Shown here one piece after another: positions 1 to 64,000 of a stretch of 64,000 nt of DNA. Both the position numbers and the translations under genes were made by a program. Below the pieces are notes generated by a model. The model did no database searches. It had not been told where the DNA came from and saw nothing but the letters and a program-made list of their open reading frames with translations. Within the stretch, counting starts at the first letter, position 1; the number at the start of each line of letters is the position of its first letter. Source of the DNA: a virus. The stretch lies in IMG/VR virus record IMGVR_UViG_3300036823_000117, positions 32,001 through 96,000 of that record. One strand, given 5' to 3'.

Positions 1-292
1 CGTAGTTGATCGCCTGGGCGAGAACTTCCGCGGTCGGGGTGCGCGCCCACCCGCTGACCCGGTTGCCGTGCCCGTCCGACACCGGGCCGCCCACCCGGGC
101 AAACTCCGGATCGACAGCTATGACTGCCTGCCAGAGCGTCAGCCCGAAACCGACGTCGGGATTCAAGACGATGGAATGCGCGTCGTCCCACGTCGCCTCG
201 CCCGGCTGCTCCACGGCCGCCATCAGCCGGGCCCGCACGTCCTCGCCCAGTGCCCCGAACATGTTGCTCGCGGCGTTCAGGTCAATCTGCAT
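1..292 (-). CDS. Hypothetical phage protein (runs off the window edge)
   Basis: ATG at 292, open to the edge (MQIDLNAASNMFG...TWDDAHSIVLN); last gene visible in the leftward operon. Confidence 0.6.
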   Translation of the reverse strand, partial: MQIDLNAASNMFGALGEDVRARLMAAVEQPGEATWDDAHSIVLNPDVGFGLTLWQAVIAVDPEFARVGGPVSDGHGNRVSGWARTPTAEVLAQAINY

Positions 293-461
293 CTCGGTTC
301 CCCTCGCCCCATACGCCCGTCGCCGGCCCTTCGCGGTCAGCGTCGCCGGGCTCGTTGATGAGCTGCCCGCTCGTGAATCCCTGCGCGGCCAGCTCCGACA
401 CGCGCTCGAAATCGGCTTCGGTCGGCTCGCCCGTGAAAATGAGTTCCCACCACGTGGCCAT
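282..461 (-). CDS. Small hypothetical protein
   Basis: GGAGG RBS before the ATG; overlaps the next gene. Confidence 0.6.
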   Translation of the reverse strand: MATWWELIFTGEPTEADFERVSELAAQGFTSGQLINEPGDADREGPATGVWGEGNRDAD

Positions 462-463
462 GT

Positions 464-682
464 TCAGTCCTCCCACGTCTTTGCCCTGCCCAGGCTGAGC
501 AGGTAAGCGGCTACTGCCTGCCGGTCCCAGATGGCCCCGGCCCCGGTCTGCGTCGATTCCGGCGCGGTTTCGTGCGTCCGCCGATCCATGAGCTGCGCGG
601 CACGCTGCCGGCTGACGCCGGCCATCGCGCCGATATCCGAGACGCTCACCACGTCGGGCGCCGCACCATGCGGCCCGTTCAT
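464..682 (-). CDS. Small HTH DNA-binding protein (excisionase/Cro-like)
   Basis: VVSVSDIGAMAGVSRQRAAQL helix-turn-helix pattern. Confidence 0.7.
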   Translation of the reverse strand: MNGPHGAAPDVVSVSDIGAMAGVSRQRAAQLMDRRTHETAPESTQTGAGAIWDRQAVAAYLLSLGRAKTWED

Positions 683-1026
683 GCCAGGGTGACCAGGAAG
701 TCGTCCGGCAGGTGCGTTCCGCCGACCCGGTGATCGGGGCCCACCTCGTAACTGGTCGCGTTCAGGTACGCGGAGCGGAGCGCGTCGCGGATGCCGTCGG
801 ATGCGATCAGGGTTTCGCGTGCCGCTGCCACGTCGGCCTCTACGATGGCCTGTGCTTCCAGCGTGGTCCGCACGTCGCGGCAGTCCACGGGGGAGAACCA
901 GTCGTCGCCAACCGGGAAAGTCTCCAGCGGCGTGATCCGGAACAGGCGCCCTCCTGCGCGCACGTGAAACGGCGTTGCCGGGATCGCGTCGGTCGTCATC
1001 GTGTCGTCCCCTCGGTTCGTTGTCAT
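679..1026 (-). CDS. Hypothetical protein, probably leaderless mRNA
   Basis: ATG 6 nt after the -10 box TAAGGT. Confidence 0.6.
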   Translation of the reverse strand: MTTNRGDDTMTTDAIPATPFHVRAGGRLFRITPLETFPVGDDWFSPVDCRDVRTTLEAQAIVEADVAAARETLIASDGIRDALRSAYLNATSYEVGPDHRVGGTHLPDDFLVTLA

Positions 1027-1032
1027 GCCTGA

Positions 1033-1104
1033 ACCTTACACGGTCAAGATGCCGCTGTCAAGTAAGACACGGAAGCCCGCACCGTATGGCGCGGGCTTCC
1101 GTGT
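1033..1104 (-). promoter_or_regulatory. Hairpin-promoter cassette 1
   Basis: Hairpin 1067-1104, then TTGACA (1061-1056), 17 nt, TAAGGT (1038-1033). Confidence 0.8.
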
Positions 1105-1118
1105 GCTTTCCCTGATGG

Positions 1119-2132
1119 TCAGGCGTCCGCCGCCTCCCGGCGGTCCGCCTCCGCCACGATGGCCGCCATGTCATCGGCCGACTTGCGGCCCATCACCTTG
1201 TGATACGGGATCGTGTCGGTCCAGGTGCAGCGGCCGCCGGCCTTGGTCACGACCGGCCCGTCGTTGATCATCGCGGGAATCGTCACGCTCTTAGCGCTCA
1301 CCCGGAGCACCTCGAACCACGTTCCGTGGAACAGCATGAAGTCACCCTTGGTGAAGTCGGCCCGCGACCAGAGCTTCACGCCGGCCGCCTCCTGGTCGGC
1401 GACGTGCTGGCGCCAGTAGGCCAGCTGGTCGGCTATCTCCGCGAGGCGGCCGGTGAGCCGCTCCAGGTATTCGCCCGTCGCCGGCTTGCCGTAGTTCATG
1501 TACGGGTCGGTTCCGTCCACGCGGCGCTGTAGCTTCCGCTGGTCGGCCTCCAGCTTTTCGATTCGCCGCTGTGTGGTGCGCACGTTCTCGCGTGACTGCT
1601 GGTGCGTGGCGGCCGACTCGGCTCGGCTCTCGTGGTAGTCGCGCTTGCCGATCTCTTCCAGGCCGCGGCGCATGTGGTTGTCCGCGCGTGCCAGGTCGCG
1701 GCGGTGGCGGCCTTCGCTGTGGTGCCCTACCAGGATCGGCTGACCGGGCGGGATGAAGTCGAGAATTGCGCGCTCAGCTTTCCAGTGCCCGTCGGCGCGT
1801 GCGTCCGCGGCCTGGGCGCGCTCCTCGTGGTATTCCGCGCGGCTGTCGGCGCGTGCGTACCGGTCGGCCTCCACTTCGGCGAACGGCCGCGGTGCCGACT
1901 CGTCAATTTCGACGGTGACCTCATGGCCGGCGGCGCGGAGCGCGGCGGCGGCGCGGTTGATCTTGTACCGGTCGGCGGTCTTGTCGCGCGACTGGCCAAG
2001 CCCGATCTGTGCGAGCGAGCGGAAGTAGCGCCAGTTGTCATGCAGCCCCTTAAGCAGCTCATAGACCCCGTCGCCCTTGCTCGAACCGTCGATCAGGGTC
2101 CCGTCAGCGTGCGTGTGGCCAATCGTGATCAT
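1119..2132 (-). CDS. DUF3560-domain protein
   Basis: GQPILVGHHSEGRHRRD signature; start MITIGHTHADGTLI after a GGGGGG RBS. Confidence 0.8.
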   Translation of the reverse strand: MITIGHTHADGTLIDGSSKGDGVYELLKGLHDNWRYFRSLAQIGLGQSRDKTADRYKINRAAAALRAAGHEVTVEIDESAPRPFAEVEADRYARADSRAEYHEERAQAADARADGHWKAERAILDFIPPGQPILVGHHSEGRHRRDLARADNHMRRGLEEIGKRDYHESRAESAATHQQSRENVRTTQRRIEKLEADQRKLQRRVDGTDPYMNYGKPATGEYLERLTGRLAEIADQLAYWRQHVADQEAAGVKLWSRADFTKGDFMLFHGTWFEVLRVSAKSVTIPAMINDGPVVTKAGGRCTWTDTIPYHKVMGRKSADDMAAIVAEADRREAADA

Positions 2133-2169
2133 CGTGCCCCCCTGCTCGGTAGCCTTACCTGATAGATAC

Positions 2170-2240
2170 ACACTATGGATACGCGTTAGCGTTGTCAAGC
2201 CAGACACGGAAACCCGCGCGCCGTGACGGCGACGCGGGCC
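2170..2240 (-). promoter_or_regulatory. Hairpin-promoter cassette 2
   Basis: TTGACA (2198-2193), 17 nt, TAGTGT (2175-2170); GC hairpin upstream. Confidence 0.8.
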
Positions 2241-2268
2241 CTCGGTCGAACGTGTGACGCGCCCGGCC

Positions 2269-2496
2269 CTACCAATACGGATTCGTCCAGGGCCGCGCCT
2301 TGACAACGGTCCGCGCCGCGGGCAGGTCGCTGGCCGTAGTGCCCGCCTCCGCTTCGAAGGCACCCGGATACTCAGGGTCGTCGTACACCTCGAATCCGGC
2401 CGCCTCCAGTGCGCGCCGGAGCGCTGCGGTTGCGTCGTCGCCGCTGGCCGCTTCGATGTTGGCCACTACGGGCAACGATGTGTTGTAGATCGCCAT
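2269..2496 (-). CDS. Hypothetical protein
   Basis: MAIYNTSLPVV... after an RBS; operon context. Confidence 0.55.
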   Translation of the reverse strand: MAIYNTSLPVVANIEAASGDDATAALRRALEAAGFEVYDDPEYPGAFEAEAGTTASDLPAARTVVKARPWTNPYW

Positions 2497-2593
2497 TGCT
2501 TGCGCCCTTCCGTTTTCTGTGATGTGCTTCCGGCCCTGCTGGCCGGCCAGGGCAGCGAACGCGCGGCACGCGCCCGCCACCCTGGCCGGCCAC

Positions 2594-2962
2594 CTAGCCG
2601 AGGGGCCAGATAGCCTCGGCCGCCGCGGTCAGGTGACGCGCACCAACCGCCAGCCGCAAAGCGCCGGCCAGCTGCCGGCGCAACTCCGGCCGCAGCACGA
2701 TAACCAGCGTGACCAGCACAGCAAACGCCAGCTCATCCAACGGGCCCGGCACAGCTAGAAGCGCCGCAGGCAGCCACCTAAGCCACCGCGGGAGCAACGC
2801 CACACCGAACCCTGCCAGGACCGCGACCACCCGTAGCGGCGTACTCCGCGCCACGGTCCGCCGGCCAGCCAGGACCACCCGGGCGAGCAACCGCCGGCCG
2901 GCCAGGATGACCCCCAGGGCCCGCACGTCGGCCGCACGCGCGGCCACCATGATCACGCTCAT
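2594..2962 (-). CDS. Small membrane protein
   Basis: Hydrophobic segments around LLAVPGPLDELA; GGGG RBS. Confidence 0.55.
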   Translation of the reverse strand: MSVIMVAARAADVRALGVILAGRRLLARVVLAGRRTVARSTPLRVVAVLAGFGVALLPRWLRWLPAALLAVPGPLDELAFAVLVTLVIVLRPELRRQLAGALRLAVGARHLTAAAEAIWPLG

Positions 2963-3007
2963 TACTTCCCCCTCGCTTGAATGCTGCTCGGATGCTTTCT
3001 GGACCCG

Positions 3008-3349
3008 CTAAGCCGGCAGGTGGCGCTGATACGCGCGCCGCGATGCCCGCGGCTGCGTCCATGCGTGCTGGCGCCACCCGCACCCGTCGCACTGGCCTAT
3101 GGCCTGCCCCGGGTACTCCTGGCCGTGAATCTCGCGGTACGCATGCGCCGGGCGCGGGTCACCCTCACCCGCGAACCGTGTCCGCGCCGCCGCTAGGTGC
3201 AGGTACAGCCCGTACGCGGTATCGGTCGGCGCGCGGCCGGCTACCGCGTCGTAGTAGGCGCGGTCAATCGCGGCCGTCATCCACGCGCCGCCCCACCCGT
3301 CGAATCGGTCGTTAATCCTGATCAGTTCGGTTACGGGGTTCTCGCCCAT
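3008..3349 (-). CDS. Hypothetical protein with CxxC
   Basis: GGAG RBS; CDGC motif. Confidence 0.55.
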   Translation of the reverse strand: MGENPVTELIRINDRFDGWGGAWMTAAIDRAYYDAVAGRAPTDTAYGLYLHLAAARTRFAGEGDPRPAHAYREIHGQEYPGQAIGQCDGCGWRQHAWTQPRASRRAYQRHLPA

Positions 3350-3379
3350 CTGGTGCTCCTTCCGCTTGCTCGGAATGTG

Positions 3380-4243
3380 TCAGGCCAGCACCGCGGCGAC
3401 CGCGGCCCGCTTATCTGCCCGCAGAAACATGGACCCGTCCGGGCGGACCCCCCACCACGCCCACCGCTTGAAACCGTTCGCCTTGTCTGTGACCTGGGCG
3501 CGGTAGGCGTGCCCGGCGCCTACTCCCCCGCGGCTGATTTCGACCCGGGCGCCGTCGTCTGTGTCGCGGGTGACGACTGGTCCGCGAACATGTCCAGCGT
3601 TCCCAGCGGGCACGCGGCCGGCGCCGGCGCCGGCTTCGGTTCCGGGAGCAGGTCGGGAAACAAGCTGCTCCCCGCGGTCTGCACAACCGCGCGGGCTTTC
3701 TTCCCCGGCGCTAGCGACTGGTCGAAATGAAGCGGGCTCATCTGGTCCCATGCCGTCATCAGCGGTGCCCCCATCGGTCGCGGCGCCGGCGTCCATGCCG
3801 GCGCGGTCCATGTCGTCGCGGTAAACCTGCTGTGCGTTCGCGTGCTGTGCCAGGTACGCGGTCACGGTCACCCGCGGGTTTTCCAGCCAGAAATTCGCCA
3901 GCTCTTCCGACGCGTGCGCCATGGCGAACCGCTCGCTTCCCGACCACAGCCGGAACGCGTCGGTCAAAGGCGAGCCGGCGCGGACCAGGTACCCGTTGGT
4001 GACTGCCTCCGCGGCCAGGTACTGCGCATAGGCCGCCTGCCGCCATTCCTCGCGGAGCGCGTTGTTCCGCGCGTTTACCTCACGCCAGTACGCGGCGGCC
4101 TGGTCGCGGCGGGTGACTATGGCCAGGATGACGCGCTGCAACTCGGCGTCGGCGTCCGCGCATGCCCGGGTGAACAGGGCGGCCAGGTCGTCGTCTGTGA
4201 GCTTGGCCAGGTCGGCCGGCTTCACGTCAAGTGCTGTGCTCAT
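3380..4243 (-). CDS. Conserved actinophage hypothetical protein, probably leaderless
   Basis: QYLAAEAVTNGYL...ASEELANFW motif; ATG 6 nt after the -10 box. Confidence 0.7.
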   Translation of the reverse strand: MSTALDVKPADLAKLTDDDLAALFTRACADADAELQRVILAIVTRRDQAAAYWREVNARNNALREEWRQAAYAQYLAAEAVTNGYLVRAGSPLTDAFRLWSGSERFAMAHASEELANFWLENPRVTVTAYLAQHANAQQVYRDDMDRAGMDAGAATDGGTADDGMGPDEPASFRPVASAGEESPRGCADRGEQLVSRPAPGTEAGAGAGRVPAGNAGHVRGPVVTRDTDDGARVEISRGGVGAGHAYRAQVTDKANGFKRWAWWGVRPDGSMFLRADKRAAVAAVLA

Positions 4244-4249
4244 GGCTAC

Positions 4250-4323
4250 ACACTAGCGCTACGGGTTACGTCTGTCAAGCACAACGCAGCAACCCCGCGC
4301 GCCGTACCGGCCGCGCGGGGTTT
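4250..4323 (-). promoter_or_regulatory. Hairpin-promoter cassette 3
   Basis: TTGACA (4278-4273), 17 nt, TAGTGT (4255-4250); hairpin 4291-4323. Confidence 0.8.
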
Positions 4324-4337
4324 CTGCAGGTCACGTT

Positions 4338-4919
4338 CTACGACGGGCCGGCCGTGCCGTTCCGCCGCACGATGCACGACCCGCCGCCGACCTTGCCGCG
4401 TGTCGTGCCCGTGCCGCCCCACACGATCACGGACACCCCCGGGCCGGGCCGCCAGTGCACCCACCCGGGAAGCGCACGCGCCGGCGTCACGCTCGCCACG
4501 TCACCCGGGACCGAGCACACCCGCGCCGACCCGCCCCACTGCTCCGCCGTCATCGCAGCATCCGCAGCCGCAGTGAACGCCATCACGAATGCATCCCCCG
4601 AACGCGGGTCATTGACCGCGGCCGCCGTACGGGCCAGCGCCGGATCCCCCGCGCGGCGCAGCACCCGCGCCCACGCGGCCGCCCAGCTCGGCTCATTCCA
4701 CGGCAGCCCGTCCGAACCGATGACCAGGCCGGCCATGCGCGACACGTGCCGGTAAGCCGCGAGAAGCTTGGTGCAGTCCGGAACGGGCGCCGGGCGGGCC
4801 GCAGGCACGGTGGCAGCGTGCGCCAGCGCGGGCCCGGCAATTCCCGCCGAGCCGGCCAGCACGGCCGCCGCGGTAACGGTCACGGCCACGCGGGCCGCGG
4901 TGCGCATTGGGTTGCTCAT
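4338..4919 (-). CDS. Secreted protein
   Basis: N-terminal signal peptide ending PALAHAA. Confidence 0.6.
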   Translation of the reverse strand: MSNPMRTAARVAVTVTAAAVLAGSAGIAGPALAHAATVPAARPAPVPDCTKLLAAYRHVSRMAGLVIGSDGLPWNEPSWAAAWARVLRRAGDPALARTAAAVNDPRSGDAFVMAFTAAADAAMTAEQWGGSARVCSVPGDVASVTPARALPGWVHWRPGPGVSVIVWGGTGTTRGKVGGGSCIVRRNGTAGPS

Positions 4920-5000
4920 TGGTTCCCCCTACAGGTTGGTTTCGGTGAGCCCTAGCGGGCTGCACGCGCCACGGGCGGCACCCGCGGCGCATGCGGTGCG

Positions 5001-5213
5001 CTAGGCCGGCTTCGCTACGCTGAACGTCGTGAACTGATTGACCAGGTAGGTACGGCACAGCGCGTCCCTCACCGTGTCCGGCAGGTGACCGGCCAGGTCG
5101 GCGAACGTCTCGCCCGGGTCTAGCCCGTACTCACGCGCGTAGTCGGCGCGCTGCTCCGGGGTCATCTTGAACGTGATGGTCACGCTCGTGAATTCGTCTT
5201 GCTCGGTTGGCAT
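5001..5213 (-). CDS. Hypothetical protein
   Basis: AGGAG RBS; MPTEQDEF... Confidence 0.6.
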   Translation of the reverse strand: MPTEQDEFTSVTITFKMTPEQRADYAREYGLDPGETFADLAGHLPDTVRDALCRTYLVNQFTTFSVAKPA

Positions 5214-5289
5214 GTCGTCTCTCCTGTAGCTCGTGACCTGCCCTAGCTGGGCAACAAGGCCCGCGTGCAAGACGCGGGCCCGATGCCCG

Positions 5290-5637
5290 CTAGGACATGC
5301 ACAGCGATGCGGCCGCCGCGCCGGCCTGCAATTTCCAAAGCGTGTCCGGGTCAATGCGCGTGTCGGTCCGTACCTCTACCGACTGACCAGCGGCCAAAAG
5401 CAGCGTGCTCGTCTGCCCAACGAAATCAGCGTGCATCGCGTGAGTCATGCCAGTGATGCCGTTGTGCCGAACGTCGGTCACGACATGCCACCCGCCCATG
5501 TCGCGCACCAGGTCACCAGGCATCAGCGTTCGCCCGGGCCGGCTCTCGGACGTGACGAAACCTCCGGTCGGCGATGCGCCGGCCAGGTCGAACAGGATGG
5601 AATTCCCGTCCTTGCCAAGTGCGTCAATCGTGATCAT
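5290..5637 (-). CDS. Hypothetical protein
   Basis: AGGAG RBS; operon context. Confidence 0.55.
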   Translation of the reverse strand: MITIDALGKDGNSILFDLAGASPTGGFVTSESRPGRTLMPGDLVRDMGGWHVVTDVRHNGITGMTHAMHADFVGQTSTLLLAAGQSVEVRTDTRIDPDTLWKLQAGAAAASLCMS

Positions 5638-5718
5638 GGTCAGTTCTCCTGTCTGGTGATCTGCCCTAGCGGGCATGGCGCCGGCCCGGGTAGCCCGGGC
5701 CGCACCGAACGCGCTAGG

Positions 5719-5979
5719 TCAGTCGCAGCAACCGCAGCACGGCGCGTCTTCGCAGCGGCGGCTGGACATGGTGACCCGCGCGCCGCTGTTGGTGTACGCG
5801 TACTTGGAATCGCGGCGGCCGGCACGTGCGCGCCGCGGCGCGTCCATTGCCTGGCATGCCTGGTGAGTGATGGCGCCGGGCCCGCCGTAGTTGATCCGGG
5901 CGCCGGCGGGAATCTCCGGGTCGGGGCACTGCGGGTCACAGCATGTGTCGGAGCGCTTCGCTGTGATGACTGTTGCCAT
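5719..5979 (-). CDS. Cys-rich small phage protein
   Basis: C-terminal RCEDAPCCGCC motif. Confidence 0.7.
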   Translation of the reverse strand: MATVITAKRSDTCCDPQCPDPEIPAGARINYGGPGAITHQACQAMDAPRRARAGRRDSKYAYTNSGARVTMSSRRCEDAPCCGCCD

Positions 5980-6018
5980 GGTGTCCCCCTAGGGTCCGTG
6001 TGCTGTGCTGATAGCTAC

Positions 6019-6088
6019 ACAGTAGAGCTACGCGTTAGACGTGTCAAGCCACATAGAAAAACCCGCGCGCCGTGTCGGCACGCGGGTT
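6019..6088 (-). promoter_or_regulatory. Hairpin-promoter cassette 4
   Basis: TTGACA (6047-6042), 17 nt, TACTGT (6024-6019); hairpin about 6059-6088. Confidence 0.8.
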
Positions 6089-6105
6089 AGACCAGGCCGG
6101 GCAGG

Positions 6106-6462
6106 CTACGCGGTCCGCGGCTTGATCTCGGTACGAAACTCCCCGTCGTAGCGGTACACCACTACCGGCGCCGGCCCGTCCAGAAACCCGCGGAGCAGCG
6201 AATCCGTGTGCGCGTGATACCCGATCCCCTCATACGACGTCACCGCGCCGCCGGCCGACAGCTCCGCCCCCCACGTACCCGCACACGAGATACTTACCTC
6301 GGTCGCTTCCCCGCTGATGCGCAGCCCTTCCGCGTACTGCTCCGCGGCACGCTCCGGATTCAGCGTGTCGTAGTGCGTGCCGAAATTCTCCCAGGCCAGG
6401 TAAGCCCCAGCGGGCAGGGCCCGCAGCACCGCGTAAGACTCCCCGTGCGTGATCTCACTCAT
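6106..6462 (-). CDS. Hypothetical protein
   Basis: GGGGG RBS; coding-like composition. Confidence 0.6.
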   Translation of the reverse strand: MSEITHGESYAVLRALPAGAYLAWENFGTHYDTLNPERAAEQYAEGLRISGEATEVSISCAGTWGAELSAGGAVTSYEGIGYHAHTDSLLRGFLDGPAPVVVYRYDGEFRTEIKPRTA

Positions 6463-6558
6463 GATCGCTTCCCCCTCGCGTAGTGCCGGATCTTGCCTTG
6501 AGTGCCCGGCGGTGCATTCGCTGCGTACCGCGCTAACCGGCCCGCCGGGCGGGTAGTC

Positions 6559-6753
6559 CTACAGGGTGCAGCAACACGGCGTGCAGTACCGGCACCCGCT
6601 GCACACGCAAGACAACCGGGCCGGGAGCACAACCGCGAGAGTCTCGGCGTTGCCCACGCGGCCGCCCGAAACCCGCGCGCCGCGGTCCGCCAGCTGGTCA
6701 CTGGTGAGCATCCGCACCGGGCGAGTGTTCCGGCTGGCAACAATCGGTTCCAT
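6559..6753 (-). CDS. Small protein with Cys-rich C-terminus
   Basis: GAGGG RBS; ends CVCSGCRYCTPCCC. Confidence 0.45.
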   Translation of the reverse strand: MEPIVASRNTRPVRMLTSDQLADRGARVSGGRVGNAETLAVVLPARLSCVCSGCRYCTPCCCTL

Positions 6754-6795
6754 GATCGTTTTCCCTCTCGTGTTCGCTGGTATCGGTTCGCTGGC

Positions 6796-6975
6796 CTAGC
6801 GGGCCCACGCGTAGGGCAGGAATCCCCCGCGGGTGAGCCACTCGTCAAGCACTTCGACGTGCTCCGCAAGCCGGAGCGATGCCTCCTGGAAGTGCGCGAT
6901 GCTGTCTCCCGGCTGCGCGCCGTTCACGTCCGCGATTGCCTGCCGGATTGCGGCGAGCGTGGCGTTGGGGTCCAT
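6796..6975 (-). CDS. 59-aa conserved actinophage protein (absent from the ORF track)
   Basis: MDPNATLAAIR...LAEHVEVLDEWLTRGGFLPYAW; GGAGG RBS. Confidence 0.75.
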   Translation of the reverse strand: MDPNATLAAIRQAIADVNGAQPGDSIAHFQEASLRLAEHVEVLDEWLTRGGFLPYAWAR

Positions 6976-7010
6976 GTGACTGCCTCCCGTTGTGCGTTGC
7001 TGTTAGCTAC

Positions 7011-7084
7011 ACACTAAGGCTACGCGTTAGGCATGTCAAGCGACACGCGGAAACTCCCCGTGCCAGCGTTCGGCACGGGGAGTT
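7011..7084 (-). promoter_or_regulatory. Hairpin-promoter cassette 5
   Basis: TTGACA (7039-7034), 17 nt, TAGTGT (7016-7011); hairpin 7052-7084. Confidence 0.8.
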
Positions 7085-7095
7085 GGGAGAGCCGG

Positions 7096-7344
7096 CTAGC
7101 TCCGCGCGCGCTTGCACTCCGCGACCCACGCAGGGTCACTGCCCGCCACGAGAGACGCAGCGCGGGCTAGCGTGTCACGCGCGCCCAGCTCCGCGCCGGC
7201 CGCAGACCAGGCCATGCCCGCGGACACGTAACCGACGCGTTCCCCCGACTCGTGAAACACCGTGTGAGTTGCGCCGGCCGGCGGTTCCTCCCAATCCGCG
7301 ACCGGCAGCACGTCGTAATGCCCGTGATCAGTGTCAACGTCCAT
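7096..7344 (-). CDS. Hypothetical protein
   Basis: GAGGAG RBS. Confidence 0.55.
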   Translation of the reverse strand: MDVDTDHGHYDVLPVADWEEPPAGATHTVFHESGERVGYVSAGMAWSAAGAELGARDTLARAASLVAGSDPAWVAECKRARS

Positions 7345-7345
7345 A

Positions 7346-7687
7346 TCAGATCTCCTCATCTTCCGGCCGCACCGTGTGACCCGTGATCGTGCGGAGCTTG
7401 TAACCGTCCGCGGGCCGGTACAGCACCGCGACCGCGGCCAGGTCGCTGACACGGGACACGAAACGCGAACCGTCGGGGCGGGTGACTTCGGTAACGGTCT
7501 CCAGGCCGGCCGGCGGGTAGTTCTCGGCTATCCACCCGTCCGCTTCAGGCCGCGTGTCGAAAGCGCGCTCGTAACCGTCCGATTCCGTCACGATGTGCTG
7601 CCACGGGTGACTGATCACGTTCCGCATTCGGTCGCCATCCCACCTGGTCCAGGTGACGCGAACGCGCTTGACGGTCGGCATGTCCAT
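7346..7687 (-). CDS. Hypothetical protein
   Basis: Tightly packed in the operon. Confidence 0.55.
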   Translation of the reverse strand: MDMPTVKRVRVTWTRWDGDRMRNVISHPWQHIVTESDGYERAFDTRPEADGWIAENYPPAGLETVTEVTRPDGSRFVSRVSDLAAVAVLYRPADGYKLRTITGHTVRPEDEEI

Positions 7688-7885
7688 TTACTTTGTCCCC
7701 TTGCGTGTCGGCTTGCAATGGATCTTGTAACCCTCGGCGTGTGACCCGGTAACCGGTCCGTGCCGCGGTCCTACCTCGGCCAGGCAGTCGGAGCACGTCC
7801 CGTAGTGCAGGTTCACGCCCGGCCCCTTGGCCCGTACGGGCCCGCGTGCCCGCACCCTGGGCTGCGGAGGGTTCATCAAGCTCAT
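7688..7885 (-). CDS. Small putative Zn-binding protein, probably leaderless
   Basis: CSDC and HC motifs; TTGCCT-17-TACGTT-7-ATG. Confidence 0.55.
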   Translation of the reverse strand: MSLMNPPQPRVRARGPVRAKGPGVNLHYGTCSDCLAEVGPRHGPVTGSHAEGYKIHCKPTRKGTK

Positions 7886-7889
7886 AGAG

Positions 7890-8384
7890 GTAAACGTATA
7901 CCTCTACTGTGAGGCAGGCAAGCCGAACCGCCGAACAGGTATACTCAAACTCATGGGCAGGCCAGCGCTACCACACGGACGCCACGTCACCATCAGCGCC
8001 AAAGTCTCCGACGCACAGCTAGCCGCGATAGACGCCGCACGCGGCCAGCTCTCACGCTCCGCATGGCTAGCGTCCGCGGCCGCAGCAGCCGCGCCACCTG
8101 CCGCCGGGCCCGCCGCGAGCTCCACACACACGCCGGCCACCGCGGATAGTCCGGCGCCGGCCGAGGTGAAGCGCACCAGGAAAGCCTCTCAGCCGCCCGC
8201 ACAGGCCGCCACGTGCCCGCACAGGGGACTGCAGCCTGGTGCTTACTGCCGTGCGTGTAAGTCAGTCGTGCCAGGCAAGCCATCGTGAGGCCTGCACTAC
8301 GGCACGGCAACAGGTAAACGTATACGGATACACCCCAGGTAAAGGTAAACGTAAACCAATACCCGGATACAAGTAAACGTATAC
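7890..8384 (+). repeat. GTAAACGTA(T/A)AC repeats, 4 copies
   Basis: Copies at 7890, 8314, 8345 and 8373. Confidence 0.8.
7953..8288 (+). CDS. Ribbon-helix-helix DNA-binding protein with C-terminal Zn knuckle
   Basis: MGRP...VTISAKVSDAQLAAIDAARGQLSRSAWL; TATACT 7 nt before the ATG; CPH...CRAC. Confidence 0.7.
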   Translation: MGRPALPHGRHVTISAKVSDAQLAAIDAARGQLSRSAWLASAAAAAAPPAAGPAASSTHTPATADSPAPAEVKRTRKASQPPAQAATCPHRGLQPGAYCRACKSVVPGKPS

Positions 8385-8662
8385 AGCAACCGGCGAACAC
8401 ACACTGAGCAAGGGTGACCCCCCGCGCGAAACCAGCGGCCGGCACGACTATGGACGTTGCGCGCGTGCGCGGTTCTACTAGCGGGGATGCTCGGCGGGGA
8501 TGCGCCGGTAAGGCGGCCGGTAAGCGGAGGGTTGCCCTGGCAGTTAGGCGATAACGGACAGCGGCATTGTGTTGGGTAGCTGTGTATTACCGGGCAATCT
8601 CGCGTTTGTGCAGGTCAAGGCTTCGCAGTTTGGCAAAGGCAAGCCATTGATAACGTAATGCA

Positions 8663-8690
8663 GCTTTACCTAAGGTTTATTATCGGCGCG
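8663..8690 (-). other. dif-like XerCD site
   Basis: CGCGCCGATAA-TAAACC-TTAGGTAAAGC; 11-6-11 layout resembling actinobacterial dif. Confidence 0.6.
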
Positions 8691-9084
8691 ACATTTAAGG
8701 CGCTTCCCGCATTCCCTGCCTTATCACCCACCTGCCCAGCTAGCACATGCCTGGCCATTCCCTCACTGTGCATACCGCAGCGAATGCGGACAGGTCACCT
8801 GGTCACGAGCTGGACATTCCCCCGCATAGGGGAGGGTGCATTCCTCCTATCCCACCCCATCATGCATGTGTGCATATCCACATGGGATCGGACATTGACA
8901 CCAAGCATCAATGCGACATGTCCGGGAATCAGGCCCATCCCACAACGGGGCGTACCCGGACAGGTCCCCACCCCCACATATCCCCCCCCACCCCCCCAAA
9001 CCGGCACGGGGTCACCCCCGGCGTATCCCTCTTGTCTGTGTATCCGATTTCCAAGACCATGTTTCCGTTTTGAGGGGGTTTGCC

Positions 9085-9567
9085 GTGCCGGGTCGTCCGA
9101 GGCGTCGTGTTGGGCCGCCTGCGGTGAGGGGCGGGAATGGTTCGTGGGATCAGTTCGCTCCGGGTAATTCGGCTGCGCTGGTTCACGGGGCTCGGAGCGA
9201 GGCGGTGTTTTCCCCGGTGGCTGAGGCGATCGCGGCGGAGGCGTGCGGGTCGGCGCCGGAGTACTTGTCGGACAGGTCGTTCCGGTTTGCGTTGCGGTCG
9301 TGGGCGGAGGCTGAGGCGCAGCTGCTGTTGTATGAGTCGTGGATGGAGCAGCTGCCGCAGAATGCGCGGTACAGCGCGAAGGGGGCGCAGGCTCCTCCGG
9401 TTGATCAGTGGCGGAAGCTGTCGGCTCATGCTGCGAATCTGCGGAAGCCGCTGGGCCTGGATCCGGTGTCCAGGGTGCGGATCGGGCAGTCGCTGGCCTC
9501 CCAGAACGTGGACCTGGCGCGGCTGGCGATGATGGAGTTCGGTGACGACGGCGAGGCCGAGGATTAG
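9085..9567 (+). CDS. Terminase small subunit
   Basis: FAPGNSAALVHGARS motif; LGLDPVSR; first gene of the virion module; GTG after GAGGGGG. Confidence 0.7.
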   Translation: MPGRPRRRVGPPAVRGGNGSWDQFAPGNSAALVHGARSEAVFSPVAEAIAAEACGSAPEYLSDRSFRFALRSWAEAEAQLLLYESWMEQLPQNARYSAKGAQAPPVDQWRKLSAHAANLRKPLGLDPVSRVRIGQSLASQNVDLARLAMMEFGDDGEAED

Positions 9568-9896
9568 GGTCTGAGCCAGGCGACGGCGCGGCGCCACCGT
9601 GGGGCCTGCGCGCGGGTGCGCTGTTCGTACGCGGCCTGGTACTCGGCGGTGTGCGTCTGGAGGTAGTCCTCGAGGTGGCGCTGGTCCTCGTCTTCGGGGC
9701 GGCTGTCGAGGAATTCGCGGAGCGCCCGGCCGGTCGTGACGCCGTACCGGCGCTGCAGGTGGCCGCACAGGGTGTCGTCGAGGTAGAACTTCCGGCTTCG
9801 CGCGTAGAGGTTCCGGCGGCCGTCGGGGAGGAACTCGGGGCCGAGGCATCCTGGCTGCCAGCAGTCGGTGACCATGTCCGGGCAGTTGATGCACAT
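9564..9896 (-). CDS. Hypothetical protein
   Basis: Member of the antisense cassette between TerS and TerL. Confidence 0.55.
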   Translation of the reverse strand: MCINCPDMVTDCWQPGCLGPEFLPDGRRNLYARSRKFYLDDTLCGHLQRRYGVTTGRALREFLDSRPEDEDQRHLEDYLQTHTAEYQAAYEQRTRAQAPRWRRAVAWLRP

Positions 9897-9899
9897 GGC

Positions 9900-10202
9900 T
9901 TACCTCGGCGCCGTGACGTTGAGGGTGGCTGCGCGGACGGGCATGCGGGTCATCTGCTGGATGCACAGGTCGAGGTCGTCGATGGCGAGGCCGGCGGTGG
10001 CACGGTAATGGCCGGCGTGACGCTCGAGGTCGGCCCAGGTGATCAGGTCCGGGATGCGGGCGCCCATGTCGCGGGCCATCCTGGTCGTGTAGCTGGCGAG
10101 GCGGGCGTCGGCGGTGACGATGGTGAGCTGCTCCGCGGCGGCGTACGCGATGAGCTCGGTGGTCTTGCCCGTGCCCCTGGCACCGGAGATGACGACGTCC
10201 AT
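9900..10202 (-). CDS. Miniature P-loop protein
   Basis: VVISGARGTGKTT and LAIDD. Confidence 0.65.
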   Translation of the reverse strand: MDVVISGARGTGKTTELIAYAAAEQLTIVTADARLASYTTRMARDMGARIPDLITWADLERHAGHYRATAGLAIDDLDLCIQQMTRMPVRAATLNVTAPR

Positions 10203-10669
10203 CACGCGGCCGGCGCGACGGGGACGGTGACCTCCAGGACGGTTTCCCCGAACCGCCCGGGGGTCGTGGTCTCGCCGGGCAGGGCCAGCATGACGCACCC
10301 GGCGTCCAGGGTGGCGATGGCCAGCTGCTCCCGCGCCCGTTTCCTCGCGTGCTCCAGGACCCCGGCCATCGCCCCGTTCGCGTACTCCGACACGGTCGCG
10401 GTGCACTGCACCGCGCGGGCCCGGGCAATCGCGGCGCCCTCGACAACTTCCATGACGAGGGGGCCGCGGCCCGGGGCCACTTCCAGCCGGAACTCCGGCG
10501 GGCCGCTGAACAGGGACGTGACCGGCTGCTGGTAACTCCGCGGGTAACACGCCGGCTGGTAGCTCACGTCGAACTGCGCGGCGGCCGGGTGGTCGCAGGA
10601 CACCCGGCGGACCATCCCGTCGGAGTACTCCGCGACCACGCAGATCCGGGTCACGTACGCCGTGCTCAT
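10202..10669 (-). CDS. Hypothetical protein
   Basis: Stop/start coupled to its neighbours. Confidence 0.5.
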   Translation of the reverse strand: MSTAYVTRICVVAEYSDGMVRRVSCDHPAAAQFDVSYQPACYPRSYQQPVTSLFSGPPEFRLEVAPGRGPLVMEVVEGAAIARARAVQCTATVSEYANGAMAGVLEHARKRAREQLAIATLDAGCVMLALPGETTTPGRFGETVLEVTVPVAPAA

Positions 10670-10947
10670 CAGAGCCGGCCCGGGGCCTGGCACGTCTTGA
10701 GATGCGCCGCGGCTTCCTCGAGCGCGGTCAGCAGCGACTGGAAGCTGATGGTGTACTCCCCGTCAGCGGAGTGCTCCCACGGGGTCATCGCCACCGTCCA
10801 CTCCGTCGCGCAGGGCGCATGCTGAACCCTGGCATCGAGGGCCTCGATTGTGCCCTGCTGCGTTGTCTCCACCGTGTTCTTCTCGGCTCCGAGCGAGAAC
10901 TCGTGCATGAAGGCCAGGGCCAGCTCATTGATCTGCGGCGTTGTCAC
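10669..10947 (-). CDS. Hypothetical protein
   Basis: GGGAGG RBS. Confidence 0.5.
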   Translation of the reverse strand: MTTPQINELALAFMHEFSLGAEKNTVETTQQGTIEALDARVQHAPCATEWTVAMTPWEHSADGEYTISFQSLLTALEEAAAHLKTCQAPGRL

Positions 10948-10979
10948 CCTCCCATTGTCTTGCCTGGAGGTGACCGGAG

Positions 10980-12491
10980 TTGGCGCTTCCCGCCGGCCGT
11001 GAGCTGCTCCGCGCCCTCGCCGACCCGGTCAGGTTCGCCCAGGTGCTGTGCGGCGCCGAGCTGTGGGACCACCAGATCGCCGTGGCCCGGTCGAGCGCAA
11101 GGTACCGGATCATCTGCTCGGGAAGGCAGGCAGGGAAGTCGCGGCTCCTCGCGATCCTGGCGCTTTTCCAGGGTTTCACGAAGCCCGGGTCGCTGACCCT
11201 GGTGGTGTCCGCGGGGGAAACGGCGGCGAAGAGGCTGCTCGAGGAAATCGCTACCCTGGCGTCCGCGGAAATTCTTGCGCCCAGTGTGGTTGAGGACAAC
11301 CAGACAATCCTGGTATTGTCCAATGGGTCGAGGATTATGTCCGTGCCCGCCTCTCAGAAGCAGATCCGAGGCTGGCCCGTTGACCTTTTGATCCTGGATG
11401 AGGCCGGTTTCATCGAGAATGATATCTGGCGTGCGGCCGAGCCGGCGATCATCGCCCGGCCTGGTTCCCGGGTCATCCTGTGCTCCAGCCCCTGGGGCGG
11501 CGTCGAGGCGTTCTTCCGCCAGCTGTGGCAGCGGGGCATGGATTCCCCCGATGCGATGTACGAGTCGTGGCACTGGCCGTCGTCGATCTCGCCGATGGTC
11601 GACGACAAGCTTCTCGAGGAAATCCGCAAGCGGGAAACCGCCGACTACTTCACCCGGGAGTTCCTCGCCGAGTGGCAGGACGAGTACGGCGCGTACCTGA
11701 CCGAGGAGGAAATCTCCTCCGCGGCGGCCGGGTACCGGCTCGCGTCGCCGCAGATGGTGTCCGGGTGGTCGCCGTGGGATCCCTACTCGCAGCGGAAAGA
11801 GCGTCCCTACACTGCGGTGTCCGGCGTCGACTGGGCGTTCTCCAGGGACGCGAACGCCCAGGTGCTCATGGCGGCCCTGGACGACGGGAACCTCAACCCG
11901 GGCGGCGAGCTCCGGTATTTCGTCCCGTGGATGGAATACGCGTACAAGACCCCGTACTCGAAATGGGTCACCACCGTCGCGGACACCGCGAAGGGCTACG
12001 GGCTGCGGGTCGTCGCGTCCGAGGCCAACGGCGTCGGGGCAGCTCCCACCCAGAGCCTCCAGGACGAGATGGGCCGCCGGGCGTCGGGGTGCTTCGTCGC
12101 CGCAGTGTGGACCGACGCGCGGCGGAAGATGTCGGGCTTCGGCCAGATCAAGATGATGCTGCAGCAGGGCCTCCTGGTGCTGCCCCGCGAGCCGGAGCTC
12201 CTCAAGCAGCTCCGCAGCCTGGAGTTCGAGAACCTGCCCGGCGGCGGTGTCCGCATCGCCGTCCCCGAGCGCGCCGGCCACGACGACCTCGCGATGGCGC
12301 TGATGCAGGCCGTGTCGTGCATCCGGCCGACGACCCGCGGCGAAGGCGAGATACCCGACCGCGGCGCCCTGCCCCACGACACCACCGGGTCCGGGGTGAA
12401 GGTCCCGCTGCAGCCCCGCCCGGTGCAGTGGCACTCAATGTCGTACGCCGCCCCGGCGGGCCGGGAACGCGAGCCTGCATCCGCGTGGTGA
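10980..12491 (+). CDS. Terminase large subunit
   Basis: Walker A SGRQAGKS, Walker B LLILDEA, nuclease motifs GVDWA and HDDLAMAL. Confidence 0.93.
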   Translation: MALPAGRELLRALADPVRFAQVLCGAELWDHQIAVARSSARYRIICSGRQAGKSRLLAILALFQGFTKPGSLTLVVSAGETAAKRLLEEIATLASAEILAPSVVEDNQTILVLSNGSRIMSVPASQKQIRGWPVDLLILDEAGFIENDIWRAAEPAIIARPGSRVILCSSPWGGVEAFFRQLWQRGMDSPDAMYESWHWPSSISPMVDDKLLEEIRKRETADYFTREFLAEWQDEYGAYLTEEEISSAAAGYRLASPQMVSGWSPWDPYSQRKERPYTAVSGVDWAFSRDANAQVLMAALDDGNLNPGGELRYFVPWMEYAYKTPYSKWVTTVADTAKGYGLRVVASEANGVGAAPTQSLQDEMGRRASGCFVAAVWTDARRKMSGFGQIKMMLQQGLLVLPREPELLKQLRSLEFENLPGGGVRIAVPERAGHDDLAMALMQAVSCIRPTTRGEGEIPDRGALPHDTTGSGVKVPLQPRPVQWHSMSYAAPAGREREPASAW

Positions 12492-12539
12492 CCAGGCGAT
12501 AACATTGCGTCATGTCCGCTCGCTGGTACCTGGCGTTCC

Positions 12540-13412
12540 TTGCGTGCTACGCGACTGCCGCCGTTCCCCTGTGGTTCCTCGCCGGCTTCCGGCACTGGAA
12601 CCGGTACCTGGCCGCCGCTGCCGTGGCCGGCTGGGCTGTCGCGTCGTCGTGCGCCGCCGACCGCATCGTTCGCGGCGGCCGCCGTGGGTGACACCATCTG
12701 GCTCCGCGGCGAGTCCGGCGTGATCTTCACCTTGGACCAGGCCGCGGTCACCGACCACTGGTACCGGAGGATCACGGGCCCGCGGCCCGGGCTCACCCAG
12801 GTCAAAGAGGACGGGTCGCCGTGGACCGGGCCGCCGGTCTCGCCGCCCGTCCCGTCGTGGTCTCCTTCGGCGCGGTCCGCGCTGAGCCCCTCCCGGCCCG
12901 GCTGGGGGCCCGAGGAGGTCCCGCTCGAGGACCCGGATGACGAGCCCGTCCTCACCCTTGACACCCTCCGCGGGTACCGGTCGTGGGCGGAGTGGGAGCA
13001 CGGCACGTGGGTGATGCGATCTCATGACCGGTTCCCGTGGCCGCCCGGCGAGTGGGCGCAGGCGCGTTGCAAGGCCTGCGAGACAGCTGGCCGGCCCGTC
13101 CCGGTATGGGGGAAGTGCCGGACCTACGGATACGGGTGCGGCTTGTATGCGGCGTCGACCCCTGAGATCGGGGTCCGCGGCGGCGTCTGGGGCGTCCTGG
13201 AGGCCAAGGGGCGGATCGTGTCCCACGGGTACGGGTTCCGCGCGCAGTACGCGCGCCCGGTTGCGCTTGCCCGCCCGGATCAGCCCGGGTTCCGCGGCGA
13301 GCCCGACCTTGCCGAGCTTCGGCAGGCCGCGAGGGGCATCGCCCGGGCCTACGGCATCCCGCTCCTGCCAGCCGAGCAGCTCGAGGCGGAGTACCCTCCG
13401 GACACAGGCTGA
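12540..13412 (+). CDS. Cys-containing hypothetical protein (start uncertain)
   Basis: GYRSW...CGLYA...GRIVSHGYGFRAQYARP motifs. Confidence 0.6.
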   Translation: MRATRLPPFPCGSSPASGTGTGTWPPLPWPAGLSRRRAPPTASFAAAAVGDTIWLRGESGVIFTLDQAAVTDHWYRRITGPRPGLTQVKEDGSPWTGPPVSPPVPSWSPSARSALSPSRPGWGPEEVPLEDPDDEPVLTLDTLRGYRSWAEWEHGTWVMRSHDRFPWPPGEWAQARCKACETAGRPVPVWGKCRTYGYGCGLYAASTPEIGVRGGVWGVLEAKGRIVSHGYGFRAQYARPVALARPDQPGFRGEPDLAELRQAARGIARAYGIPLLPAEQLEAEYPPDTG

Positions 13413-13427
13413 CCTGGGAGGGAACCT

Positions 13428-13556
13428 GTGGACATCGGCGAGCCCGAGAAGATCATCATCAGTGAGCCGGCGGACGAGCCGGCGACCGTGCAGGAACCTG
13501 AGCCGGCGTCTGCGCCTGCTGAGCCTGCGCCTGTCCTCGAGCCGGTCCCCGCGTAG
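13428..13556 (+). CDS. 42-aa Pro/Glu-rich peptide (absent from the ORF track)
   Basis: GGGAGG RBS; MDIGEPEKIIISEPADEP...EPVPA. Confidence 0.6.
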   Translation: MDIGEPEKIIISEPADEPATVQEPEPASAPAEPAPVLEPVPA

Positions 13557-13857
13557 ATGCCCGGCGAAGCGGACCCGGGCGGCGTCTACCGGGGAGCGCG
13601 CCGTGCTAGTCGCGTTCCTCGCTGCCGTCCACCCGGCGATTATCGGTGTTGACGAGGCCGAGCCGGACTGGCCGGTCATCTACGTCAGCACGCCGAACGG
13701 GCAGCTGTCCTGGCATCTCAGCAAGGATGACCTGGACCTGTTCCCGCACGTCCCGCAGACGACCGGCCTGCTCACCTGGGACGGGCACAGCACGGCGGAG
13801 AAGTACGAGCGGCTCAGGATGCTGACTGCCCGGCACGCCCTGACAAGCAAGCTATGA
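13557..13857 (+). pseudogene. WDGH-motif phage protein with an apparent +1 frameshift at GGGG 13591-13594
   Basis: MPGEADPGGVYR continues as ERAVLVAFL...GQLSWH...WDGHSTAEKYERL in another frame. Confidence 0.55.
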
Positions 13858-14291
13858 CCGCCGTCCCCGTGATCAGCTGCGGGGAAGCCCGCGGCGCAGT
13901 CTGGTGCGCGACATGCCAGGAAGCATGGTCGGTACGCGTCCCCCTGTTCGCCGACGGGGTCCTCGCCGGCGAGTTCTCCTGCTGCCCCGGGTGCGGCACC
14001 TCCCACGCGGTCCCGTCCGCGAAGATCGAGGACGGCGACCAGCCGGCCGGCGCGACCGCGGCCGAAGGCCGCCGGGTCATGCTGCCCTTCCCGGCGCGGC
14101 TCCGCTCGGCGTGGCTGGCAGTCCGCGGCCGCGACGAGACACTGCCGGGCTGCGCGTACGGCGACTGCGGGCGCCGCGGGTCAAGCCGCTGGCAGTTCGC
14201 GCTGCCTGTAGATGACGGAACTTACAGGTACGCCTTCTGCCGGAAACGACATCGTGATCGGTGGGCGGCTGAGAACCAGTTCGTCAGTTAG
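13854..14291 (+). CDS. Cys-rich hypothetical protein
   Basis: Several CxxC pairs; ATGA overlap with the upstream stop. Confidence 0.55.
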   Translation: MTAVPVISCGEARGAVWCATCQEAWSVRVPLFADGVLAGEFSCCPGCGTSHAVPSAKIEDGDQPAGATAAEGRRVMLPFPARLRSAWLAVRGRDETLPGCAYGDCGRRGSSRWQFALPVDDGTYRYAFCRKRHRDRWAAENQFVS

Positions 14292-14613
14292 CGTCCCGGC
14301 GGCCGGCGTCCAGCTGATCGGCCCTATCTCGATGTGCGCCCACTGGCTGTGATCTTCCGGTGATGACCCGGGCGCCCCGAACGAGATCATCGAGCATCCT
14401 GCCCGGCACCTGTCGCACCGCAGGTCTTCCTGGGTGACCTGCGACTTGCAGGGGTGCCCTGTCCACCGGCCGCACTGGCAAGTCGGTCGCTTCAAAGCAC
14501 ATCCCCCTGGAATGACGGCGGATCCCGATAAGATGTTCTAGACAATGGTGGCCTGACGGTGGTGACACACCGCCAGGCCGTCCGCCGATCACCTGATCTC
14601 ACCAGGGACCGAC

Positions 14614-15396
14614 ATGGCCAAGAGTAAGTGCACCGCCCCCGGCTGCGAAAGAGTCGAGCAACTTCGGCGCGGCCTATGCAACAGGGACCGTCAGCGCCTC
14701 GCCCGGACCGGCTCCCTCGCCGACCCGGCGCCCATCACCGAGTGCGCCAAGGGCCACGAGTACACGCCCGAGAACACCTACACCGACCCGGCCGGCAAGC
14801 GGCACTGCCGCGAATGCGGCCGGGGAGTGAACAAGCGGTGGCGCGACAGGCGCGAGAAGGTGCCCTGCACGCTCTGCGCCCGGACCGCTGAGAAGCACGG
14901 GCTGTGCACGTCACACTTCCGGCGGCTGCAGGCGACAGGCAACCCGCTGAGCTCGGCTATCCGCGAGGCGAAACTAGACCCGGGGGAAAGACTCCGCCGC
15001 CGTCGCGCGGCTGTGCGGGCCTACGGTGCCGAACACGCCGTGGAACTGCTCGCCAAGCGGCAAGCGCTGCGCGAGGCCAACCCGGAACTGATCCGGGCCA
15101 TGGCTCGATCGCGGGCCGGGTTCTGGCGCGCAACCCATCCCGATGCCCTCCGCATCGACCGGCCGGCGGTCGACGCCGAGAAGGTTGACTACTCGGCGCT
15201 TCTTGACGAACACGGCATGGTCTGCCACATATGCGGCGGGGACATCGGCGGGTGGGGCGACCTGCACTTCGATCACGTCATCCCGATCGCCCGCGGCGGC
15301 GGCCACACCGCGGAGAACGTCCGGCCAGCGCACGCGCTGTGCAATCAGCGCAAGAAAGACAAGCTCATGTCCGAGCTGGGAGACATCGCCAGCTAG
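14614..15396 (+). CDS. HNH endonuclease with Zn-finger repeats
   Basis: CHICG...HFDHVIPIARGGGHTAENVRPAHALCN; CAKGHEYTPENTY...HCREC. Confidence 0.9.
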   Translation: MAKSKCTAPGCERVEQLRRGLCNRDRQRLARTGSLADPAPITECAKGHEYTPENTYTDPAGKRHCRECGRGVNKRWRDRREKVPCTLCARTAEKHGLCTSHFRRLQATGNPLSSAIREAKLDPGERLRRRRAAVRAYGAEHAVELLAKRQALREANPELIRAMARSRAGFWRATHPDALRIDRPAVDAEKVDYSALLDEHGMVCHICGGDIGGWGDLHFDHVIPIARGGGHTAENVRPAHALCNQRKKDKLMSELGDIAS

Positions 15397-15437
15397 ATGT
15401 CACCCCTTCTTGGGAGAGGGGGTGATGCAGGTTGGTT

Positions 15438-17185
15438 ATGGCATTTCAGATGCCCATGGCGGATAACCGGGCTCAGTCCGCTATTCCGCAGGCAAACGCA
15501 CCATGGCCACCGATGGACAGCGAGGCTATTTCATACCAGTATCGTATCTGGAGTGCGTGGTTGTCCGGAAGTGTGGATGAGCTGGCTTGGGTGTATTATA
15601 ACCTATTCCAGAATAGTCCGGTTGCGCGAGCATATTTCGCCACGACCGGCGAGCGCGGACTACCAGTCCCTCGGCCGGGTCAGTACCGTGGCGGGCTTCT
15701 GGGATCCATTAACCGATTACCAAACGCACATTCCATGGCCAGCCGGTGCCCCCTGGTGAAAAGAGGACAAGATACCACATTCCCCTGGCCGGCGACATCG
15801 CCGCCACCAGCGCTGACCTGCTGTTCTCCCGGTTCCCGAAAGTCGCCGCGAAGGACAAGGGCACGCAGACAGTCCTCGACCAGCTGCTCGACGACGGCGC
15901 GCACGCCACGTTCCTGGAAGCCGCGGAGATGTGCTCGGCCCTGGGCGGCGTGTTCTTGAGGACCGTGTGGGATACCGAGGTCAGCGACCGGCCGTGGATC
16001 GACCTGGTTGCCGCCGACGCCGCGGTCCCGAGGTTTTCGTACCGCAAGCTGGTCGGCGTCACCTTCTGGCGCATCCTGTCCGATGACGGCAAGGAAGTCG
16101 TCCGCCACCTCGAGACCCACGTGCCCGGCCAGAACCGGATCGTGCACGGCGTCTACAAGGGCGACCAGCAGGACCTTGGCCGGCAGTACGCCCTGACGGA
16201 CTTCCCGGAGACGCAGCAGTTCGCCCAGTACCTCACCGCGGGCGACTCGATTGAGTTCCCCGACCAGCCAAAAGACGCGTCGACCGTCACGTACATCCCG
16301 AACATGCTGCCGAACCGGATCTGGCGGCAGCTCGGGCCGCAGGCCGCGCCGCTGGGCCGGTCGGATTACTCGGGCTGCGAGACGCTCCTCGACGCGCTCG
16401 ACGAGACGTGGACGAGCTGGATGCGGGACATCCAGCTGGCCAAGGCCCGCCTGATCGTCCCGCAGGGCTACGTCGACAACATCGGCAGGGGCAAGGGCGG
16501 CGTTTTTGACCCTGACCGGCAGGTGTACGTCCCCGTTGCCAGCCTCGCCGGGTCCGGCGGGGCGAGCCAGGACATCATGGCGAACCAGTTCAAGATCCGG
16601 TACCTCGAGCACAAGCAGACCATCTCCGAGGCCATCTCCCAGGTGGTCCGCCGCGCCGGGTACTCAGTCGGCGACTTCGGCGAGGATGACAGTACCGTGG
16701 CGCTGACGGCCACGGAGATCGAGGCGCGGGAGCGCCGGTCCCTGATCACCAGGGACAAGAAGATCCTCTACTGGCGGCCCGCGACCCGGGACATCCTGTA
16801 CGGGCTCCTGTCGGTGCAGGCGTCCATGTTCGGCGACAAGTCGATTACCGTCGAGCGGCCCGACATCAACTGGACCGAGATCGTCCTGCCCGACAAGCTC
16901 GAGATCGCGCAGACTGCCGCGGCCCTCGCCGGCGCTGAGGCCGCCTCCAAGCAGACCCTCGTGCAGATGGTCCACCCCGACTGGACCACCGACCAGATCA
17001 ACGAGGAAGTCCAGCGGATCAACCTTGAGGTCGGCACCGAGCTCCTCACTCACGCCCGCATCGACCTCGCCGGAGTCATGGGCGAGCCTCTCGGGCAGCA
17101 GATCCAGGACATCGTCCAGCCAGTGTCCGTGCCGGATGTCCCGGCGCACGTACCGGGTGAGGACGTCGACATGGGAGGCCAGTAA
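15438..17185 (+). CDS. Portal protein (SPP1 gp6-like), split by a frame change at about 15710-15725
   Basis: N-terminal PWPP...YRIWSAW...GQYRGGLLG in one frame; PPGEKRTRYHIPLAGDIA, LGRSDYSG and LDETWTSWMRDI in the other. Confidence 0.85.
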
Positions 17186-17397
17186 TGCCAGATGCGAAGC
17201 AGCGGGCACGGGACGCGCTCGAGCACCTCAGGGCGTTCGAGCAGGGCGCGCTCGCCGACGTGAAGACCGAGCTCGCCAAGCTCGCGGGCCTGCTCCAGGG
17301 CAACGGCGACCCGGTCGCGGAGCCGGAGCCCGATGAGGCCCCGGCCGCGCCCGCGCCACCGGCTCCCGTCCCGCCGAAGCCGGCCGCCGGGTCCTGA
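17185..17397 (+). CDS. Hypothetical protein
   Basis: Overlaps the portal stop. Confidence 0.55.
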   Translation: MPDAKQRARDALEHLRAFEQGALADVKTELAKLAGLLQGNGDPVAEPEPDEAPAAPAPPAPVPPKPAAGS

Positions 17398-17398
17398 C

Positions 17399-17626
17399 AT
17401 GGCTAAGGCCACGATCAAGTCGCCCGGCAAGAAGCCAGTCACCTTCACCAAGGGCGGCCTGCACCAGTCCACCGGCACGCCGCAGGGCCAGAAGATCCCG
17501 GCCGCGAAGATGGCCGCCGCGGCGGCCGGGAAGCTCGGGCCGAAGGCCCAGAAACAGGCCGTCATGGCCAAGGGCATGCTGGCCGCCGGCCGGAAGACCG
17601 CGGCCTCCAACAGGAAGAAGGGATAG
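17399..17626 (+). CDS. Small basic phage protein
   Basis: KGGLHQSTGTPQGQKIPAAK motif. Confidence 0.65.
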   Translation: MAKATIKSPGKKPVTFTKGGLHQSTGTPQGQKIPAAKMAAAAAGKLGPKAQKQAVMAKGMLAAGRKTAASNRKKG

Positions 17627-17630
17627 CGCC

Positions 17631-17828
17631 ATGGCTATCGGAGCAAGCGGACCCGCCTCCCACGTCCCCACGACCTGCCCGGTTTCCGGTGCGGGTGCCC
17701 AGCCGGCCGCGGGCCGGGTCGGCGCGCACGTCTCGGGTTCCGGCACGATGCCGGGCACCGGGGCGAAGGCCAGTGCGCCGACGCCGCAGCACCCGGGCAA
17801 CACCCACCGGACGTCCGGGCTGAAGTGA
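17631..17828 (+). CDS. Small Gly/Ala/Pro-rich protein
   Basis: Tandem operon position. Confidence 0.5.
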   Translation: MAIGASGPASHVPTTCPVSGAGAQPAAGRVGAHVSGSGTMPGTGAKASAPTPQHPGNTHRTSGLK

Positions 17829-18115
17829 CCCAGCCCAACCGGCGGCAGCCGGCCGGCGCGCACGTCGCGTCGGCTGTCGCCGGCCAGGGGCCGCGGGACC
17901 TGTCCGCGACCCTGGAACGGCACCGGCAGCGCGAAGCGGGCCCGACGCAGCCGCCATCCGCACCGCAGGGCGGCTGGCCGAAGACCGCCGGCCGCGACCC
18001 CGACTCCCCCGTGGGCATCGAGCCGTCGACCCCGTTCACAGGTGACCCGCTGACCTCCGCGACGCCGTTCGCGTACACGTCAGGCAACCAGTCCCACCCG
18101 AACCCGAACTACTAG
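17825..18115 (+). CDS. Hypothetical protein
   Basis: GTGA overlap. Confidence 0.5.
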   Translation: MTQPNRRQPAGAHVASAVAGQGPRDLSATLERHRQREAGPTQPPSAPQGGWPKTAGRDPDSPVGIEPSTPFTGDPLTSATPFAYTSGNQSHPNPNY

Positions 18116-18125
18116 GAGCGCCGCC

Positions 18126-18590
18126 TTGCAGCCGTCTGTCGGTCGCGTGGTTCACTACGTCAGCTACGGGACGCCCGGCGGCGAGTACGGCAAGGAATGC
18201 CGGGCCGCGATCATCACCGAGGCAAAGGCTGACCTGGGCATGACCGACCGTGTCGGGCTCGCCGTGCTCAACCCGTCGGGGCTGTTCTTTGACCCCGGCG
18301 TCGTTTACCACGCAGGCGGCGAAACCGCGGGCACGCCCGGTTGCCCCGATGCGGCGTCGCACGGAAACCCGATGCGGTACTGCGCGTGCGGCTGGACCGA
18401 GGCCGCCTACGCGGGCGGGACCTGGCACTGGCCCGAGCGAACGGGCGACCAAGCGCCGCCGGTCACAGTCAGCTTCTCGGGGGCTGGCCCGCTGAGCGAG
18501 CAGATGATTGCCGGGATCAGGGACATCGTGGCCGCCGAATTGCGCAAGCACGGCGGCCACGAACTGGGCGCCCGCCCGCCTCGGTACTGA
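18126..18590 (+). CDS. Conserved actinophage protein
   Basis: PSVGRVVHYVSYGTPGGEY..CRAAIITE...GGTWHWPER. Confidence 0.75.
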   Translation: MQPSVGRVVHYVSYGTPGGEYGKECRAAIITEAKADLGMTDRVGLAVLNPSGLFFDPGVVYHAGGETAGTPGCPDAASHGNPMRYCACGWTEAAYAGGTWHWPERTGDQAPPVTVSFSGAGPLSEQMIAGIRDIVAAELRKHGGHELGARPPRY

Positions 18591-18681
18591 TGGACGACCT
18601 CACCTGCCGGGCCTGCCGCCGCGGCGACTGCGAGCGGTGCCAGGACCCGAACTGCACCTGTGACCACGGAGGAGACGACTG

Positions 18682-18945
18682 ATGGCCGCGCCTAAGAAGG
18701 ACGGCAAGTCCCGTGTCTCCCGCGCCGCGGCCGCGGCGAAGGCCCGCACTGACGGCGGCGCGGTGAACTCCAAGGCTGACCTGAAGGAGAACGTCGCTCG
18801 CGGCGCCGGCCCGACTGTTCCTGGCCGCAACAAGCCTGTCAGCCGGCCCGTGATGAAGCCCCCGGCGGTCAGCAAGCAGGGTGGCGGGACGATCGCGCAG
18901 CGCGCCAACGCCGTCGCGGCCCGCAGGGCGGCGACGGGGAAGTGA
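18682..18945 (+). CDS. Small basic protein
   Basis: GGAG RBS; K/R/A-rich. Confidence 0.55.
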   Translation: MAAPKKDGKSRVSRAAAAAKARTDGGAVNSKADLKENVARGAGPTVPGRNKPVSRPVMKPPAVSKQGGGTIAQRANAVAARRAATGK

Positions 18946-19286
18946 GCGCCGCCGACCTGCAGGCCCTCGTCGGCGGCCTGGTCGCCGACGCGGTCGACTC
19001 CGCAGGAGCGGGCAGCGAGAACATCGGCTACGCCGTCACGTTCTCCCCGATCAACTCCCCTGACGGATCCGGCGCGGTCGCGTGGATGTTCATCCTCACC
19101 ATCCCCAGCGTCCTTTTCGGCACGCTCCCCCACTGTGTCCAGACGGACCCGCTGATCTGCGCGTCGGTCCCGTCGCAGCTGCAGGTCTCCCAGGTCGTCG
19201 GCGCGTGCCTGCCGCCGCTCCGCGCAGCCCGGCAGGCCGAGCGGGAAACCATCCTGGCCGATGGCGCCCAGGGCCGCCTCAACTGA
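18942..19286 (+). CDS. Hypothetical protein
   Basis: GTGA overlap. Confidence 0.55.
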   Translation: MSAADLQALVGGLVADAVDSAGAGSENIGYAVTFSPINSPDGSGAVAWMFILTIPSVLFGTLPHCVQTDPLICASVPSQLQVSQVVGACLPPLRAARQAERETILADGAQGRLN

Positions 19287-20313
19287 ACCCTCGGGGCAGG
19301 CCCGCGATGACGCTGCTGCGCAGGCCTCCGCCCGGGGCGCCGCAGTCATGGGCGCCGCCGAGACCCTGATCCTCGCCGCCATCGCCGCCGCGGTCCGCAA
19401 GGTACTCGGCGGAATGCCCGCGTCACTCGCGGCCCGCCAGCTCCGCGCCACCCTGGTCGATGTCATGACCCAGGCCCGTTCCGCGATGAACGGGATCCTC
19501 GCCTCAGCCACCCGCGACGCCCGCGCCGACGTCCAGCGGGTTGTCAGCGCCGACCTCGGCGAGCTCGCCGGGATCCTGCCGCAGCGGCCGCTCCCGCCGC
19601 TGGCCCGCCTCGCCGGGGACCTGCGCACCGCCGAGCACACCGCAGCCGCCGCAGCCATGGCCGCCCTCACCGCGATCCTCGCGGCCGCGCTGGCAGCCAG
19701 CACCGTGACCGGCCGTCTCGCCGAAGCGCAGCGGCTCCTCGATGACCTCGCCGCCGCCGGGCTGCACGCCCACACCGACCGCGCCGGCCGCAAGTGGGGA
19801 CTCGGCACCTATGCCTCCGCGGCCACCGCCGGCGCGGTCGCCGCGGCGCACCTGGCCATGCAGCTCGCCGCGTACGAGGACGCGGGCGTCGACCTGGTCC
19901 TCATCACCCGCGACTCCTCGAAGCCGCCGTGCCCGAGGTGCGCGCCGTACCTGTGGAAGGTGCTGTCCCTGTCCGGCCACCACGCCGGCCCGGTCACCAT
20001 CACCGACGCGTCTGGCCGCGACCAGACCCTGCACGTGTCCGGCACCCTCGCCGACGCGCAGGCACACGGCCTGTTCCACCCGAGGTGCCGCGACTCCGCT
20101 CACCCCTGGGCCGACGGCGCGCACATCACCGCCGACGTCCCGCCCGGCCCCGCCGCGGCCCGCGAGCACCAGGCCCGCTACCAGGCCGAGCAGCAGCAGC
20201 GACGCGCAGACCACGCCCGGCTCACCGCCCGCCGACGGCAGGCCATGGCCCTCTCACCGCAGGCCCGCACCCGCGCCCGCCGCAAGGCCGCCGCCCTCAA
20301 GACCACCCGCTGA
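19261..20313 (+). CDS. Phage minor capsid protein (MuF-like)
   Basis: DRAGRKW, CPRCAPY and GLFHPRCR motifs; lies between portal and scaffold. Confidence 0.8.
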   Translation: MAPRAASTEPSGQARDDAAAQASARGAAVMGAAETLILAAIAAAVRKVLGGMPASLAARQLRATLVDVMTQARSAMNGILASATRDARADVQRVVSADLGELAGILPQRPLPPLARLAGDLRTAEHTAAAAAMAALTAILAAALAASTVTGRLAEAQRLLDDLAAAGLHAHTDRAGRKWGLGTYASAATAGAVAAAHLAMQLAAYEDAGVDLVLITRDSSKPPCPRCAPYLWKVLSLSGHHAGPVTITDASGRDQTLHVSGTLADAQAHGLFHPRCRDSAHPWADGAHITADVPPGPAAAREHQARYQAEQQQRRADHARLTARRRQAMALSPQARTRARRKAAALKTTR

Positions 20314-20325
20314 CCGCGGGTTCCA

Positions 20326-20351
20326 CGCCCGGCCAGGCGCCGGGCTTTTCT
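20326..20351 (+). terminator. Intrinsic terminator-like hairpin
   Basis: GCCCGGC/GCCGGGC followed by TTTTCT. Confidence 0.5.
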
Positions 20352-20352
20352 C

Positions 20353-21318
20353 ATGCCCCAGGAGGGCCAGTCGATGCTCGACCGATTCCTGCCCGTGACG
20401 CCTGGCGCGCTCATCGGCTACCGCCGCAACGGCACACCGATCCGGCTCATCGCCGGCGGATCTGAGGCAGCCCCGGAGGCTCCTCCCGCACCGCCAGCCG
20501 ACCCGGCGCCGCAGCCACCCGACCCGACCGTGCAGCCGCCTGCCCAGCCGGCCGCCGCACCCGACCCCGCTGGCCAGCCGCCCGCAGACCCGGCCCAGCC
20601 GGCCGCTGAGAGCGTCGACCAGTTGCCCGCGTGGGCGCAGAAGACGATAGCCGAGACGCGCCGCGAGGCCGCCGCAGCCCGCACGAAGGCCAAGGAACTC
20701 GGCGACGCGCAGGCAACACGGGACACCCAGCACGCCGAGCAGATGGCCGGCATCGCCCGCGCCCTCGGCCTCGCCCCCGAGGAAACCACCCCCGAGCAGC
20801 TCACCGCCCAGCGCGACCAGGCCCGTGCCGACGCCGCAGCCAACGCCGCCAGCGCCCGCGCCACGCAGGTCGAGCTCGCCGTGTTCCGCGCCGCCCACCA
20901 GGCCGGCGTGAACGCCAGCGCCCTGCTCGACTCCCGCACCTTCGTCTCGACCCTCGACGGGCTGGACCCGTCATCCGAGGGGTTCGCCCAGGTCGTCGCC
21001 GACAAGATCGCCGCGGCCGTCGAGACGAACCCCGCATGGAAGGCGCAGGTCCCCGTCCCGGCAGTCCCGGCGACTGCCCCCGCGGCCCCGCCGCCCCTCG
21101 CACCGCCCGCCCCGGCGCCACCGGAGCAGGGCGTGCAGCCCCCCGCGGTCCCGGCATCCGGGCCGCAGGGCGGGTTCCCGTCACCGCCGCCTCCGGGCGG
21201 CAGGCAGCTCACTGCCGCGGACGCGCAGAACATGACAGCCCAGCAGGTCCAGGAGGCCATCAACGCGGGGCTGTTCATGGAGGCGGGCTTCGGCCCGGCG
21301 CGCTCGACGCGGCGCTAG
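20353..21318 (+). CDS. Capsid scaffolding protein
   Basis: LPAWAQKTI..RREAA and ALLDSRTF; immediately before the capsid gene. Confidence 0.8.
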   Translation: MPQEGQSMLDRFLPVTPGALIGYRRNGTPIRLIAGGSEAAPEAPPAPPADPAPQPPDPTVQPPAQPAAAPDPAGQPPADPAQPAAESVDQLPAWAQKTIAETRREAAAARTKAKELGDAQATRDTQHAEQMAGIARALGLAPEETTPEQLTAQRDQARADAAANAASARATQVELAVFRAAHQAGVNASALLDSRTFVSTLDGLDPSSEGFAQVVADKIAAAVETNPAWKAQVPVPAVPATAPAAPPPLAPPAPAPPEQGVQPPAVPASGPQGGFPSPPPPGGRQLTAADAQNMTAQQVQEAINAGLFMEAGFGPARSTRR

Positions 21319-21429
21319 TACGACCCCTTCAGCCAGTTCGACCGGTACGCACCCCCAGGCGGGGTGGCCGGCAGTACGTCAGCCAGCCACTCAGTCCCAA
21401 ACGGACATTAGCCAAAGGCGGTGTTAAAC

Positions 21430-22353
21430 GTGTCGGTACTAGCGTTTAAGCCCGAAATTTGGAGCAAAGTCATCCTCGCCGCGCTCCAGAAGAACCTCGT
21501 TTACGGCTCCCCCGCAGTCGTCAACAGCGACTACGAAGGTGAAGTCGCGGGCCCGGGAAACGTCGTGCACATCACGCAGTTCAGTGACCCGACGATCACC
21601 GCGTACACCCCGAACGCGACTCTGACCTACCAGGCGCTGTCGGACGCCGGGTTCGACCTGAACATCGACCAGGCGCAGTCGTTCAGCTTCGCGGTCGACG
21701 ACGTCGACCGGCGGCAGGCCGCAGGCGACATGCAGTCCTACCTGGAGGAGAGGGCTTCCTACCAGCTGGCCAACACCGCGGACACGTTCCTCGCCGGCCT
21801 GTACACCGGGGTCTCGACGAGCAACGTCATCGCGAACGGCGCGAACTCGTCGATCACCGCCACCCACGAGCTGACCCCCGCGGTCTACTCGTCGACCCAC
21901 CCGGCGGACTTCTACCAGCAGGTCGCCCTGCCTTTGAAGGTCGCCCTCACCCAGGCGAACATCCCCATGAAGGGTCGCTACATGATCCTTCCGCCCTGGG
22001 CCGAGGCACTCATCGAGCAGACCCAGGCGTTCATCGCGATCACCAACATGCAGGGCCAGGCGTCGGAAGTCTTCCAGGAGGGTTCCATCGGCCGCATGGC
22101 CGGCTTCGACCTCTACGTGTCGAACAACGCCGTCAACTTCGACCCGACCGCCAACTCCAACCAGGGCGGGTGGATCGTCCAGGCCGGACATCCCATGGCG
22201 TTGACCTACGCTGAGCAGATCGTTCAAACGGAGGCCCTGAGGCTTCAGACGACATTCGCGGACGGCGTACGCGGATTGCACGTTTACGGGGCAAAGCTGG
22301 TCCGTCCCGACGCAATCGCCGTCGCGGGCGTCATCCGGCCAACCGGCATCTGA
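21430..22353 (+). CDS. Major capsid protein (P22 coat-like family)
   Basis: FKPEIWS, NSDYEGEV, IDQ..FSFAVDDVD, FADGVRGLHVYGAKLVRP. Confidence 0.9.
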   Translation: MSVLAFKPEIWSKVILAALQKNLVYGSPAVVNSDYEGEVAGPGNVVHITQFSDPTITAYTPNATLTYQALSDAGFDLNIDQAQSFSFAVDDVDRRQAAGDMQSYLEERASYQLANTADTFLAGLYTGVSTSNVIANGANSSITATHELTPAVYSSTHPADFYQQVALPLKVALTQANIPMKGRYMILPPWAEALIEQTQAFIAITNMQGQASEVFQEGSIGRMAGFDLYVSNNAVNFDPTANSNQGGWIVQAGHPMALTYAEQIVQTEALRLQTTFADGVRGLHVYGAKLVRPDAIAVAGVIRPTGI

Positions 22354-22390
22354 TCCCTGACCGCAGCGATACAGCAAGGAGACAGGGCAG

Positions 22391-22828
22391 ATGACTGCTC
22401 GTACCGTGATTCCGGCGGCCAACATCCTCGCCGTCAGCAGGGATTCCTTCGGGACCCTGCCGTCGGCGGTGGCTGGCGCCGCGACGATGTACTTCAACTC
22501 GAACCCGACGGCCGGCATTCAGGCTCCGTCGAAGGTGCTGTTCTTCTTCGTGATCGGCAGCACCGCGACGGTCGTGACGATCCGGGCGTCGAGCAACGGC
22601 GTGAACGTGGCGGGCACGGCGCAGACCGCGCTGGCGCCGGCGTCCACGGTGTTCACGCAGTCGACGGTCGGTGACCTGGTGTCGGCATCGACGACCAGCG
22701 CGACGATCACCGCGGGGCCGCTGAACTCGGACCGGTTCCAGCAGCCGGACGGGAACATCTACATCGACCTGTCCCAGACCACGTCGGTGACGGTGTACGC
22801 GCTGCAGCTGCCGTTCAACGCTATCTAG
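22391..22828 (+). CDS. Putative capsid-associated protein
   Basis: Follows the capsid gene; RFQQPDGNIYID. Confidence 0.65.
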   Translation: MTARTVIPAANILAVSRDSFGTLPSAVAGAATMYFNSNPTAGIQAPSKVLFFFVIGSTATVVTIRASSNGVNVAGTAQTALAPASTVFTQSTVGDLVSASTTSATITAGPLNSDRFQQPDGNIYIDLSQTTSVTVYALQLPFNAI

Positions 22829-22831
22829 CCG

Positions 22832-23191
22832 ATGGCCGACGCGTGGCTGCGGGGGGAGAACGGGGCGGTCCTGACGGTGGGTGAGCCGCTGCCCGCAGGG
22901 GTGGCGGCCCGCCTGGCGTCGGGCGAGTTGTCCCGCATTCCCCCGCCAGCCCGCGGCGGCGTCATCCCGGCCCAGCTCGCCGTGACCGCGGATCAGCCGA
23001 GCATCGAGCTCGCGGCCGCCGCGCATGTGATGCCGGCTGTTCCGCCCCCGGCCGCGGATGCCAAGCGGGGCGAGTGGGCGAGGTACGCGATCAGCCAGGG
23101 CGCTGACCCGGGTGAGGCGTGGAAGATGTCCCGCGACGCGCTGGCTGCCCGGTTCGGTACCCAGCTAGGAGAGGATCTGCGGTGGCCCTGA
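22832..23191 (+). CDS. Hypothetical protein
   Basis: C-terminal KRGEWARYA...MSRDAL helical motif. Confidence 0.6.
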   Translation: MADAWLRGENGAVLTVGEPLPAGVAARLASGELSRIPPPARGGVIPAQLAVTADQPSIELAAAAHVMPAVPPPAADAKRGEWARYAISQGADPGEAWKMSRDALAARFGTQLGEDLRWP

Positions 23192-23445
23192 CGCTGACGC
23201 AGGTGGCAGTCACTTCGGCCGCCACCGCGCTCCCAGCGCTGTCCCTCGGCTCGGCAGTCACGCTTATCGCGTCGGCTGCCACGAACATCGGCACCAGCAA
23301 TGCGGTAACAACCAGCACGGGATTCGTCCTTCCGGCGAATGTGCCGGTCACGCTGCCGCTGCTGGATTACATCGGCCAGTCCCCCGCGGCGCTCTACGCG
23401 ATCACGGCCTCGACGGCCACCCTGAGCGTCGCGATTTCCTCGTAG
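23182..23445 (+). CDS. Hypothetical structural protein
   Basis: GAGGA RBS; beta-rich composition. Confidence 0.55.
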   Translation: MALTLTQVAVTSAATALPALSLGSAVTLIASAATNIGTSNAVTTSTGFVLPANVPVTLPLLDYIGQSPAALYAITASTATLSVAISS

Positions 23446-23458
23446 CAGGGGGTGAGCG

Positions 23459-24208
23459 GTGTCCGGCAGCGTCCTTTCCTACACCGTGTCGGATGTCATT
23501 CCCGGCGGGCAGATCCTTCTGACGCAGCTGTTCGAGACGTTCGTCGGCAGCGGCCAGGCGGCGAGCGCGTCGGGCGTGACGGTCACGATCGCTGCGGCGG
23601 CCGGCCCGTCGGGCGGGTCGGGTACGCCGGTCCCGGCGACGAGCACGGGCCTGTCGAGCACCAGCGGCAGCCTGTACACCTACACCTGGAACTGCCTGGC
23701 CAGCACGGTCCCGGGCGACTACACCGTCACATTCGCCGGCAGTGTCGGCGGGACGGCGATCTCGTACTCGTGGGTGGTCACGGTCGCGGCGCCCCCTGCG
23801 GCCGCGCCCGCACCGGGCGTGTATGCCACCCTCGCGCAGTACCAGGACGAGGTCGGTGACACGGCTACGCCGCCGTCGCTGGTGACGGCGAAGCTGCGGC
23901 TGGCCTCCGATGACATTGACATGGCGCTGGTCGGCGCGGTGTACCCGGTGAACCCGCAGGGCATGCCGACGGACCCGCTGGTGATCAACGTGCTTATGCG
24001 GGCGTGCTGCCAGCAGGTCGCGTTCCTTCTCGCTGATAACGATGACCAGGGCGTGAAGCGGCAGTACTCGACGACGTCCTCGAGCGGGGTGTCGGCGACG
24101 AGGACGGCGAGCGCTCAGGGGATGCTCCTGCCTCCTCTGGGGCCGCGGGCCCTTCAGATTCTCCGCACGAACGGCGTGCTGCAGGCCGCCGTGCTCATCG
24201 GCTGGTAG
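23459..24208 (+). CDS. Head-to-tail adaptor with N-terminal Ig-like extension
   Basis: VYATLAQY..LRLASDDID..RACCQQV..LGPRALQILRTNG. Confidence 0.7.
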   Translation: MSGSVLSYTVSDVIPGGQILLTQLFETFVGSGQAASASGVTVTIAAAAGPSGGSGTPVPATSTGLSSTSGSLYTYTWNCLASTVPGDYTVTFAGSVGGTAISYSWVVTVAAPPAAAPAPGVYATLAQYQDEVGDTATPPSLVTAKLRLASDDIDMALVGAVYPVNPQGMPTDPLVINVLMRACCQQVAFLLADNDDQGVKRQYSTTSSSGVSATRTASAQGMLLPPLGPRALQILRTNGVLQAAVLIGW

Positions 24209-24273
24209 CCGCTTCCTCATTCTTTGCCGTGCTGTTGCGTGGCCACTGTTCTCGCGCCTGAAAGGACACCACC

Positions 24274-24906
24274 ATGCCCGTGTACCTGACCGAGTCCGGC
24301 GGCCTTGCTTCGGGTGGTTCGCCCGCCAGCCTCGACTACGTGGCGACGCAGGCGCCGCTGTACGCCAACCAGGCTGACCCGCCGGTCGGCGGGGGCATCG
24401 CGGGTCACATCGCGGAGACGGTGGCGGCGTCGTCGGCTACGGCGGCGCTGACGATGGTGTCGGGCAGTGCGTCGATCGCGGCGGTGCGGCTGGTCGCGGG
24501 GCAGGTGGTCAGCAACGCCGGGTTCGTGACGTCGACGACGGCGGGCATCACGATGACGCACTGGTGGCTGGCGCTGCTTGACAGCTCGTACACGGTGCGG
24601 GCGGTGTCGGCGGATCAGACCAGCGGGGCGATCGGGGCGTCGACGTGGTTCACGCTGCCGTTCGCTTCGGTATACACGGTCCCGTCGACCGGGGTTTACT
24701 TCGTCGCCGTCATGATCGCGGCGTCGACGGTGCCTACGCTGTGCGGTTCGACGGCGCCGCTCGCGGCCATGATCACCGGCACGGGTGCGCCGGCGCCGCT
24801 GCTCGGCGGGGTGTCCACGACCGGCCAGACGACCGCCCCGGCGGTGGGCACCGCGCTGATCGCGCCGACCGCCGCGGCTGTGACGCCGTACCTGTTCCTC
24901 TCCTAG
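24274..24906 (+). CDS. Virion structural protein
   Basis: Beta-rich, T/A/G-rich; AAGGA RBS. Confidence 0.6.
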   Translation: MPVYLTESGGLASGGSPASLDYVATQAPLYANQADPPVGGGIAGHIAETVAASSATAALTMVSGSASIAAVRLVAGQVVSNAGFVTSTTAGITMTHWWLALLDSSYTVRAVSADQTSGAIGASTWFTLPFASVYTVPSTGVYFVAVMIAASTVPTLCGSTAPLAAMITGTGAPAPLLGGVSTTGQTTAPAVGTALIAPTAAAVTPYLFLS

Positions 24907-24915
24907 GAGCCGGCC

Positions 24916-25254
24916 GTGGTCGCCGAGACCGCTAACACGACGGTCGCCTTGTTCCGCGGGACCGATTTCGACGGTTACGGCGACGTGACCGATTCGCCGC
25001 TGCCGTACATCCAGGGTGTCGCCGCGACGCTGATCGAGACGACGCAGATCGTCCAGGATCCGGCGACGCAGACTCCCAGGGTGATCCGGATGTCGACGGC
25101 CCTGGTTCCGCTGTGGCTGGGCGTGAAGGACAGCGACCGGCTGGAGAACGAGCTCAGCGGCGACATCTTCATGATCGAGGATGTCATCCGGATCCCGAAC
25201 CTCACGGGGGCGGTCCCGGACCTGAAGCTGGTCTTGAAGCGGGTCACCCAGTAG
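24916..25254 (+). CDS. Head-to-tail stopper
   Basis: Synteny; DGYGD...LKLVLKRVT. Confidence 0.65.
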   Translation: MVAETANTTVALFRGTDFDGYGDVTDSPLPYIQGVAATLIETTQIVQDPATQTPRVIRMSTALVPLWLGVKDSDRLENELSGDIFMIEDVIRIPNLTGAVPDLKLVLKRVTQ

Positions 25255-25263
25255 GGGGTCCGC

Positions 25264-25935
25264 GTGCGGGTTGTGGTGGATGACGACGCCCGGGAGAAAG
25301 CCGACGCGGCTGTTGTCCCGTGGATGCGGGAGCAACTCGGGCCGGAGATCGAGGAGCGGGCGAAGCGGTACGTCCCGATCGACACGGGGGCGCTGCGCGA
25401 GTCCATTGAGCATCACATGGACGGCACGACGCTCGTGGTGTCGGCCACCGGTTCTGACGTGCGGACGTACGCCGCGTACATCGAGCTCGGGCACCGGGTG
25501 TATCACCCGTCGACCGGGAAGGTCGGCCCCGAATGGGTTCCGGCTCAGCCGTTCCTGCGGCCGGCGCTTTACGGCGGGTCGTCGCACCTGCGCGCCAAGG
25601 CGTTCCGTGAAGACTCCGTCATGCAGGACCGCAAGACCGCGGCCCGGGCTGCGGCGCGGACGGCGAAGTGGGAGGCGCGGCGCGAGCGGGAACGCGAGGC
25701 GCGGGCCCATCTCACCGACGAGGAACGCGCGGCCCGCGAGGCGAAGTGGCGCACCGAGTCGGCGGAGCGCACCGCGCGCCGCGAGCGGGAACTCGCGAAC
25801 TACGAGCGGTCCATGGAAGTCCTGGCTGAGCGCAAGGCCAGGGAAGACAAGTGGCGGGCCGCGCAGGAGCAGCGCTACATCGAGAAGTGGGAGCGCGAGC
25901 ACCCCGGCGAGCCCGGCGGTCCCGTGCCGTTCTAG
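25264..25935 (+). CDS. HK97 gp10-like neck protein with charged C-terminal extension
   Basis: VPIDTGALRESI..YAAYIELG..PAQPFLRPAL. Confidence 0.8.
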   Translation: MRVVVDDDAREKADAAVVPWMREQLGPEIEERAKRYVPIDTGALRESIEHHMDGTTLVVSATGSDVRTYAAYIELGHRVYHPSTGKVGPEWVPAQPFLRPALYGGSSHLRAKAFREDSVMQDRKTAARAAARTAKWEARREREREARAHLTDEERAAREAKWRTESAERTARRERELANYERSMEVLAERKAREDKWRAAQEQRYIEKWEREHPGEPGGPVPF

Positions 25936-25947
25936 GGCGGAGGGCCG

Positions 25948-26427
25948 GTGCCGGTAAGGCTCCTCGCCAACAGCGAGCTCGTTGCGGTGTCCTACTTCCA
26001 GCAGATGCCGGGCTTGAAGGCGGACGTGATCGCGACCCAGCTCCCGAAGGATGAAGCGGACTGGGCGGCGAACGGCGCGATCACCGTCCAGGTTGTCGGC
26101 GGTCACCCCGATTCTGACTTGCCGGTCCGCAACCCGCTGGTCCAGGTGGACTGCTGGGCGACGACGCTCAAGAGCAACAAGCCTCCGTGGTTCAAGGCGG
26201 CCGCGCTCGCTGAGGCGGCGTGGCTGGGAACCCGGAACCGGAACCGCGGCGCCCGGCGGGTGCCCGTCTCCGCCGGCCCGGTGGTGTACCCGGCGGCGAT
26301 CGTCTTGACGGCCCTGTGGCTGACCGAGTGGCGGCGGGTTTACGACGACAAGGCCGACGCTGCCCGTTACTCCGCGGACCTCGGGATGTCGTGGGCGCCT
26401 GCTGACCCGATTCCCGAGCCGTTCTAG
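25948..26427 (+). CDS. Tail terminator
   Basis: VQVDCWA..KPPWFKA; synteny. Confidence 0.7.
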   Translation: MPVRLLANSELVAVSYFQQMPGLKADVIATQLPKDEADWAANGAITVQVVGGHPDSDLPVRNPLVQVDCWATTLKSNKPPWFKAAALAEAAWLGTRNRNRGARRVPVSAGPVVYPAAIVLTALWLTEWRRVYDDKADAARYSADLGMSWAPADPIPEPF

Positions 26428-26436
26428 GAGGCCCCT

Positions 26437-26640
26437 GTGCCGCTGGTGAAGCTCACGATCCGCGAGGAGCCCGTCGAGGTCGACGACGGCGAGCTGCTGG
26501 TTCTCCGCGGCCAGAACCTGGTCGACCGCGTCCTGGACGCCGTCCCGGCCGCAACGGCCCCGGCCCGGCCACCGGGTCCTGTCGATCCCCCTGTTGTGCC
26601 CGCCCCGGCCAAGCCCGGACCCAAGAAGCAGGAGAAGTAG
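26437..26640 (+). CDS. Hypothetical protein
   Basis: AGGAGG RBS. Confidence 0.55.
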   Translation: MPLVKLTIREEPVEVDDGELLVLRGQNLVDRVLDAVPAATAPARPPGPVDPPVVPAPAKPGPKKQEK

Positions 26641-26997
26641 ATGGCAACTCAGACCCTCCTCCCGACCGTGGCCGTTCCCGATGGCCCGGGCCTGGACATC
26701 ACCGCGCTGCTGGCCACCCCGACCGGCACGACGCTGCTGTTCGCCAACACCGGCCGGGAGCAGCTGTACATCTCCGCCGGCGCCGTGTCGGAGACCGTGA
26801 CCGTGGACATGGGCGCGCTCGTCGACGGGCAGACCGTGACCAACTTCCCGACGGTGAACCTGACGAACGGCCACATCTACCGGTTCGGCGAGTTCCACAG
26901 CGTGCTCGACAACACCGGGACGAACCAGGTCCAGGTCACCCTGTCGACGGTCACGAGCATCACGGTCGCGCTTGTGCAGGACGCCGCTGTCTTCTAG
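26641..26997 (+). CDS. Structural protein
   Basis: FANTGREQLYI motif; synteny. Confidence 0.6.
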   Translation: MATQTLLPTVAVPDGPGLDITALLATPTGTTLLFANTGREQLYISAGAVSETVTVDMGALVDGQTVTNFPTVNLTNGHIYRFGEFHSVLDNTGTNQVQVTLSTVTSITVALVQDAAVF

Positions 26998-27023
26998 GCC
27001 GCCGCGCTTCACCCCGCTTGTCC

Positions 27024-27050
27024 GCCCTGGCCTTGGCCGGGGCTTTTTTC
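27024..27050 (+). terminator. Intrinsic terminator-like hairpin
   Basis: GCCCTGGCC-TT-GGCCGGGGC followed by TTTTTT. Confidence 0.65.
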
Positions 27051-27093
27051 ATGCCCGCCCCCTAGTACCCGGCAAACGGGATAGGAGCGCTCG

Positions 27094-27672
27094 ATGTCCG
27101 TCGTGCCTAGCAACTTGACCCAGGGCCCCGGAGTTCTCTGGTACGCCCCGTTCGGAACCGCAGCCCCCGCGGACTCCGCGTTCGCCTCCGCCCCCGGATC
27201 CAGCTGGATCGACGTCGGCGGCACCCAGGGCGGCATCATGGCGGAGATCGACAACACCTACATGCAGCAGGTGGTCGACCAGATCCCCATCTCCGTCGGC
27301 GGCCGCCTCACCAAGCAGGCCATCACCGTCACCACCCAGCTCGCCGAGACCACGCTGAACAACCTCAACCTGGCCATGAACGGCCTGATCAGCATCACCC
27401 AGCAGTCCGGCTACTCGACCACGGACCTGCAGACCGCCACGAGTGCGACGCAGCCGCAGTACTCCACGCTGATCGTGGACGGCTGGGCGCCGACCACCGG
27501 CACCACCGAGCCGTCCTGCCGGCGCCGGCTGATCATCTGGAAGGTGCTCTCCCAGGGCAAGGCCACCTTCGAGTACTCGATGGAGAAGAACTCCGTCTAC
27601 AGCGTCACGTTCGAGGCGTACTACGTGTCCGGGTCGGTTTCGCCCTGGCACAGCATTGATCAGACGAGCTAG
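27094..27672 (+). CDS. Major tail (tube) protein
   Basis: WIDVGGTQGG..VDQ..TQLAETTLNNL; lies before the chaperone and tape measure genes. Confidence 0.85.
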   Translation: MSVVPSNLTQGPGVLWYAPFGTAAPADSAFASAPGSSWIDVGGTQGGIMAEIDNTYMQQVVDQIPISVGGRLTKQAITVTTQLAETTLNNLNLAMNGLISITQQSGYSTTDLQTATSATQPQYSTLIVDGWAPTTGTTEPSCRRRLIIWKVLSQGKATFEYSMEKNSVYSVTFEAYYVSGSVSPWHSIDQTS

Positions 27673-27684
27673 GGCAAATAACCC

Positions 27685-28421
27685 ATGGTCGCCGCAAACA
27701 AGGCGCGTGCCTCAGTGCCCGCCCGCCCGCGCGTCATCGAGCCGGACGACATCCTCGACCCGGCCGAGACCGCCCCGCTTGAGATCACCTCGGGCTCCCG
27801 CAAGAAGGGCCGCCGGATCGTCATCTTCTACATCGACGGCACGCCCCACTCGGTACCCGAGGACCCGCCCGCCATCATCATGATCAACTACCTGGACGCG
27901 GTCCGCCGCCACGGCCCCGTGCCCGCGTCCACGTACCTGCTCGAGGCCATGCTCGGCTCGGACTCCTACGCCGCGCTGTGCAGCAGCGAGGACATCACGC
28001 AGGAGCAGCTGGGCCAGGTGATCGAGAAGGTCGACGGGATCCTGATGGCCGCGCAGAGGTCCCCAAAAGCCGGGTCCTAGCTTCGTACCAGGAACACGGC
28101 TGGGTCCTGGGCCACCTGGATGACCTGGAGTCTGACTTCAGCGTCTTCCACCGGGTCGATGACATGTACGAGATGCCGGCCAGGAAATTCCGTGTCCTGG
28201 CCGGCCGGCTCGTGCATTACGAGGGCGCGTTCCGGGCGGCCGTGAAGGCGCAGGACCAGCCCGGTGCCCCGGTGCCCGCGACGAAGCTCATGTACGACAT
28301 GAACCCTGACCTCCGCGGCCTGTCCACGTTCGCGGAGGTGGCCAGGCCCGCAGAGCTGACGCCTGACCAGCAGGCATACGTCGACTCTCACCCCGAGTTG
28401 CAGGCCCCTCCCCGCCGCTAA
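27685..28421 (+). CDS. Tail assembly chaperone G (27685-28080) and GT via a -1 frameshift
   Basis: Slippery C CCA AAA at 28062-28068; -1 frame open to 28421 (WVLGHLDDLESDFSVFHRVDD). Confidence 0.85.
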
Positions 28422-28448
28422 CCGATCACTGCAAGGCGGTGAACGGAC

Positions 28449-31400
28449 ATGGCGGGAGAAGAGGGCTTTCACGTAGCGAGAGCGTACGTAACGGTCGAAC
28501 CGGACGCTACGGACTTTCCGGAGAAGCTGAAGGCTCAGCTGGAGGAAAACAAGTTCGACCTGCGGGTCCCCGTCGCCCCGCAGATGGACGGCTTCCGCGA
28601 GGAAATGCAGGCCGGCCTCGAGAAGGAGAAAGGCCAGGACGTCACTGTCGACGTCGAGCCCGACCCAGGCAGCGTCGCTGACTTCACCCCGAAGGTGCAG
28701 GCGGCCCTCGACGCCAACAAGGCCAAGGTCGAGGCCGGGGTCGAGCCAGACCAGGAGTCCGTCGCCGGGCTCCCCGGCAAGGTCCAGGCCGAGCTGGACG
28801 CCGAGCGGAAGCCGACGCTCAACATCAAGTCCAACCTTGACGAGGCGTCCCTCGCCGCGAAGGTCGCGGAGGCCCGCAGCGAACTCGGGGACCTGAAGAT
28901 CGGCGATGACCTGTTCGCCGCGTTCAGCCGGACCGGCAGCAACTCGTTCATCGCCCAGTACGCCACGGACCTGAAGGATCTCACCGGGGACGCCGAAGCC
29001 GCAGCCGGGGCGGTGCGCCGGACTGCGGCCGCCGTGGACCAGGCAGGCGCGGCGGCCCGGAAGTCGGATCAGGCGTTCCGGATCTTCGGTGTCGGGATCA
29101 GCAAGCTCGCCGTCCACGGTGTCGTCACGGGGGTGATCGACTTCCTGGCCGTGGCTATCCCGGCGGCGGCCGCGGCGGGTGCGTGGGCTGCGGCGTGGTC
29201 GAAGGGCGCGGAGCAGGTCGAGCAGCACATGGTTGCCCTGCACACGGCCACGCAGGCGACCAATGCCATGTTCGGGCAGACGACCGGGTCGGCCCTGGGC
29301 CTGGGCGGTGCCCTGGCCAAGGCCCAGACCGCTGCCCGGCCCGAGGTGTGGTCGGCCCTGGGCGCGGCGATCAACCTTGCCAAGGAGCGCATGGGGGACT
29401 TCTCCTCCGTCGGCCTGCAGGTCGGGCGCATCTTCGACAACTTCGCGGCGAAGCTTGTCTACGACTTTTCCTCCGCGGGTGACGCGGGGAAGACGTTCGG
29501 CGGCCTGCTGTCGAACATGGTTCCCGACCTGACCCAGCTCGGCGAGGTCTTCGGGAACATCGGGCACGCCGTTGGCAGTTTCGCATCGCAGATGCCCGGT
29601 GTCGCCCAGGTGCTCCTCGCTGGCCTTGCCGGGGCGACGAAGCTGGCCACGAGCCTCATCGACCTGTCTGGGCGGTTCAAGATCGCCGGGGCGTCGGCGC
29701 TGACCCTGATCATGGGGTTCCACGAGCTCAACACGTGGGGCAGCATCGGCGTCGCCGCCCTGGGCAAGATGGGCCTGGCGACCTCCGAGGTGACCGGCGG
29801 GTTCTTCTCGCTGGAGCGCGCCGGCGGTGTGCTGTCGAACATGCTGGGCGTTGTCCCGACGCTGCTGTCCAAGATCACCGCCGGGCTCAGCGGCATGACC
29901 CGCGGGGTCGGCTCCGTTGTCAGCGGGCTTGGCGGGATGGTCGGGAAGATCGGCGGCGACGGCAACGTCTTCAGCAAGCTCGGCGCGGGCGCTGAGGGTG
30001 CTGGCAGCAAGGTCGACCGGCTGGGCGTGACTATCGGCGGCCTGGGCTCTGACCTGGAGGAAAGCGCGTCGGGGCTCGGCTTGTGGCAGGTTGCGCTGAT
30101 CGGCGCCGCTGCGGCCGGGCTCGGGTTCCTGATCTACAAGCTGGCCACTACGAAGACCGCGGCGCAGCAGTTCGCCGACTCGCTGCAGGCCAGCATCGAC
30201 AAAGCCTCGAACCTTCAGTCGCTGAGCGCCCTGGCGGCCGGGATGGGGCAGCTCGGCGCGGCCACCCAGAAGGCGGCGACCCAGCAGCAGTACGCGGGCG
30301 GCATGTCCACTCGCTACGCGCAGACTCTGTCAACTGCCGGGGCGGCTGTCGCCACGTTCGGCGCGAAGCAGGAGCAGCTGGCCGAGCAGTTCGTCACGGT
30401 CAACAAGCACGCCTCCATGCTCGCCACCCAGTACGGCACGTCCTTTGTCGGCGCCCTCGCCTTGGCTGACGAGGCCGGCGTCAAGCTGAACCAGACCATG
30501 ACCCGGCAGCAGTGGGTCATGGCCCAGATCAAGATCTCTGATCTGGTGAAGGGCTACCAGGCCATGGGCCAGCCGATGGGCGCCGTCGGCAACGACATGG
30601 ATGCCCTGGCCATTCAGTCGGGGCTGGCCGCGACGAAGGTGGCCGCGCTGAACTCGGCGTGGGACGAGTTCATGTCGAACCTGACCGGTGGTACCACCGG
30701 GCTGGCCGGGTTTGAGCAGGCCCTGACGAACCTCAGCACCGGCACTACCAAGATCACCAACGTTCTCGGAAAGGGCGGCAGCGTCACCCTGTCGGTGAAG
30801 GACTTCGCCAGTTCGCTGCAGTCGTTCACGGGCAAGGGGGCTCAGGCCTGGCAGAACTTCAACCAGGTCGTGGGCACGAGCGCCCCTCAGCTCATCGACT
30901 GGCTGCGCACTGCCGGCGCCGAAGGAGCCCTGTCCGGGCAGAACCTGTCTCACGGCCTGTCACAGGGCACGACGGCTGCGAAGAACTTCCAGCAGGGCAT
31001 CCTGGACATGATCTCCCAGCTGACCCCGCTGGCGTCCAAGAGCAAGACCGCCCAGGCCGAGTTGGTCGGGCTGGCGCAGCAGGCCGGGCTGAACATCACG
31101 ACGTTCCCGCAGCTGACCTCAGCGATTCAGGCCAGCCATGCGTCCGTCAGCAACCTGCAGGCCATCATCTCGCAGGCCACGATCAAGATGGGCAACATGT
31201 CGGCCGTTGCCCAGAACCTGGGCAACGTCCTCAACTCGGCGGTCGCGTCGGCGATCTCGAACGCGTCGCTGAAGGCCTCCGGGTTCTACAAGGACATGTC
31301 CGATCTGACGGCGGCCACGCAGAAGTACGGCGCTAACTCCCCGCAGGCCATCGCGGCCGCCAACAAGGTCGCTACCGCGCTGCACACCGCCAGCGCGGAC

Positions 31401-32999
31401 GCGTCCTCCATGGCGACCAATGTCGGGAAGGCCGGCAACGCCTCCGCCACGGCCGGCGACCAGATGGAAACCGCCGCGACCAAGGCCTACAACCTCCGCA
31501 CCGCGATCGACGACCTGCACAGCAAGACCGTCGACATCAACGTCCTGTTCAACATCAGCGGAAAGCAGCCCGGCGCTGGCGTGGCACTGCCCGGGGCGCC
31601 GCAGTACGCGGCAGGCGGCGTCGTCCCGGGCCGCGACACAGGCCGAGACGAGCACCTGGTCCTTGCCCGCGGCGGCGAAGGGATGATCATCCCCGAGGCC
31701 GTGCAGGGGCTGGGCGGCCCGAAGGCCATCGACGCGATCAACCGGGCATACGGCGGCGGCCGCAAGACCGCCAGGGGCCGGTTCGCGGCCGGCGGCGTGG
31801 TCACGGAATCGGCGCAGTTCGGGTTCCCCCAGGACGTGTTCAACTTCCAGATCGGCCCGATCGGTTTCGGCGGCTCGCGGACCACCGTGGGCGGCGGCGG
31901 GGCCTTCACGGGATTCCAGCAGCTCGCCGACGAGCTCAAGGGCTTCAAGACAGCTGGCGCCCAGTACCCGGGCCAGAGCGCGTCATCGTACGCCAATTAC
32001 CTGGCCACGATCAAGAAGGACAACGCCTCCCGGTTCGCTCAGATGGAAGCCGACGGCAAGAAGCTCGTCGCCGCGTTCAGCGAAGGCACCCTGACGACCG
32101 TCGCCGCGATCAAGTCCGAGGCCGCGACGGCTCTGAAGACCCTGCAGACCTACTACTCCGGGCCGGCTGCAAGCCGGCTCGAAGCGACAATCACCCGGCA
32201 GACCACGGCCATGGAGAAGCTCGCCGCGGCGTCCGCGAAAGTCTCCGCGACCATCGCGAACATGAAGGCGTTCAGCGCCCAGGAAGTTCAGTCTCTGCAG
32301 GGTTTCTCCAACATTTCCAATATCACCGGGACCACGAACTCGACGACGGGGGCGACCGCTCCGCCGACGGGGGCGCAGATCAAGGCCGGCCTGCAGAAGA
32401 TGCTGGCCCAGCTGCGGCAGTTCGAGGCCGTGATCAAGAAGCTGAAGGCCGAGAAGGTCGCGTCGGTGATGATCGAGCAGGTCATCCAGCTCGGCCCCGA
32501 GGAAGGCATCCAGTACGGCCAGGCGATCCTCGCCGGCGGGAAGACGCTCATCGCCCAGATCAACAAGACGGAGAAGGCGATCACGGGCGAGGAAACCGTG
32601 ATCGGTCACACGTCCGCGGAAATCCAGTACGGGCAGTCAATCACCAAGGGATTCCTGGCGAGCCTGGAGAAGCAAGAGACCACGCTCAAGAAGAAGATGC
32701 AGAACCTTGGTGACGAGATCGCCAAGGAACTGGCTAAGGCCCTGGGCGTCCCGCTTGCGACCCTGAAGAAGGATGAGGGGATCGGCAAGTCGAAGCTCGC
32801 CCCGGCGCCTAAGATCAAGAACCCGGTCACGCCGCCGCACATTGTGTACAAGCCGCCGACGGTTCACCCTGATGCGAAGACGACGAACGTGAAGCAGGAC
32901 ATTCACATTACGGTCAACTCGCCGAAGGGGTATTTCAGCCCGGAGCAGCTGGCGGCTATCAAGCACGAGATCTCCGCCGTCCTGGCCATTTCCCACTAG
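28449..32999 (+). CDS. Tape measure protein
   Basis: 1516 aa, Ala/Gly-rich helical; YAAGGVVPG..GGEGMI motif. Confidence 0.9.
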   Translation: MAGEEGFHVARAYVTVEPDATDFPEKLKAQLEENKFDLRVPVAPQMDGFREEMQAGLEKEKGQDVTVDVEPDPGSVADFTPKVQAALDANKAKVEAGVEPDQESVAGLPGKVQAELDAERKPTLNIKSNLDEASLAAKVAEARSELGDLKIGDDLFAAFSRTGSNSFIAQYATDLKDLTGDAEAAAGAVRRTAAAVDQAGAAARKSDQAFRIFGVGISKLAVHGVVTGVIDFLAVAIPAAAAAGAWAAAWSKGAEQVEQHMVALHTATQATNAMFGQTTGSALGLGGALAKAQTAARPEVWSALGAAINLAKERMGDFSSVGLQVGRIFDNFAAKLVYDFSSAGDAGKTFGGLLSNMVPDLTQLGEVFGNIGHAVGSFASQMPGVAQVLLAGLAGATKLATSLIDLSGRFKIAGASALTLIMGFHELNTWGSIGVAALGKMGLATSEVTGGFFSLERAGGVLSNMLGVVPTLLSKITAGLSGMTRGVGSVVSGLGGMVGKIGGDGNVFSKLGAGAEGAGSKVDRLGVTIGGLGSDLEESASGLGLWQVALIGAAAAGLGFLIYKLATTKTAAQQFADSLQASIDKASNLQSLSALAAGMGQLGAATQKAATQQQYAGGMSTRYAQTLSTAGAAVATFGAKQEQLAEQFVTVNKHASMLATQYGTSFVGALALADEAGVKLNQTMTRQQWVMAQIKISDLVKGYQAMGQPMGAVGNDMDALAIQSGLAATKVAALNSAWDEFMSNLTGGTTGLAGFEQALTNLSTGTTKITNVLGKGGSVTLSVKDFASSLQSFTGKGAQAWQNFNQVVGTSAPQLIDWLRTAGAEGALSGQNLSHGLSQGTTAAKNFQQGILDMISQLTPLASKSKTAQAELVGLAQQAGLNITTFPQLTSAIQASHASVSNLQAIISQATIKMGNMSAVAQNLGNVLNSAVASAISNASLKASGFYKDMSDLTAATQKYGANSPQAIAAANKVATALHTASADASSMATNVGKAGNASATAGDQMETAATKAYNLRTAIDDLHSKTVDINVLFNISGKQPGAGVALPGAPQYAAGGVVPGRDTGRDEHLVLARGGEGMIIPEAVQGLGGPKAIDAINRAYGGGRKTARGRFAAGGVVTESAQFGFPQDVFNFQIGPIGFGGSRTTVGGGGAFTGFQQLADELKGFKTAGAQYPGQSASSYANYLATIKKDNASRFAQMEADGKKLVAAFSEGTLTTVAAIKSEAATALKTLQTYYSGPAASRLEATITRQTTAMEKLAAASAKVSATIANMKAFSAQEVQSLQGFSNISNITGTTNSTTGATAPPTGAQIKAGLQKMLAQLRQFEAVIKKLKAEKVASVMIEQVIQLGPEEGIQYGQAILAGGKTLIAQINKTEKAITGEETVIGHTSAEIQYGQSITKGFLASLEKQETTLKKKMQNLGDEIAKELAKALGVPLATLKKDEGIGKSKLAPAPKIKNPVTPPHIVYKPPTVHPDAKTTNVKQDIHITVNSPKGYFSPEQLAAIKHEISAVLAISH

Positions 33000-33009
33000 C
33001 GGGGGTGCC

Positions 33010-34260
33010 GTGCCAAGTCCCCCGACTCCGGCGACGCCGGGTCAGAGCTACACGCTGTTCCTGAATTTCTTCGACATGACGTCGGGTTCGCTGGCGAATG
33101 CGACGAGCCTGCAGCTGGATATCACGTTCGGGTCGGAGGCGCCGCTGGTCCCGGATGTTTCCGGCCCGTTCACTTGGACAGGTGCGATCGAGCCTGGCCC
33201 GGATGAGATCTGGGAGCTGGGCACCGGGCAGTACGGGTTCGACTGGCAGGTGCCGTCGAACCTCGCCGCCGGCGCGTACGTGGCGACGTGGACGGTCGGG
33301 TACGGCGGCGACGAGTTCCTTGTCACCGAGAACTTCCCGCTCGCGGCGTCTATTACCCCGGTCGCGTCGGGGGATCTCGGGTACTGGACGGGGAGCATCA
33401 CCTACCAGCCGTCTTACCTGTCGTCGCCGCTGGTGATCCCGCTCGGCGGCACGGATTCCAGTGGCGTGTCGTGGATGCTGCAGAAGGTCGAGGGATGGGA
33501 TTCGCCGCCGTCGGCGGTGGGCCAGGTGATCCAGCGGTCCGGGGATCATGGCGGGTGGCCGACGGCGCAGTTTTACGGGCCGCGGCTGATCAGCCTGATC
33601 GTCATGGCGTCGGCGCCGTCGCAGGCGCTGCGGGACCAGGCCCGGGCGGTGCTGCAGCAGGCGGTGCCCGTGGGCATCACGGCGTCTGACCTGGCCACGT
33701 TCACCTATGACGAGCCCACGCCGAAGCTCGCTTACGTCCGGCGGAACGCGTCGGCGACGATCGCGGAGACGTATCCGACGCTGACCGACGTGGTCTTCAC
33801 GATCCCGCTGACCTGCCCGGATCCGCGGAAGTACTCGACGACGACGCAGGAAGCGTCGACGATCACGCCGTCGACGGCGTCGCCGCTGGCCCTGCCGTTC
33901 GCATTGCCGATCACGTTCCCGGCCGAGTTGTCGGCGGGGAAACTCGGGATCCTCGCAGTTAATGCCGGGACGTTTGAGACGCGGCCGATTTGCACGGTGA
34001 CCGGGCCGATCACGTCGCCGTCGGTCATCAACGCGGCCACGGGCCAGGCGGTCACTTTCACCGGCCTGACTGTCCCCGGCGGGTCGCAACTGGTCCTGGA
34101 CATGGACGCCCGGCAGGCATTCCTGAATGGGGCGTTTACGCCCGCTGATGCTGCGAGCGCCTGGTGGGTTGTGCAGCCGGGAGAGTCGCCCATCTACATG
34201 ACGGGCACCTCTTCCGCCGGGTCAAGTTTGGCTATGTCATGGGCAAGCGCGTGGATCTGA
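33010..34260 (+). CDS. Distal tail (Dit-like) protein with N-terminal extension
   Basis: EGWDSPP..DHGGW..YGPR..LTCPDPRKYS..NAGT. Confidence 0.8.
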   Translation: MPSPPTPATPGQSYTLFLNFFDMTSGSLANATSLQLDITFGSEAPLVPDVSGPFTWTGAIEPGPDEIWELGTGQYGFDWQVPSNLAAGAYVATWTVGYGGDEFLVTENFPLAASITPVASGDLGYWTGSITYQPSYLSSPLVIPLGGTDSSGVSWMLQKVEGWDSPPSAVGQVIQRSGDHGGWPTAQFYGPRLISLIVMASAPSQALRDQARAVLQQAVPVGITASDLATFTYDEPTPKLAYVRRNASATIAETYPTLTDVVFTIPLTCPDPRKYSTTTQEASTITPSTASPLALPFALPITFPAELSAGKLGILAVNAGTFETRPICTVTGPITSPSVINAATGQAVTFTGLTVPGGSQLVLDMDARQAFLNGAFTPADAASAWWVVQPGESPIYMTGTSSAGSSLAMSWASAWI

Positions 34261-34276
34261 GGCATTAGGAGTGTGA

Positions 34277-35350
34277 ATGGCTTCTAGTGTCGGACTCGGC
34301 ACGCCATTGTTTGTGGACGATGCACCCAACACGGCGGCAACTCCTTTCAGGAGTTACGAAATTGGGACGCGCGTGAACAATGTCGGCACCGCGTCGGCTA
34401 ACCAGGTCGCAGGCGGCGTGTTCCCCGGCGTCGGCGCCATGGCCGTCACCCCCGGTTCCGGGCTGGCCGTCCAGGTCGCTGCGGGGTACTGCTGCGTCCC
34501 CGCCGCGTCGGCGCTGCAGGGCGGCTACGTCTTCGGCGCCATGACGAGCCAGTCGCTCACCCTCGCCGCGGCTGACCCTACGAACCCGCGGATCGACCTG
34601 GTCACCGCGCAGGTCACCGACACCGGCACGTCAGCATCGTCGTGCAGCCTGAGCATCGTCACCGGGACTGCGGCGTTCTCCCCGTCGCCGCCGTCGCTGT
34701 CGTCGCTCACCGCGATCGTGCTGGCCGCAGTGCAGGTCGGCGCGGGGGTCGCTTCGCTGACCAGCGCGAACATCACCGACGAGCGGGCGTATGTCACGGC
34801 GCCGGGCGGGATCCTGCCGATCTCCTCGGCGGCGGCCGCGCCGGCCGCGCCGGCGTGGCAGCTGTTCTACAACGTGTCAGCCGGGGCGCTGGTCACCGGG
34901 TCGGGGACCGCCGGGGTTGTCTCGCCGCTGCCGGTGCTGCCCTGGGCGCCCGTGATCAGCCAGGTCGCCACCACGATGTCGGACTCGTCGTCGCCGGGGA
35001 CGCTGACCACGATCACGACATGCTCGATCACCACGGGCGGCGAGGACATCGAGGTCTTCTACAAGTGGCCCGGCTGGAAGGTCAGCTCGGCGCCGCTCCT
35101 GGTCACGGTGCAGGTGTCGCTTGACGGCACGGTGATGGACCAGACGGTGCTGTTCCCGGCGTCGTCGAGCCTGGCGTCGTGCGGCGGGTCGGCCCGCTGG
35201 TACTCCTCGGCCGCTGAGTCGACGACGCCGTCGGCGGGGTCGCACACGGTGGCGTTCGCGTTCCAGTCGGCCAGCGGGTCGGCGACCACCACTCTTGCCG
35301 CGTCGGGGACTGCGCTGGCTGTCCTGCGCGCCGCGCCGGCCAGCGCCTAG
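34277..35350 (+). CDS. Minor tail protein
   Basis: GLAVQVAAGY..ADPTNPRIDLV..ITDERAY. Confidence 0.75.
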   Translation: MASSVGLGTPLFVDDAPNTAATPFRSYEIGTRVNNVGTASANQVAGGVFPGVGAMAVTPGSGLAVQVAAGYCCVPAASALQGGYVFGAMTSQSLTLAAADPTNPRIDLVTAQVTDTGTSASSCSLSIVTGTAAFSPSPPSLSSLTAIVLAAVQVGAGVASLTSANITDERAYVTAPGGILPISSAAAAPAAPAWQLFYNVSAGALVTGSGTAGVVSPLPVLPWAPVISQVATTMSDSSSPGTLTTITTCSITTGGEDIEVFYKWPGWKVSSAPLLVTVQVSLDGTVMDQTVLFPASSSLASCGGSARWYSSAAESTTPSAGSHTVAFAFQSASGSATTTLAASGTALAVLRAAPASA

Positions 35351-35358
35351 GAGGCCTG

Positions 35359-36645
35359 GTGGCACTTTCGGTCAGCCTCGGCTCGCCTGCCTGGACGGGC
35401 GGCACGACCTGGAACGGCCTGGGGATGCGGCAGTTCTGGGCCGCGACCAAGACCACCGATCATGGCAGCGCCGCGGCTGCCGCCCCTGTCGGGGGCGTCT
35501 ACCCGGGTGGCGGGGAGATGAAGGTCGTCCCGGGTTCGGGGCTGGCGGTGTCGGTGTCGGCGGGTTACTGCTGCGTGCCGCACCCCACCTCGGGTGATGG
35601 TGCTTACGTCTTCGGGACGATGGTGTCGGAGACGCTGACCATCGGGTCGAACTCGTCGGGTGCGACGCGCACGGACCTGATCGTGGCCCGCGTTTTCGAC
35701 CTCGGGTCGTCGTCGTCGTCCTGCGATGTCGAGGTCGTTGCGGGCACCCCGGGGGCGGGTGCCCCGGCGGCGCCGACGGCGTCGGTTCCGCTGGCGGCCG
35801 TGGCGGTGGCGACCGGGGCGTCGAGCATCTCGAGCGGCAACATCACTGACAAGCGCGCCCATGTCGTCCCGGCCGGGTGCCTGCTGCCGATTGCGAACGC
35901 GGCGGCCGCGCCGGCCGCTGGGACTGCTCAGCTCATGTTCAATATCGCGACGGGCCTGGTCTGCGCCGGGACCGGGATCGCGGGGCAGGCCGCCGCGGTC
36001 GGGTTCGCGGGCCTCGCCGGCCAGGACTATGTCAACACCTCCGCCGGGCAGCAGGGCACCACCCCGGGCACCCCGTCGAGTGACCCGTGGGGAATCGGCT
36101 ACGGCGAGATCGACAGCGCCTTCGGCGGCGGGGGCGGCAAGGGCGGCGGCGGTCACGGCTTCGGGAGCGGCGACACCGACGGGACGATAGCCACCGAGCT
36201 CCAGGTCACCTTCGCCGCTGACGGGGTCAGCGATTACGAGTTCTTCTGGAAGTGGCAGCTCGCGGTCCCGGCGCAGGCCTACGCCGGCGGGTCCCCGACG
36301 GTCACCGCCGCCGGGGTGTCGCTCATCCTGCTGATCGACGGCGGCGTAGCGGACTCTGTGAGCCTGATCTGCGCGGATGACCCGCTGGGCTCATCGGGGG
36401 GCGGGAGCGCGTCCTGGTACACCTCGGGGCTGGAAGGGACCACCCTCAGCCCCGGTCTCCACACCGCGCAGATCGCGGTCGAGACATCGAGCTCGTTCTC
36501 GTCTTCCGGGCCGGTCGCCGGCGTCTTCATCGGCGATGTCGCCACCGCGGGCCCGACGGTGTTCGGCGCAGCGGTCAGCGGCTACTACGCCGCGCTGACC
36601 GCCGAGAACTGCCTGCTCCGCGTCGCTTCCGTCCCGGCCAGCTGA
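35359..36645 (+). CDS. Minor tail protein (paralog of 34277-35350)
   Basis: PGSGLAVSVSAGYCCVP..GAYVFGTM..ITDKRAHV. Confidence 0.75.
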   Translation: MALSVSLGSPAWTGGTTWNGLGMRQFWAATKTTDHGSAAAAAPVGGVYPGGGEMKVVPGSGLAVSVSAGYCCVPHPTSGDGAYVFGTMVSETLTIGSNSSGATRTDLIVARVFDLGSSSSSCDVEVVAGTPGAGAPAAPTASVPLAAVAVATGASSISSGNITDKRAHVVPAGCLLPIANAAAAPAAGTAQLMFNIATGLVCAGTGIAGQAAAVGFAGLAGQDYVNTSAGQQGTTPGTPSSDPWGIGYGEIDSAFGGGGGKGGGGHGFGSGDTDGTIATELQVTFAADGVSDYEFFWKWQLAVPAQAYAGGSPTVTAAGVSLILLIDGGVADSVSLICADDPLGSSGGGSASWYTSGLEGTTLSPGLHTAQIAVETSSSFSSSGPVAGVFIGDVATAGPTVFGAAVSGYYAALTAENCLLRVASVPAS

Positions 36646-36657
36646 CGGGAGGCGGGC

Positions 36658-37797
36658 ATCTCAACCTTCCGCTTCGCCACTACGAACCTTTTGTCGGGTC
36701 AGCTGACGAGCGACAACCTGCCGATCACCGCGCAGAGCTTCGGCCGGCAGATCAACACGTCGGGTGCCGCCACGGTCAGCCTGAACCTGACCGGGTCGGC
36801 CCAGCAGAATGCCGCGAACATCGCTGCCGTGATGCCGCGCAAGTCGGTCCTGTGGATCCTCCAGGACGACGCGGTCATCTGGGGCGGCCCGATCTGGGAC
36901 TGGAATCACCAGTCCATCGCCAGCGGCGTGCTGCCGCTCGGGTGCTCGACTTTCGAGTCGATCCTCAGCCGCCGGGTGCAGAATAAGACGGTCACGTACA
37001 CGTCCGAGGACGTCTTTGACATGTTCCGCGACCTGATGCAGACCTACGCCCTGGCCAAGCTCCCCAACGGGCAGATCGCCGGGCTGACGTACAGCGAGAA
37101 CCGCTCTGGCGTTTCCGACACGCTCACTTTCGACGGCACCCAGCTGCAGACGTTCGACGATGCGATCGGGACGCTGGTCAGCGCCTACGAGATTGAGTAC
37201 TCGTTCCGTCCCTACCAGGATTCGGCGGGCAACTTCAAGGTCAACGTGGACCTGGCCTACCCTTACCTGGGGCAGCCATTCCCGCAGTCCGGCCTGGTGT
37301 ACAACTTCCCGGGCAACCTGACGGACTACGCATTCCAGGCAACGGGGTCCACGTCGATTAACTCCCTGTTCGTCACGGCGTCAAACGACAACACCACTAG
37401 CGGCACAGACACGACGCTGAATGGGTTCTGGGACGATTACACCGACCTGGATCTCGGCTACCCGATCCTGCAGGGCGTCCTGTCGCTCACCACGGCGTCC
37501 TGGACCAGCGACGCGCAGGTCCAGAAATTCGCGGGCGGCTACATCCCGCAGGTCACTGACACGCAGCTCACCCCGGTCCTGACGATCTCCGGCGACGCGT
37601 TCCCGAAGATCCGGCAGACAACTCTCGGGTCGGGTGCCCAGTTCAATGCCACGTCGATCCTGCACCCGGCCGGCCCGAATGGCGAGCCCGGGTACACGGG
37701 TGTCGGCCGGGTCACGGGGTGGACGTGCACGCCCGGCGGGGAAGGCCAGACCGAGCAGGCGCAGATCACAATGGGCAATTTGCTCATGGTGCCTTAG
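36658..37797 (+). CDS. Minor tail/baseplate hub protein; probable ATC start
   Basis: IWGGPIWD and YNFPGNLTDY motifs; GGAGG, 5 nt, then an in-frame ATC. Confidence 0.75.
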   Translation: MSTFRFATTNLLSGQLTSDNLPITAQSFGRQINTSGAATVSLNLTGSAQQNAANIAAVMPRKSVLWILQDDAVIWGGPIWDWNHQSIASGVLPLGCSTFESILSRRVQNKTVTYTSEDVFDMFRDLMQTYALAKLPNGQIAGLTYSENRSGVSDTLTFDGTQLQTFDDAIGTLVSAYEIEYSFRPYQDSAGNFKVNVDLAYPYLGQPFPQSGLVYNFPGNLTDYAFQATGSTSINSLFVTASNDNTTSGTDTTLNGFWDDYTDLDLGYPILQGVLSLTTASWTSDAQVQKFAGGYIPQVTDTQLTPVLTISGDAFPKIRQTTLGSGAQFNATSILHPAGPNGEPGYTGVGRVTGWTCTPGGEGQTEQAQITMGNLLMVP

Positions 37798-37806
37798 AGG
37801 GGTGCA

Positions 37807-38004
37807 ATGACGGTCATCACGGAATCGTGGTATTCGCGGGTGATCGAGGGCGGGTTCATCCGCCTGACGTGCCATGACTGCGGTGGCGAAGTCCGCTTCC
37901 GTGACATCCCGGCAGGGCATGCGAAGGCCGCGGGCATGGTCGCCGTGCATAAGCCGTCGGGGTGCTGCGATGAGCGGCAGGCGAATGCGGGCGGCCGGCC
38001 ATGA
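37807..38004 (+). CDS. Small Zn-ribbon protein
   Basis: CHDC; GAGGGG RBS. Confidence 0.5.
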   Translation: MTVITESWYSRVIEGGFIRLTCHDCGGEVRFRDIPAGHAKAAGMVAVHKPSGCCDERQANAGGRP

Positions 38005-38375
38005 CGACTTACCCGGACCGGCAGATCGCGCAGTTCTCGGCGACGATCAAGAAGATGCAGCGGAAGCTCACCGTCGCCGAAACGCAGCTGAATAACGCCA
38101 AGACAGACATCGCGAACCTGAAGGCGCTGGTCAATACCCTGTACACCCGGATCGGTGACCCGTCCAAGGGCGGCACGGCCGGGCTGACGCAGGCGCAGAG
38201 CGTGTTCCTGGCCACGATCCAGCAGATGACGACCCCCGGCACTTACCCGCTCGGCACCGACGGCGGGTCAGGCAGCTACTGGATCACCGGAGAACGCAAC
38301 TTCGTCAACGCGGGCCTGAATATGGACAACTTGCTGGTCCAGAAACTGCAGCGGTCCGGGCTCATGCACACATGA
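38001..38375 (+). CDS. Coiled-coil minor tail protein
   Basis: Heptad N-terminus; ATGA overlaps. Confidence 0.6.
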   Translation: MTTYPDRQIAQFSATIKKMQRKLTVAETQLNNAKTDIANLKALVNTLYTRIGDPSKGGTAGLTQAQSVFLATIQQMTTPGTYPLGTDGGSGSYWITGERNFVNAGLNMDNLLVQKLQRSGLMHT

Positions 38376-39019
38376 CGGCGCCGCTGGTCAGCGTCATCAC
38401 GGCCACGTACCGCCGGCACCGCGAGTTGCTGGGCCGCTGCATCCCCTCAGTCGCCGCCCAGACCTACGAGGCGATCGAGCACGTCGTCGTGTCCGACGGG
38501 CCTGACCCGGAGCTGCAGCAGCTGCTCGCGGAGACTGGTGCCCGGTACGGGGAAAGCGAGCACGGCGGCCACTGGGGTCACCTGGCCCGCCTCAAGGGCA
38601 TCGAGATGGCTACCGGCGAGCTCATCGCGTGGCTCGACGACGACGACGCGTGGCGGCCCGACCACGTTGCCCTGCACGCCGCGGCGCTCGAGGAGCACCC
38701 CGAGGCGGGTTTCGCGTACTCGCGGCTGCTGATCGGCGCGCAGGACGCCAACGCGCGGACTTACCGGGATGACCCGGAGGAGTGCCTGGGCACCGACGTT
38801 TACGCGTCGGGCCAGGTGCTCACGTCGATGCTGTTTCACCGCCGGGCGGTCCTGGACGTTGCGACGTGGGGCACCGGGACCGGGACGCCGGACAGCGACC
38901 TGGTGTCCGCGTGGGCTGACGCCGGAATCCCGTACGTGTCAATTCCGCAGGTCAGTTCGTGGATGTGGACGCACGACGACTACGACCACCCGGGCGAGCT
39001 TCTGCTGCCGGATTTCTGA
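38372..39019 (+). CDS. Glycosyltransferase family 2
   Basis: LVSVITATYRR, VVSDG, GELIAWLDDDD. Confidence 0.9.
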   Translation: MTAPLVSVITATYRRHRELLGRCIPSVAAQTYEAIEHVVVSDGPDPELQQLLAETGARYGESEHGGHWGHLARLKGIEMATGELIAWLDDDDAWRPDHVALHAAALEEHPEAGFAYSRLLIGAQDANARTYRDDPEECLGTDVYASGQVLTSMLFHRRAVLDVATWGTGTGTPDSDLVSAWADAGIPYVSIPQVSSWMWTHDDYDHPGELLLPDF

Positions 39020-39045
39020 CGCGCGAGGATCGGCGGTGACCGGGC

Positions 39046-40005
39046 GTGGTAGCTGAGGGGTTCGGGGCGGCCAGCAAGGTCAGCAAGGCCGGCGACACGA
39101 TGACCGGGACGCTGGTCCTGGGCGCGACGCCGCCGCTGCAGGCCCCTGCGGGTGCGACCAGCGGGTATGTCCTGGGCACCGACGGCTCGGGGAATGCGTC
39201 GTGGGTTCCTGCGGGCGGCAGCACCACGGTCATTGACGGCGTGACGGTCTCGGGTGCGGCGGCGTCCGGCAAGGTGCTGACGGCTACGTCGGCGTCGGCG
39301 GCTGACTGGCAGACCCCCGCGGCGGGCAATGTCATCGACGGGGTGACGGTTTCCGGGACGCCGTCGAGCGGCGAGGTGCTGACCGCGACGTCGCCTACTG
39401 CGGCGGACTGGCAGGTCCCGTCGGCGGGCACCGTCATCAGCGGCATCACCGTGTCGGGCACGCCGTCGACCGGGATGCTCCTGACGGCCACTTCGGCGAG
39501 CGCGGCGGACTGGCAGAACCCGGCTAGCGGCGCCGGGGTGACCCTGGACACGACGTCCGCGGACATCCAGGCCCTCGGCTCCCAGGCGGCCGGGTCGGTC
39601 GGCCAGGCTGCGGACGCAGGGCACGTCCACCCGACGACGGGCGTGGCGCTGCTGGCCGGGGCGACGTTCACCGGGGCTGTCGCGCCCGCCGTGGCGGCGC
39701 TCACCGACGGGTCCAGCATCGCGGTCAACGCCGCGCTGGGGAACGTCTTCACCGTCACCATCGCAGGCAACCGGACGCTGGCCAACCCGTCCAACCCGGT
39801 GGATGGCCAGCCGATGACGGTCATCGTGAAGCAGGACGGCACCGGGTCGCGGCTGCTGAGCTACGGGACGGCCTACGAGTTCTGCACGGCGCTCCCGTCG
39901 CCGACGCTTTCGACCTCCGCAGGCCTCTCCGACTACCTGGGTTTCCGCTACTCGGCTGCGGCGTCCAAGTGGAGATTCCTGGCCTACCTTCCGGGCTTCA
40001 GCTAG
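39046..40005 (+). CDS. Fibre-like virion protein with three ~31-aa tandem repeats
   Basis: KVSKAGDTMTG; three copies of VIxGxTVSG...LTATS..AADWQxP. Confidence 0.75.
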   Translation: MVAEGFGAASKVSKAGDTMTGTLVLGATPPLQAPAGATSGYVLGTDGSGNASWVPAGGSTTVIDGVTVSGAAASGKVLTATSASAADWQTPAAGNVIDGVTVSGTPSSGEVLTATSPTAADWQVPSAGTVISGITVSGTPSTGMLLTATSASAADWQNPASGAGVTLDTTSADIQALGSQAAGSVGQAADAGHVHPTTGVALLAGATFTGAVAPAVAALTDGSSIAVNAALGNVFTVTIAGNRTLANPSNPVDGQPMTVIVKQDGTGSRLLSYGTAYEFCTALPSPTLSTSAGLSDYLGFRYSAAASKWRFLAYLPGFS

Positions 40006-40668
40006 ATGTCCTGGTCGCTGGTCCAGAAGTCGTCGGCGCCTGGCACTAACTCCAGCGGAGCGTCCGTGGCTCCGGCGATCGGCGCGGGCTCGGCCGCCGG
40101 GAACCTGCTGGTCGCGGTGATCACGAGCGTCAACGACCCAGACACGCTCACCGGCCCGTCGGGGTGGGCCCCGGTTGTGCAGGGAGTCCAGGCCACGGGC
40201 GGCACGGCGAACCTGTGGTGTTATCTCGACAACCCGGGCGGGATCAGCAGCGCCACGTTCACTGACACGGCCAGCGCGCTCGAGGACTCATGGATGGCGG
40301 AGTTTTCCACGTCCGGAGTGTCGGGCGCGGCGGTGGACTCGTCGGGCACTGGCAGCACCAGCGGCGGGAACAGCTGCACCGCTACCTGCACGGGTGCTAA
40401 CGCGTCCGGGGACCTGTCAATCTGCATCTTCCAGAACTTCGTGTTCGGCGGCACATGGACTACGCCGTCGGGGTGGACGCTTCTGGGCGATGACGTCGGG
40501 TCTATCGGGTTCGCGTGGTCCGGGTACCAGCTCAGCGCCTCGGCCGGCACGCTGGCGGTCACCAGCCATTTCAGCAACACCGGCTGGTGGGCTGGCGCTG
40601 TCGCGACGTTCTCCGCGTCTGGCGGTGCCCCGGCCGTGAACACCGGGGCTTTTTTCTCCCTGTTCTGA
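40006..40668 (+). CDS. Beta-rich virion protein
   Basis: GNLLVAV..PSGW repeats. Confidence 0.6.
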   Translation: MSWSLVQKSSAPGTNSSGASVAPAIGAGSAAGNLLVAVITSVNDPDTLTGPSGWAPVVQGVQATGGTANLWCYLDNPGGISSATFTDTASALEDSWMAEFSTSGVSGAAVDSSGTGSTSGGNSCTATCTGANASGDLSICIFQNFVFGGTWTTPSGWTLLGDDVGSIGFAWSGYQLSASAGTLAVTSHFSNTGWWAGAVATFSASGGAPAVNTGAFFSLF

Positions 40669-40726
40669 CATCCGCCTGGTCGCGCGGCTCAGCGCCGCCT
40701 TTCCCCATTAGCGAGGAGTTGGCTTC

Positions 40727-42550
40727 GTGGCCCTTCCAGGCGATCTCAACACAGCTACTATCACTGGCACGTACCTGGATCCTTCTGGTGCGCCGCTGGC
40801 GGGAACCATTACCTTTACGCCGTCGTCGCAGCTCGCGGACTCGACGGGCAGCACGGTCATCCCGTCGTACGGGAAGACCTACAATCTGTCGGCCGCGGGC
40901 CATTTCCAGACGGACCCTCTGGTCGCGACAGACAACAGCGATATCGCGCCGTCGGGTTGGTCTTACCTGGTGACCGTGGCTATCCAGAATCTGCAGCCGA
41001 TCACGTTCTCGGTCCTGGTCCCGCATACCCCGTCACCGGTCGACATCTCGGCGCTTATGCCTGTAGTGGCGTCGGGCACTATCGGGGATTTCCTGCCGGA
41101 ACTGGTAGCGAATGTCTCAGTGTCGGCTTCGGGGACGCTGGCGCTGAACACAGTGACGGAAGTCAGCGCCTCGTCGGCGAGCCGCACGATGACGCTGCCG
41201 ACGGCCGGCGCCGGGGACCTGGTCGTGGTCGAGAAGTCCGATTCCAGCGTGAACACCGTCGCGGTTACCGGCACGATCCGCGGCTCGAGCGGGTCGATCA
41301 CGCTGAAGTTGCAGAACGAGTCGGAGATGCTCTACGGGTGGGCCGGGTCGTGGTGGCCGGTCGCCGGCCACAAGACCCTCGGGTCGCTGGACGCCCGGTA
41401 CGTCCAGGGGACTGGCGGCAAGATGACCGGCCCCTTCGTGACCCAGGTTCCGGTTATCGTCTTCGACGGCGACTCGATCACTTTCGGTATCGGCGCGCTG
41501 CCGGTCAACCGGTTCCCCAACTCCAACGACTACCCTTCGCAGGTCGTCGGCAGCCTCGATCAGCGCGGCACCTACGTGAACATCGGCGTCGCCGGCGAGA
41601 CCACGGCCACGATGATCACTAACGCGCCGACTGCCGTGGACCCGTATTTCACGGCTGGGTGCAACAACGTCGTGTGCTTCCACGGCGGCACCAACGACAT
41701 CCAGTTCGGGGCCGACGCCCCCACGACATACGGCCGGATCGTGACCTACTGCCAGGCCCGGCAGGCGGCCGGCTGGCGAGTCATCGTCGCCACCATTACC
41801 CCCCGCTCCGACGCGGGCACGCCGGGGAATTTCGAGACCATCCGCCAGTCCGTGAATACCAGCATCCGAACGAACTGGCAGACCTTCGCGAACGGCCTCG
41901 CTGACATCGGCAACGACGCGAACATGGGGCAGGCCAGCGATCAGACGAACACGCAGTATTACAACGGCGACCTCGTCCACCACAACCCGTACGGGTATGG
42001 CATCCTGGCCAGCTACTTCCAGCAGGCCCTGTCCACCCTCGGCATTGTCAGCAGCTTCGCCCGGGACCGCGAGGTTCTGCATTCCGATATCTGGATCCCG
42101 GCGGGAGCTTTCCAGGCGGCCAGCGGTACCCCGACGGCGGCGGTCACCGGCCAGATGCCCGTATGGAACCTGGCCCACGGCGCGAGCACCGAGATGTGCG
42201 CCCAGGGGGTACTCCTGCCCCAGAACTGGCTGCAGTGGGGCGCGGAGGTGTGGTGGGCGCCGAGCACCACCGGGGCCGGGAATGTCGTCTGGCGGGTAGA
42301 CAGCCTGCCCGTGTTCACCGCTTCGACGCTGAACAGCGGCGTCGTGGTCGGCACGGCCCTCGCCTCGGCCGCGACCGGGACGACCGGGCTGATGCAGGTG
42401 CTCACCAGCGCCGCGTCGGCGAACGCGAATATCGGCGGAGCCCCCCGCACGCTGCTGGCGCTGCGGGTCTGGCGGCTCGGCTCGTCCGGCAGCGACACCT
42501 ACGCCGACGCCGCATCGTTCGTCGGCCTCCGCGTGTGGCGGAGCATCTGA
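40727..42550 (+). CDS. Tail spike/fibre with SGNH/GDSL hydrolase domain
   Basis: FDGDSIT, GVAG, GGTND and DLVHHN blocks. Confidence 0.85.
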   Translation: MALPGDLNTATITGTYLDPSGAPLAGTITFTPSSQLADSTGSTVIPSYGKTYNLSAAGHFQTDPLVATDNSDIAPSGWSYLVTVAIQNLQPITFSVLVPHTPSPVDISALMPVVASGTIGDFLPELVANVSVSASGTLALNTVTEVSASSASRTMTLPTAGAGDLVVVEKSDSSVNTVAVTGTIRGSSGSITLKLQNESEMLYGWAGSWWPVAGHKTLGSLDARYVQGTGGKMTGPFVTQVPVIVFDGDSITFGIGALPVNRFPNSNDYPSQVVGSLDQRGTYVNIGVAGETTATMITNAPTAVDPYFTAGCNNVVCFHGGTNDIQFGADAPTTYGRIVTYCQARQAAGWRVIVATITPRSDAGTPGNFETIRQSVNTSIRTNWQTFANGLADIGNDANMGQASDQTNTQYYNGDLVHHNPYGYGILASYFQQALSTLGIVSSFARDREVLHSDIWIPAGAFQAASGTPTAAVTGQMPVWNLAHGASTEMCAQGVLLPQNWLQWGAEVWWAPSTTGAGNVVWRVDSLPVFTASTLNSGVVVGTALASAATGTTGLMQVLTSAASANANIGGAPRTLLALRVWRLGSSGSDTYADAASFVGLRVWRSI

Positions 42551-42602
42551 CCTTCTTAGGCCACCCCCTCCATTCCTTACTGCCTCCTGAAGGGGGATAC
42601 CC

Positions 42603-45600
42603 GTGGCTTTGCCGACGGATCTGACCAGCCTCGTCGTGAATGGCACGTACCTCGACCCGTCCGGCGCTCCGCTGGCCGGGCACATCACGTTCACGCCGTC
42701 GGCCCAGCTGACCGATTCCACCGGCACGACGGTGATCCCGGCCTACCCGAAGCAGTACAACCTGTCGGCGTCGGGGAAGTTCACCACCGATGCGCTGGTC
42801 GCGACCGACAACGCCGATATCACGCCGGCGAACTGGACGTACCTGGTCACCCTGGCGCTGCAGAACCTCCCGACGACGTCGTGGAACGCCCAGATCCCGG
42901 CCGCGCCGTTCTCGTTCACCGCGACGAACGCGACGCCGTGCGTGTTCACCGCGGCGGGCAGCGCCTACTCGAATGGCAGCCCGGTGAAGCTGGCCGGCGG
43001 GTCGCTGCCGGCCGGGTTTACTGCCGGGACTACGTACTTCGTGGTGTCGGCGTCGGGTACGAGTTTCTCCCTGGCGGCCACGTCGGGCGGGTCGGCTATC
43101 GCGTCGACGTCGACCGGGTCGGGCACGGTGTCAACGGCTGCGGTTGACGTGTCGTCGCTGTCCCCGGTGTTCTCGCAGCTGGCCGCGCTGCAGTACGCGG
43201 AGCTTCTCCTCCCGACCAGCGTGCAGTCCGGGTCGATCACCGCGGCGGCCGGGCAGCTGGTCCTGGTGACGACGGCCAGCGGGAACGCGACTGTGAGCAT
43301 GCCGACCGGGGTGGAAGCCGGATCGCAGGTCGGCGTGAAGATGGTTGTCCTCGGTGGCTCCAACACGGTCGCCATCTCGTGCACCGGCACTGACAAGTTC
43401 AATGTCGCCGGCGGCGGGACCACGCTGACGCTGAGCATGCTCGACCAGGGCATGGGGTTCATCTACACCGGCAGCGTGTGGGTCGTCGCGAACGACGACG
43501 TCCCGCTCGGCCAGCTCGACGCCCGGTACATGACCAACCTGTCGCAGACCGCGGTGAAGACCGCGAACTACACTGCGGCCGCGAACCAGCTGGTCCCGTG
43601 CAACACCTCCGCCGGCGGCTTCACGGTCACCCTGCCGACTGCCCCAGCCGCAGGAACCCTGGCCGGCGTGGCGATGAGCGGCGTATCCGGTGTCGGCGTC
43701 AACACCTTGACCGCGGCCACGGGCGGCTCCGACGTCTTTGATATCACCGGAGGCGGGACAACCTCGACGCTGACGCTGTTGCACCAGGCCGTCCTTTGGG
43801 AGTACAACTCCGGGGTCTGGGCCAAGGTCTCCTCGGCTGACCCGTACCTTCAGGTCGCGCAGGCCCGGCAGGGCACCTGGTACCTTGACCAGTTCGCCGG
43901 CACCGACGACCAGAAGATGACGTCCGCGCTGACGGCATTGTTCGCGGCCGGCGGCGGCACTGTCCGCCTGTCGCCCCGTGCCCACAGTTTTGCGGGCCAG
44001 TGGGCAACGTCCTACGTCAATGGCGTGGTCACCACCGTCCGCATTGTCGGCGCGGGTGCCTCCCAGGTCGGCGCAGTTACCATCAACACCTCCGGCCCGA
44101 CAACCTGCACGATGACCTACGCCGCAGGTGCCGGCCAGATGGATTTCCAGCACATCGGCACCATCGAGATCACCGGCATCCGATTCGTCGACACCACAGG
44201 CAGCGTCCCGTTCTTCTTCGCCTCCAACGCCACCCCCAACATTCACGACTGCGCGTTCACCGGGGGCGGCGGCCTGGCGGCGTGCACTAAAGACGCGATT
44301 GTCCTCGGCGGCCAGGGAAACGGGCCGACCGGGGATACCGCGAAGTACAACGGCTACAACGGGTTCATCGAGCGAAACTACTTCGACACGATCCGCCAGT
44401 GGGTCGTTTTCGGCGGCGGATGCAACGGCGTCGTCGTCACTGGCAACAACGGCAACGAGTTGTGCGGCATGGCTGGTAACTGGGGGGCCCCATTCCGCTT
44501 TAACGGGAATTCCTCGCACGGAAACACCGCGAATTTCATCCACGATAACTACGTGCCGCTGACCGGCTACGGCGCCTGCTTCAATGGCACAGGCGGATAC
44601 GCCGGCCGCAACGTCATCGGCCCGAACGTCACCTGGGATGCCTCCGGTGTCGTATATGCCATCCTGGACTCGACCTGCCAGGCGAATTTCATCCACGACA
44701 CCACATGGCGGACCGCCAGCAGCTCGTTCGTGGCATACACCACCGAGCCTGCCGGCAGTCAGTCCACCGCCCTTTCCGTCAATGGGCCGAACTTCTTCCA
44801 GCAGCCATTGATCTCCAACGCTGACCTCATCGTCCGTTTCGGTTCGGTCGGCCCGAAAACGGAAGGCGCCTCCGGGGACCGGGCGTGGTTCCAGTCCATC
44901 CACAACGGCTCCATCGCCGCGCCGGGATTCACGGTCACCGTCCAGCCGGGAACCACGGTCACAGACGGGTCGGCCATCAGCGGGTCGAACGTCGTGACAT
45001 CGCTCACCGCCGCGTTTGCTTCCGGCGACACTGGCGTATTCATCACCGCCTCCGGGGTCATCCCGGCCAACACCTACATCCGTTGGACGGTCGCCCCGTC
45101 GTCGCCCGGGTTCGTCTGGACGGCCTCGGTGGCCTACGTGGCCGGGCAGGTGATCACCCCGGTCACCGCCAACGGCCACCTGTACCAGTGCACCACGGGC
45201 GGCACCTCCGGCACCAGCCAGCCATCATTCCCGACCGGCGGCGGCACTGTTGCGGACGGCACTGTCGTGTGGCAAGACCTGGGCGCCGCGGCAACGGCGG
45301 CGATCCTGTCCCAGAACGCGACCTCCACGAACGCGGCGACCACAGTCTCATTCGGGCGCCCATCCGGGTCGTCGTCGCTGATGACAAAATTCATGAACCA
45401 TCACATCATCGGCTCGGGGGGCGCCCCGGCCTACGCCGCCCAGGCCGGGGCGGGCACGGGCGCCACCGCGACCGTGACCGGGACTGACATTGGCCACATC
45501 GTCACCCTGACCACAGGTACCGGTTCCCTGGTGCCCGCGATCCTGGTCAAGGGCACCCCGGCGAACTCGTTCTCCGGGTCCGCGCAGTCCGGCGCCTACG

Positions 45601-45737
45601 CCATCACCCCCGGCAACGCCGCCGCCGCCGGCCTCGGCCTGTACGGGACATTTGCCTCGAACCTGTGGAACATCTCCTGCGCGAACAGCCCGGCGCCATC
45701 CACGCAGTACATCTTCAACGTCACCATGATCGGCTGA
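42603..45737 (+). CDS. Tail spike/fibre with probable beta-helix and carbohydrate-binding module
   Basis: N-terminus shared with 40727; GTDD..ALTAL..AGGGTV beta-helix entry; WTASVAYVAGQ..LYQCTTGGTSG..DGTVVW. Confidence 0.75.
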   Translation: MALPTDLTSLVVNGTYLDPSGAPLAGHITFTPSAQLTDSTGTTVIPAYPKQYNLSASGKFTTDALVATDNADITPANWTYLVTLALQNLPTTSWNAQIPAAPFSFTATNATPCVFTAAGSAYSNGSPVKLAGGSLPAGFTAGTTYFVVSASGTSFSLAATSGGSAIASTSTGSGTVSTAAVDVSSLSPVFSQLAALQYAELLLPTSVQSGSITAAAGQLVLVTTASGNATVSMPTGVEAGSQVGVKMVVLGGSNTVAISCTGTDKFNVAGGGTTLTLSMLDQGMGFIYTGSVWVVANDDVPLGQLDARYMTNLSQTAVKTANYTAAANQLVPCNTSAGGFTVTLPTAPAAGTLAGVAMSGVSGVGVNTLTAATGGSDVFDITGGGTTSTLTLLHQAVLWEYNSGVWAKVSSADPYLQVAQARQGTWYLDQFAGTDDQKMTSALTALFAAGGGTVRLSPRAHSFAGQWATSYVNGVVTTVRIVGAGASQVGAVTINTSGPTTCTMTYAAGAGQMDFQHIGTIEITGIRFVDTTGSVPFFFASNATPNIHDCAFTGGGGLAACTKDAIVLGGQGNGPTGDTAKYNGYNGFIERNYFDTIRQWVVFGGGCNGVVVTGNNGNELCGMAGNWGAPFRFNGNSSHGNTANFIHDNYVPLTGYGACFNGTGGYAGRNVIGPNVTWDASGVVYAILDSTCQANFIHDTTWRTASSSFVAYTTEPAGSQSTALSVNGPNFFQQPLISNADLIVRFGSVGPKTEGASGDRAWFQSIHNGSIAAPGFTVTVQPGTTVTDGSAISGSNVVTSLTAAFASGDTGVFITASGVIPANTYIRWTVAPSSPGFVWTASVAYVAGQVITPVTANGHLYQCTTGGTSGTSQPSFPTGGGTVADGTVVWQDLGAAATAAILSQNATSTNAATTVSFGRPSGSSSLMTKFMNHHIIGSGGAPAYAAQAGAGTGATATVTGTDIGHIVTLTTGTGSLVPAILVKGTPANSFSGSAQSGAYAITPGNAAAAGLGLYGTFASNLWNISCANSPAPSTQYIFNVTMIG

Positions 45738-45912
45738 TCACTCAGGCGCAGCCCGATTTGCCGCAGTTATCTCGTGGCACTCTCGCGTGCATGTCTCATC
45801 GCAGTCGCAGTCACATTCCGAGCAGTCGCGGCATAGCTTTCCGCACCGTCCCGTGTCCGCCGTGTCGCCCATGAGCGGATGTTAACCGCACACAGGTACG
45901 GGACGGGGGCGC

Positions 45913-46344
45913 ATGGCGGAATGGCCCCCGATGCTGGCCGTCCACAGGGCCGCTCTCGCCGCGGCGCACCTCGCACCGTGGCCGCCGACCCTCCCGTTCC
46001 TCGCTGGCGGGCCATCCTCGGACAGCAGCATCGTGTCCGCCGCTGTCCAGACCATCCTGGGATACGGCGTCCTCGGCGTCGTCGCCCTGGTCCTGGCCTG
46101 GATCGTGTGGCGGGGCAAGTTCGTCCCCCAGGAACGCGTCGACCAACTCATCGGCGCCGGCCGGGCCGACCTGCTCCGCGAGCTCGACCTGGTCCGCGCT
46201 GACCTGCTGAAAACCCAGGAGCAGCGGGACGCCGCGATGAAAATGGCCACCGACCAGCTGGTCCCCCTCCTCACAAGTTTTGTGGCCACCAGCCAGAGCC
46301 TGATCCCGCTCCTGCAGGAACTGGTCCGCAACCGGGAAAGGTGA
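45913..46344 (+). CDS. Membrane protein at the start of the lysis cassette
   Basis: One TM helix followed by a coiled coil. Confidence 0.6.
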   Translation: MAEWPPMLAVHRAALAAAHLAPWPPTLPFLAGGPSSDSSIVSAAVQTILGYGVLGVVALVLAWIVWRGKFVPQERVDQLIGAGRADLLRELDLVRADLLKTQEQRDAAMKMATDQLVPLLTSFVATSQSLIPLLQELVRNRER

Positions 46345-46350
46345 CGGGGC

Positions 46351-46602
46351 GTGCCCGACCGCGACACCGAAGGCCTCTCCCCCAACGTCGCCGAGCTCAT
46401 CGAGAAGGTCGAGGCCCGCGTGGCAGCAGCGCCGACCGCCCGGGAAGTCCGCGAACTCGCCGACCGGGTCATCGCGGAATCCCGCGCCAACGCGCTCACC
46501 ATCGCCGAGATCCGCCAGCTCACCACCCTGGCCATCGGCCGCGCCCAGCAAGTCGAGGCAGCCGCCGCCCGGCTCGCTGACCTGGTCCAGGGAGGCGCCT
46601 GA
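46351..46602 (+). CDS. Hypothetical coiled-coil protein
   Basis: Operon packing. Confidence 0.55.
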   Translation: MPDRDTEGLSPNVAELIEKVEARVAAAPTAREVRELADRVIAESRANALTIAEIRQLTTLAIGRAQQVEAAAARLADLVQGGA

Positions 46603-46763
46603 TGGCGCCCCGCGACAAGGACGCCGAGATCTGGAAAGTCGCCGCGGAACTCGACGCGCTCCTCGACGACCTCGCAGCGTCGGTCGACGCGCTGAACGCG
46701 ATCCTCATGCCCCCGGTGCCGCCCGTTCCGGGAGATGACGACGAAAGGCTCGTGTCCCCGTGA
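46602..46763 (+). CDS. 53-aa protein (absent from the ORF track)
   Basis: GGAGG RBS; TGATG overlap. Confidence 0.55.
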   Translation: MAPRDKDAEIWKVAAELDALLDDLAASVDALNAILMPPVPPVPGDDDERLVSP

Positions 46764-47164
46764 CTGAGCAGACCCCCCCGCAGAACCCACTGCAGGCCGC
46801 GCTGGCTGCCGTCACCGACCTCTCAACACGCGTCAAGAAACTGACCGGCGAAGTCGTCTATCTCCGGAAGTACGGCCGGCGAAGCCGCACGTTCATCATC
46901 TTCGACATCGTCCTGACCGTCGGCATCCTCGCGATCAGCTACCTATTCGCGCAGCAGCACTCAACCCTCGTCGCCGCCTGCCAGGCAGGTAACCAGACCC
47001 GCGCGCAGGAACGCGGCCTGTGGAAGCACCTCTACCAGGGCGCCCTTAAAGAGCACCCCACCCCGGCGCAGCTGGCCGCTGACCGGACCCTCATCGCCTA
47101 CGTCAACAAGACATTCGCCAGCCGGAATTGCGCTGCGGTCTACCGGCCCCACTGGCTGCCCTGA
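46760..47164 (+). CDS. Single-pass membrane protein
   Basis: TM helix and two Cys. Confidence 0.6.
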   Translation: MTEQTPPQNPLQAALAAVTDLSTRVKKLTGEVVYLRKYGRRSRTFIIFDIVLTVGILAISYLFAQQHSTLVAACQAGNQTRAQERGLWKHLYQGALKEHPTPAQLAADRTLIAYVNKTFASRNCAAVYRPHWLP

Positions 47165-47187
47165 ACCCGACTTCCCAGGAGGTACCG

Positions 47188-47367
47188 ATGCTCGCTGCGA
47201 TCGCTTTCCTGCTTGGCCTGATCGCCTTGATCCTGAAGGTTGTCGGCACCCACGGGTCGTGGCTCCAGTGGATGCTGATCATCGGGCTGATGCTCGTGTC
47301 GGCCGCCGTGGCGTGGGACTGGGGCCGGCCCTGGTGGACCGGTCGCAGGCAGCCGCCGGCCGCGTGA
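47188..47367 (+). CDS. Small two-TM protein
   Basis: AGGAGG RBS; two hydrophobic helices. Confidence 0.6.
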   Translation: MLAAIAFLLGLIALILKVVGTHGSWLQWMLIIGLMLVSAAVAWDWGRPWWTGRRQPPAA

Positions 47368-47804
47368 AAGCTGGTCGGCGTGAGCTGGCGCGGCCCGTGG
47401 TGTTCGGCTTGTGCGACGGGGCGATGTCCATCATGGGCGTCGTCCTCTACCTCGCCGGCCACACCACGCTGGTTTTCCCCGCGGCCCTGTCCGGCGGCCT
47501 GAGCGCCGCGGTGTCAATGGCCGGCGGGGAATGGCTGTCCCAGTCCGACAGCGGCCCGGCGGCGAGCCTGGCGATGGGCGGCGCCACCCTGACCGGCAGC
47601 ATCCTCCCCGCGATCCCCTATGCGTTCCTGCATGGCTGGCAGGCCCCCGCCATGTCCGTCCTCATCCTCGTCCTCGTCGCCGCGGCGGTCGCCTGTCTCC
47701 GCGGCCACCGCCGCCACCCGTGGCTCGAAACCGCCCTCGTCCTCGTGATCGTTCTCGCGGCCGCCGCGACGTGCGCGCTGCTGATCCCCGGAGGTGCGGG
47801 CTAG
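47364..47804 (+). CDS. VIT1/CCC1-family membrane protein, short form
   Basis: VVFGLCDGAMS and GGLSAAVSMAGGEWLS motifs; G..LP..PY. Confidence 0.75.
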   Translation: MKAGRRELARPVVFGLCDGAMSIMGVVLYLAGHTTLVFPAALSGGLSAAVSMAGGEWLSQSDSGPAASLAMGGATLTGSILPAIPYAFLHGWQAPAMSVLILVLVAAAVACLRGHRRHPWLETALVLVIVLAAAATCALLIPGGAG

Positions 47805-48076
47805 TGGGCCACGTCCTGTGGATCCTGTTCGGCCCGGACGCCTGGGGGACCGGCGGCAACTTGGTGGCCTGGGTTCTTTGCGGCGCACTGGGGGTCGGCG
47901 GCGCCTTCCTGTTCCGCGACCTCATCGGCCGGCGCCTCGCCGCGTGGTGGCACAGGCACCACCGCCGGCACCTCGCCGGCGAGCTCGACGCCATGGAGCA
48001 GCGGCTCAAAGCCCACATCGACACACGCCACCAGGAACTCACCGAACAGGTCACCAGCAAGGGGAGGCGTGCATGA
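47804..48076 (+). CDS. Small membrane protein
   Basis: TM helix; overlap-coupled. Confidence 0.55.
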   Translation: MGHVLWILFGPDAWGTGGNLVAWVLCGALGVGGAFLFRDLIGRRLAAWWHRHHRRHLAGELDAMEQRLKAHIDTRHQELTEQVTSKGRRA

Positions 48077-48846
48077 CCATTCCCGGCCGCTGCCATTTCG
48101 ACGCGAACGGCTGGCTCCAGGGCCCGATCTCGATCACCCACATGCTGACGCCGAACCGCTACAACTCGGGGTTCGCGGACCACGGCAAGGGCGTCGTCTT
48201 CCACACCGAGGACGGGTTCGAAGCCGGGACGATCGCCACTTTCATGTCCCCGGCCAGCCAGGCCTCAGCGTTCTTCGCCGTCGGAGCCGACGGCGCGAGC
48301 ACCCAGTTCCTGCCGGTGGGCCAGGGGTACTGCGCATGGGCACAGGAAGCCGGGAACCAGGCCTGGAGAAGCATCGAGGACGCCGACGGCACCCACCCGT
48401 CGGTCCCGCTGGCCGCCCCGCAGATGGCCGCGTTCGCGCAGATCCTCGAAGCCTGCTCCGCCTACGACGGGTTCCCCCTCCAGATCACCGACGACGTCAA
48501 CGGCACCGGCCTCATCACCCACGGCGACGGGGGACTCGCCTGGGGCGGCCACTTCGGGTGCCCGGGTGACGTCCGCAAGGCCCAGCGCCCCGCCCTCATC
48601 GCGCTGGCCAAGCAGATCCGATCCCAGGGAGCAACCATGGCCGTGGCCACTGACGGCAAGACCACCCTGCACCAACTCGCCGCGGCGCACGGCGCCGTGG
48701 CCTCCGAAGTGCTCCGTATGACCGCCGTCGCAGACGGCCTGTTCCCGGCCCCGGTCGCCGCGTGGCTCAACGCGGTCTTCGCCGGGACGGTCTCCGCGAC
48801 GGAGCCGATGCCCGCGAAGCTCGAGCTCCAGGTACCCCGCGCCTGA
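48073..48846 (+). CDS. Endolysin, N-acetylmuramoyl-L-alanine amidase
   Basis: VVFHTE, SAFFAV, SIE, ITH..CPG amidase_2-like ligands. Confidence 0.85.
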   Translation: MTIPGRCHFDANGWLQGPISITHMLTPNRYNSGFADHGKGVVFHTEDGFEAGTIATFMSPASQASAFFAVGADGASTQFLPVGQGYCAWAQEAGNQAWRSIEDADGTHPSVPLAAPQMAAFAQILEACSAYDGFPLQITDDVNGTGLITHGDGGLAWGGHFGCPGDVRKAQRPALIALAKQIRSQGATMAVATDGKTTLHQLAAAHGAVASEVLRMTAVADGLFPAPVAAWLNAVFAGTVSATEPMPAKLELQVPRA

Positions 48847-49094
48847 TGGACAACTCCGACCCGGCCCGCGACGCCCTGCACGAAGGCTGGCTCGCCGCAG
48901 TCCTCAAGCGCGAACCCGCGATGGCCGCCGGGATCACCACCGCGATCGTGACGCTCGCCGCGGTGTTCGGGCTGGACTGGGCCGCGACAGTAGTCGGGCC
49001 CGTCGTCGCGGTCGTTACCCTGATGCTGTCGGCTGTCGTCCGCAGCAGAGTCACCCCGGCCAAGCCAGCGGCACCGGAGCACGCCGGCCGCTGA
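48846..49094 (+). CDS. Holin-like protein
   Basis: Two TM helices; ends VRSRVTP. Confidence 0.7.
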   Translation: MDNSDPARDALHEGWLAAVLKREPAMAAGITTAIVTLAAVFGLDWAATVVGPVVAVVTLMLSAVVRSRVTPAKPAAPEHAGR

Positions 49095-49112
49095 ACACGA
49101 TCCCCGCAAACT

Positions 49113-49160
49113 GCCGTCCCGGCCGCGCTCCCCCTCGGGCGCGACCGGGACGGCTATTTT
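49113..49160. terminator. Hairpin between the convergent lysis and Ro operons
   Basis: GCCGTCCCGG/CCGGGACGGC followed by TATTTT. Confidence 0.6.
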
Positions 49161-49166
49161 GCGTTG

Positions 49167-50834
49167 TCAGCCCGTGGCGGGAAGATCCCAAGGCCAGGTG
49201 GCGTCGCGGCCGGCCTCTGTGACGGGGATGATCCGGAAGGCGGCATCGGTCAGGCCGCCCAGCGTGACCCGCGTCCCGGACCCTGACGGGGTAGCCCCGG
49301 CCGAGTAGCCGCCGAAGTTCCACATGTACAGCGGGACACTCGCCGGGACCAGGTCGTCGATCAGCGTTTCCTGCATGCCGCCGTTGCGCCACATGTTGGA
49401 CGGCAGGTAGCCGGCCCGGGTCTGCTCGTCGGTGACGATCACGACACGAGTGTGCTCGGGCCGCAGGTGCGTCTTGACCGCGAGCGGGATGTCTGTGCCG
49501 CCGGGCGCCGGCTGGTAGCTGAACCGCTCGACGATCTTCAGCACGGACTCCGCGGCCGTGAACTTCACCGGCCGGGATTTCCCCCAGAATTCCACCAGGT
49601 CGGAGTGCTCGGCCCGCCGCGCGATGGCCGCGCCGAAGATGGCCGCGCCGTCCGCCCAGGGCATGTCGGAATGCTCGGAGAACTTCTGATCCCACATCGA
49701 CGGCGACCGGTCCACCAGCACCAGGGTCCGGCCGCGGAGCGCGGGCACGTTGGCCAGGGACAGGTTCAGCGCCTTCTCCAGCGGATGCCCCCACCGCAGC
49801 GACGGCGCAGCGCGGTAAGCCGACAGGAACCGGAACGGGAACTGGCGTGACCGCGCGACGTGGTCCGGGTCCGCGAGCATGGCCGCGACCTGCTCGACCA
49901 CGTCATCGGGAACGCCGGCGTCGTCCAGGTTCCGCAGGTTGCGAAGGCGTGCCATGTAGCTCATCGATGGCAGGATCGCCGTCCACGCCGCCGCGTCCAT
50001 CGGCCCCTGCAGCCAGCCCGACATCGACTCCCATGTCATCCCGGCCTCGTGCAGCTGCTCGCTGGCGGCGGGCTCGCTGATCAAAATCCGCCGGGCGGCA
50101 ACAGGCAGCGCCATCAGCGCGGCCTGCCAGCGCAGCGTCTCCAGCACCTCCGGGATCTCGTTGTCCCGCCCGTGGCGCCGCTCGATCGCGTGCCGGTACA
50201 GGGCGTCTCGCCACGTCCCGTAGGCGTTGCCGTGGTACCGGGGCTGAACGAGCTCGATCACGTCACCGAACCGGACCGCCGCCTCGGCCGTGTCCCACTT
50301 CAGCAGGGCCCGCTCGTTGTACAGACGGTTCACCGCGTCAGCGACACCGCGCTTGAAGCCGATCGGCATCTTCCGGCCGTACCGCGCCAGCCAGTACGCG
50401 ATGATCTCGCCCGGCTCATCGGCGCGCTGCAGCACCGAGTCGACGACCTTGCGGACCGGCACGCCCGGGTTGCTGACCTCACGGCCCGTGCCAGCCTCAT
50501 CGCGACGCGCCCACGCGTACTCCGCCGCGGCCTCGACGGGCGCGAGCCTCAGGTTCCCCGGCCCCCGCATCCACGCCAGCAGGCCCGCGGTCCAGTCCGG
50601 GTGGACAGCTGACGCCTCGCGGACCAGGCCCCGGAACCGGCTCACCCGCGCGTCGGTGCCCTCGTGGAACGCCTTCTCGCCTGGCAGGTTGCACGCGGCC
50701 AGGAGAAACAGCTCCGACTGCAGGTCGCGGGTGTAACCCTGCGCGCCCAGCGCGGTCCGGGCTACGGGCGACGCCGTGCTGACCACGGGCGTGCGCGTCG
50801 GAGCCTTGACGGATCCCCGGTTGTTTCTGCTCAT
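49167..50834 (-). CDS. Ro60/TROVE-domain RNA-binding protein with vWA domain
   Basis: SELFLLA, LQRADEPGE, YMARLRNLRN, SRQFPFRFLSAY, TLVLVDRSPSM, VTDEQ. Confidence 0.93.
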   Translation of the reverse strand: MSRNNRGSVKAPTRTPVVSTASPVARTALGAQGYTRDLQSELFLLAACNLPGEKAFHEGTDARVSRFRGLVREASAVHPDWTAGLLAWMRGPGNLRLAPVEAAAEYAWARRDEAGTGREVSNPGVPVRKVVDSVLQRADEPGEIIAYWLARYGRKMPIGFKRGVADAVNRLYNERALLKWDTAEAAVRFGDVIELVQPRYHGNAYGTWRDALYRHAIERRHGRDNEIPEVLETLRWQAALMALPVAARRILISEPAASEQLHEAGMTWESMSGWLQGPMDAAAWTAILPSMSYMARLRNLRNLDDAGVPDDVVEQVAAMLADPDHVARSRQFPFRFLSAYRAAPSLRWGHPLEKALNLSLANVPALRGRTLVLVDRSPSMWDQKFSEHSDMPWADGAAIFGAAIARRAEHSDLVEFWGKSRPVKFTAAESVLKIVERFSYQPAPGGTDIPLAVKTHLRPEHTRVVIVTDEQTRAGYLPSNMWRNGGMQETLIDDLVPASVPLYMWNFGGYSAGATPSGSGTRVTLGGLTDAAFRIIPVTEAGRDATWPWDLPATG

Positions 50835-50880
50835 CTCGACCCTCCAGATGGAGGGGAGGGAAGACTTCAGCGTGACCGCG

Positions 50881-50960
50881 CCCGACAACGAGTCGGACTA
50901 GGCGACATGCGCCTTAAGCGCACCTATAGCCAAGGAAGTAGCCCAATCCTGCACTTCGGG
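50881..50960 (-). ncRNA. Y RNA-like element 2 (Ro-binding-type stem)
   Basis: CCCGAAGTGCAGGATTGGGCTACTTC...GCCTAGTCCGA...TCGGG; GTCCGA motif; directly upstream of Ro. Confidence 0.7.
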
Positions 50961-50987
50961 CCCGACCATGCATGAAGTTTGATCCCC

Positions 50988-51053
50988 CCCGATAACGGAA
51001 TGGCGGCGGCGAATTTCTTCTTGACAGGAAGTAGCCGTCACCTGCACTTCGGG
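50988..51053 (-). ncRNA. Y RNA-like element 1 (Ro-binding-type stem)
   Basis: CCCGAAGTGCAGGTGACGGCTACTTC...GCCGCCGCC...TCGGG; stem covaries with element 2. Confidence 0.65.
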
Positions 51054-51113
51054 AGAGGTGCTGACCGGAACGCTACACGACGTGACGGGACCGGTCCACT
51101 GCATTACCGCCTG

Positions 51114-51482
51114 TCACCAGCCCGGCGGCCGGATCACGTTGGCCGGCGCGCCCGCGAACAGCCGCCTCACCTCCGGCTCCGCATGCCCCGCGATCCCGCA
51201 CCCCACCTTCGTCAGCAAGAACACCAGGTCATGCGACAACCCCGCGTACAGCATGAACCGGTCCGCCGCATTCGCCAGCGACATCCGCCCCTCCATCGTC
51301 GGCAGTGCATACGCCTGCCCGCACAGGCCCTCGCCGACACCCCACCGCAACCCGAACCGCTCCCACGCGAACCGTGCGGCACCACCCGCATGATGGCCAT
51401 GGACATTCGTCCCGGCCACGAACACCTCACCCTCGGCCAGGTCCGTGATCATGTCCGGGGTCGTACGCAGCGGCGTGGCCAT
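51114..51482 (-). CDS. A1S_2505-family (macro-like) phage protein
   Basis: TPDMITDL..EVFVAGTN..GHHAGGAARFA..GQAYALPT..TKVGCGIAG. Confidence 0.8.
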   Translation of the reverse strand: MATPLRTTPDMITDLAEGEVFVAGTNVHGHHAGGAARFAWERFGLRWGVGEGLCGQAYALPTMEGRMSLANAADRFMLYAGLSHDLVFLLTKVGCGIAGHAEPEVRRLFAGAPANVIRPPGW

Positions 51483-51562
51483 GGGGTTCTCCAGGCGGGT
51501 GGCGGGTGGCGGGTTGCGTGGTTTACTCGTGCACAGGGTAGCTGACCTGCGGAAACACGCCG

Positions 51563-51608
51563 CACCCTTTAGATAACTATAACGTGTCTCCACGTGCGCT
51601 AAAGGGTG
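51563..51608. other. Putative attP of the serine integrase
   Basis: 10-bp inverted repeat CACCCTTTAG/CTAAAGGGTG spanning 46 bp just upstream of the integrase. Confidence 0.6.
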
Positions 51609-51621
51609 TAGCATCTGACGC

Positions 51622-53100
51622 ATGGCCGACCAGCAACTCGACGCCGTCGACTACAGCCGCGTCAGTGACGACAGCAAGCGCCGCGACGCCCGTTCGGTCA
51701 CCGAGCAGGCCAAGGACAACCTCGCCGACATCCGCAGGAATGGCTGGCGGCACGCCGACTCCTACTCCGACAACGACGTCTCCGCCTCGAGGTTCGGCAC
51801 GCAGGAGCGGCCCGACTGGAACCGCCTGCGCGCCGACCTCGACAACGACTCCAAGGTGTTCGATGTAATCGTCCTCTGGGAAACCAGCCGCGGTGACCGC
51901 ACCGCCGACACATGGCTCCAGTTCCTGTCGGCCTGCCGCAAGCGCGGCACCCTGATCCACGTCACGAGCCACAGCACCACCTACGACGTCCGCAAGCCCC
52001 GCCAGTGGAAGATCCTCGCCACCGACGGCATCGACAACGCCTACGCCAGCGAAGAGACATCCCTCCGCGTCAAGCGCGACATGAAGGCCTCCGCCGAGGC
52101 CGGCCGCCCTCACGGCTCGGCACCCTACGGCTACCGCCGCGTCTACGATGCCGAGACCGGCGTCATGGAAACCCAGGTCCCCGAGGAGCCAGCCGCCGGG
52201 ATCGTCCGGGAGATCATCAGCCGCGTCGCCGAAGGCGAAGCGGTTTCCGCGATCACCAAGAGCCTCAACCGTCGCGGCATCCCGTCCCCCCGCGGAAAGC
52301 AGTGGGCCTGCTACCCGGTCCGGCGCATAGCCACCAACCGCGCGTACATCGCCCAGCGGATCTGGCCGGGCGAGAGAGCACCCCTTCCCGGGATCTGGGA
52401 ACCCATCATCGACCCGCCGGACGTCTTCTGGGACGCGCAGGCCGTCCTCGAAGCCCGCCACAACCCGGCCACCCGCAGCGGCCGCGCCAGCCACCTCCTG
52501 TCCTGGCTCGCCATCTGCGGCAAATGCGGCCAGCGTCTCGTTTACAAGGGCAACGCCCGCGGGCCGGCTTCCCGCGGCACCGCAGTCCGGCCCGTCTACT
52601 CCTGCCCGGCCGGCTGCGCAGCGATGATCGCCGAATGGCTCGACACCTACGTCACCACGCGCATCATCACCCGCCTCTCCCATCCCGACCTGTTCGGCCA
52701 GCTCACAGCCGGCGGCAACGACGAAGCCGCCCATGCCCGCGCCACTGCAGCCGAGCTCCGGAGCCGCCACGCCGAAGCTGCCCAGTCGGCCGCCAGGGGA
52801 ACGCTGTCTATCACCGCCCTTGAAGCCATCGAGAACGTGCTGCTCCCCGATATCGAAGCCGCCGACCGGAAGGTCGCTGCGCTGACCGTTCCCCCGCTCA
52901 TCCGGGGCATCGTCGGCCATCCCCGCGACCAGGTCGCCGAAGAGTGGGCCGGGATGCCCATAGCGGCACAGCGCGACATCAGCCGCGTCCTCCTCGAGCA
53001 CATCAAGCTCATGCCTGCCGTCGGCGCCGCCCGCAGCGGCCACGCATTCGACCCCGACCGGATCCAGATGCGGTGGACAGGCGACGATGAAGACTCCTGA
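51622..53100 (+). CDS. Large serine recombinase (integrase)
   Basis: YSRVS catalytic motif, SAS..RP, SRGDR, PYGY, Zn ribbon CGKCG..YSCP. Confidence 0.93.
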   Translation: MADQQLDAVDYSRVSDDSKRRDARSVTEQAKDNLADIRRNGWRHADSYSDNDVSASRFGTQERPDWNRLRADLDNDSKVFDVIVLWETSRGDRTADTWLQFLSACRKRGTLIHVTSHSTTYDVRKPRQWKILATDGIDNAYASEETSLRVKRDMKASAEAGRPHGSAPYGYRRVYDAETGVMETQVPEEPAAGIVREIISRVAEGEAVSAITKSLNRRGIPSPRGKQWACYPVRRIATNRAYIAQRIWPGERAPLPGIWEPIIDPPDVFWDAQAVLEARHNPATRSGRASHLLSWLAICGKCGQRLVYKGNARGPASRGTAVRPVYSCPAGCAAMIAEWLDTYVTTRIITRLSHPDLFGQLTAGGNDEAAHARATAAELRSRHAEAAQSAARGTLSITALEAIENVLLPDIEAADRKVAALTVPPLIRGIVGHPRDQVAEEWAGMPIAAQRDISRVLLEHIKLMPAVGAARSGHAFDPDRIQMRWTGDDEDS

Positions 53101-53613
53101 CACCGAAGAGATGAAGCGCTACGGCATGGAGGGCTGGTCCACCATCAGCGGCACCCTGGGTGTCGACTGCAAACGGCCACGACGAATGCCGCAGATGTGG
53201 CAGATAGCCGACTACTGGCTCATGCGCGGAACATTCGGAATGCGCGTCGCAGAACCGTGGTGTTTCGCCTGCCGCATCACCGCGACACCCGACTTCCCTA
53301 GCGAGCCTTGTACGGCTGCCCTGGGTTCGCCTTCCGGTCGCTAGCCCCGCTGCCGCCATCCCCGGCGGGACTGGGCGCGCCCAGCAATGGCGCGGGCCTG
53401 CTCGGAAGCCTCAGAACGCGACTTCCCCTCAACGCGCAGGGCCAGGTAGACAATCACGAATCCCGCGCGCTGGCGCCACCGGGGGATGTCTCCCGTGTCG
53501 CTGTCTTCGCTCATGCCAGCACGGTAACGTAGCCGCCTTCTGCCGCGCCCGGTACGGCTGCCGAACCGCCGTCGACCGGCTCAGCCTGCCGCAGGTACTG
53601 GTGCCACAGGGAC

Positions 53614-53847
53614 ATGCCTGAGTTCCGCGCAGGGACGGGACCCTGGGCCATCTCCTGGGTGCAGGGCGGCGGCCGCTGGAAGAAGCTCCCCGGTTACCTG
53701 CAGCGGCCGACCCGCAGTTTCACCGCGGGCGGCATGAGCTGGCCGGATTACGTGTGGCGTTGCGCACGCATGGCGGACCTCGATGAAGCCGAGGCGGAAG
53801 CGTGCGCCAAGGCAATCGACTTCACGGGCTGGGCGGTGTGGCGCTGA
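53614..53847 (+). CDS. Hypothetical protein
   Basis: AGGGA RBS. Confidence 0.45.
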   Translation: MPEFRAGTGPWAISWVQGGGRWKKLPGYLQRPTRSFTAGGMSWPDYVWRCARMADLDEAEAEACAKAIDFTGWAVWR

Positions 53848-53920
53848 TCCGCATGCGCTGGGCCGGCGACACCGAAGACAGCTGAGCCGGCCACCGAAAA
53901 CGTGGCCGGCTCGACGGGGA

Positions 53921-54274
53921 TCAGGACGCCAGGTACGTGCTGTTCGTGGTCGTGAATTCCCGCGACCATCCCCACCGATCCATCACGATCTGGTCGAACA
54001 GCCGCGAGTGAAGGCGCACCGTCGGCTCCTGGTGCATCTCCAGCATCCGGATCTCCCGGTCGTAGTCCTCCGTGTGATCCTGCGGTTCCGGAAGTGCCAC
54101 GATCAGCCGCACCGAGCGGCCCGCCCGCGCATCCGCCAGGCTCCGGTCCAGCTCCTCGATCGCCTTCGTCCGAAAGCCGGCCTGAGCCTTCAGGAACACT
54201 TCCCGATGTGCGGCCCGGTTCTCCTTCAGCACCGCGAGCAACTCATCGCGGTCGACGACCACCTCGTCCGGCAT
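53921..54274 (-). CDS. Conserved phage protein
   Basis: VDRDELLAVLKENR..H..PQDHTEDYDREIRML..FDQIVMDRWGW. Confidence 0.7.
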   Translation of the reverse strand: MPDEVVVDRDELLAVLKENRAAHREVFLKAQAGFRTKAIEELDRSLADARAGRSVRLIVALPEPQDHTEDYDREIRMLEMHQEPTVRLHSRLFDQIVMDRWGWSREFTTTNSTYLAS

Positions 54275-54362
54275 GCAGATCTCCCCTCGTTGCGACGCCT
54301 CCGGAGACAGGGTACGCGGGGTGACCAACCGGTTGCAGAAAGGGTTCACAAGGTCGCTACGG

Positions 54363-54390
54363 ATACTGCATAATGCTAGTTATGAGACTC
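54363..54390 (+). other. Tyrosine-recombinase core-type site
   Basis: ATACTGCATAA-TGCTAG-TTATGAGACTC at the head of the operon containing the Xer-like gene. Confidence 0.5.
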
Positions 54391-54702
54391 ACGCCGGAGC
54401 ACGAGTGGTGGCTGATCGCGAACAGGCACTACGGGGTCCACGTCGCATGGGGCCGCTCGGCTGCCGAGGCCAAGGCTGACGTGCGCGACCGCATCGCTGA
54501 AACCTACGCCGGCGAAGGCCTGTCACCGAGCGCCTGCCGGCGGGCGGCATCCAGCTACGGAGTCTTCGCCATGGCTGGCCCCGTTACCGAGAAGGAAGCG
54601 CAGGCGGCGCACGACGCTTGGTTCCGCGAGGACTGGCAGCCGGCGATGGCGCTGGCTCGCCGGACGGGAACCCGCTTCGGCCGATCCGGGAAGGCTGCAT
54701 GA
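54382..54702 (+). CDS. Hypothetical protein
   Basis: First gene of a three-gene ATGA-coupled operon. Confidence 0.55.
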   Translation: MRLTPEHEWWLIANRHYGVHVAWGRSAAEAKADVRDRIAETYAGEGLSPSACRRAASSYGVFAMAGPVTEKEAQAAHDAWFREDWQPAMALARRTGTRFGRSGKAA

Positions 54703-55097
54703 CCGACCAGCGGTGGTGGATCTGCGACCTGGCTGACGAGACGTCACCCGGCGGCCACCTGTACGAAGCGCCGAACGCCAGGAGTGCCCTGGCCAAGTTC
54801 CGCGCGGACATGGTCGAGCATTACCTGGCCGCCGCTACGTCCCGGACGCACGCCAGGGACATCGTGCGGGCGAACCGGCCGAGGGTCTACGGCGGTCCGC
54901 TCACTGCCGCCGAGGCTTTCGAGCACGAGTTGGGGTGGGCGTGGGCATGGGAGATGTGCAGCCCGAAGTACCGCAGCGACGTCTACTGCAGCCCGGATGG
55001 CCGGGCCACCCGCGATGAGGCCGTGATGATCCTCGGCGAGAGGATCACGGCGCTGATGGAGCGTCAGGCCGGCGACGTCTACGGACTCTCGGCATGA
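54699..55097 (+). CDS. Hypothetical protein
   Basis: ATGA overlaps on both sides. Confidence 0.55.
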   Translation: MTDQRWWICDLADETSPGGHLYEAPNARSALAKFRADMVEHYLAAATSRTHARDIVRANRPRVYGGPLTAAEAFEHELGWAWAWEMCSPKYRSDVYCSPDGRATRDEAVMILGERITALMERQAGDVYGLSA

Positions 55098-56074
55098 CGG
55101 CGCTCGAGCCGGTCCTCGCGGGCACTATCGTCGCGCGGCCGCCAACTCTCTCGGTCCGCGATGTCGACGCATCCCGGTGGGGCGAGCCCGAGATGCTTCA
55201 CCACGCCGTCGACATCTGGCTCGACGCGCAGCTGTCGGTCCACACCAAGGCCGCCTACTGCCGCGAGTTCGGCTACTGGATCGAATGGTGCACCGAGAAC
55301 GGGGTCCCGGCCGCTGACCCACGTGGTCCCGACGTCGATGCCTGGCGCAAGACCTTCACCGGCCTGTCCCCCGCGACCGTCAACCGGCGGCTCAGCACCG
55401 TGTCCAGCTTCTACACCTACTGGACTGAGGAAGACGTCCTGACCCGCAACCCGGTCGCCCATGTCAAGCGACCCAAGGTGTCCGCCAAGCCCGTCAGCAT
55501 CTACCTCAGCAAGCCCCAGGCCACCCAACTCGTCGCCTACACCGACAGCCTCGACGACCCGCGGCCGGGCGTGATCTGCCGGCTCCTCGCACAGACCGGT
55601 ATGCGCGTCGGCGAGCTCACCGCCGCCACCGTCCCCGACCTGGCCATGTCCGGCGGCCACCACATCATTGAGATCACCCGCAAGGGCGGCAACCGCCAGC
55701 AGCTCGTCATCGTCCCCGGCACCTACCAGCGGACCGTCGACTACCTCGACGGCCGTACCTCGGGATACATCCTGGCCGTCGCGCGCACCGAACGGCGGGC
55801 CGCCGACGGCCAGATGGACCGCTCGTACGTCCGGCAGCTGCTGCGCCGCATCGCCCGCGAAGCCGGACTACCGGAAGCCGTCTGGCAGCGGATGCACCCG
55901 CACGTCCTGCGCCACTCAGTCGCCACGCTCCTCGCCGCCGACAAGGTCCCCGTCCACGAGATCCAGGAGTTCCTCGGCCACGCGTCCCTGCAGACCACAC
56001 AGCGGTACATCCACCACGCCCAGGAACTCGACGACAGCCCCGCCTACCGCATGCAGAAGATCCTCGCCGGCTAG
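55094..56074 (+). CDS. XerC/D-like tyrosine recombinase
   Basis: TGMRVGE, KGG, HPHVLRHS, LGHASLQTTQRY. Confidence 0.92.
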   Translation: MTALEPVLAGTIVARPPTLSVRDVDASRWGEPEMLHHAVDIWLDAQLSVHTKAAYCREFGYWIEWCTENGVPAADPRGPDVDAWRKTFTGLSPATVNRRLSTVSSFYTYWTEEDVLTRNPVAHVKRPKVSAKPVSIYLSKPQATQLVAYTDSLDDPRPGVICRLLAQTGMRVGELTAATVPDLAMSGGHHIIEITRKGGNRQQLVIVPGTYQRTVDYLDGRTSGYILAVARTERRAADGQMDRSYVRQLLRRIAREAGLPEAVWQRMHPHVLRHSVATLLAADKVPVHEIQEFLGHASLQTTQRYIHHAQELDDSPAYRMQKILAG

Positions 56075-56289
56075 ACGCGCACCCAGTCCTGGCCGTCGCA
56101 TGCAGGCCAGTACCACCGCCACCTGCAGGTCCCGCAACGCAAAGTGTGGTGGCCGTTGAAGTTGCCGCGGCCAGCGTCGCATTCGCCGCAGGGCTGCCAG
56201 CCGGCGAGTACCTTCCCCGGTCCCCAGGGGTGCCCGTCGGGGCATTCCGCTGGCCGGCTGCCTGGCGGGAAGATCGGGACGGTGTCCAC
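56071..56289 (-). CDS. Small Cys-rich protein
   Basis: CPDGH..GWQPC..GHHTLRCGTC. Confidence 0.55.
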   Translation of the reverse strand: MDTVPIFPPGSRPAECPDGHPWGPGKVLAGWQPCGECDAGRGNFNGHHTLRCGTCRWRWYWPACDGQDWVRV

Positions 56290-56499
56290 GGCCCCAGCGA
56301 ATCACACGGCGGGTTCTACCGCTCTACCCGGTCCTTGTGAAGTCGGGTAGAAACCAGTGAACCCCCCGGTTGGCCTTGTGAGCCCGAAGCTCTTGGCCTA
56401 ACCGGGAGGTCCGATCACCGTGCTGGCGGTCAAGCCGGCCGGTGAAGTGGAACAGCCCTGGCCGGCTTGGGTCTCGTCCTCGGCCGGCTAGGGCCATCG

Positions 56500-56574
<75 letters not shown>

Positions 56575-56624
56575 ATCAGAAGACTACCGCACGTGACTGT
56601 CAGCCGGCTAGCTTCCTGGCCGGC

Positions 56625-57077
56625 TCAGCGTCCGTCACGGCGGGTGTACGTGATGTAGGCGTGAATGGTGCCGTTGCCCTCGAAGCTCACCGGGGAGATC
56701 TCCGCTGACGGCCAGCAGTTGCCCGCCCGCGACCATGCTTGCGGGATGAGCCGGGTGTAGGCCGGCCACGCTTTGAACTTGCCGCTCTCATCCGACGAGT
56801 TGCTGCCGTTGTTGCACAGGTCGTCCCAGTCGGCTTCGATGCGGCCGCGGCCTTCCCCAGGGATCGTGATCGTCCCCCAGGCGTGGACGCGGATGCTGGC
56901 CGGGTCGCCGATCAGCTGGCCGCCGATGTTGCAGATCGGGTAGCCGCCTGTGGCGTGGCAGGCCCCGAGGTAGTGAACCTTCGCGGCCGCGGGAGTTGCG
57001 GCGTGCGCCGGGAAGGCGGCCACGGCAGCAAGGCCGAGGCCGCTTACTGCGGCTGCGGCCAGCCGGGTAAGGAACAT
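56625..57077 (-). CDS. Secreted Cys-containing protein
   Basis: Signal peptide MFLTRLAAAAV...PAHA. Confidence 0.65.
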   Translation of the reverse strand: MFLTRLAAAAVSGLGLAAVAAFPAHAATPAAAKVHYLGACHATGGYPICNIGGQLIGDPASIRVHAWGTITIPGEGRGRIEADWDDLCNNGSNSSDESGKFKAWPAYTRLIPQAWSRAGNCWPSAEISPVSFEGNGTIHAYITYTRRDGR

Positions 57078-57126
57078 GCTGGCCACGGTATCGGCCACAA
57101 CGGTTACTCCGCAGCGGGAAACGCAC

Positions 57127-57202
57127 TGGCTGCCCAGCCCGGACTCGAACCGGGGCACGCCCCTTAGGAGGAGGCAGCTCTATCCACCTGAGCTACAGGG
57201 CA
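57127..57202 (-). tRNA. tRNA-Arg(CCT)
   Basis: Loop CT CCT AA; encoded CCA. Confidence 0.85.
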
Positions 57203-57203
57203 T

Positions 57204-57277
57204 TGGAGGCCGCGGCGGGAATCGGACCCGCGTGAGACGCTTTGCAGGCGCCCACCTAGCCGCTCGGTCACGCGACC
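57204..57277 (-). tRNA. tRNA-Cys(GCA)
   Basis: Loop CT GCA AA; T-loop GTCCGA. Confidence 0.85.
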
Positions 57278-57281
57278 CGGG

Positions 57282-57353
57282 TGCTCCCAACAGGAATCGA
57301 ACCTGTGTTGCCAGCTTCGGAGGCTGGTGTCCTATCCCCTAGACGACAGGAGC
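57282..57353 (-). tRNA. tRNA-Arg(CCG)
   Basis: Loop CT CCG AA. Confidence 0.85.
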
Positions 57354-57419
57354 ATGATCATGGACAGGGACCTGGGCCCCGGCCCGGGTGTGTGTGCCCG
57401 GCTTACGCCCTGTCCTCCG

Positions 57420-57501
57420 TGCGCCGTGATGGATTCGAACCACCGTGTCCGTAGATCGCGGTTTACAGCCGCGCGCATTCGCCCACTCTGCCAACGACGC
57501 C
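57420..57501 (-). tRNA. tRNA-Tyr(GTA)
   Basis: Loop CT GTA AA; long variable arm. Confidence 0.85.
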
Positions 57502-57589
57502 TAGCCCGGAGTCTTTGAGTCCCGCCTGCTCGCGAACAGGCTCTCCGGATCACCCGTGCATGCTCGGGTGCTGGCCATGCCAGGGAACA

Positions 57590-57664
57590 TGGGGAGGACA
57601 GCGGGAATCCAACCCGCGTGACCGGGTTCACAACCCGGCGCTCTAGCACTGAGCTATATCCTCA
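57590..57664 (-). tRNA. tRNA-His(GTG)
   Basis: Loop TT GTG AA; T-loop GTTGGA. Confidence 0.8.
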
Positions 57665-57665
57665 G

Positions 57666-57737
57666 TAGCCGCTGGAGGTACCGATCCTCCGGCCCCCGAT
57701 GTGTGAGATCGGTGCTCCGCCATTGAGCTAAGCGGCC
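57666..57737 (-). tRNA. tRNA-Val(CAC)
   Basis: Loop CT CAC AC; atypical T-loop. Confidence 0.8.
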
Positions 57738-57738
57738 G

Positions 57739-57810
57739 TGCGCCCAGGAGGACTCGAACCTCCATTGCCGACTTCGTAGGCCGGCGTCCTATCCGTTGAA
57801 CGATAGGCGC
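57739..57810 (-). tRNA. tRNA-Arg(ACG)
   Basis: Loop CT ACG AA. Confidence 0.9.
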
Positions 57811-57811
57811 T

Positions 57812-57886
57812 TGGTAGTCGCTCGAGGTGCTGACCCTCGGACCTTCCGCTAGTCGGGCGGATGCTCTGCCGCTGAGCTAAGCGACC
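57812..57886 (-). tRNA. tRNA-Val(GAC)
   Basis: Loop CC GAC TA; atypical T-loop. Confidence 0.75.
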
Positions 57887-57963
57887 AGGTGGGCTGCCCC
57901 GGCAACTCGGACCGCACGTCTGCGTGTCCTGCTACCGAGGGCAGCCCTTTTCTTAGAGTTGAG

Positions 57964-58036
57964 CGAGACCGACGAGATTTGAACTCGCGCTGTCACCTTG
58001 ACAGGGTGATGTGCTAACCGCTGACACTACGGCCCC
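57964..58036 (-). tRNA. tRNA-Asp(GTC)
   Basis: Loop CT GTC AA. Confidence 0.9.
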
Positions 58037-58098
58037 ATTCCACCGGACTTGACGTTGCCCTGACCACCGTCAGGGTCGAGGCGCCGGCGTTGCCTTCG

Positions 58099-58169
58099 CT
58101 CCCCCACCTGGACTCGAACCAAGATCCACCGGTTAACGGCCGGCCGCTCTGCCCTTAAGCTATGAGGGA
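58099..58169 (-). tRNA. tRNA-Asn(GTT)
   Basis: Loop CC GTT AA. Confidence 0.85.
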
Positions 58170-58324
58170 TTGGACCTGCGAAAATGTCAGACCGCATCCA
58201 TATACTTAGCGGATGCAAGTCACCGAACTAGAATGCGGGCATTGCCAGAATCTCGTGGCGCTGGACAAGCGGTGCCATTGGGAGTTCGACCACGGCTACC
58301 TGCTCCTGGTCGATGGGCGCTTCG

Positions 58325-58397
58325 TCGCGGGGAAGGGACTCGAACCCTCGACCTGCGGGTTATGAGCCCGCCGCGCTACCAACTGCGCCACCCCGCA
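58325..58397 (-). tRNA. tRNA-Met(CAT), initiator-like
   Basis: GGG CT CAT AA CCC. Confidence 0.9.
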
Positions 58398-58398
58398 G

Positions 58399-58469
58399 TA
58401 GCCCCACAGGGACTCGAACCCTGTCTCGCGGGTCGAAGGTCCGCGGTCCTACCCATAGACGATGGGGCC
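58399..58469 (-). tRNA. tRNA-Glu(TTC)
   Basis: Glu-type D arm; loop CC TTC GA. Confidence 0.7.
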
Positions 58470-58482
58470 TTGCTGTCCTGCG

Positions 58483-58553
58483 TACCCAGTAGGGGTGTCG
58501 AACCCCTGCTGCCGGGCTGAGAACCCGGCGGTCTGCCGTTAACCTAACTGGGC
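58483..58553 (-). tRNA. tRNA-Glu(CTC)
   Basis: Loop TT CTC AG. Confidence 0.85.
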
Positions 58554-58558
58554 TAGAG

Positions 58559-58631
58559 CGCGTCGACCAGGAATCGAACCCAGATCCACCGCTTAGAAGG
58601 CGGCCGTGCTTGTCCGTTGCACCACCGACGC
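58559..58631 (-). tRNA. tRNA-Arg(TCT)
   Basis: Loop CT TCT AA. Confidence 0.85.
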
Positions 58632-58632
58632 G

Positions 58633-58703
58633 TGCCTCGCCAAGGTACCGACCCCTGTTCCATCGGGTAAAAGCCGATTGCATCACCTTAATGCTTGCGA
58701 GGC
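58633..58703 (-). tRNA. tRNA-Lys(TTT)
   Basis: Loop CT TTT AC; atypical T-loop. Confidence 0.75.
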
Positions 58704-58704
58704 G

Positions 58705-58778
58705 TAGCCCACCAGGGGATTGAACCCTGCATCTCCTGCTTATAAGGCAGGCTCCGTCAACCAGGCGGATCGTGGGCG
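58705..58778 (-). tRNA. tRNA-Ile(TAT)
   Basis: CCTGC CT TAT AA GCAGG; atypical D arm. Confidence 0.75.
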
Positions 58779-58779
58779 T

Positions 58780-58856
58780 TGGTAGGTCACCAGAGAATCG
58801 GACTCTGCATCACCGCGTTATCAGCGCGGCCTCTCCAACCAGGCGAGACGTGACCA
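58780..58856 (-). tRNA. tRNA-Ile(GAT)
   Basis: Loop CT GAT AA; atypical D arm; encoded CCA. Confidence 0.8.
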
Positions 58857-58857
58857 G

Positions 58858-58950
58858 CGGAAGTGGTGAGGGTCGAACTCACAAGGCGACTCGCGCCGCT
58901 CGGCTGTTTTCGGGACAGCTGCCGTCAGCCTCTCATCGGCTTGCACTTCC
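58858..58950 (-). tRNA. tRNA-Ser(CGA)
   Basis: Loop CC CGA AA; long variable arm. Confidence 0.85.
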
Positions 58951-58954
58951 ATCG

Positions 58955-59039
58955 CGGAGGACGGACTATTCGAAAGCCACGTCTTGCGACGCGCATCCGC
59001 TAGCAACGGAGCCCGGCTCGCCTGTCCGGTTCATCCTCC
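58955..59039 (-). tRNA. tRNA-Ser(GCT)
   Basis: Loop TT GCT AG; long variable arm. Confidence 0.8.
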
Positions 59040-59040
59040 A

Positions 59041-59123
59041 TGGTGCGCTCGGAGGGATTCGAACCCTCATGCCCGTAGGCTCCGGGTCTGAGCCGGATGC
59101 GTCAGCCGTTGCGCCACGAGCGC
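59041..59123 (-). tRNA. tRNA-Leu(CAG)
   Basis: Loop CT CAG AC; encoded CCA. Confidence 0.9.
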
Positions 59124-59342
59124 GTGACGGGGAGTCCCTGGAGCGCAAGTACCGAGCCGTGCGGTGCCAGCCGACGGCATTTCATCGCTCTCCCTGACTG
59201 CGCCGGCCGCTGCACTGGCACTATCTCGCGGCCGTACGATCCGGGACTTGATCCCCGGGGCGCGTGCACGCGCCCGCTTGTCGCCGCACGTATTAGTTCC
59301 GGGGATTCCCTTCCGGTGACCCGGTACCGTGCGGCAGTAAAA

Positions 59343-59419
59343 CGGGGAGTGCTCTGCCTGGCTGAGCTACACCGGGCCTTGGCCCGGCGACCGGATTTGA
59401 ACCGGCGACCTCTCCCCCG
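59343..59419 (-). ncRNA. Circularly permuted tRNA-like RNA A (YrlA-type module)
   Basis: Order: T arm, loop-closed acceptor stem, D arm; ends pair GGGGAG/CTCCCC. Confidence 0.8.
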
Positions 59420-59491
59420 AGCGGAAGACGGGATTCGAACCCGCGACCCTTACCTTGGCAAGGTAATGCTCTACCGCTGAGCCACCTCCGC
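59420..59491 (-). tRNA. tRNA-Gly(GCC)
   Basis: Loop TT GCC AA. Confidence 0.9.
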
Positions 59492-59572
59492 ATGAGCCGG
59501 GTTCCAATCTGATGCCTAGGGTTTCCCCAGTGGTATAGCGGCTACAGTCACCCGACAAACCTCTACCGTACG

Positions 59573-59645
59573 AGCCACCGTTCGGTTTCGAACCGAACAC
59601 CTTCTGCCTACCATGCAGACGCTCTGCCAACTGAGCTACGGCGGC
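59573..59645 (-). tRNA. tRNA-Thr(GGT)
   Basis: Loop AT GGT AG. Confidence 0.85.
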
Positions 59646-59655
59646 GTGATTATCG

Positions 59656-59728
59656 CTGGCGGCCCAGGATTCGGACCTGGACTGGCGGGGCCAAAACCCG
59701 CAGGGCTGCCTGGTTACCCCAGCCGCCA
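59656..59728 (-). tRNA. tRNA-Gln(TTG)
   Basis: Loop TT TTG GC; T-loop GTCCGA. Confidence 0.85.
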
Positions 59729-59733
59729 TCGTG

Positions 59734-59806
59734 AGCCCGCTAGAGGTCTCGAACCCCTCGCCTGCCCTTTACAGGAGGGCCGCTCTACCAGCTGAGCTAA
59801 GCGGGC
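59734..59806 (-). tRNA. tRNA-Thr(TGT)
   Basis: Loop CC TGT AA. Confidence 0.85.
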
Positions 59807-59885
59807 AAGTCTCCCACCGGCCGCAGGACTCGAACCCTGCGTGTCTGCCGACGACGCCGGCCGTCGCTGCGTTACCGGTGGTTCG

Positions 59886-59959
59886 TGTCCACGGTGGGAT
59901 TCGAACCCACACTGTCCAGCCCCTCATGCTGGCGCCTCCTGCCGTTGGGCTACGTAGAC
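59886..59959 (-). tRNA. tRNA-Leu(GAG), short variable arm
   Basis: Loop AT GAG GG. Confidence 0.8.
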
Positions 59960-60068
59960 ATGGCGCGCGAGACAGGGCATGGACCCGTCAGCACGATAAT
60001 GGCGCTTGCGCCTCCCCCATGCCGTCATGGGCGCTACGCCGCTGAGCCGCGAGTATCCCCGCAGCCAG

Positions 60069-60141
60069 AGCCTCCGACTGGCCTCGAACCAGTTGCCTTC
60101 CGCTTACGGGGCGGACGCTCTGCCAGGTGAGCTACAGAGGC
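60069..60141 (-). tRNA. tRNA-Thr(CGT)
   Basis: Loop CC CGT AA. Confidence 0.85.
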
Positions 60142-60284
60142 ATGGGAAGTTCTGGCCAGCCAAGGTCAACCCATCCGTCCCAGCCGGTCACGCCTGACAG
60201 CGTTGCCCCGGCCCAGACGTCGTACCACTCGGCATCCAGATCATCCATGACAGGGCCAGACGTCGCACCGCCTGGTCTTGTCCG

Positions 60285-60355
60285 CTGGGAACCCTGGATT
60301 CGAACCAGAACCGACGGAGCCAGAGTCCGCCGTGCTGCCGTTACACCAGCTCCCA
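60285..60355 (-). tRNA. tRNA-Gln(CTG)
   Basis: Loop CT CTG GC. Confidence 0.9.
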
Positions 60356-60360
60356 TTGAG

Positions 60361-60435
60361 TACGGGCGGGGAGAGTCGAACTCCCAAGCAACCCGTTTTG
60401 AGCGGGCCAGGTCTGCCAGTTCCCGTCACGCCCGC
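60361..60435 (-). tRNA. tRNA-Leu(CAA), short variable arm
   Basis: Loop CT CAA AA. Confidence 0.85.
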
Positions 60436-60440
60436 TCGAG

Positions 60441-60513
60441 TGCGTCGCCTCGGCCTCGAACCGAGAGCCCGCGGAGTAAGAGTCCGCTGCACGTCCACTT
60501 GTGCTTGCGACGC
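60441..60513 (-). tRNA. tRNA-Lys(CTT)
   Basis: Loop CT CTT AC. Confidence 0.85.
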
Positions 60514-60517
60514 ATAG

Positions 60518-60588
60518 AGCTCCACCGGGGAATCGAACCCCGCTCGTCAGCTTGGAAGGCTGACACATCACCACAATGCTTGTGGAGC
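60518..60588 (-). tRNA. tRNA-Gly(TCC)
   Basis: Loop CT TCC AA. Confidence 0.85.
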
Positions 60589-60589
60589 G

Positions 60590-60664
60590 TGGCGATGGAC
60601 ATCGGACTCGAACCGAGACTGCCCCACTTATGGAGGGGCGTGCTGCCAGTTACACTATCCATCT
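60590..60664 (-). tRNA. Atypical tRNA, probably Met(CAT); anticodon register ambiguous
   Basis: D and T arms and CCA present; loop TCCATAAGT between CCCC/GGGG. Confidence 0.55.
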
Positions 60665-60716
60665 GACGCCGGGAGCGACCCGCCGTCCAGGAGCTGGCTG
60701 ATCAGGCCGTGCTCCG

Positions 60717-60789
60717 TGCCTGCCGCTGGAATCGAACCAGCCACCCCCGCCTTTTCAGAGCGGTGCTCTACCGGATGAGCTAGACAGAC
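60717..60789 (-). tRNA. tRNA-Phe(GAA)
   Basis: Loop CT GAA AA. Confidence 0.9.
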
Positions 60790-60874
60790 TTATGCAGGGG
60801 TTCTCCGGCTTGCGCCTGCCCAGGAGGACCGCGGCCCGAAGTCCGCGCGCCCTACCCTGCTCCTGGTCTCCGAG

Positions 60875-60946
60875 TCGGGATACAAGGACTCGGACCTTGT
60901 CTGCCTGGTCCCAAACCAGGCGCGCTGACCCTTACGCGATATCCCG
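60875..60946 (-). tRNA. tRNA-Pro(TGG)
   Basis: Loop TT TGG GA; T-loop GTCCGA. Confidence 0.85.
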
Positions 60947-60950
60947 TTCA

Positions 60951-61031
60951 CGGGGAGTGCTCTACCAGCTGAGCTACCGGACGCCCCTTGGGGCGCCCAG
61001 GCCGGACTTGAACCGGCGACCTCTCCCCTCG
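60951..61031 (-). ncRNA. Circularly permuted tRNA-like RNA B (YrlA-type module)
   Basis: GGGGAG AGGTC GCCGG TTCAAGT CCGGC, closed stem, TA GCTC AGCTGGTA GAGC A CTCCCC. Confidence 0.8.
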
Positions 61032-61104
61032 TGGAGCACCGGGGACTCGAACCCCGCACATCCTGCTTGCAAAACAGGTGCTCTACCTGATGAGCTAGCG
61101 CCCC
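61032..61104 (-). tRNA. tRNA-Ala(TGC)
   Basis: Loop TT TGC AA; G3-U70 pair. Confidence 0.9.
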
Positions 61105-61248
61105 ATTGCCCGGTCCCGGCCAGCCCGCGGCGTACCGCGAGCCGGCCAGGACCGGAGTCTTACTGCGCGGCCCTGGCTCGGCCGCGCTGCGTTTCCCGCT
61201 GTGGATTTGTCAATGCACAGACCCATTGCCCCGGAGGGTCGGGTACCG

Positions 61249-61319
61249 CTGGGCCAGAGGGATTCGGACCCCCATCGCCGGTTTTGGAGACCGGAGCTCT
61301 GCCGTTGAGCTATGTCCCA
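61249..61319 (-). tRNA. tRNA-Trp(CCA)
   Basis: Loop CT CCA AA; T-loop GTCCGA. Confidence 0.85.
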
Positions 61320-61321
61320 TT

Positions 61322-61359
61322 AACGAGAAAGCCGCCCTCCAGGGGCTCCTGGGGGCGGC
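61322..61359 (-). terminator. Attenuator-type intrinsic terminator in front of the tRNA array
   Basis: GCCGCCC CCAGG..CCTGG A GGGCGGC followed by TTTCTCGTT. Confidence 0.75.
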
Positions 61360-61378
61360 GTCTTCGTAGTGTTTGCCC

Positions 61379-61480
61379 CTACGTTGACGCCTTGGTCCCG
61401 AACGTGTCCAGCAGCATGGCTCGCGAGCAGCTGGTGGCGGTGTGCCGCTGCTGCTCGTACCTGGGCTGGTTGCTGGTCAT
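61379..61480 (-). CDS. Putative 33-aa leader peptide
   Basis: MTSNQPRYEQQRHTATSCSRAMLLDTFGTKAST; ATG 7 nt after the -10 box. Confidence 0.65.
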   Translation of the reverse strand: MTSNQPRYEQQRHTATSCSRAMLLDTFGTKAST

Positions 61481-62139
61481 GGATCCAACTGTACGCGAGG
61501 GGTCGGGCAGTCGGCAACTGCATTTTGGGTTGCGTCGAGGTCGGTGATGATTTTGCTGATTGTCTCGGCGGCGACGGGGCGGAGGTTCCAGGCGTCAAGA
61601 CCGACGTGGACCATTTTTCCGCGCCATTGTGGTTCTCCGCGGAACGGGGTGAATGGCAGTGCGTCGACCTGGGCGCGCTCGGCTCCGTGGGTGTGGCCGT
61701 GGAGCAGCCATTTGCCTTCGTCGCGGAGCCGGTACTGGGTGTGGCGGTCTTCGTCGGAGTGGTCGCCGTAGTAGGGAAAGTGGGACAAGAGGACTTCGGT
61801 GCCGTCGATTTTCCGGCGGGCGTACTGCTGGATAGACGCGAAGTACTGGAGCCACAGCCGCTGGGTTCTGTGCGCGTCCCTGTGGGCTGGCCAGGGGGCG
61901 TCGTGGTTGCCGGTGATGAGGTGGATGGTGCCGTTGAGCCGGGCGACCCAGGGGAGGATCTCGGCTGGTTTCCCGAGGCCTACGTCGCCGAGGTGCCAGA
62001 CGGTGTCATCGCGGCCGACCGCGGCGTTCCAGTTGGCGACGATCGCCTCGTCATGGTCAGGGGCGGTGTCGAACCCGCGGAGCCTGCCGACCATGGCGTG
62101 GGTGAAATGGGTGTCGGAGGTGAAGAACTGGCCGCCCAT
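61477..62139 (-). CDS. Calcineurin-like metallophosphoesterase
   Basis: SDTHF, HLGD, GNHD and HGHTH motifs. Confidence 0.9.
   Translation of the reverse strand: MGGQFFTSDTHFTHAMVGRLRGFDTAPDHDEAIVANWNAAVGRDDTVWHLGDVGLGKPAEILPWVARLNGTIHLITGNHDAPWPAHRDAHRTQRLWLQYFASIQQYARRKIDGTEVLLSHFPYYGDHSDEDRHTQYRLRDEGKWLLHGHTHGAERAQVDALPFTPFRGEPQWRGKMVHVGLDAWNLRPVAAETISKIITDLDATQNAVADCPTPRVQLDP
61488..61517 (-). promoter_or_regulatory. Promoter of the leader/tRNA operon
   Basis: TTGCCG-18-TACAGT. Confidence 0.65.
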
Positions 62140-63404
62140 CACGCCGCCTTGAATCCGGGGATGTGGCGGGTGGCGAGGTCGTGGATGGCGTCGGCGTGGT
62201 GGTCGTGGCGTTTGCAGGCTTCGACGATCTCGGCGGGCGCGATCCCGGAAATGCCGCGGATCTTCAGGTCGTCGTGTCCGTAGTAGCGGGATATGAGGCG
62301 GGAGGCTTGTTCTTCGGTGGCGGGGCCGAAGTGCTCGCGGAGGTCGATGCGGCCGTCTCGGGCGACGGCGTCGTCGAGGACGCCGGGGTTGTTGGTTGTC
62401 ATGACGGTGAGGAGGCCGTGGGGTGTGGCGATGCCGTCGAGGGCGTTGAGGAGGCCGGAGAGGGTGAGGCCGCCGTGGTTGTCGTCGCGGCTGGTTGCGG
62501 CTGAGAAGACGTCTACGTCTTCGAGGAGGAGCATGGAGCGGGGGCCGATGCGGGAGATGTGGCGGAGGAGGTCGCCGTCTTTTTTCACGTCGGCGAGGGG
62601 CATGTACCAGACGTCGAGGCCGAAGTGGGACGCGATGGCGCGGGCCACTGAAGTTTTGCCGGTGCCCGGGTCGCCTTCGTAGAGGTGGCCGCGGTGCCAC
62701 GGGATGCACCTGCGGAGGTAGTCCTGTTCGGCGTCGAGCCACCGCTGGACGTCGGTGACGAGGCGGTGCAGCTGCCCGTCGGGGAGGATGACGGAGTCGA
62801 GGGTGCGCGGGGGGAGGTCGTCGCAGCGCTGCCAGTCGTCCCACTGGCCGAGCATCCGGAATGCGGGCTTGGTGCGTTCCCGGTGGGTGCGCTCGAGGAC
62901 GCCGGCGATCTGGGTGAGGAGGGCGCGGCGGGCGGTGACGGACCGGGCGGTGAAGATGATCTCCGGTGGCTTCCACCTTTGGCCGGCGGTCTCGTCGCCG
63001 CCTTCGGATACGACGACCTTGATTTTGTGGCCGGCGACTCGGATGTCCTGCTCGCGGGTGCCGTCGTAGCGGAGGCGCAGCTCGGGGGGCTTGGCGGGTT
63101 CGTCGTCTTCGGGCATGGCGAAGTGGCGGCGGGTGGACCAGGCGACAAGGGCGTGCTGTTCCCTGGGTGGGAGGAGGCTGAGGACCCAGGTGTGGAGCTC
63201 GTCGTAGATGGCGTCGTTGCCGGAGACCTTGACGGTGTAGGTGGTCCGGCTGCGGGCCTGGCGGCGGAGGTGGTCGGCGAGGGGCCATGCGGCCTGGCCG
63301 GCGGCGAAGGCGAGCGCGGTCCGGGGGGCGTGTTCCTGGAGGGCGGCGATCAGGTCCGACGCGGACCGGGCCCGGATCGGGCTGGCCGGGACTTCGTGGG
63401 TCAA
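62139..63404 (-). CDS. BCS1-like AAA ATPase
   Basis: IPWHRGHLYEGDPGTGKTS, LLLEDVD, LTLSGLLNALDG, RDGRID. Confidence 0.9.
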   Translation of the reverse strand: MTHEVPASPIRARSASDLIAALQEHAPRTALAFAAGQAAWPLADHLRRQARSRTTYTVKVSGNDAIYDELHTWVLSLLPPREQHALVAWSTRRHFAMPEDDEPAKPPELRLRYDGTREQDIRVAGHKIKVVVSEGGDETAGQRWKPPEIIFTARSVTARRALLTQIAGVLERTHRERTKPAFRMLGQWDDWQRCDDLPPRTLDSVILPDGQLHRLVTDVQRWLDAEQDYLRRCIPWHRGHLYEGDPGTGKTSVARAIASHFGLDVWYMPLADVKKDGDLLRHISRIGPRSMLLLEDVDVFSAATSRDDNHGGLTLSGLLNALDGIATPHGLLTVMTTNNPGVLDDAVARDGRIDLREHFGPATEEQASRLISRYYGHDDLKIRGISGIAPAEIVEACKRHDHHADAIHDLATRHIPGFKAA

Positions 63405-63922
63405 CGGGTCTCTTCCTGTGGTGCGGCGGTCACAGGTAGTGAGGGTGCCATGAAGCGCCTGGTCGCGATACCCGCTTTCTCGGCAACGCTCAGGCAGTGG
63501 GATCCGCCGTGTGATGGGTGGGGCTGCGGATCACGGCAGCCGGGTTTCACGCATGGCCCGACGTAGGCGTGGCATTCGCTGGCGCCGAGTTTCACCATGG
63601 CGGTGTTGCGCGCGAACCCGGCGCCCTTGCCGCGGTTCCAGTCGGCCGGGTGCGGCTCAGTTTCCCAGCAGAGGTCCCTGGCGATGACGTCGGCCAGCCA
63701 GTCCGCGCCGAGCAGGATCTCCCGGTGGTGGGGTTGCAGGCGCAGCGCCATCTGCCAGGGGACCTTGACGCGGGTGCGGGGATGGTGGGGGTCGCACATT
63801 CCGTGGACCAAGACCATGTGGCCGCAGGGGTGCGCGGCCTGCACCTCGAGCATCGCGGCGCGGATGATGTCGGGGTGGTCCCAGTCCCGGCTGCCGGTCA
63901 CGAGGACCCTGTAGTCGGTCAT
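63401..63922 (-). CDS. SLOG-family (YspA/DUF2493-like) protein
   Basis: RVLVTGSRDW, LVHG, GAD, HPADW..AGFARN. Confidence 0.85.
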   Translation of the reverse strand: MTDYRVLVTGSRDWDHPDIIRAAMLEVQAAHPCGHMVLVHGMCDPHHPRTRVKVPWQMALRLQPHHREILLGADWLADVIARDLCWETEPHPADWNRGKGAGFARNTAMVKLGASECHAYVGPCVKPGCRDPQPHPSHGGSHCLSVAEKAGIATRRFMAPSLPVTAAPQEETR

Positions 63923-64000
63923 GACGCTTCTCGCTCTGGCGTGCTGAATTCCGGCCAGCTGAACGCGGGCCGGATGATGCCGCTGCTGATGACTTCGTCG

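Follow-up and report, generated by a model that had tools for sequence, protein, structure and literature searches.

Predicted host-type rRNA leader and trailer signals around the tRNA arrays of a soil actinobacterial phage and its relatives

Large tRNA arrays in phages are well catalogued, and to our knowledge the transcription and processing of these kilobases of untranslated, Rho-exposed RNA are without explanation. In Bacillus, tRNA clusters lie inside or behind true rRNA operons. Upstream of CRISPR arrays in gamma-proteobacteria, boxA protects the long untranslated repeat RNA from Rho-dependent termination. For the E. coli rRNA operon, the relevant passages of PMC10250234 place boxC within the 5' strand of the leader-trailer helix and describe the proposal that boxA fixes the boxC-bearing strand to the polymerase as the rRNA loops out. 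In the 16S rRNA of S. coelicolor, a processing site lies in a segment complementary to the leader and is ascribed to RNase III (relevant passage of PMC4681348). Phages too have been described to use a boxA-type RNA signal to obtain processive host RNA polymerase, at the lambdoid nut sites (relevant passages of PMC2724277 and PMC10250234), and excerpts of PMC13753749 and PMC5725501 document reuse of the rrn boxA outside rRNA operons, at CRISPR arrays and suhB of gamma-proteobacteria. Large tRNA array units have been reported in Mycobacterium genomes, plasmids and phages, some of them on actinophages (PMC5966550, PMC6409571); in the text of PMC5966550 the terms promoter, terminator, antitermin and inverted repeat have no occurrences, and thus no expression signals appear to be described there. 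Our search of the full-text literature found no earlier description of an rRNA-style leader and trailer around phage tRNAs. The sequence data presented here suggest that a soil actinobacterial phage encloses 32 tRNA genes in a copy of the host's rRNA transcription and excision signals, and that at least seven related arrays are organized likewise.

We analyzed a 64,000-nt stretch of viral DNA (the window). The initial annotation of the window had reported a 14-nt exact reverse complement, extending to 17 of 18 nt, with arms about 4.07 kb apart, and re-reading of the coordinates agrees with it. The plus-strand sequence CAGCGGGAAACGCA at 57112-57125 has its exact reverse complement at 61188-61201, with 4062 nt between the 14-nt arms (4076 nt start-to-start), and the extended match pairs 57108-57125 with 61188-61205, leaving an A.C mismatch on the tRNA-sense strand. 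The arms are also placed as reported: TTGACAAATCC (61213-61203) precedes the 5' arm on the minus strand, and the 3' arm begins 1 nt past the CCA of tRNA-Arg(CCT), which ends at 57127. The annotated number of bracketed tRNAs had to be corrected, as the 34 tRNAs are those of the whole window (ARAGORN) and just 32 lie between the arms; of the remaining two, a tRNA-Trp is upstream of the 5' arm and a tRNA-Met is beyond the 3' arm and a small ORF.

Table 1. Features of the tRNA unit, in order of transcription.
Feature	Coordinates	Strand	Basis and remarks
Terminator-like hairpin and U-rich run	61322..61359	-	Hairpin 61359-61331, U-run 61330-61322; read from sequence
tRNA-Trp(CCA), opens the unit and lies 5' of the helix, not inside it	61248..61319	-	ARAGORN, Rfam
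Leader stem-loop	61221..61244	-	Minimum-free-energy fold; outer stem ACCC/GGGU around CCC-UCCG-GGG
boxA-like motif TTGACAAATCC	61203..61213	-	Sequence; relatives and host rrn leaders have TTGAGAACTCC
5' (leader) strand of helix, UCCACAGCGGGAAACGCA	61188..61205	-	Overlaps end of boxA-like motif; boxC position of rrn leaders
Two strong leader hairpins	61110..61187	-	8-bp stem 61187-61165; 21-bp perfect hairpin 61155-61110
32 tRNA genes, Ala(TGC) to Arg(CCT), inside the helix	57127..61104	-	ARAGORN; Rfam tRNA matches
3' (trailer) strand of helix, UGCGUUUCCCGCUGCGGA	57108..57125	-	1 nt after CCA of last tRNA
Downstream ORF, outside the helix	56625..57098	-	Possible starts GTG 57098 or ATG 57077
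tRNA-Met(CAT), downstream of the helix	56499..56574	-	ARAGORN, Rfam

The unit is encoded entirely on the minus strand (Table 1). Its leader stem-loop occupies the position of boxB in rrn leaders. The boxA-like motif occurs once in the 118.6 kb genome, upstream of the 32 tRNAs, downstream of tRNA-Trp and on the same strand as both. Two hairpins separate the helix strand from the first tRNA inside the helix; the leader folds with a minimum free energy of -88.3 kcal/mol (z-score -5.4), and 11 of the 18 bases of the arm are unpaired in this fold of the leader by itself. At the other end of the array, the final three bases of the trailer strand belong to the GGAG ribosome-binding site of the next ORF, which encodes a small protein with a signal-peptide-like N-terminus; a Pfam search with this product gave no family. 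The tRNA-Met that follows is initiator-like by our reading of its anticodon stem rather than by tool output, and a tRNA-Met also lies directly past the trailer strand in the related array L205. Rfam found no rRNA between 49000 and 64000, and the helix encloses only tRNAs. Upstream, the terminator-like hairpin ends 2 nt before tRNA-Trp, which counts against the explanation we favor below. A similar hairpin and U-run precede tRNA-Trp in L039, L040 and L041. A consensus scan did not list this hairpin on the minus strand, and a sigma-70 promoter scan of 56000-62000 returned 0 sites.

Taken by itself, the inverted repeat does not exceed chance expectation. Maximal exact inverted-repeat pairs at least 14 nt long number 82 in the window, and the motif, with up to 2 mismatches, has 2 copies in the window against a shuffle mean of 0.80, with 2 or more copies in 19 of 100 shuffles. 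The repeat is significant because of its placement and because it is conserved, with compensation, in relatives. When segments of the window were used as background for the strand following the motif, 0 of 626 equaled the uninterrupted pairing run of the true trailer, and 2 of 626 reached its run when one non-pair was allowed.

Looking for covarying arms around other phage tRNA arrays had been suggested as a check on the initial annotation, and such arms are conserved with compensatory changes in all eight tRNA arrays that have the same start and both ends readable. Each of these arrays has a leading tRNA-Trp, immediately followed by the leader with a covarying stem-loop, the motif TTGAnAAnTC and a strand whose pairing partner lies just beyond the last tRNA. 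The eight helices fold to 17-25 pairs with energies of -26 to -45 kcal/mol, and their arms are 3,028-15,160 nt apart. For six arrays, the best partner of the 28 nt after the motif lies 2-6 nt past the last tRNA in five and 133 nt past it in L176; the pairing forms runs of 12-18 uninterrupted pairs, reached by 0 of the 96-626 background segments per locus. Two further arrays, L210 and L205, also fit leader-trailer pairing. A 12-tRNA array, L202 (= L211), has no convincing trailer within 2.9 kb downstream.

The inner part of the helix, beside the tRNAs, has a different sequence in each of the eight phages, and in each it is compensated by its partner, for example GGGAAACGCA/TGCGTTTCCC in the window, GGGAAACGTC/GACGTTTCCC in L210, GGAAACGAGAAG/CTTCTCGTTTCC in L041, GGAAAAGCC/GGCTTTTCC in L185 and AGCACC/GGTGCT in L039. 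An additional G in the window, L210 and L176 is answered by an additional C. G.U pairs on the tRNA-sense strand are present in the folds of L041, L185, L205 and L039, and an ungapped scan places a U.G pair at the outer CUC/GGG of L176 as well. When all arms were compared against all, the phage's own trailer gave the strictly longest run for 4 of 8 leaders, and by duplex energy the own pair was lowest in 5 of 8 rows and 7 of 8 columns; a shared core leaves the arms with no more than partial phage specificity. With 17 of 18 pairs, the window helix has a length at the lower end of the range for RNase III, and its mismatch is an A.C instead of a G.U.

Gene order is likewise conserved, with arrays starting Trp-Ala and ending with the same tRNAs in L039, L040, L041, L176, L185 and L210; L205 has the same start and a different internal order. 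Among 18 array-linked metagenome loci, tRNA-Trp was called in 16, L203 being cut before tRNA-Trp and L206 having none called. The consensus fold of 13 aligned leaders contains a stem-loop of 4 pairs, 3 of them changed on both sides. All 13 keep TTGAnAAnTC outside the paired part, and in all 13 the helix strand overlaps the end of the motif.

The motif of the relatives, TTGAGAACTC followed by CACAGCGG or AACAGCGG, has the same sequence in actinobacterial 16S leaders, and a close variant precedes 23S. The window's own TTGACAAATCC departs furthest from the host form, agreeing with TTGAGAACTC at 8 of 10 positions (TTGACAAAU in the window versus UUGAGAACU in the relatives and host rrn leaders). A search pattern built from the leaders of L041 and L039, TTGAGAACTCMAYAGYG, returned at least 120 matches, nearly all of them in Actinomycetota. 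In the four loci scanned with Rfam, 16S lies 109-212 nt downstream of the pattern (4/4). Among the matches listed, 51 had enough sequence for assessment, and in 43 of these the 16S 5' site is within 500 nt downstream, at about 190 nt. In 28 of 28 operons the 16S trailer is complementary to the strand after the motif, and in 22 of 27 a second copy of the motif lies ahead of 23S, both counts being among the matches listed.

These comparisons support, at the level of sequence and structure, the rRNA-operon-like layout of boxA-like motif and leader-trailer helix first proposed in the initial annotation, through the eight helices of eight arrays and the match to 16S and 23S leaders. Like the leader of a bacterial rRNA operon (boxB-boxA-boxC with 16S and 23S helices), and in particular its actinobacterial version, the phage unit has a stem-loop, a boxA-like motif and a 5' helix strand, with the complement past the stable-RNA block. 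The sequences are near-identical (TTGAGAACTCCACAGCGGAAA in phage leaders, TTGAGAACTCAACAGCGTGCC in host 16S leaders, TTGAGAACTGCACAGTGGACG in host 23S leaders), and the ACUC/GGGU end with its G.U pair is common to the helices of the phages and of actinobacterial rRNA operons. In contrast to rRNA operons, the phage helices enclose 11-39 tRNAs, in some phages ORFs too, and no rRNA; their loops span 3-15 kb compared with approximately 1.9 kb for the host 16S loops measured here; tRNA-Trp stands ahead of the leader; and the element is borne by a virus. The structure in the window is therefore a variant of the pre-rRNA-type leader-trailer helix and not a strict member, as it encloses only tRNAs. 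The comparison with lambda is less close. Lambda requires its own N protein on boxB and has a boxA that deviates from the rrn consensus, whereas the motif here is of the host rrn form, is joined to a leader-trailer helix and has stable RNA as its cargo; no N-like gene was identified. The CRISPR and suhB cases differ in being cellular, without a leader-trailer helix, from a different phylum and with a different boxA sequence.

We consider it probable that the two arms pair in RNA as leader and trailer strands and that the unit copies the layout of the host rRNA operon, with Nus antitermination and RNase III excision. One long minus-strand transcript would carry, in order, the leading tRNA-Trp, the stem-loop, the boxA-like motif and the abutting 5' helix strand, and its complement past the last tRNA would close a loop of about 4.06 kb with the 32 tRNAs. 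By analogy, the actinobacterial motif would be a NusB/S10 site, and the nascent boxA-like RNA is expected to recruit host NusB/S10 with NusA/NusG, as in the host system. The recruited complex would make RNA polymerase resist Rho and intrinsic terminators over 3-15 kb of untranslated RNA. It may also tether the leader strand to the polymerase until the trailer has been transcribed, so that arms kilobases apart could pair. Cleavage of the helix by host RNase III would detach the array from the upstream tRNA-Trp as well as from the downstream mRNA; the helix is predicted to occlude the ribosome-binding site of this mRNA. Maturation of the tRNAs would then be completed by RNase P and 3' trimming. 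Weighing against this account, besides the hairpin ahead of tRNA-Trp, are the 0 sites of the promoter scan, the divergence of the window motif, the length and A.C mismatch of the window helix, the partial phage specificity of the arms and the array L202.

A conserved RNA helix could also serve another purpose, protecting the ends of the long precursor against exonucleases or making translation of the downstream ORF depend on a completed array, with the rrn-like motif acting merely as part of the helix or as a NusA pause site and with neither Nus antitermination nor RNase III excision. The overlap of the window's 3' strand with GGAG, the GGAG in the L041 trailer and the divergence of the window motif are consistent with this, as is the importance of the E. 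coli helix for 30S biogenesis independently of RNase III, described in part of PMC10250234. We nevertheless regard it as unlikely, given that TTGAnAAnTC is kept outside the paired part in every aligned leader and equals the host rrn leader motif found ahead of 23S as well. The genes past the trailer differ among phages, which makes a common role in translational control unlikely. The likeness to host leaders and the diverged window motif might instead mark an inert relic, a captured part of a host rRNA operon in which tRNAs replaced 16S and whose leader and trailer are in decay. Complementarity would be lost in a relic, yet pairing is kept through different compensated sequences across phages in which the neighboring AAA-ATPase is just 55-68% identical, and we regard decay as highly unlikely.

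The initial annotation had raised an invertible segment or mobile cassette as its alternative, in which the arms are inverted recombination sites or cassette ends in DNA. Genes for a tyrosine recombinase (55094-56074) and a large serine recombinase (51622-53100) do lie 1-5.5 kb from the 3' arm, the place and orientation of the module relative to the AAA-ATPase gene vary among the window, G010 and G015, and in run X3 the match of one relative's contig ends at 57107, where the 3' arm has its outer edge. Both recombinases, however, have integrase-type domain sets (the serine recombinase being 492 aa). In all eight arrays with both ends, tRNA-Trp shares the strand of the block although the arms do not enclose it, so the genome differences are whole-module moves and not arm-to-arm inversions. 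Two X1 contigs (56900-59048 and 59420-61400) are collinear across both arms, and the sequencing check for inversion listed 15 joints of 90, none of these 15 at the arms, a check made on contigs, in which rare variants are not visible. The G.U pairs specific to the tRNA-sense strand, the compensated bulge and the identity with the host rrn RNA helix fit RNA better than sites for a recombinase. Inversion thus finds no support, and a DNA-level element is highly improbable. A chance inverted repeat, for which the abundance of exact pairs and the shuffle result speak, is refuted by the comparative data, with the same arrangement in 8 of 8 related arrays and pairing runs matched by 0 background segments.

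An rrn-type leader and trailer would give a concrete, testable answer to how the arrays are expressed. If this reading is true, boxA/Nus antitermination and leader-trailer looping extend from rRNA to viral tRNA cargo, and because their loops range from 3 to 15 kb, the arrays offer a natural test of the model in which boxA holds the leader until the trailer emerges. It also points to a dependency of actinophages on host NusB/S10 and RNase III, and the cassette could be used to express long non-coding arrays in Streptomyces or mycobacteria. More tentatively, we propose that actinophages took host rRNA-operon expression as a portable cassette, in which the ribosomal antitermination complex is brought by a host-type boxA leader to polymerases transcribing phage DNA and, in tRNA-array phages, the helix loops out and excises a tRNA precursor of up to 15 kb in the manner of a pre-rRNA. 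Such a leader mimic could draw Nus factors off host rRNA synthesis during infection. Hijacking of the host rRNA leader may be a general actinophage strategy, as the mimic is also found in the cultured Streptomyces phages Amela and Lika, which makes this part of the reading open to bench testing. In both of these phages it follows a consensus promoter where an operon begins, and it has no trailer.

The inverted repeat is present in the window as the initial annotation reported it: bases 57112-57125 match the reverse complement of 61188-61201 exactly, and extending the arms to 57108-57125 and 61188-61205 gives pairing at 17 of 18 positions. On the tRNA strand the 5' arm comes after TTGACAAATCC and the 3' arm begins 1 nt past the CCA of tRNA-Arg(CCT). 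The 34 tRNA genes said to be bracketed by the repeat were recovered, all on the minus strand, but only 32 of them lie between the arms; tRNA-Trp is upstream of the 5' arm, and a tRNA-Met is on the far side of both the 3' arm and a small ORF. Taken alone the repeat proves nothing. The window holds 82 maximal exact inverted pairs of at least 14 nt, and, with up to 2 mismatches allowed, 19 of 100 shuffles contain the motif at least twice.

A megablast of positions 56000-62000 against GenBank phages returned only tRNA-Met matches and no close relatives, and searching viral contigs with one protein at a time (the 603-aa ORF, the AAA-ATPase or the terminase) revealed no close kin. Many homologues of the AAA-ATPase adjoining the array (62139-63404, minus strand) occur on contigs 90-165 kb long, and alignment of 29 of these proteins led to the retrieval of 36 viral loci. 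tRNAs were present in 8 of the 21 such records searched, four of which carry 22-39. Three of the four (L039, L040 and L041) start with Trp and Ala, finish with Tyr and Cys/Arg(CCT), and keep most of the internal order found in the window, while the tRNA order of the fourth, L042, differs. This related 170-kb record has a tmRNA gene (9700-10046, minus strand) inside its array and is without the leader motif resembling that of host rRNA (rrn) operons. Motif scans added L176 (identical to L191), L185, L205 and L210, and each of their arrays starts with Trp.

In every such array the spacer 3' of tRNA-Trp contains a stem-loop, then TTGAnAAnTC, and then a directly abutting helix strand that is complementary to sequence just past the last tRNA. 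The search for paired arms around other phage arrays, proposed with the initial annotation, gave a positive answer: in all eight arrays the arms form 17-25 pairs at -26 to -45 kcal/mol, across separations of 3,028 to 15,160 nt. For the 28 nt after the motif, the best partner lies 2-6 nt past the last tRNA in five of six arrays; in the sixth, L176, it lies 133 nt past the last tRNA, beyond a 29-codon ORF. The uninterrupted runs in these six arrays are 12-18 pairs long, a length reached by 0 of the 96-626 background segments at each locus. The L176 ORF (9217-9306) is enclosed by the loop, 3' of the last tRNA and 5' of the trailer strand, and encodes a hydrophobic peptide (MHKIFAIMAMVLAIAAVFAVPLTFYHG).

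The helix core CAGCGG/CCGCTG is common to the phages. The tRNA-proximal part of the helix varies from phage to phage, each version having a matching partner strand. Three leaders have an extra G, for which their trailers carry an additional C, and 3 of the 4 pairs in the outer stem of the leader stem-loop have changes on both sides among 13 leaders. Because the core is shared, a leader's own trailer is not always its best partner: it is strictly best by run length for only 4 of 8 leaders, and by duplex energy the own partner ranks first for 5 of 8 leaders and 7 of 8 trailers. One 12-tRNA array (L202/L211) has no convincing trailer in 2.9 kb of downstream sequence.

Leader and trailer helix strands nearest the tRNAs, in the window and in related arrays
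Locus	Leader strand	Trailer strand	Remark
Window	GGGAAACGCA	TGCGTTTCCC	
L210	GGGAAACGTC	GACGTTTCCC	
L176	GGGAAACACCG	CGGTGTTTCCC	
L041	GGAAACGAGAAG	CTTCTCGTTTCC	
L185	GGAAAAGCC	GGCTTTTCC	
L039	AGCACC	GGTGCT	
L205	AAUGGCAUGAG	CUCGUGCCGUU	two G.U pairs

The pattern TTGAGAACTCMAYAGYG, built from the L041 and L039 leaders, was scanned against one genome per prokaryotic species and gave at least 120 matches; among the matches listed nearly all are from Actinomycetota, many at contig ends. An Rfam scan of the complete-genome loci placed 16S rRNA 109-212 nt downstream of the match in 4 of 4, and a 16S 5' primer site is found within 500 nt (median 189 nt) in 43 of the 51 matches with at least 450 nt of downstream sequence. 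In all 28 operons with enough sequence, the host strand following the motif (ACUCAACAGCGUGCC) is complementary over 14-20 positions to GGCACGCUGUUGGGU, located approximately 90-240 nt past the 16S 3' end. This pairing is the 16S leader-trailer helix. It has an A-U, C-G, U.G, C-G end, and a CUC/GGG end with the U.G is also paired in L039, L176 and L185 in an ungapped scan. A second copy, TTGAGAACT[G/A]CACAGTGGACG, precedes the 23S gene in 22 of 27 operons, and the phage leaders (TTGAGAACTCCACAGCGGAAA) are intermediate between the host 16S and 23S forms. The boxA consensus is given as UGCUCUUUAACA for E. coli and AUGAUCUUUGAAA for B. subtilis by PMC13753749, which also places boxA at CRISPR operons; the actinobacterial and phage CUUGAGAAC aligns with these consensuses in the CUUU/GA(A) core. 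Because the leader motif and the CUC/GGG end are as in host rrn operons, the phage cassette reproduces the leader and trailer of the host rrn operon, tRNAs taking the place of rRNA.

The alternative raised initially, that the arms are the ends of an invertible DNA segment, has in its favour the tyrosine recombinase and large serine recombinase nearby and the different placement of the whole module relative to the AAA-ATPase gene among genomes. Against this, tRNA-Trp, which is outside the arms, always has the same orientation as the block, and G.U pairs and a compensated bulge are features of RNA. Contigs from public soil-metagenome runs did not bear inversion out: those of the run that covers the phage best are collinear across both arms, and no arm joint occurs among the 15 joints listed out of 90, in contigs where tRNA matches from other organisms add noise. 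On a related-phage contig from one run (X3), the match differs at 3 positions in 208 nt over 57107-57313 and breaks off at the outer end of the trailer strand (57107), which suggests that this edge of the cassette is a mosaic boundary.

Sequence comparison shows leader-trailer pairing and homology to host leaders for the phage cassette, and we infer factor binding, antitermination and cleavage there from the host system. In the mechanism we favour, Nus-factor antitermination would be loaded at the leader, leader and trailer would pair co-transcriptionally, and RNase III would excise the tRNA block. The downstream ORF has its ribosome-binding site (GGAG) partly within the trailer strand, and this site too would be freed by cleavage. 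Work by Arnvig (2004) and Beuth (2005) reportedly concerns the M. tuberculosis rrn nut site. In E. coli, boxC is part of the 5' strand of the leader-trailer helix, which is essential. It is proposed there that boxA, with NusB bound, tethers the leader to the polymerase exit during looping-out of the rRNA, the trailer pairing as it emerges (PMC10250234). Under this model the chief objection to pairing over 4-15 kb falls away. For S. coelicolor, PMC4681348 describes a processing site at +52 relative to the 16S 3' end, within sequence complementary to the leader, and ascribes it to RNase III (AbsB). M. tuberculosis NusA binds rrn boxC, according to work cited in PMC2724277. Among 48 translated window ORFs, a Pfam scan identified no domain of the RNase III, Nus-like or N-like kind.

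A terminator-like hairpin with a U-run stops 2 nt before tRNA-Trp in the window, and similar ones precede Trp in L039-L041. No promoter was evident in a scan around the array (0 sites). TTGACA was considered as a promoter element and rejected: it has no -10 box at 16-19 nt in the window or L039, and the same place reads TTGAGA or TTGATA in relatives. Between the helix strand and tRNA-Ala, the leader segment contains a perfect hairpin of 21 bp, capped by a UACG loop (61110-61155, minus strand), which is long enough to serve by itself as a substrate of RNase III. ARAGORN predicts a tRNA-Tyr with anticodon ATA at 60590-60663 (minus strand); its Rfam score of 26.6 bits is under the gathering score, and it may therefore be a degenerate or unusual tRNA.

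Matches to the leader also occur away from tRNA arrays. A 17-nt leader pattern had three viral matches, two already known and the third in a 42-kb record without tRNAs, where it is probably due to chance or to another context. A degenerate viral scan gave 21 matches, 18 of them new, and 16 of these 18 have no array nearby; in a metagenome scan 13 of 31 new matches are without tRNA. On two metagenome contigs with no tRNA nearby (L197, 277-297; L207, 4655-4675, minus strand), the TTGACAACTCCACAGCGGAAAG motif comes after CTTGCCAC repeats, and the leader may serve another context there. No cultured phage with both a tRNA array and the leader is among the matches listed (30 of 134; 25 of 40 records).

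The cultured Streptomyces phages Amela (L220, ~612-650) and Lika (L222, ~582-715) carry an rrn-leader-like stretch (GGAAGCG...CCTTGAGAACTCAACAG) near the right genome end, upstream of an acetyltransferase gene (gp75); the Amela version is GGAAGCGTCCG..CCTTGAGAACTCAACAG. The stretch is preceded by a consensus TTGACA-N17-TAGAGT promoter in Lika and by a TAGAGT -10-like box in Amela, and neither phage has the trailer helix or a tRNA array. The gp75 operon may be subject to rrn-type antitermination. The presence of the stretch suggests that borrowing of host boxA is wider than tRNA arrays and makes these phages a bench system for it. Full-text literature searches gave no paper in which boxA, antitermination or a leader-trailer helix is connected with the tRNA arrays of phages or actinobacteria, and the text of the main survey of mycobacterial tRNA arrays has 0 mentions of promoter, terminator or antitermination. 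An earlier mention of the cassette may exist elsewhere, in subscription journals or supplements.

The IMG/VR record, of which the window is bases 32001-96000, is 118.6 kb long with a CheckV completeness estimate of 97%, and public runs containing the phage are soil metagenomes only, with no RNA run among those listed. The window has a GC content of 64-73% and siphovirus-type structural genes (terminase, SPP1-type portal, capsid, tail tube and Dit). Its metallophosphoesterase is nearest to those of Arthrobacter, Mycobacterium, Rhodococcus and Streptomyces phages, and the virus is therefore an actinobacterial phage. The large serine recombinase (51622-53100) and tyrosine integrase (55094-56074) genes are neighbours on the plus strand, and an initiator-like tRNA-Met (56499-56574, minus strand), where the attachment site may be, lies ~425 nt from the integrase gene. 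A 20-nt copy of the 3' end of this tRNA-Met gene (56492-56511), exact but inverted, is present 55 kb away at 1145-1164, inside a DUF3560 ORF (1119-2363, minus strand), and no exact inverted pair in the window is longer. Approximately 6 kb from the array is a gene for a 573-aa TROVE (Ro60-like) domain protein (49167-50888, minus strand), and array spacers contain weak Rfam matches to the Y RNA-like YrlA (60933-61042 and 59347-59414, minus strand), at 37.7 and 30.9 bits against a gathering score of 69. The protein and these matches could constitute a phage Ro/Y-RNA pair.

Follow-up and report, generated by a model that had tools for sequence, protein, structure and literature searches.

Large tRNA arrays of phages have come under discussion as a means of countering host defences that cut tRNA, and the control of their expression is, to our knowledge, hardly known. 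The described systems closest to the locus reported here are the 5' leader of whiB7 / wblC, the attenuators of amino-acid operons, a mycobacterial leaderless sORF and the trn operon of Anabaena. In the whiB7 / wblC leader a short uORF of broad amino-acid composition precedes a Rho-independent terminator, and the regulated gene comes after both. The M. smegmatis whiB7 uORF uses all amino acids but Cys, and whiB7 is activated when tRNA and synthetase genes are knocked down (bioRxiv 10.1101/2023.06.02.543512). Since this uORF is already known to sense general translation, an attenuator of the same logic would not be new in kind. For the mycobacterial polycysteine leaderless sORF Ms5788A (90 nt), the first ORF in a polycistronic actinobacterial transcript, bioRxiv 10.1101/834739 reports that ribosome occupancy of the ORF 3' end controls a downstream structure, and that this does not act by transcription termination. 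In the Anabaena trn operon a long accessory tRNA array is tied to the translation state and induced by translational stress (PMC8421152, PMC10272220); control of this bacterial array is by the repressor TrcR, which binds repeats over the -10 box, rather than by a leader ORF with a terminator.

The locus compared with these systems lies on the minus strand of a soil phage, where a candidate promoter, a 33-codon mini-ORF, a terminator (T) and 34 tRNA genes follow each other in this order (Table 1). All positions refer to the window, i.e. the whole stretch of 64,000 nucleotides that was analysed. As in whiB7 / wblC, a short ORF of broad composition and a Rho-independent terminator stand ahead of the genes to be regulated, and the host phylum is likely the same, Actinobacteria being our guess from 69% GC and actinophage-like protein matches. 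Unlike whiB7, the phage element would regulate phage tRNAs, its ORF would be leaderless, and there is no sequence relationship between the two. whiB7 has an Ala-rich uORF and a described antiterminator that excludes the terminator, whereas the phage ORF has 3 Ala in 33, and the overlap with the terminator covers 3 of 12 pairs only. With the trp, his, leu, thr and ilv attenuators the locus shares the order of promoter, leader ORF, terminator and operon, as well as a stop codon inside the first downstream hairpin; unlike them it has no regulatory codon runs and no 1:2 / 2:3 / 3:4 pairings, and in the model the core of its terminator stays closed throughout. A further difference from Ms5788A is that tRNA genes follow the ORF, so that any effect of consequence would have to be on transcription. 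Among the matches listed from the literature, none describes a leader ORF with a terminator ahead of a phage tRNA array.

Table 1. Features of the minus-strand locus, in window coordinates
Feature	Position	Strand	Basis
Metallophosphoesterase gene, 220 aa	61477..62139	-	Pfam Metallophos_2, E=8e-11
Candidate promoter, sigma-70-like, TTGCCG-18-nt spacer-TACAGT	61488..61517	-	sequence
Mini-ORF, 33 codons, including TAG stop (61381-61379)	61379..61480	-	coding-like statistics
Predicted hairpin within the mini-ORF, codons 8-19	61424..61457	-	minimum-free-energy and centroid folds
Hairpin A: 6 bp, AA/AA internal loop, 5 bp; stop codon in 5' arm	61357..61391	-	fold
Terminator stem-loop T: 12 bp, one bulged A, loop AGCC	61331..61359	-	fold
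U-rich tract UUUCUCGUU, adjoining T	61322..61330	-	sequence
tRNA-Trp(CCA), first gene of the array	61248..61319	-	ARAGORN; Rfam tRNA, 58.6 bits
tRNA array, 34 tRNAs	56499-61319	-	ARAGORN

Promoter and upstream operon

The 34 tRNAs are co-oriented with three upstream genes (SLOG / AAA-ATPase / phosphoesterase), with overlapping stops and starts. The array has Y-RNA-like modules, with Ro60 downstream. The metallophosphoesterase has 733 homologues at E<=1e-20. Its C-terminal tail varies among the closest relatives, GC3 drops to 0.60-0.65 over its final 90 nt, and the promoter motif is carried within its last 40 nt. The TGA stop of this gene (61479-61477) overlaps the mini-ORF ATG as ATGA.

The two promoter hexamers, TTGCCG at 61517-61512 and TACAGT at 61493-61488, are followed by 7 nt and the ATG at 61480. 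This is the actinobacterial leaderless arrangement, in which TANNNT is followed by a start codon 6-8 nt downstream. If the transcript begins 7 nt past the -10 hexamer, the mini-ORF would be leaderless, in addition to its ATGA coupling to the upstream gene. The motif TTGNNN-16..19-TANNNT is rare, with 19 matches on both strands of 118.6 kb, and 6 of these have an ATG or GTG 5-9 nt downstream. Four matches, all on the minus strand, lie 6-7 nt ahead of the ATG of a high-GC3 ORF (33-287 codons, GC3 0.79-0.94), the mini-ORF included. Judged from this arrangement, the phage appears to use leaderless promoters. Pfam and PHROGs gave nothing useful for the mini-ORF or the other three ORFs. A separate family of conserved early promoters is found elsewhere in the genome. 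The candidate promoter matches the consensus at 8/12 positions and was omitted by a generic consensus scan because that scan requires 9.

Other promoters of the array were searched for on the minus strand from 56300 to 61700, using a -35 hexamer with at least 4/6 matches, a spacer of 16-19 nt and TANNNT. Two matches were obtained, i.e. the candidate at 61517-61488 and one inside a tRNA gene, and no sigma-70-like promoter was found downstream of T outside the tRNA genes in this range. A TTGACA in the Trp-Ala gap (61213-61208) was rejected, having no TANNNT 16-19 nt after it. Since the only match outside tRNA genes precedes T, all recognisable transcription of the array must cross T. A promoter behind the terminator was one of the outcomes that a first-pass annotation of this DNA had named as speaking against its reading; the features it listed, namely the promoter with an ATG 7 nt on, the ATG overlapping the phosphoesterase stop, the hairpin holding the TAG stop and sharing 3 nt with the terminator base, and tRNA-Trp 2 nt after the U-rich tract, were all recovered on the minus strand where it had placed them.

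The mini-ORF and its relatives

The mini-ORF looks coding from its base composition. G or C occupies 31/33 third positions (P ~6e-4 per frame), GC1/2/3 is 0.45/0.58/0.94, and the periodic signal stops at the ORF borders. The codon score is 0.37 bit per codon, compared with 0.47 +/- 0.22 in genes, and is reached by 1.7% of the 299 small ORFs of the genome. An antisense, plus-strand gene in the frame of 60792..61547 was considered, as it would share the high-GC third positions of the mini-ORF. This frame was rejected because it scores 0.24 against 0.37 bit per codon and runs across tRNA genes, and because the periodicity ends at the borders of the minus-strand ORF.

The first-pass annotation had stressed that the ORF uses 17 different amino acids and the rare codons AGG and CGA. 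Both statements are accurate; neither property stands out, as 17 types are not unusual (P 0.09-0.13) and rare codons, 3 of 32, are not enriched (P 0.34). The rare codons occur at 4.4 (AGG), 2.0 (CGA) and 3.3 (TCA) per 1000 in phage genes. Runs of one amino acid are absent and the composition is flat, with 6/32 codons starting with G compared with 41% in genes (P 0.006). Phe, Gly and Lys are confined to codons 26-33, and a ribosome stalled at Phe27, Gly28 or Lys30 would itself melt hairpin A. For the hairpin that the folds predict over codons 8-19, a role in pausing is no more than a guess.

For comparison we used four peptides (P0121-P0124) and short contigs from four runs aligned to the window. 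The mini-ORF peptide forms one cluster with these four relatives, which differ at 1-3 of 33 residues (P0121, 94% identity), and no homologue beyond this cluster was found among 1.84 billion representatives. The relatives' peptides hold 18-19 of 20 amino-acid types, 19 types having a P of 0.0016-0.004 in a test chosen post hoc. All 3 differences between the mini-ORF and its relatives change an amino acid and 0 are synonymous, which is not what ordinary purifying selection on a small protein would be expected to leave. Near-identical soil contigs retain the cassette; a search for RNA runs containing the stretch listed none. The T stems are unchanged in the covering contigs, one of which has a 3-nt loop, and base 61368 in hairpin A differs in contigs of 3 studies, where a shifted register keeps -15.6 kcal/mol. 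These are near-identical relatives only, whose stems hold no substitutions able to test the pairing. As they are near-identical across the whole array, conservation says little. None of the contigs of the four runs spans 61489-61643. One contig of run X2 (646 nt) has its last 135 letters on 61354-61488, and the other 511 do not fit at 80% or more; this break weakly hints at a mosaic border near the promoter.

More distant counterparts of the cassette were sought in several collections. Megablast and blastn against phage records matched in the tRNA-Trp part only, tblastn with the 33-aa peptide gave chance matches only (E 7-9), and exact patterns of the tRNA-Trp 5' part, the ORF core and the T hairpin gave none in IMG/VR or GTDB genomes. 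Relatives of the phosphoesterase were found at 5 loci of IMG/VR (at most 66% identity) and 11 loci of JGI metagenomes (at most 58%). ARAGORN predicted no tRNA in the flanks of the 10 of these 16 loci that were scanned (all except L005, L006 and L013-L016). A search of three whole records with phosphoesterase relatives gave 1 and 4 tRNA matches elsewhere in two of them, and no relative of the AAA-ATPase was found in IMG/VR. Four array starts of two other actinophages, Gordonia phage Sixama and Mycobacterium phage ArcherS7, were compared, a sample too small to generalise; in none does a mini-ORF precede a GC hairpin and U tract that lead directly into the first tRNA. In Sixama, a hairpin after a Ro-like gene is followed by ~150 AT-rich nt. 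A likeness to Streptomyces phage Success was set aside: there tRNA-Trp is an internal gene of the array, and the similarity over 16 nt upstream looks incidental.

Terminator T and hairpin A

T is a GC-rich stem-loop directly abutting the U-rich tract, as in an intrinsic terminator, and stands between the leader ORF and the tRNAs with no promoter in between. It folds with -25.3 kcal/mol, and 0 of 12,480 sampled 29-nt windows were as stable. The 171-nt leader as a whole has a fold z of -4.3, with 0 of 200 shuffles folding as well. T was omitted by a generic scan because its stem is bulged. Its build, a GC stem followed by a U run, matches the hairpins that end other gene blocks of the phage, and like an ordinary operon-end terminator it closes a block of protein genes. 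It is unlike such a terminator in having, 11 nt on, co-oriented genes with no recognisable promoter of their own, and its own candidate promoter and mini-ORF ahead. The tract has only 3 uninterrupted leading U, compared with runs of 4-6 U at the other strong terminators of the phage, and this fits a leaky terminator.

Hairpin A and T share the GCC at 61359-61357, the last 3 nt of A being the first 3 nt of T. Alone, hairpin A has -17.0 kcal/mol and is moderately unusual, 4.0% of 10,310 sampled 35-nt windows being as stable. The 9-bp core of T forms with a probability of at least 0.99 at all 13 modelled ribosome positions, and only the bottom 3 pairs of T compete with hairpin A. A ribosome-governed structure that excludes the terminator, i.e. 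an antiterminator, was thus not found in the model. The two states differ by 1.4 kcal/mol (-36.4 vs -35.0), and the full T has a probability of 0.085 when the two hairpins are folded alone. For footprints from codon 27 onwards the bottom 3 pairs form with a probability of 1.0, compared with 0.05-0.18 at codons 18-24. A ribosome at codons 0-3 gives 0.85-0.87, and an RNA beginning 100 or 160 nt upstream of T gives 0.93-0.96. For templates that begin at the ATG the equilibrium folds predict a closure of 0.15-0.25, compared with 0.93 for those that begin 160 nt upstream. Depending on the upstream context included in the fold, the predicted occupancy of these pairs lies between 0.05 and 0.96. Competition at the base is equal or worse at 5 of 11 other terminator-like sites of the genome.

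A possible gate ahead of the tRNA array and the rival readings

We read the cassette of promoter, leaderless mini-ORF and leaky terminator as a transcriptional gate heading the tRNA-array module, and give this reading a probability of about 0.45, i.e. somewhat less than an even chance. Host RNA polymerase would arrive from the upstream SLOG / AAA-ATPase / phosphoesterase operon, and probably also from the internal promoter at 61517-61488; a transcript from this promoter would be leaderless and start at the ATG. Ribosomes would translate the 33-codon ORF, T with its weak U tract would halt a share of the polymerases 19 nt past the ORF stop, and those reading through would produce the tRNA precursor. 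As T would stop part of the polymerases, it would set the transcription dose of the array and insulate it from the protein-coding operon. Since tRNA-Trp begins 11 nt past T, cutting by RNase P would release an upstream RNA whose 3' end is protected by T. We infer promoter use, ORF translation, partial termination and read-through as the tRNA source from the elements in Table 1, the rarity of the promoter motif and of a hairpin as stable as T, the coding-like statistics and the lack of a promoter motif downstream of T outside the tRNA genes. It is possible that read-through depends on translation of the ORF, and the observations can be explained without it. For constitutive expression of 34 tRNAs it is odd to find a strong terminator and no promoter after it, which makes a regulated reading attractive. 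Points that weigh against a plain gate are the 8/12 promoter match, the three non-synonymous differences, the flat composition and the 19 of 20 types in relatives.

The first-pass annotation had gone further and proposed a translation-sensing attenuator by which decoding failure induces the phage tRNAs. Such a device would be whiB7-like. A ribosome at the last 6-7 codons or the stop would melt hairpin A and free the GCC, so that T closes and terminates; a stall up to about codon 25 would keep A, leaving T without its bottom 3 pairs, 3 nt from the U tract, and allow read-through. Of this proposal the architecture stands, with promoter, mini-ORF, terminator and regulated genes in order and no promoter between. 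The switch is not supported: no true antiterminator was found in the model, the core of T persists in every modelled state and just 3 pairs compete. The response of these pairs between codons 18-24 and codon 27 onwards, and the closeness of the two states in energy, would fit an attenuator, and PMC4824070 reports closure of the last 2-3 pairs as essential for termination. However, the toggle depends on context, reverting towards closure at codons 0-3 and with longer RNA; similar competition is seen at almost half of the other terminator-like sites, and hairpin A is only in the 4% tail. The flat peptide, with 17 types here and 18-19 in relatives, would suit a sensor of general decoding, and for whiB7 in Actinobacteria this logic is already established (bioRxiv 10.1101/2023.06.02.543512). 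Against this, the 17 types of the window's own peptide are not significant (P 0.09), rare codons are not enriched, Phe, Gly and Lys would be sampled only in the final codons, and, with relatives so nearly identical, conservation carries little information. We consider the attenuator unlikely. Equally doubtful is its extended form, in which the leaderless ORF with 17-19 of 20 types would gauge decoding, the 3-bp toggle would open the 34-tRNA array upon stalling, e.g. after host anticodon nucleases cut tRNAs, and the array products would re-close the gate by feedback.

Hairpins A and T could also be a stability or processing element that guards the upstream mRNA at its 3' end once RNase P has cut at tRNA-Trp, the ORF being a fragment of a former gene. 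The short distance from T to tRNA-Trp, the weak U tract, the exclusively non-synonymous differences and the lack of a homologue outside the mini-ORF's own cluster would suit this; we nevertheless find it improbable, since the U tract abuts the stem directly as at the other terminators of the phage, the coding-like signal ends at the ORF borders and the spacing between the rare promoter motif and the ATG is that of a leaderless transcript. Phages classically read through terminators by timed antitermination, and a phage or host factor for antitermination (N/Q-like or processive) might overcome T at a set time, with the array as a delayed class and the mini-ORF as an ordinary small gene or remnant. 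The strength of T with no promoter behind it agrees with such a factor, and the separate early-promoter family points to temporal classes. An Rfam search of 61320-61520 gave no family match at E<=1, and neither an antiterminator gene nor a nut/put-like site was identified by it; we rate this reading as very improbable. The least probable explanation is one of opposite sign, in which a ribosome trailing the polymerase hinders T, so that translation gives read-through and failed translation turns the array off. The mini-ORF stop is just 19 nt ahead of T, and according to PMC4824070 the terminating ribosome represses an E. coli terminator that lies less than about 30 nt past a stop codon, with termination efficiencies at 17-18 nt of 0.12 to 0.8 depending on sequence. 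Here, a footprint of ~13-15 nt past the stop misses the 5' arm of T, and the effect would depend on the degree of coupling in the presumed actinobacterial host.

From the sequence, every recognisable route of transcription into this 34-tRNA array crosses one very strong terminator, behind a tiny, probably translated ORF that has a probable promoter of its own. The element is compact (200 nt) and directly testable in a reporter. Should read-through need translation of the ORF, decoding-capacity sensing of the whiB7 type would extend to viral tRNA genes. Should it be independent of translation, the locus would still be a clear case of a tRNA operon whose dose is set by a terminator.

The leader cassette and the candidate promoters of the phage

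The virus record (118,586 bp, G+C 68.9%) is 97% complete according to CheckV, and the window spans its bases 32001-96000. Three genes, for a SLOG-family protein, a BCS1-like AAA ATPase and a metallophosphoesterase, overlap end to start on the minus strand and are followed by the tRNA array, with the cassette forming the 200 nt that separate the phosphoesterase domain from the first tRNA. Each element listed here by the first-pass annotation was confirmed, position included. A generic consensus scan missed the promoter, which matches at 8 of 12 positions where 9 were required, and also the intrinsic terminator T, whose stem is bulged. The safest statement is that a probable leaderless promoter, a translated-looking mini-ORF and a strong but U-poor terminator head the tRNA-array module.

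Coordinates of the cassette and of neighbouring features (window positions unless called genome)
Feature	Position	Strand	Remark
SLOG-family gene	63922-63401	minus	
BCS1-like AAA ATPase gene	63404-62139	minus	
Metallophosphoesterase gene	62139-61477	minus	
-35-like hexamer TTGCCG	61517-61512	minus	18-nt spacer to -10
-10-like hexamer TACAGT	61493-61488	minus	7 nt to ATG
ORF start ATG	61480	minus	overlaps phosphoesterase stop as ATGA
ORF stop TAG	61381-61379	minus	33 codons; within 5' arm of hairpin A
Hairpin A	61391-61357	minus	stop codon in 5' arm
Terminator T	61359-61331	minus	12 bp, one bulged A; first three bases are last three of hairpin A
UUUCUCGUU	61330-61322	minus	after T
tRNA-Trp start	61319	minus	
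34 tRNA genes	61319 down to 56499	minus	no tRNA-Ser (ARAGORN)
tRNA-Trp to tRNA-Ala gap	61105-61247	minus	143 nt; TTGACA without -10 partner; two long GC-rich hairpins, second ending 5 nt before tRNA-Ala
tRNA-Tyr, anticodon ATA (ARAGORN)	60590-60663		Rfam 26.6 bits, under cut-off 29
Rfam YrlA (Y RNA-like) matches in array gaps	60933-61042, 57149-57254, 59347-59414	minus	sub-threshold and weak; 31-38 bits, cut-off 69
177-aa ORF	56625-57158	minus	between tRNA-Arg(CCT) and last tRNA-Met; signal-peptide-like N-terminus; no Pfam match
Five-promoter family	2198, 4278, 6047, 7039 and 641 nt before window start (genome 31359-39039)	minus	
Strong hairpins directly before promoters	4284, 1067, 6061		promoters at 4278, 1061, 6047, respectively

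The 171-nt leader folds with z = -4.3, and none of 200 shuffles was equally stable. T reaches -25.3 kcal/mol over 29 nt; of 12,480 windows sampled from this GC-rich genome none equals it and just 0.18% reach even -20. Hairpin A (-17.0) lies only within the 4.0% tail of 10,310 sampled windows. T shares its build with the phage's other hairpin-plus-U sites; its run of 3 U is the shortest of the strong sites (others 4-6).

Counting both strands, the motif TTGNNN-16..19-TANNNT occurs 19 times in the genome, with an ATG or GTG 5-9 nt further on in six cases. Four of these six start ORFs of 33, 65, 115 and 287 codons (GC3 0.79-0.94), all on the minus strand with 6-7 nt spacing, so the leaderless layout appears to recur in the phage. 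Five of the 19 occurrences are near-identical (TTGACA, 17 nt, TAGTGT or TACTGT, then GTAGC) and constitute a conserved early-promoter family. The motif at 1061 is a further TTGACA with a different -10. Where a hairpin precedes a promoter, the arrangement resembles a cassette for early genes, composed of a terminator, a promoter and in some cases a leaderless gene.

According to the first-pass annotation, a promoter downstream of the terminator would speak against its model. A relaxed search of the minus strand from 56300 to 61700 gave two candidates, the cassette promoter and one inside a tRNA gene, so outside tRNA genes no promoter was seen past T or in the array itself. Any recognisable transcription entering the array would have to read through T.

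Gordonia phage Sixama, a 115-kb actinophage, carries at 2672-10238 a Ro-like RNA-binding protein gene and, after 192 nt, a 28-tRNA array, a pairing similar to that in this genome with the order reversed.

Coding signal and relatives of the 33-codon ORF

Third positions of the ORF are G or C in 31 of 33 codons (GC1 0.45, GC2 0.58), and the probability of at least 31 is about 6e-4 per frame. Using a codon table built from 70 long high-GC3 ORFs, the ORF scores 0.37 bit per codon against 0.47 +/- 0.22 for real-gene windows, a value reached by only 1.7% of the 299 genomic ORFs that span 28-45 codons. The antisense frame sharing its third positions was rejected with a lower score of 0.24, and the periodic signal ends at the minus-strand ORF borders. 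On these grounds the ORF appears to be translated or to have been so earlier.

The peptide gives mixed signals on the proposal that this leader samples the whole tRNA pool. Its 17 amino-acid types in 33 residues are nothing unusual (P 0.09 against 11,523 windows taken from the phage's proteins, 0.13 by random draw), and rare codons (<5 per 1000) are not enriched (3 of 32, expected 6.5%, P 0.34). The composition is, on the other hand, unusually flat, with 6 of 32 codons starting with G versus 41% (P 0.006), and related peptides hold 18 types (P0121) or 19 of 20 (P0122-P0124), Trp or Ile, or both, replacing an Arg and a Thr. The probability of 19 types is 0.0016 in real windows and 0.004 in random draws; the test was picked after the peptides were seen and gives a hint of sampling only. 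Phe, Gly and Lys are confined to codons 26-33, and a ribosome waiting at Phe27, Gly28 or Lys30 is predicted to open hairpin A itself.

Related DNA of the stretch was not readable in the phage, IMG/VR, JGI or GTDB collections, where the nearest kin of the phosphoesterase reach at most 66% identity; of 16 such loci, the 10 scanned have no tRNA in their flanks. When 1.84 billion representatives were searched in full with phmmer, a single cluster emerged: four peptides, 47-54 aa long, that share the stop position and carry 1-3 changes in 33 residues relative to the peptide of the window (P0121: 94% identity). Their extra N-terminal residues are probably due to one base missing near the -10 hexamer, as the upstream frame of the window, once base 61489 is taken out, agrees at 11/14 (P0122) or 11/21 residues. 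Both hexamers are covered by unchanged residues, the differences lying in the spacer and immediately ahead of the ATG, as far as protein, in which silent changes are invisible, can tell; judged likewise from protein, the remaining -10 hexamer would still read TANNNT, 6 nt from the ATG.

Twelve public runs, from soil or permafrost and belonging to 6 studies, contain parts of the stretch. Contigs of three studies leave the stems of T unchanged, one having a T loop shorter by one base. All three carry 61368 A>G, which breaks a pair opposite the stop codon; in a shifted register with a bulged A, hairpin A still reaches -15.6 kcal/mol. Within the ORF they differ by 61447 G>A (Arg12Trp) and 61395 G>A (Thr29Ile). 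The array spacers match just as closely (0-1 differences per 116-256 nt), and conservation of the leader reflects a recent common ancestor of the array module as a whole, not constraint on the leader. The three ORF changes in relatives all alter the peptide and none is silent, which counts weakly against a small protein kept by ordinary purifying selection. The relatives' contigs are 97-100% identical across leader and array. One contig reaches 61488, its upstream continuation being less than 80% alike, which may mark a mosaic border at the promoter (~61488), at the end of the phosphoesterase gene.

Folding of the terminator foot and readings of the cassette

We consider that T may be a leaky terminator that would both dose and insulate the array, with a probability of roughly 0.45. 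The first-pass annotation had instead proposed a translation sensor, in our terms a whiB7-like one, in which a stalled ribosome opens the array. This was modelled by masking a 28-nt ribosome footprint at 13 codon positions and computing pair probabilities. No classical antiterminator appeared at these positions, because the upper 9 pairs of T form with p>=0.99 in all cases. The bottom three pairs, which compete with hairpin A, do respond to ribosome position: their probability is 0.16-0.24 without a ribosome, 0.85-0.87 at codons 0-3, 0.33-0.74 at codons 6-15, 0.05-0.18 at codons 18-24 and 1.0 from codon 27 on. Folding the two hairpins alone gives -36.4 kcal/mol for complete A with short T and -35.0 for short A with complete T (T-complete p = 0.085). 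Since the last 2-3 pairs must close for termination, according to work cited in PMC4824070, the mechanism is physically possible.

The toggle nevertheless depends on the upstream RNA supplied to the fold, as the base of T forms at 0.96 and 0.93 for an RNA that extends 100 and 160 nt upstream of T, respectively. As a control we took 16 other hairpin-plus-U sites, 4 of them without a closed hairpin, and evaluated 11 besides T; the bottom three pairs fell below 0.5 in 5/11 (100 nt upstream) or 4/11 (160 nt), so that such competition is common in this genome. Furthermore, T begins 19 nt after the stop codon, a spacing at which ribosomes terminating in E. coli can repress a terminator, with termination efficiency going from 0.12 to 0.8 at 17-18 nt (PMC4824070), so even the sign of any translation effect could go either way. 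A sensor working through the three-pair toggle is possible but rather unlikely in our view. We hold the opposite sign, where ribosome proximity represses T, to be the least probable reading. Little credence goes to a pure stability or processing role of the hairpins, and slightly less to factor-dependent antitermination at T.

In Actinobacteria, a uORF with a terminator is known to let whiB7 respond to the state of translation in general, and knock-down of tRNA and synthetase genes activates it; mycobacterial leaderless short ORFs are attenuators too, but act on translation; and in Anabaena an accessory tRNA array is induced by translational stress and controlled by a repressor. A leader ORF and terminator before a phage tRNA array was not met in the literature searched at the level of titles and listings. 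The logic of translation sensing is therefore already known; novelty would lie in applying it to a phage tRNA array and in the minimal toggle.
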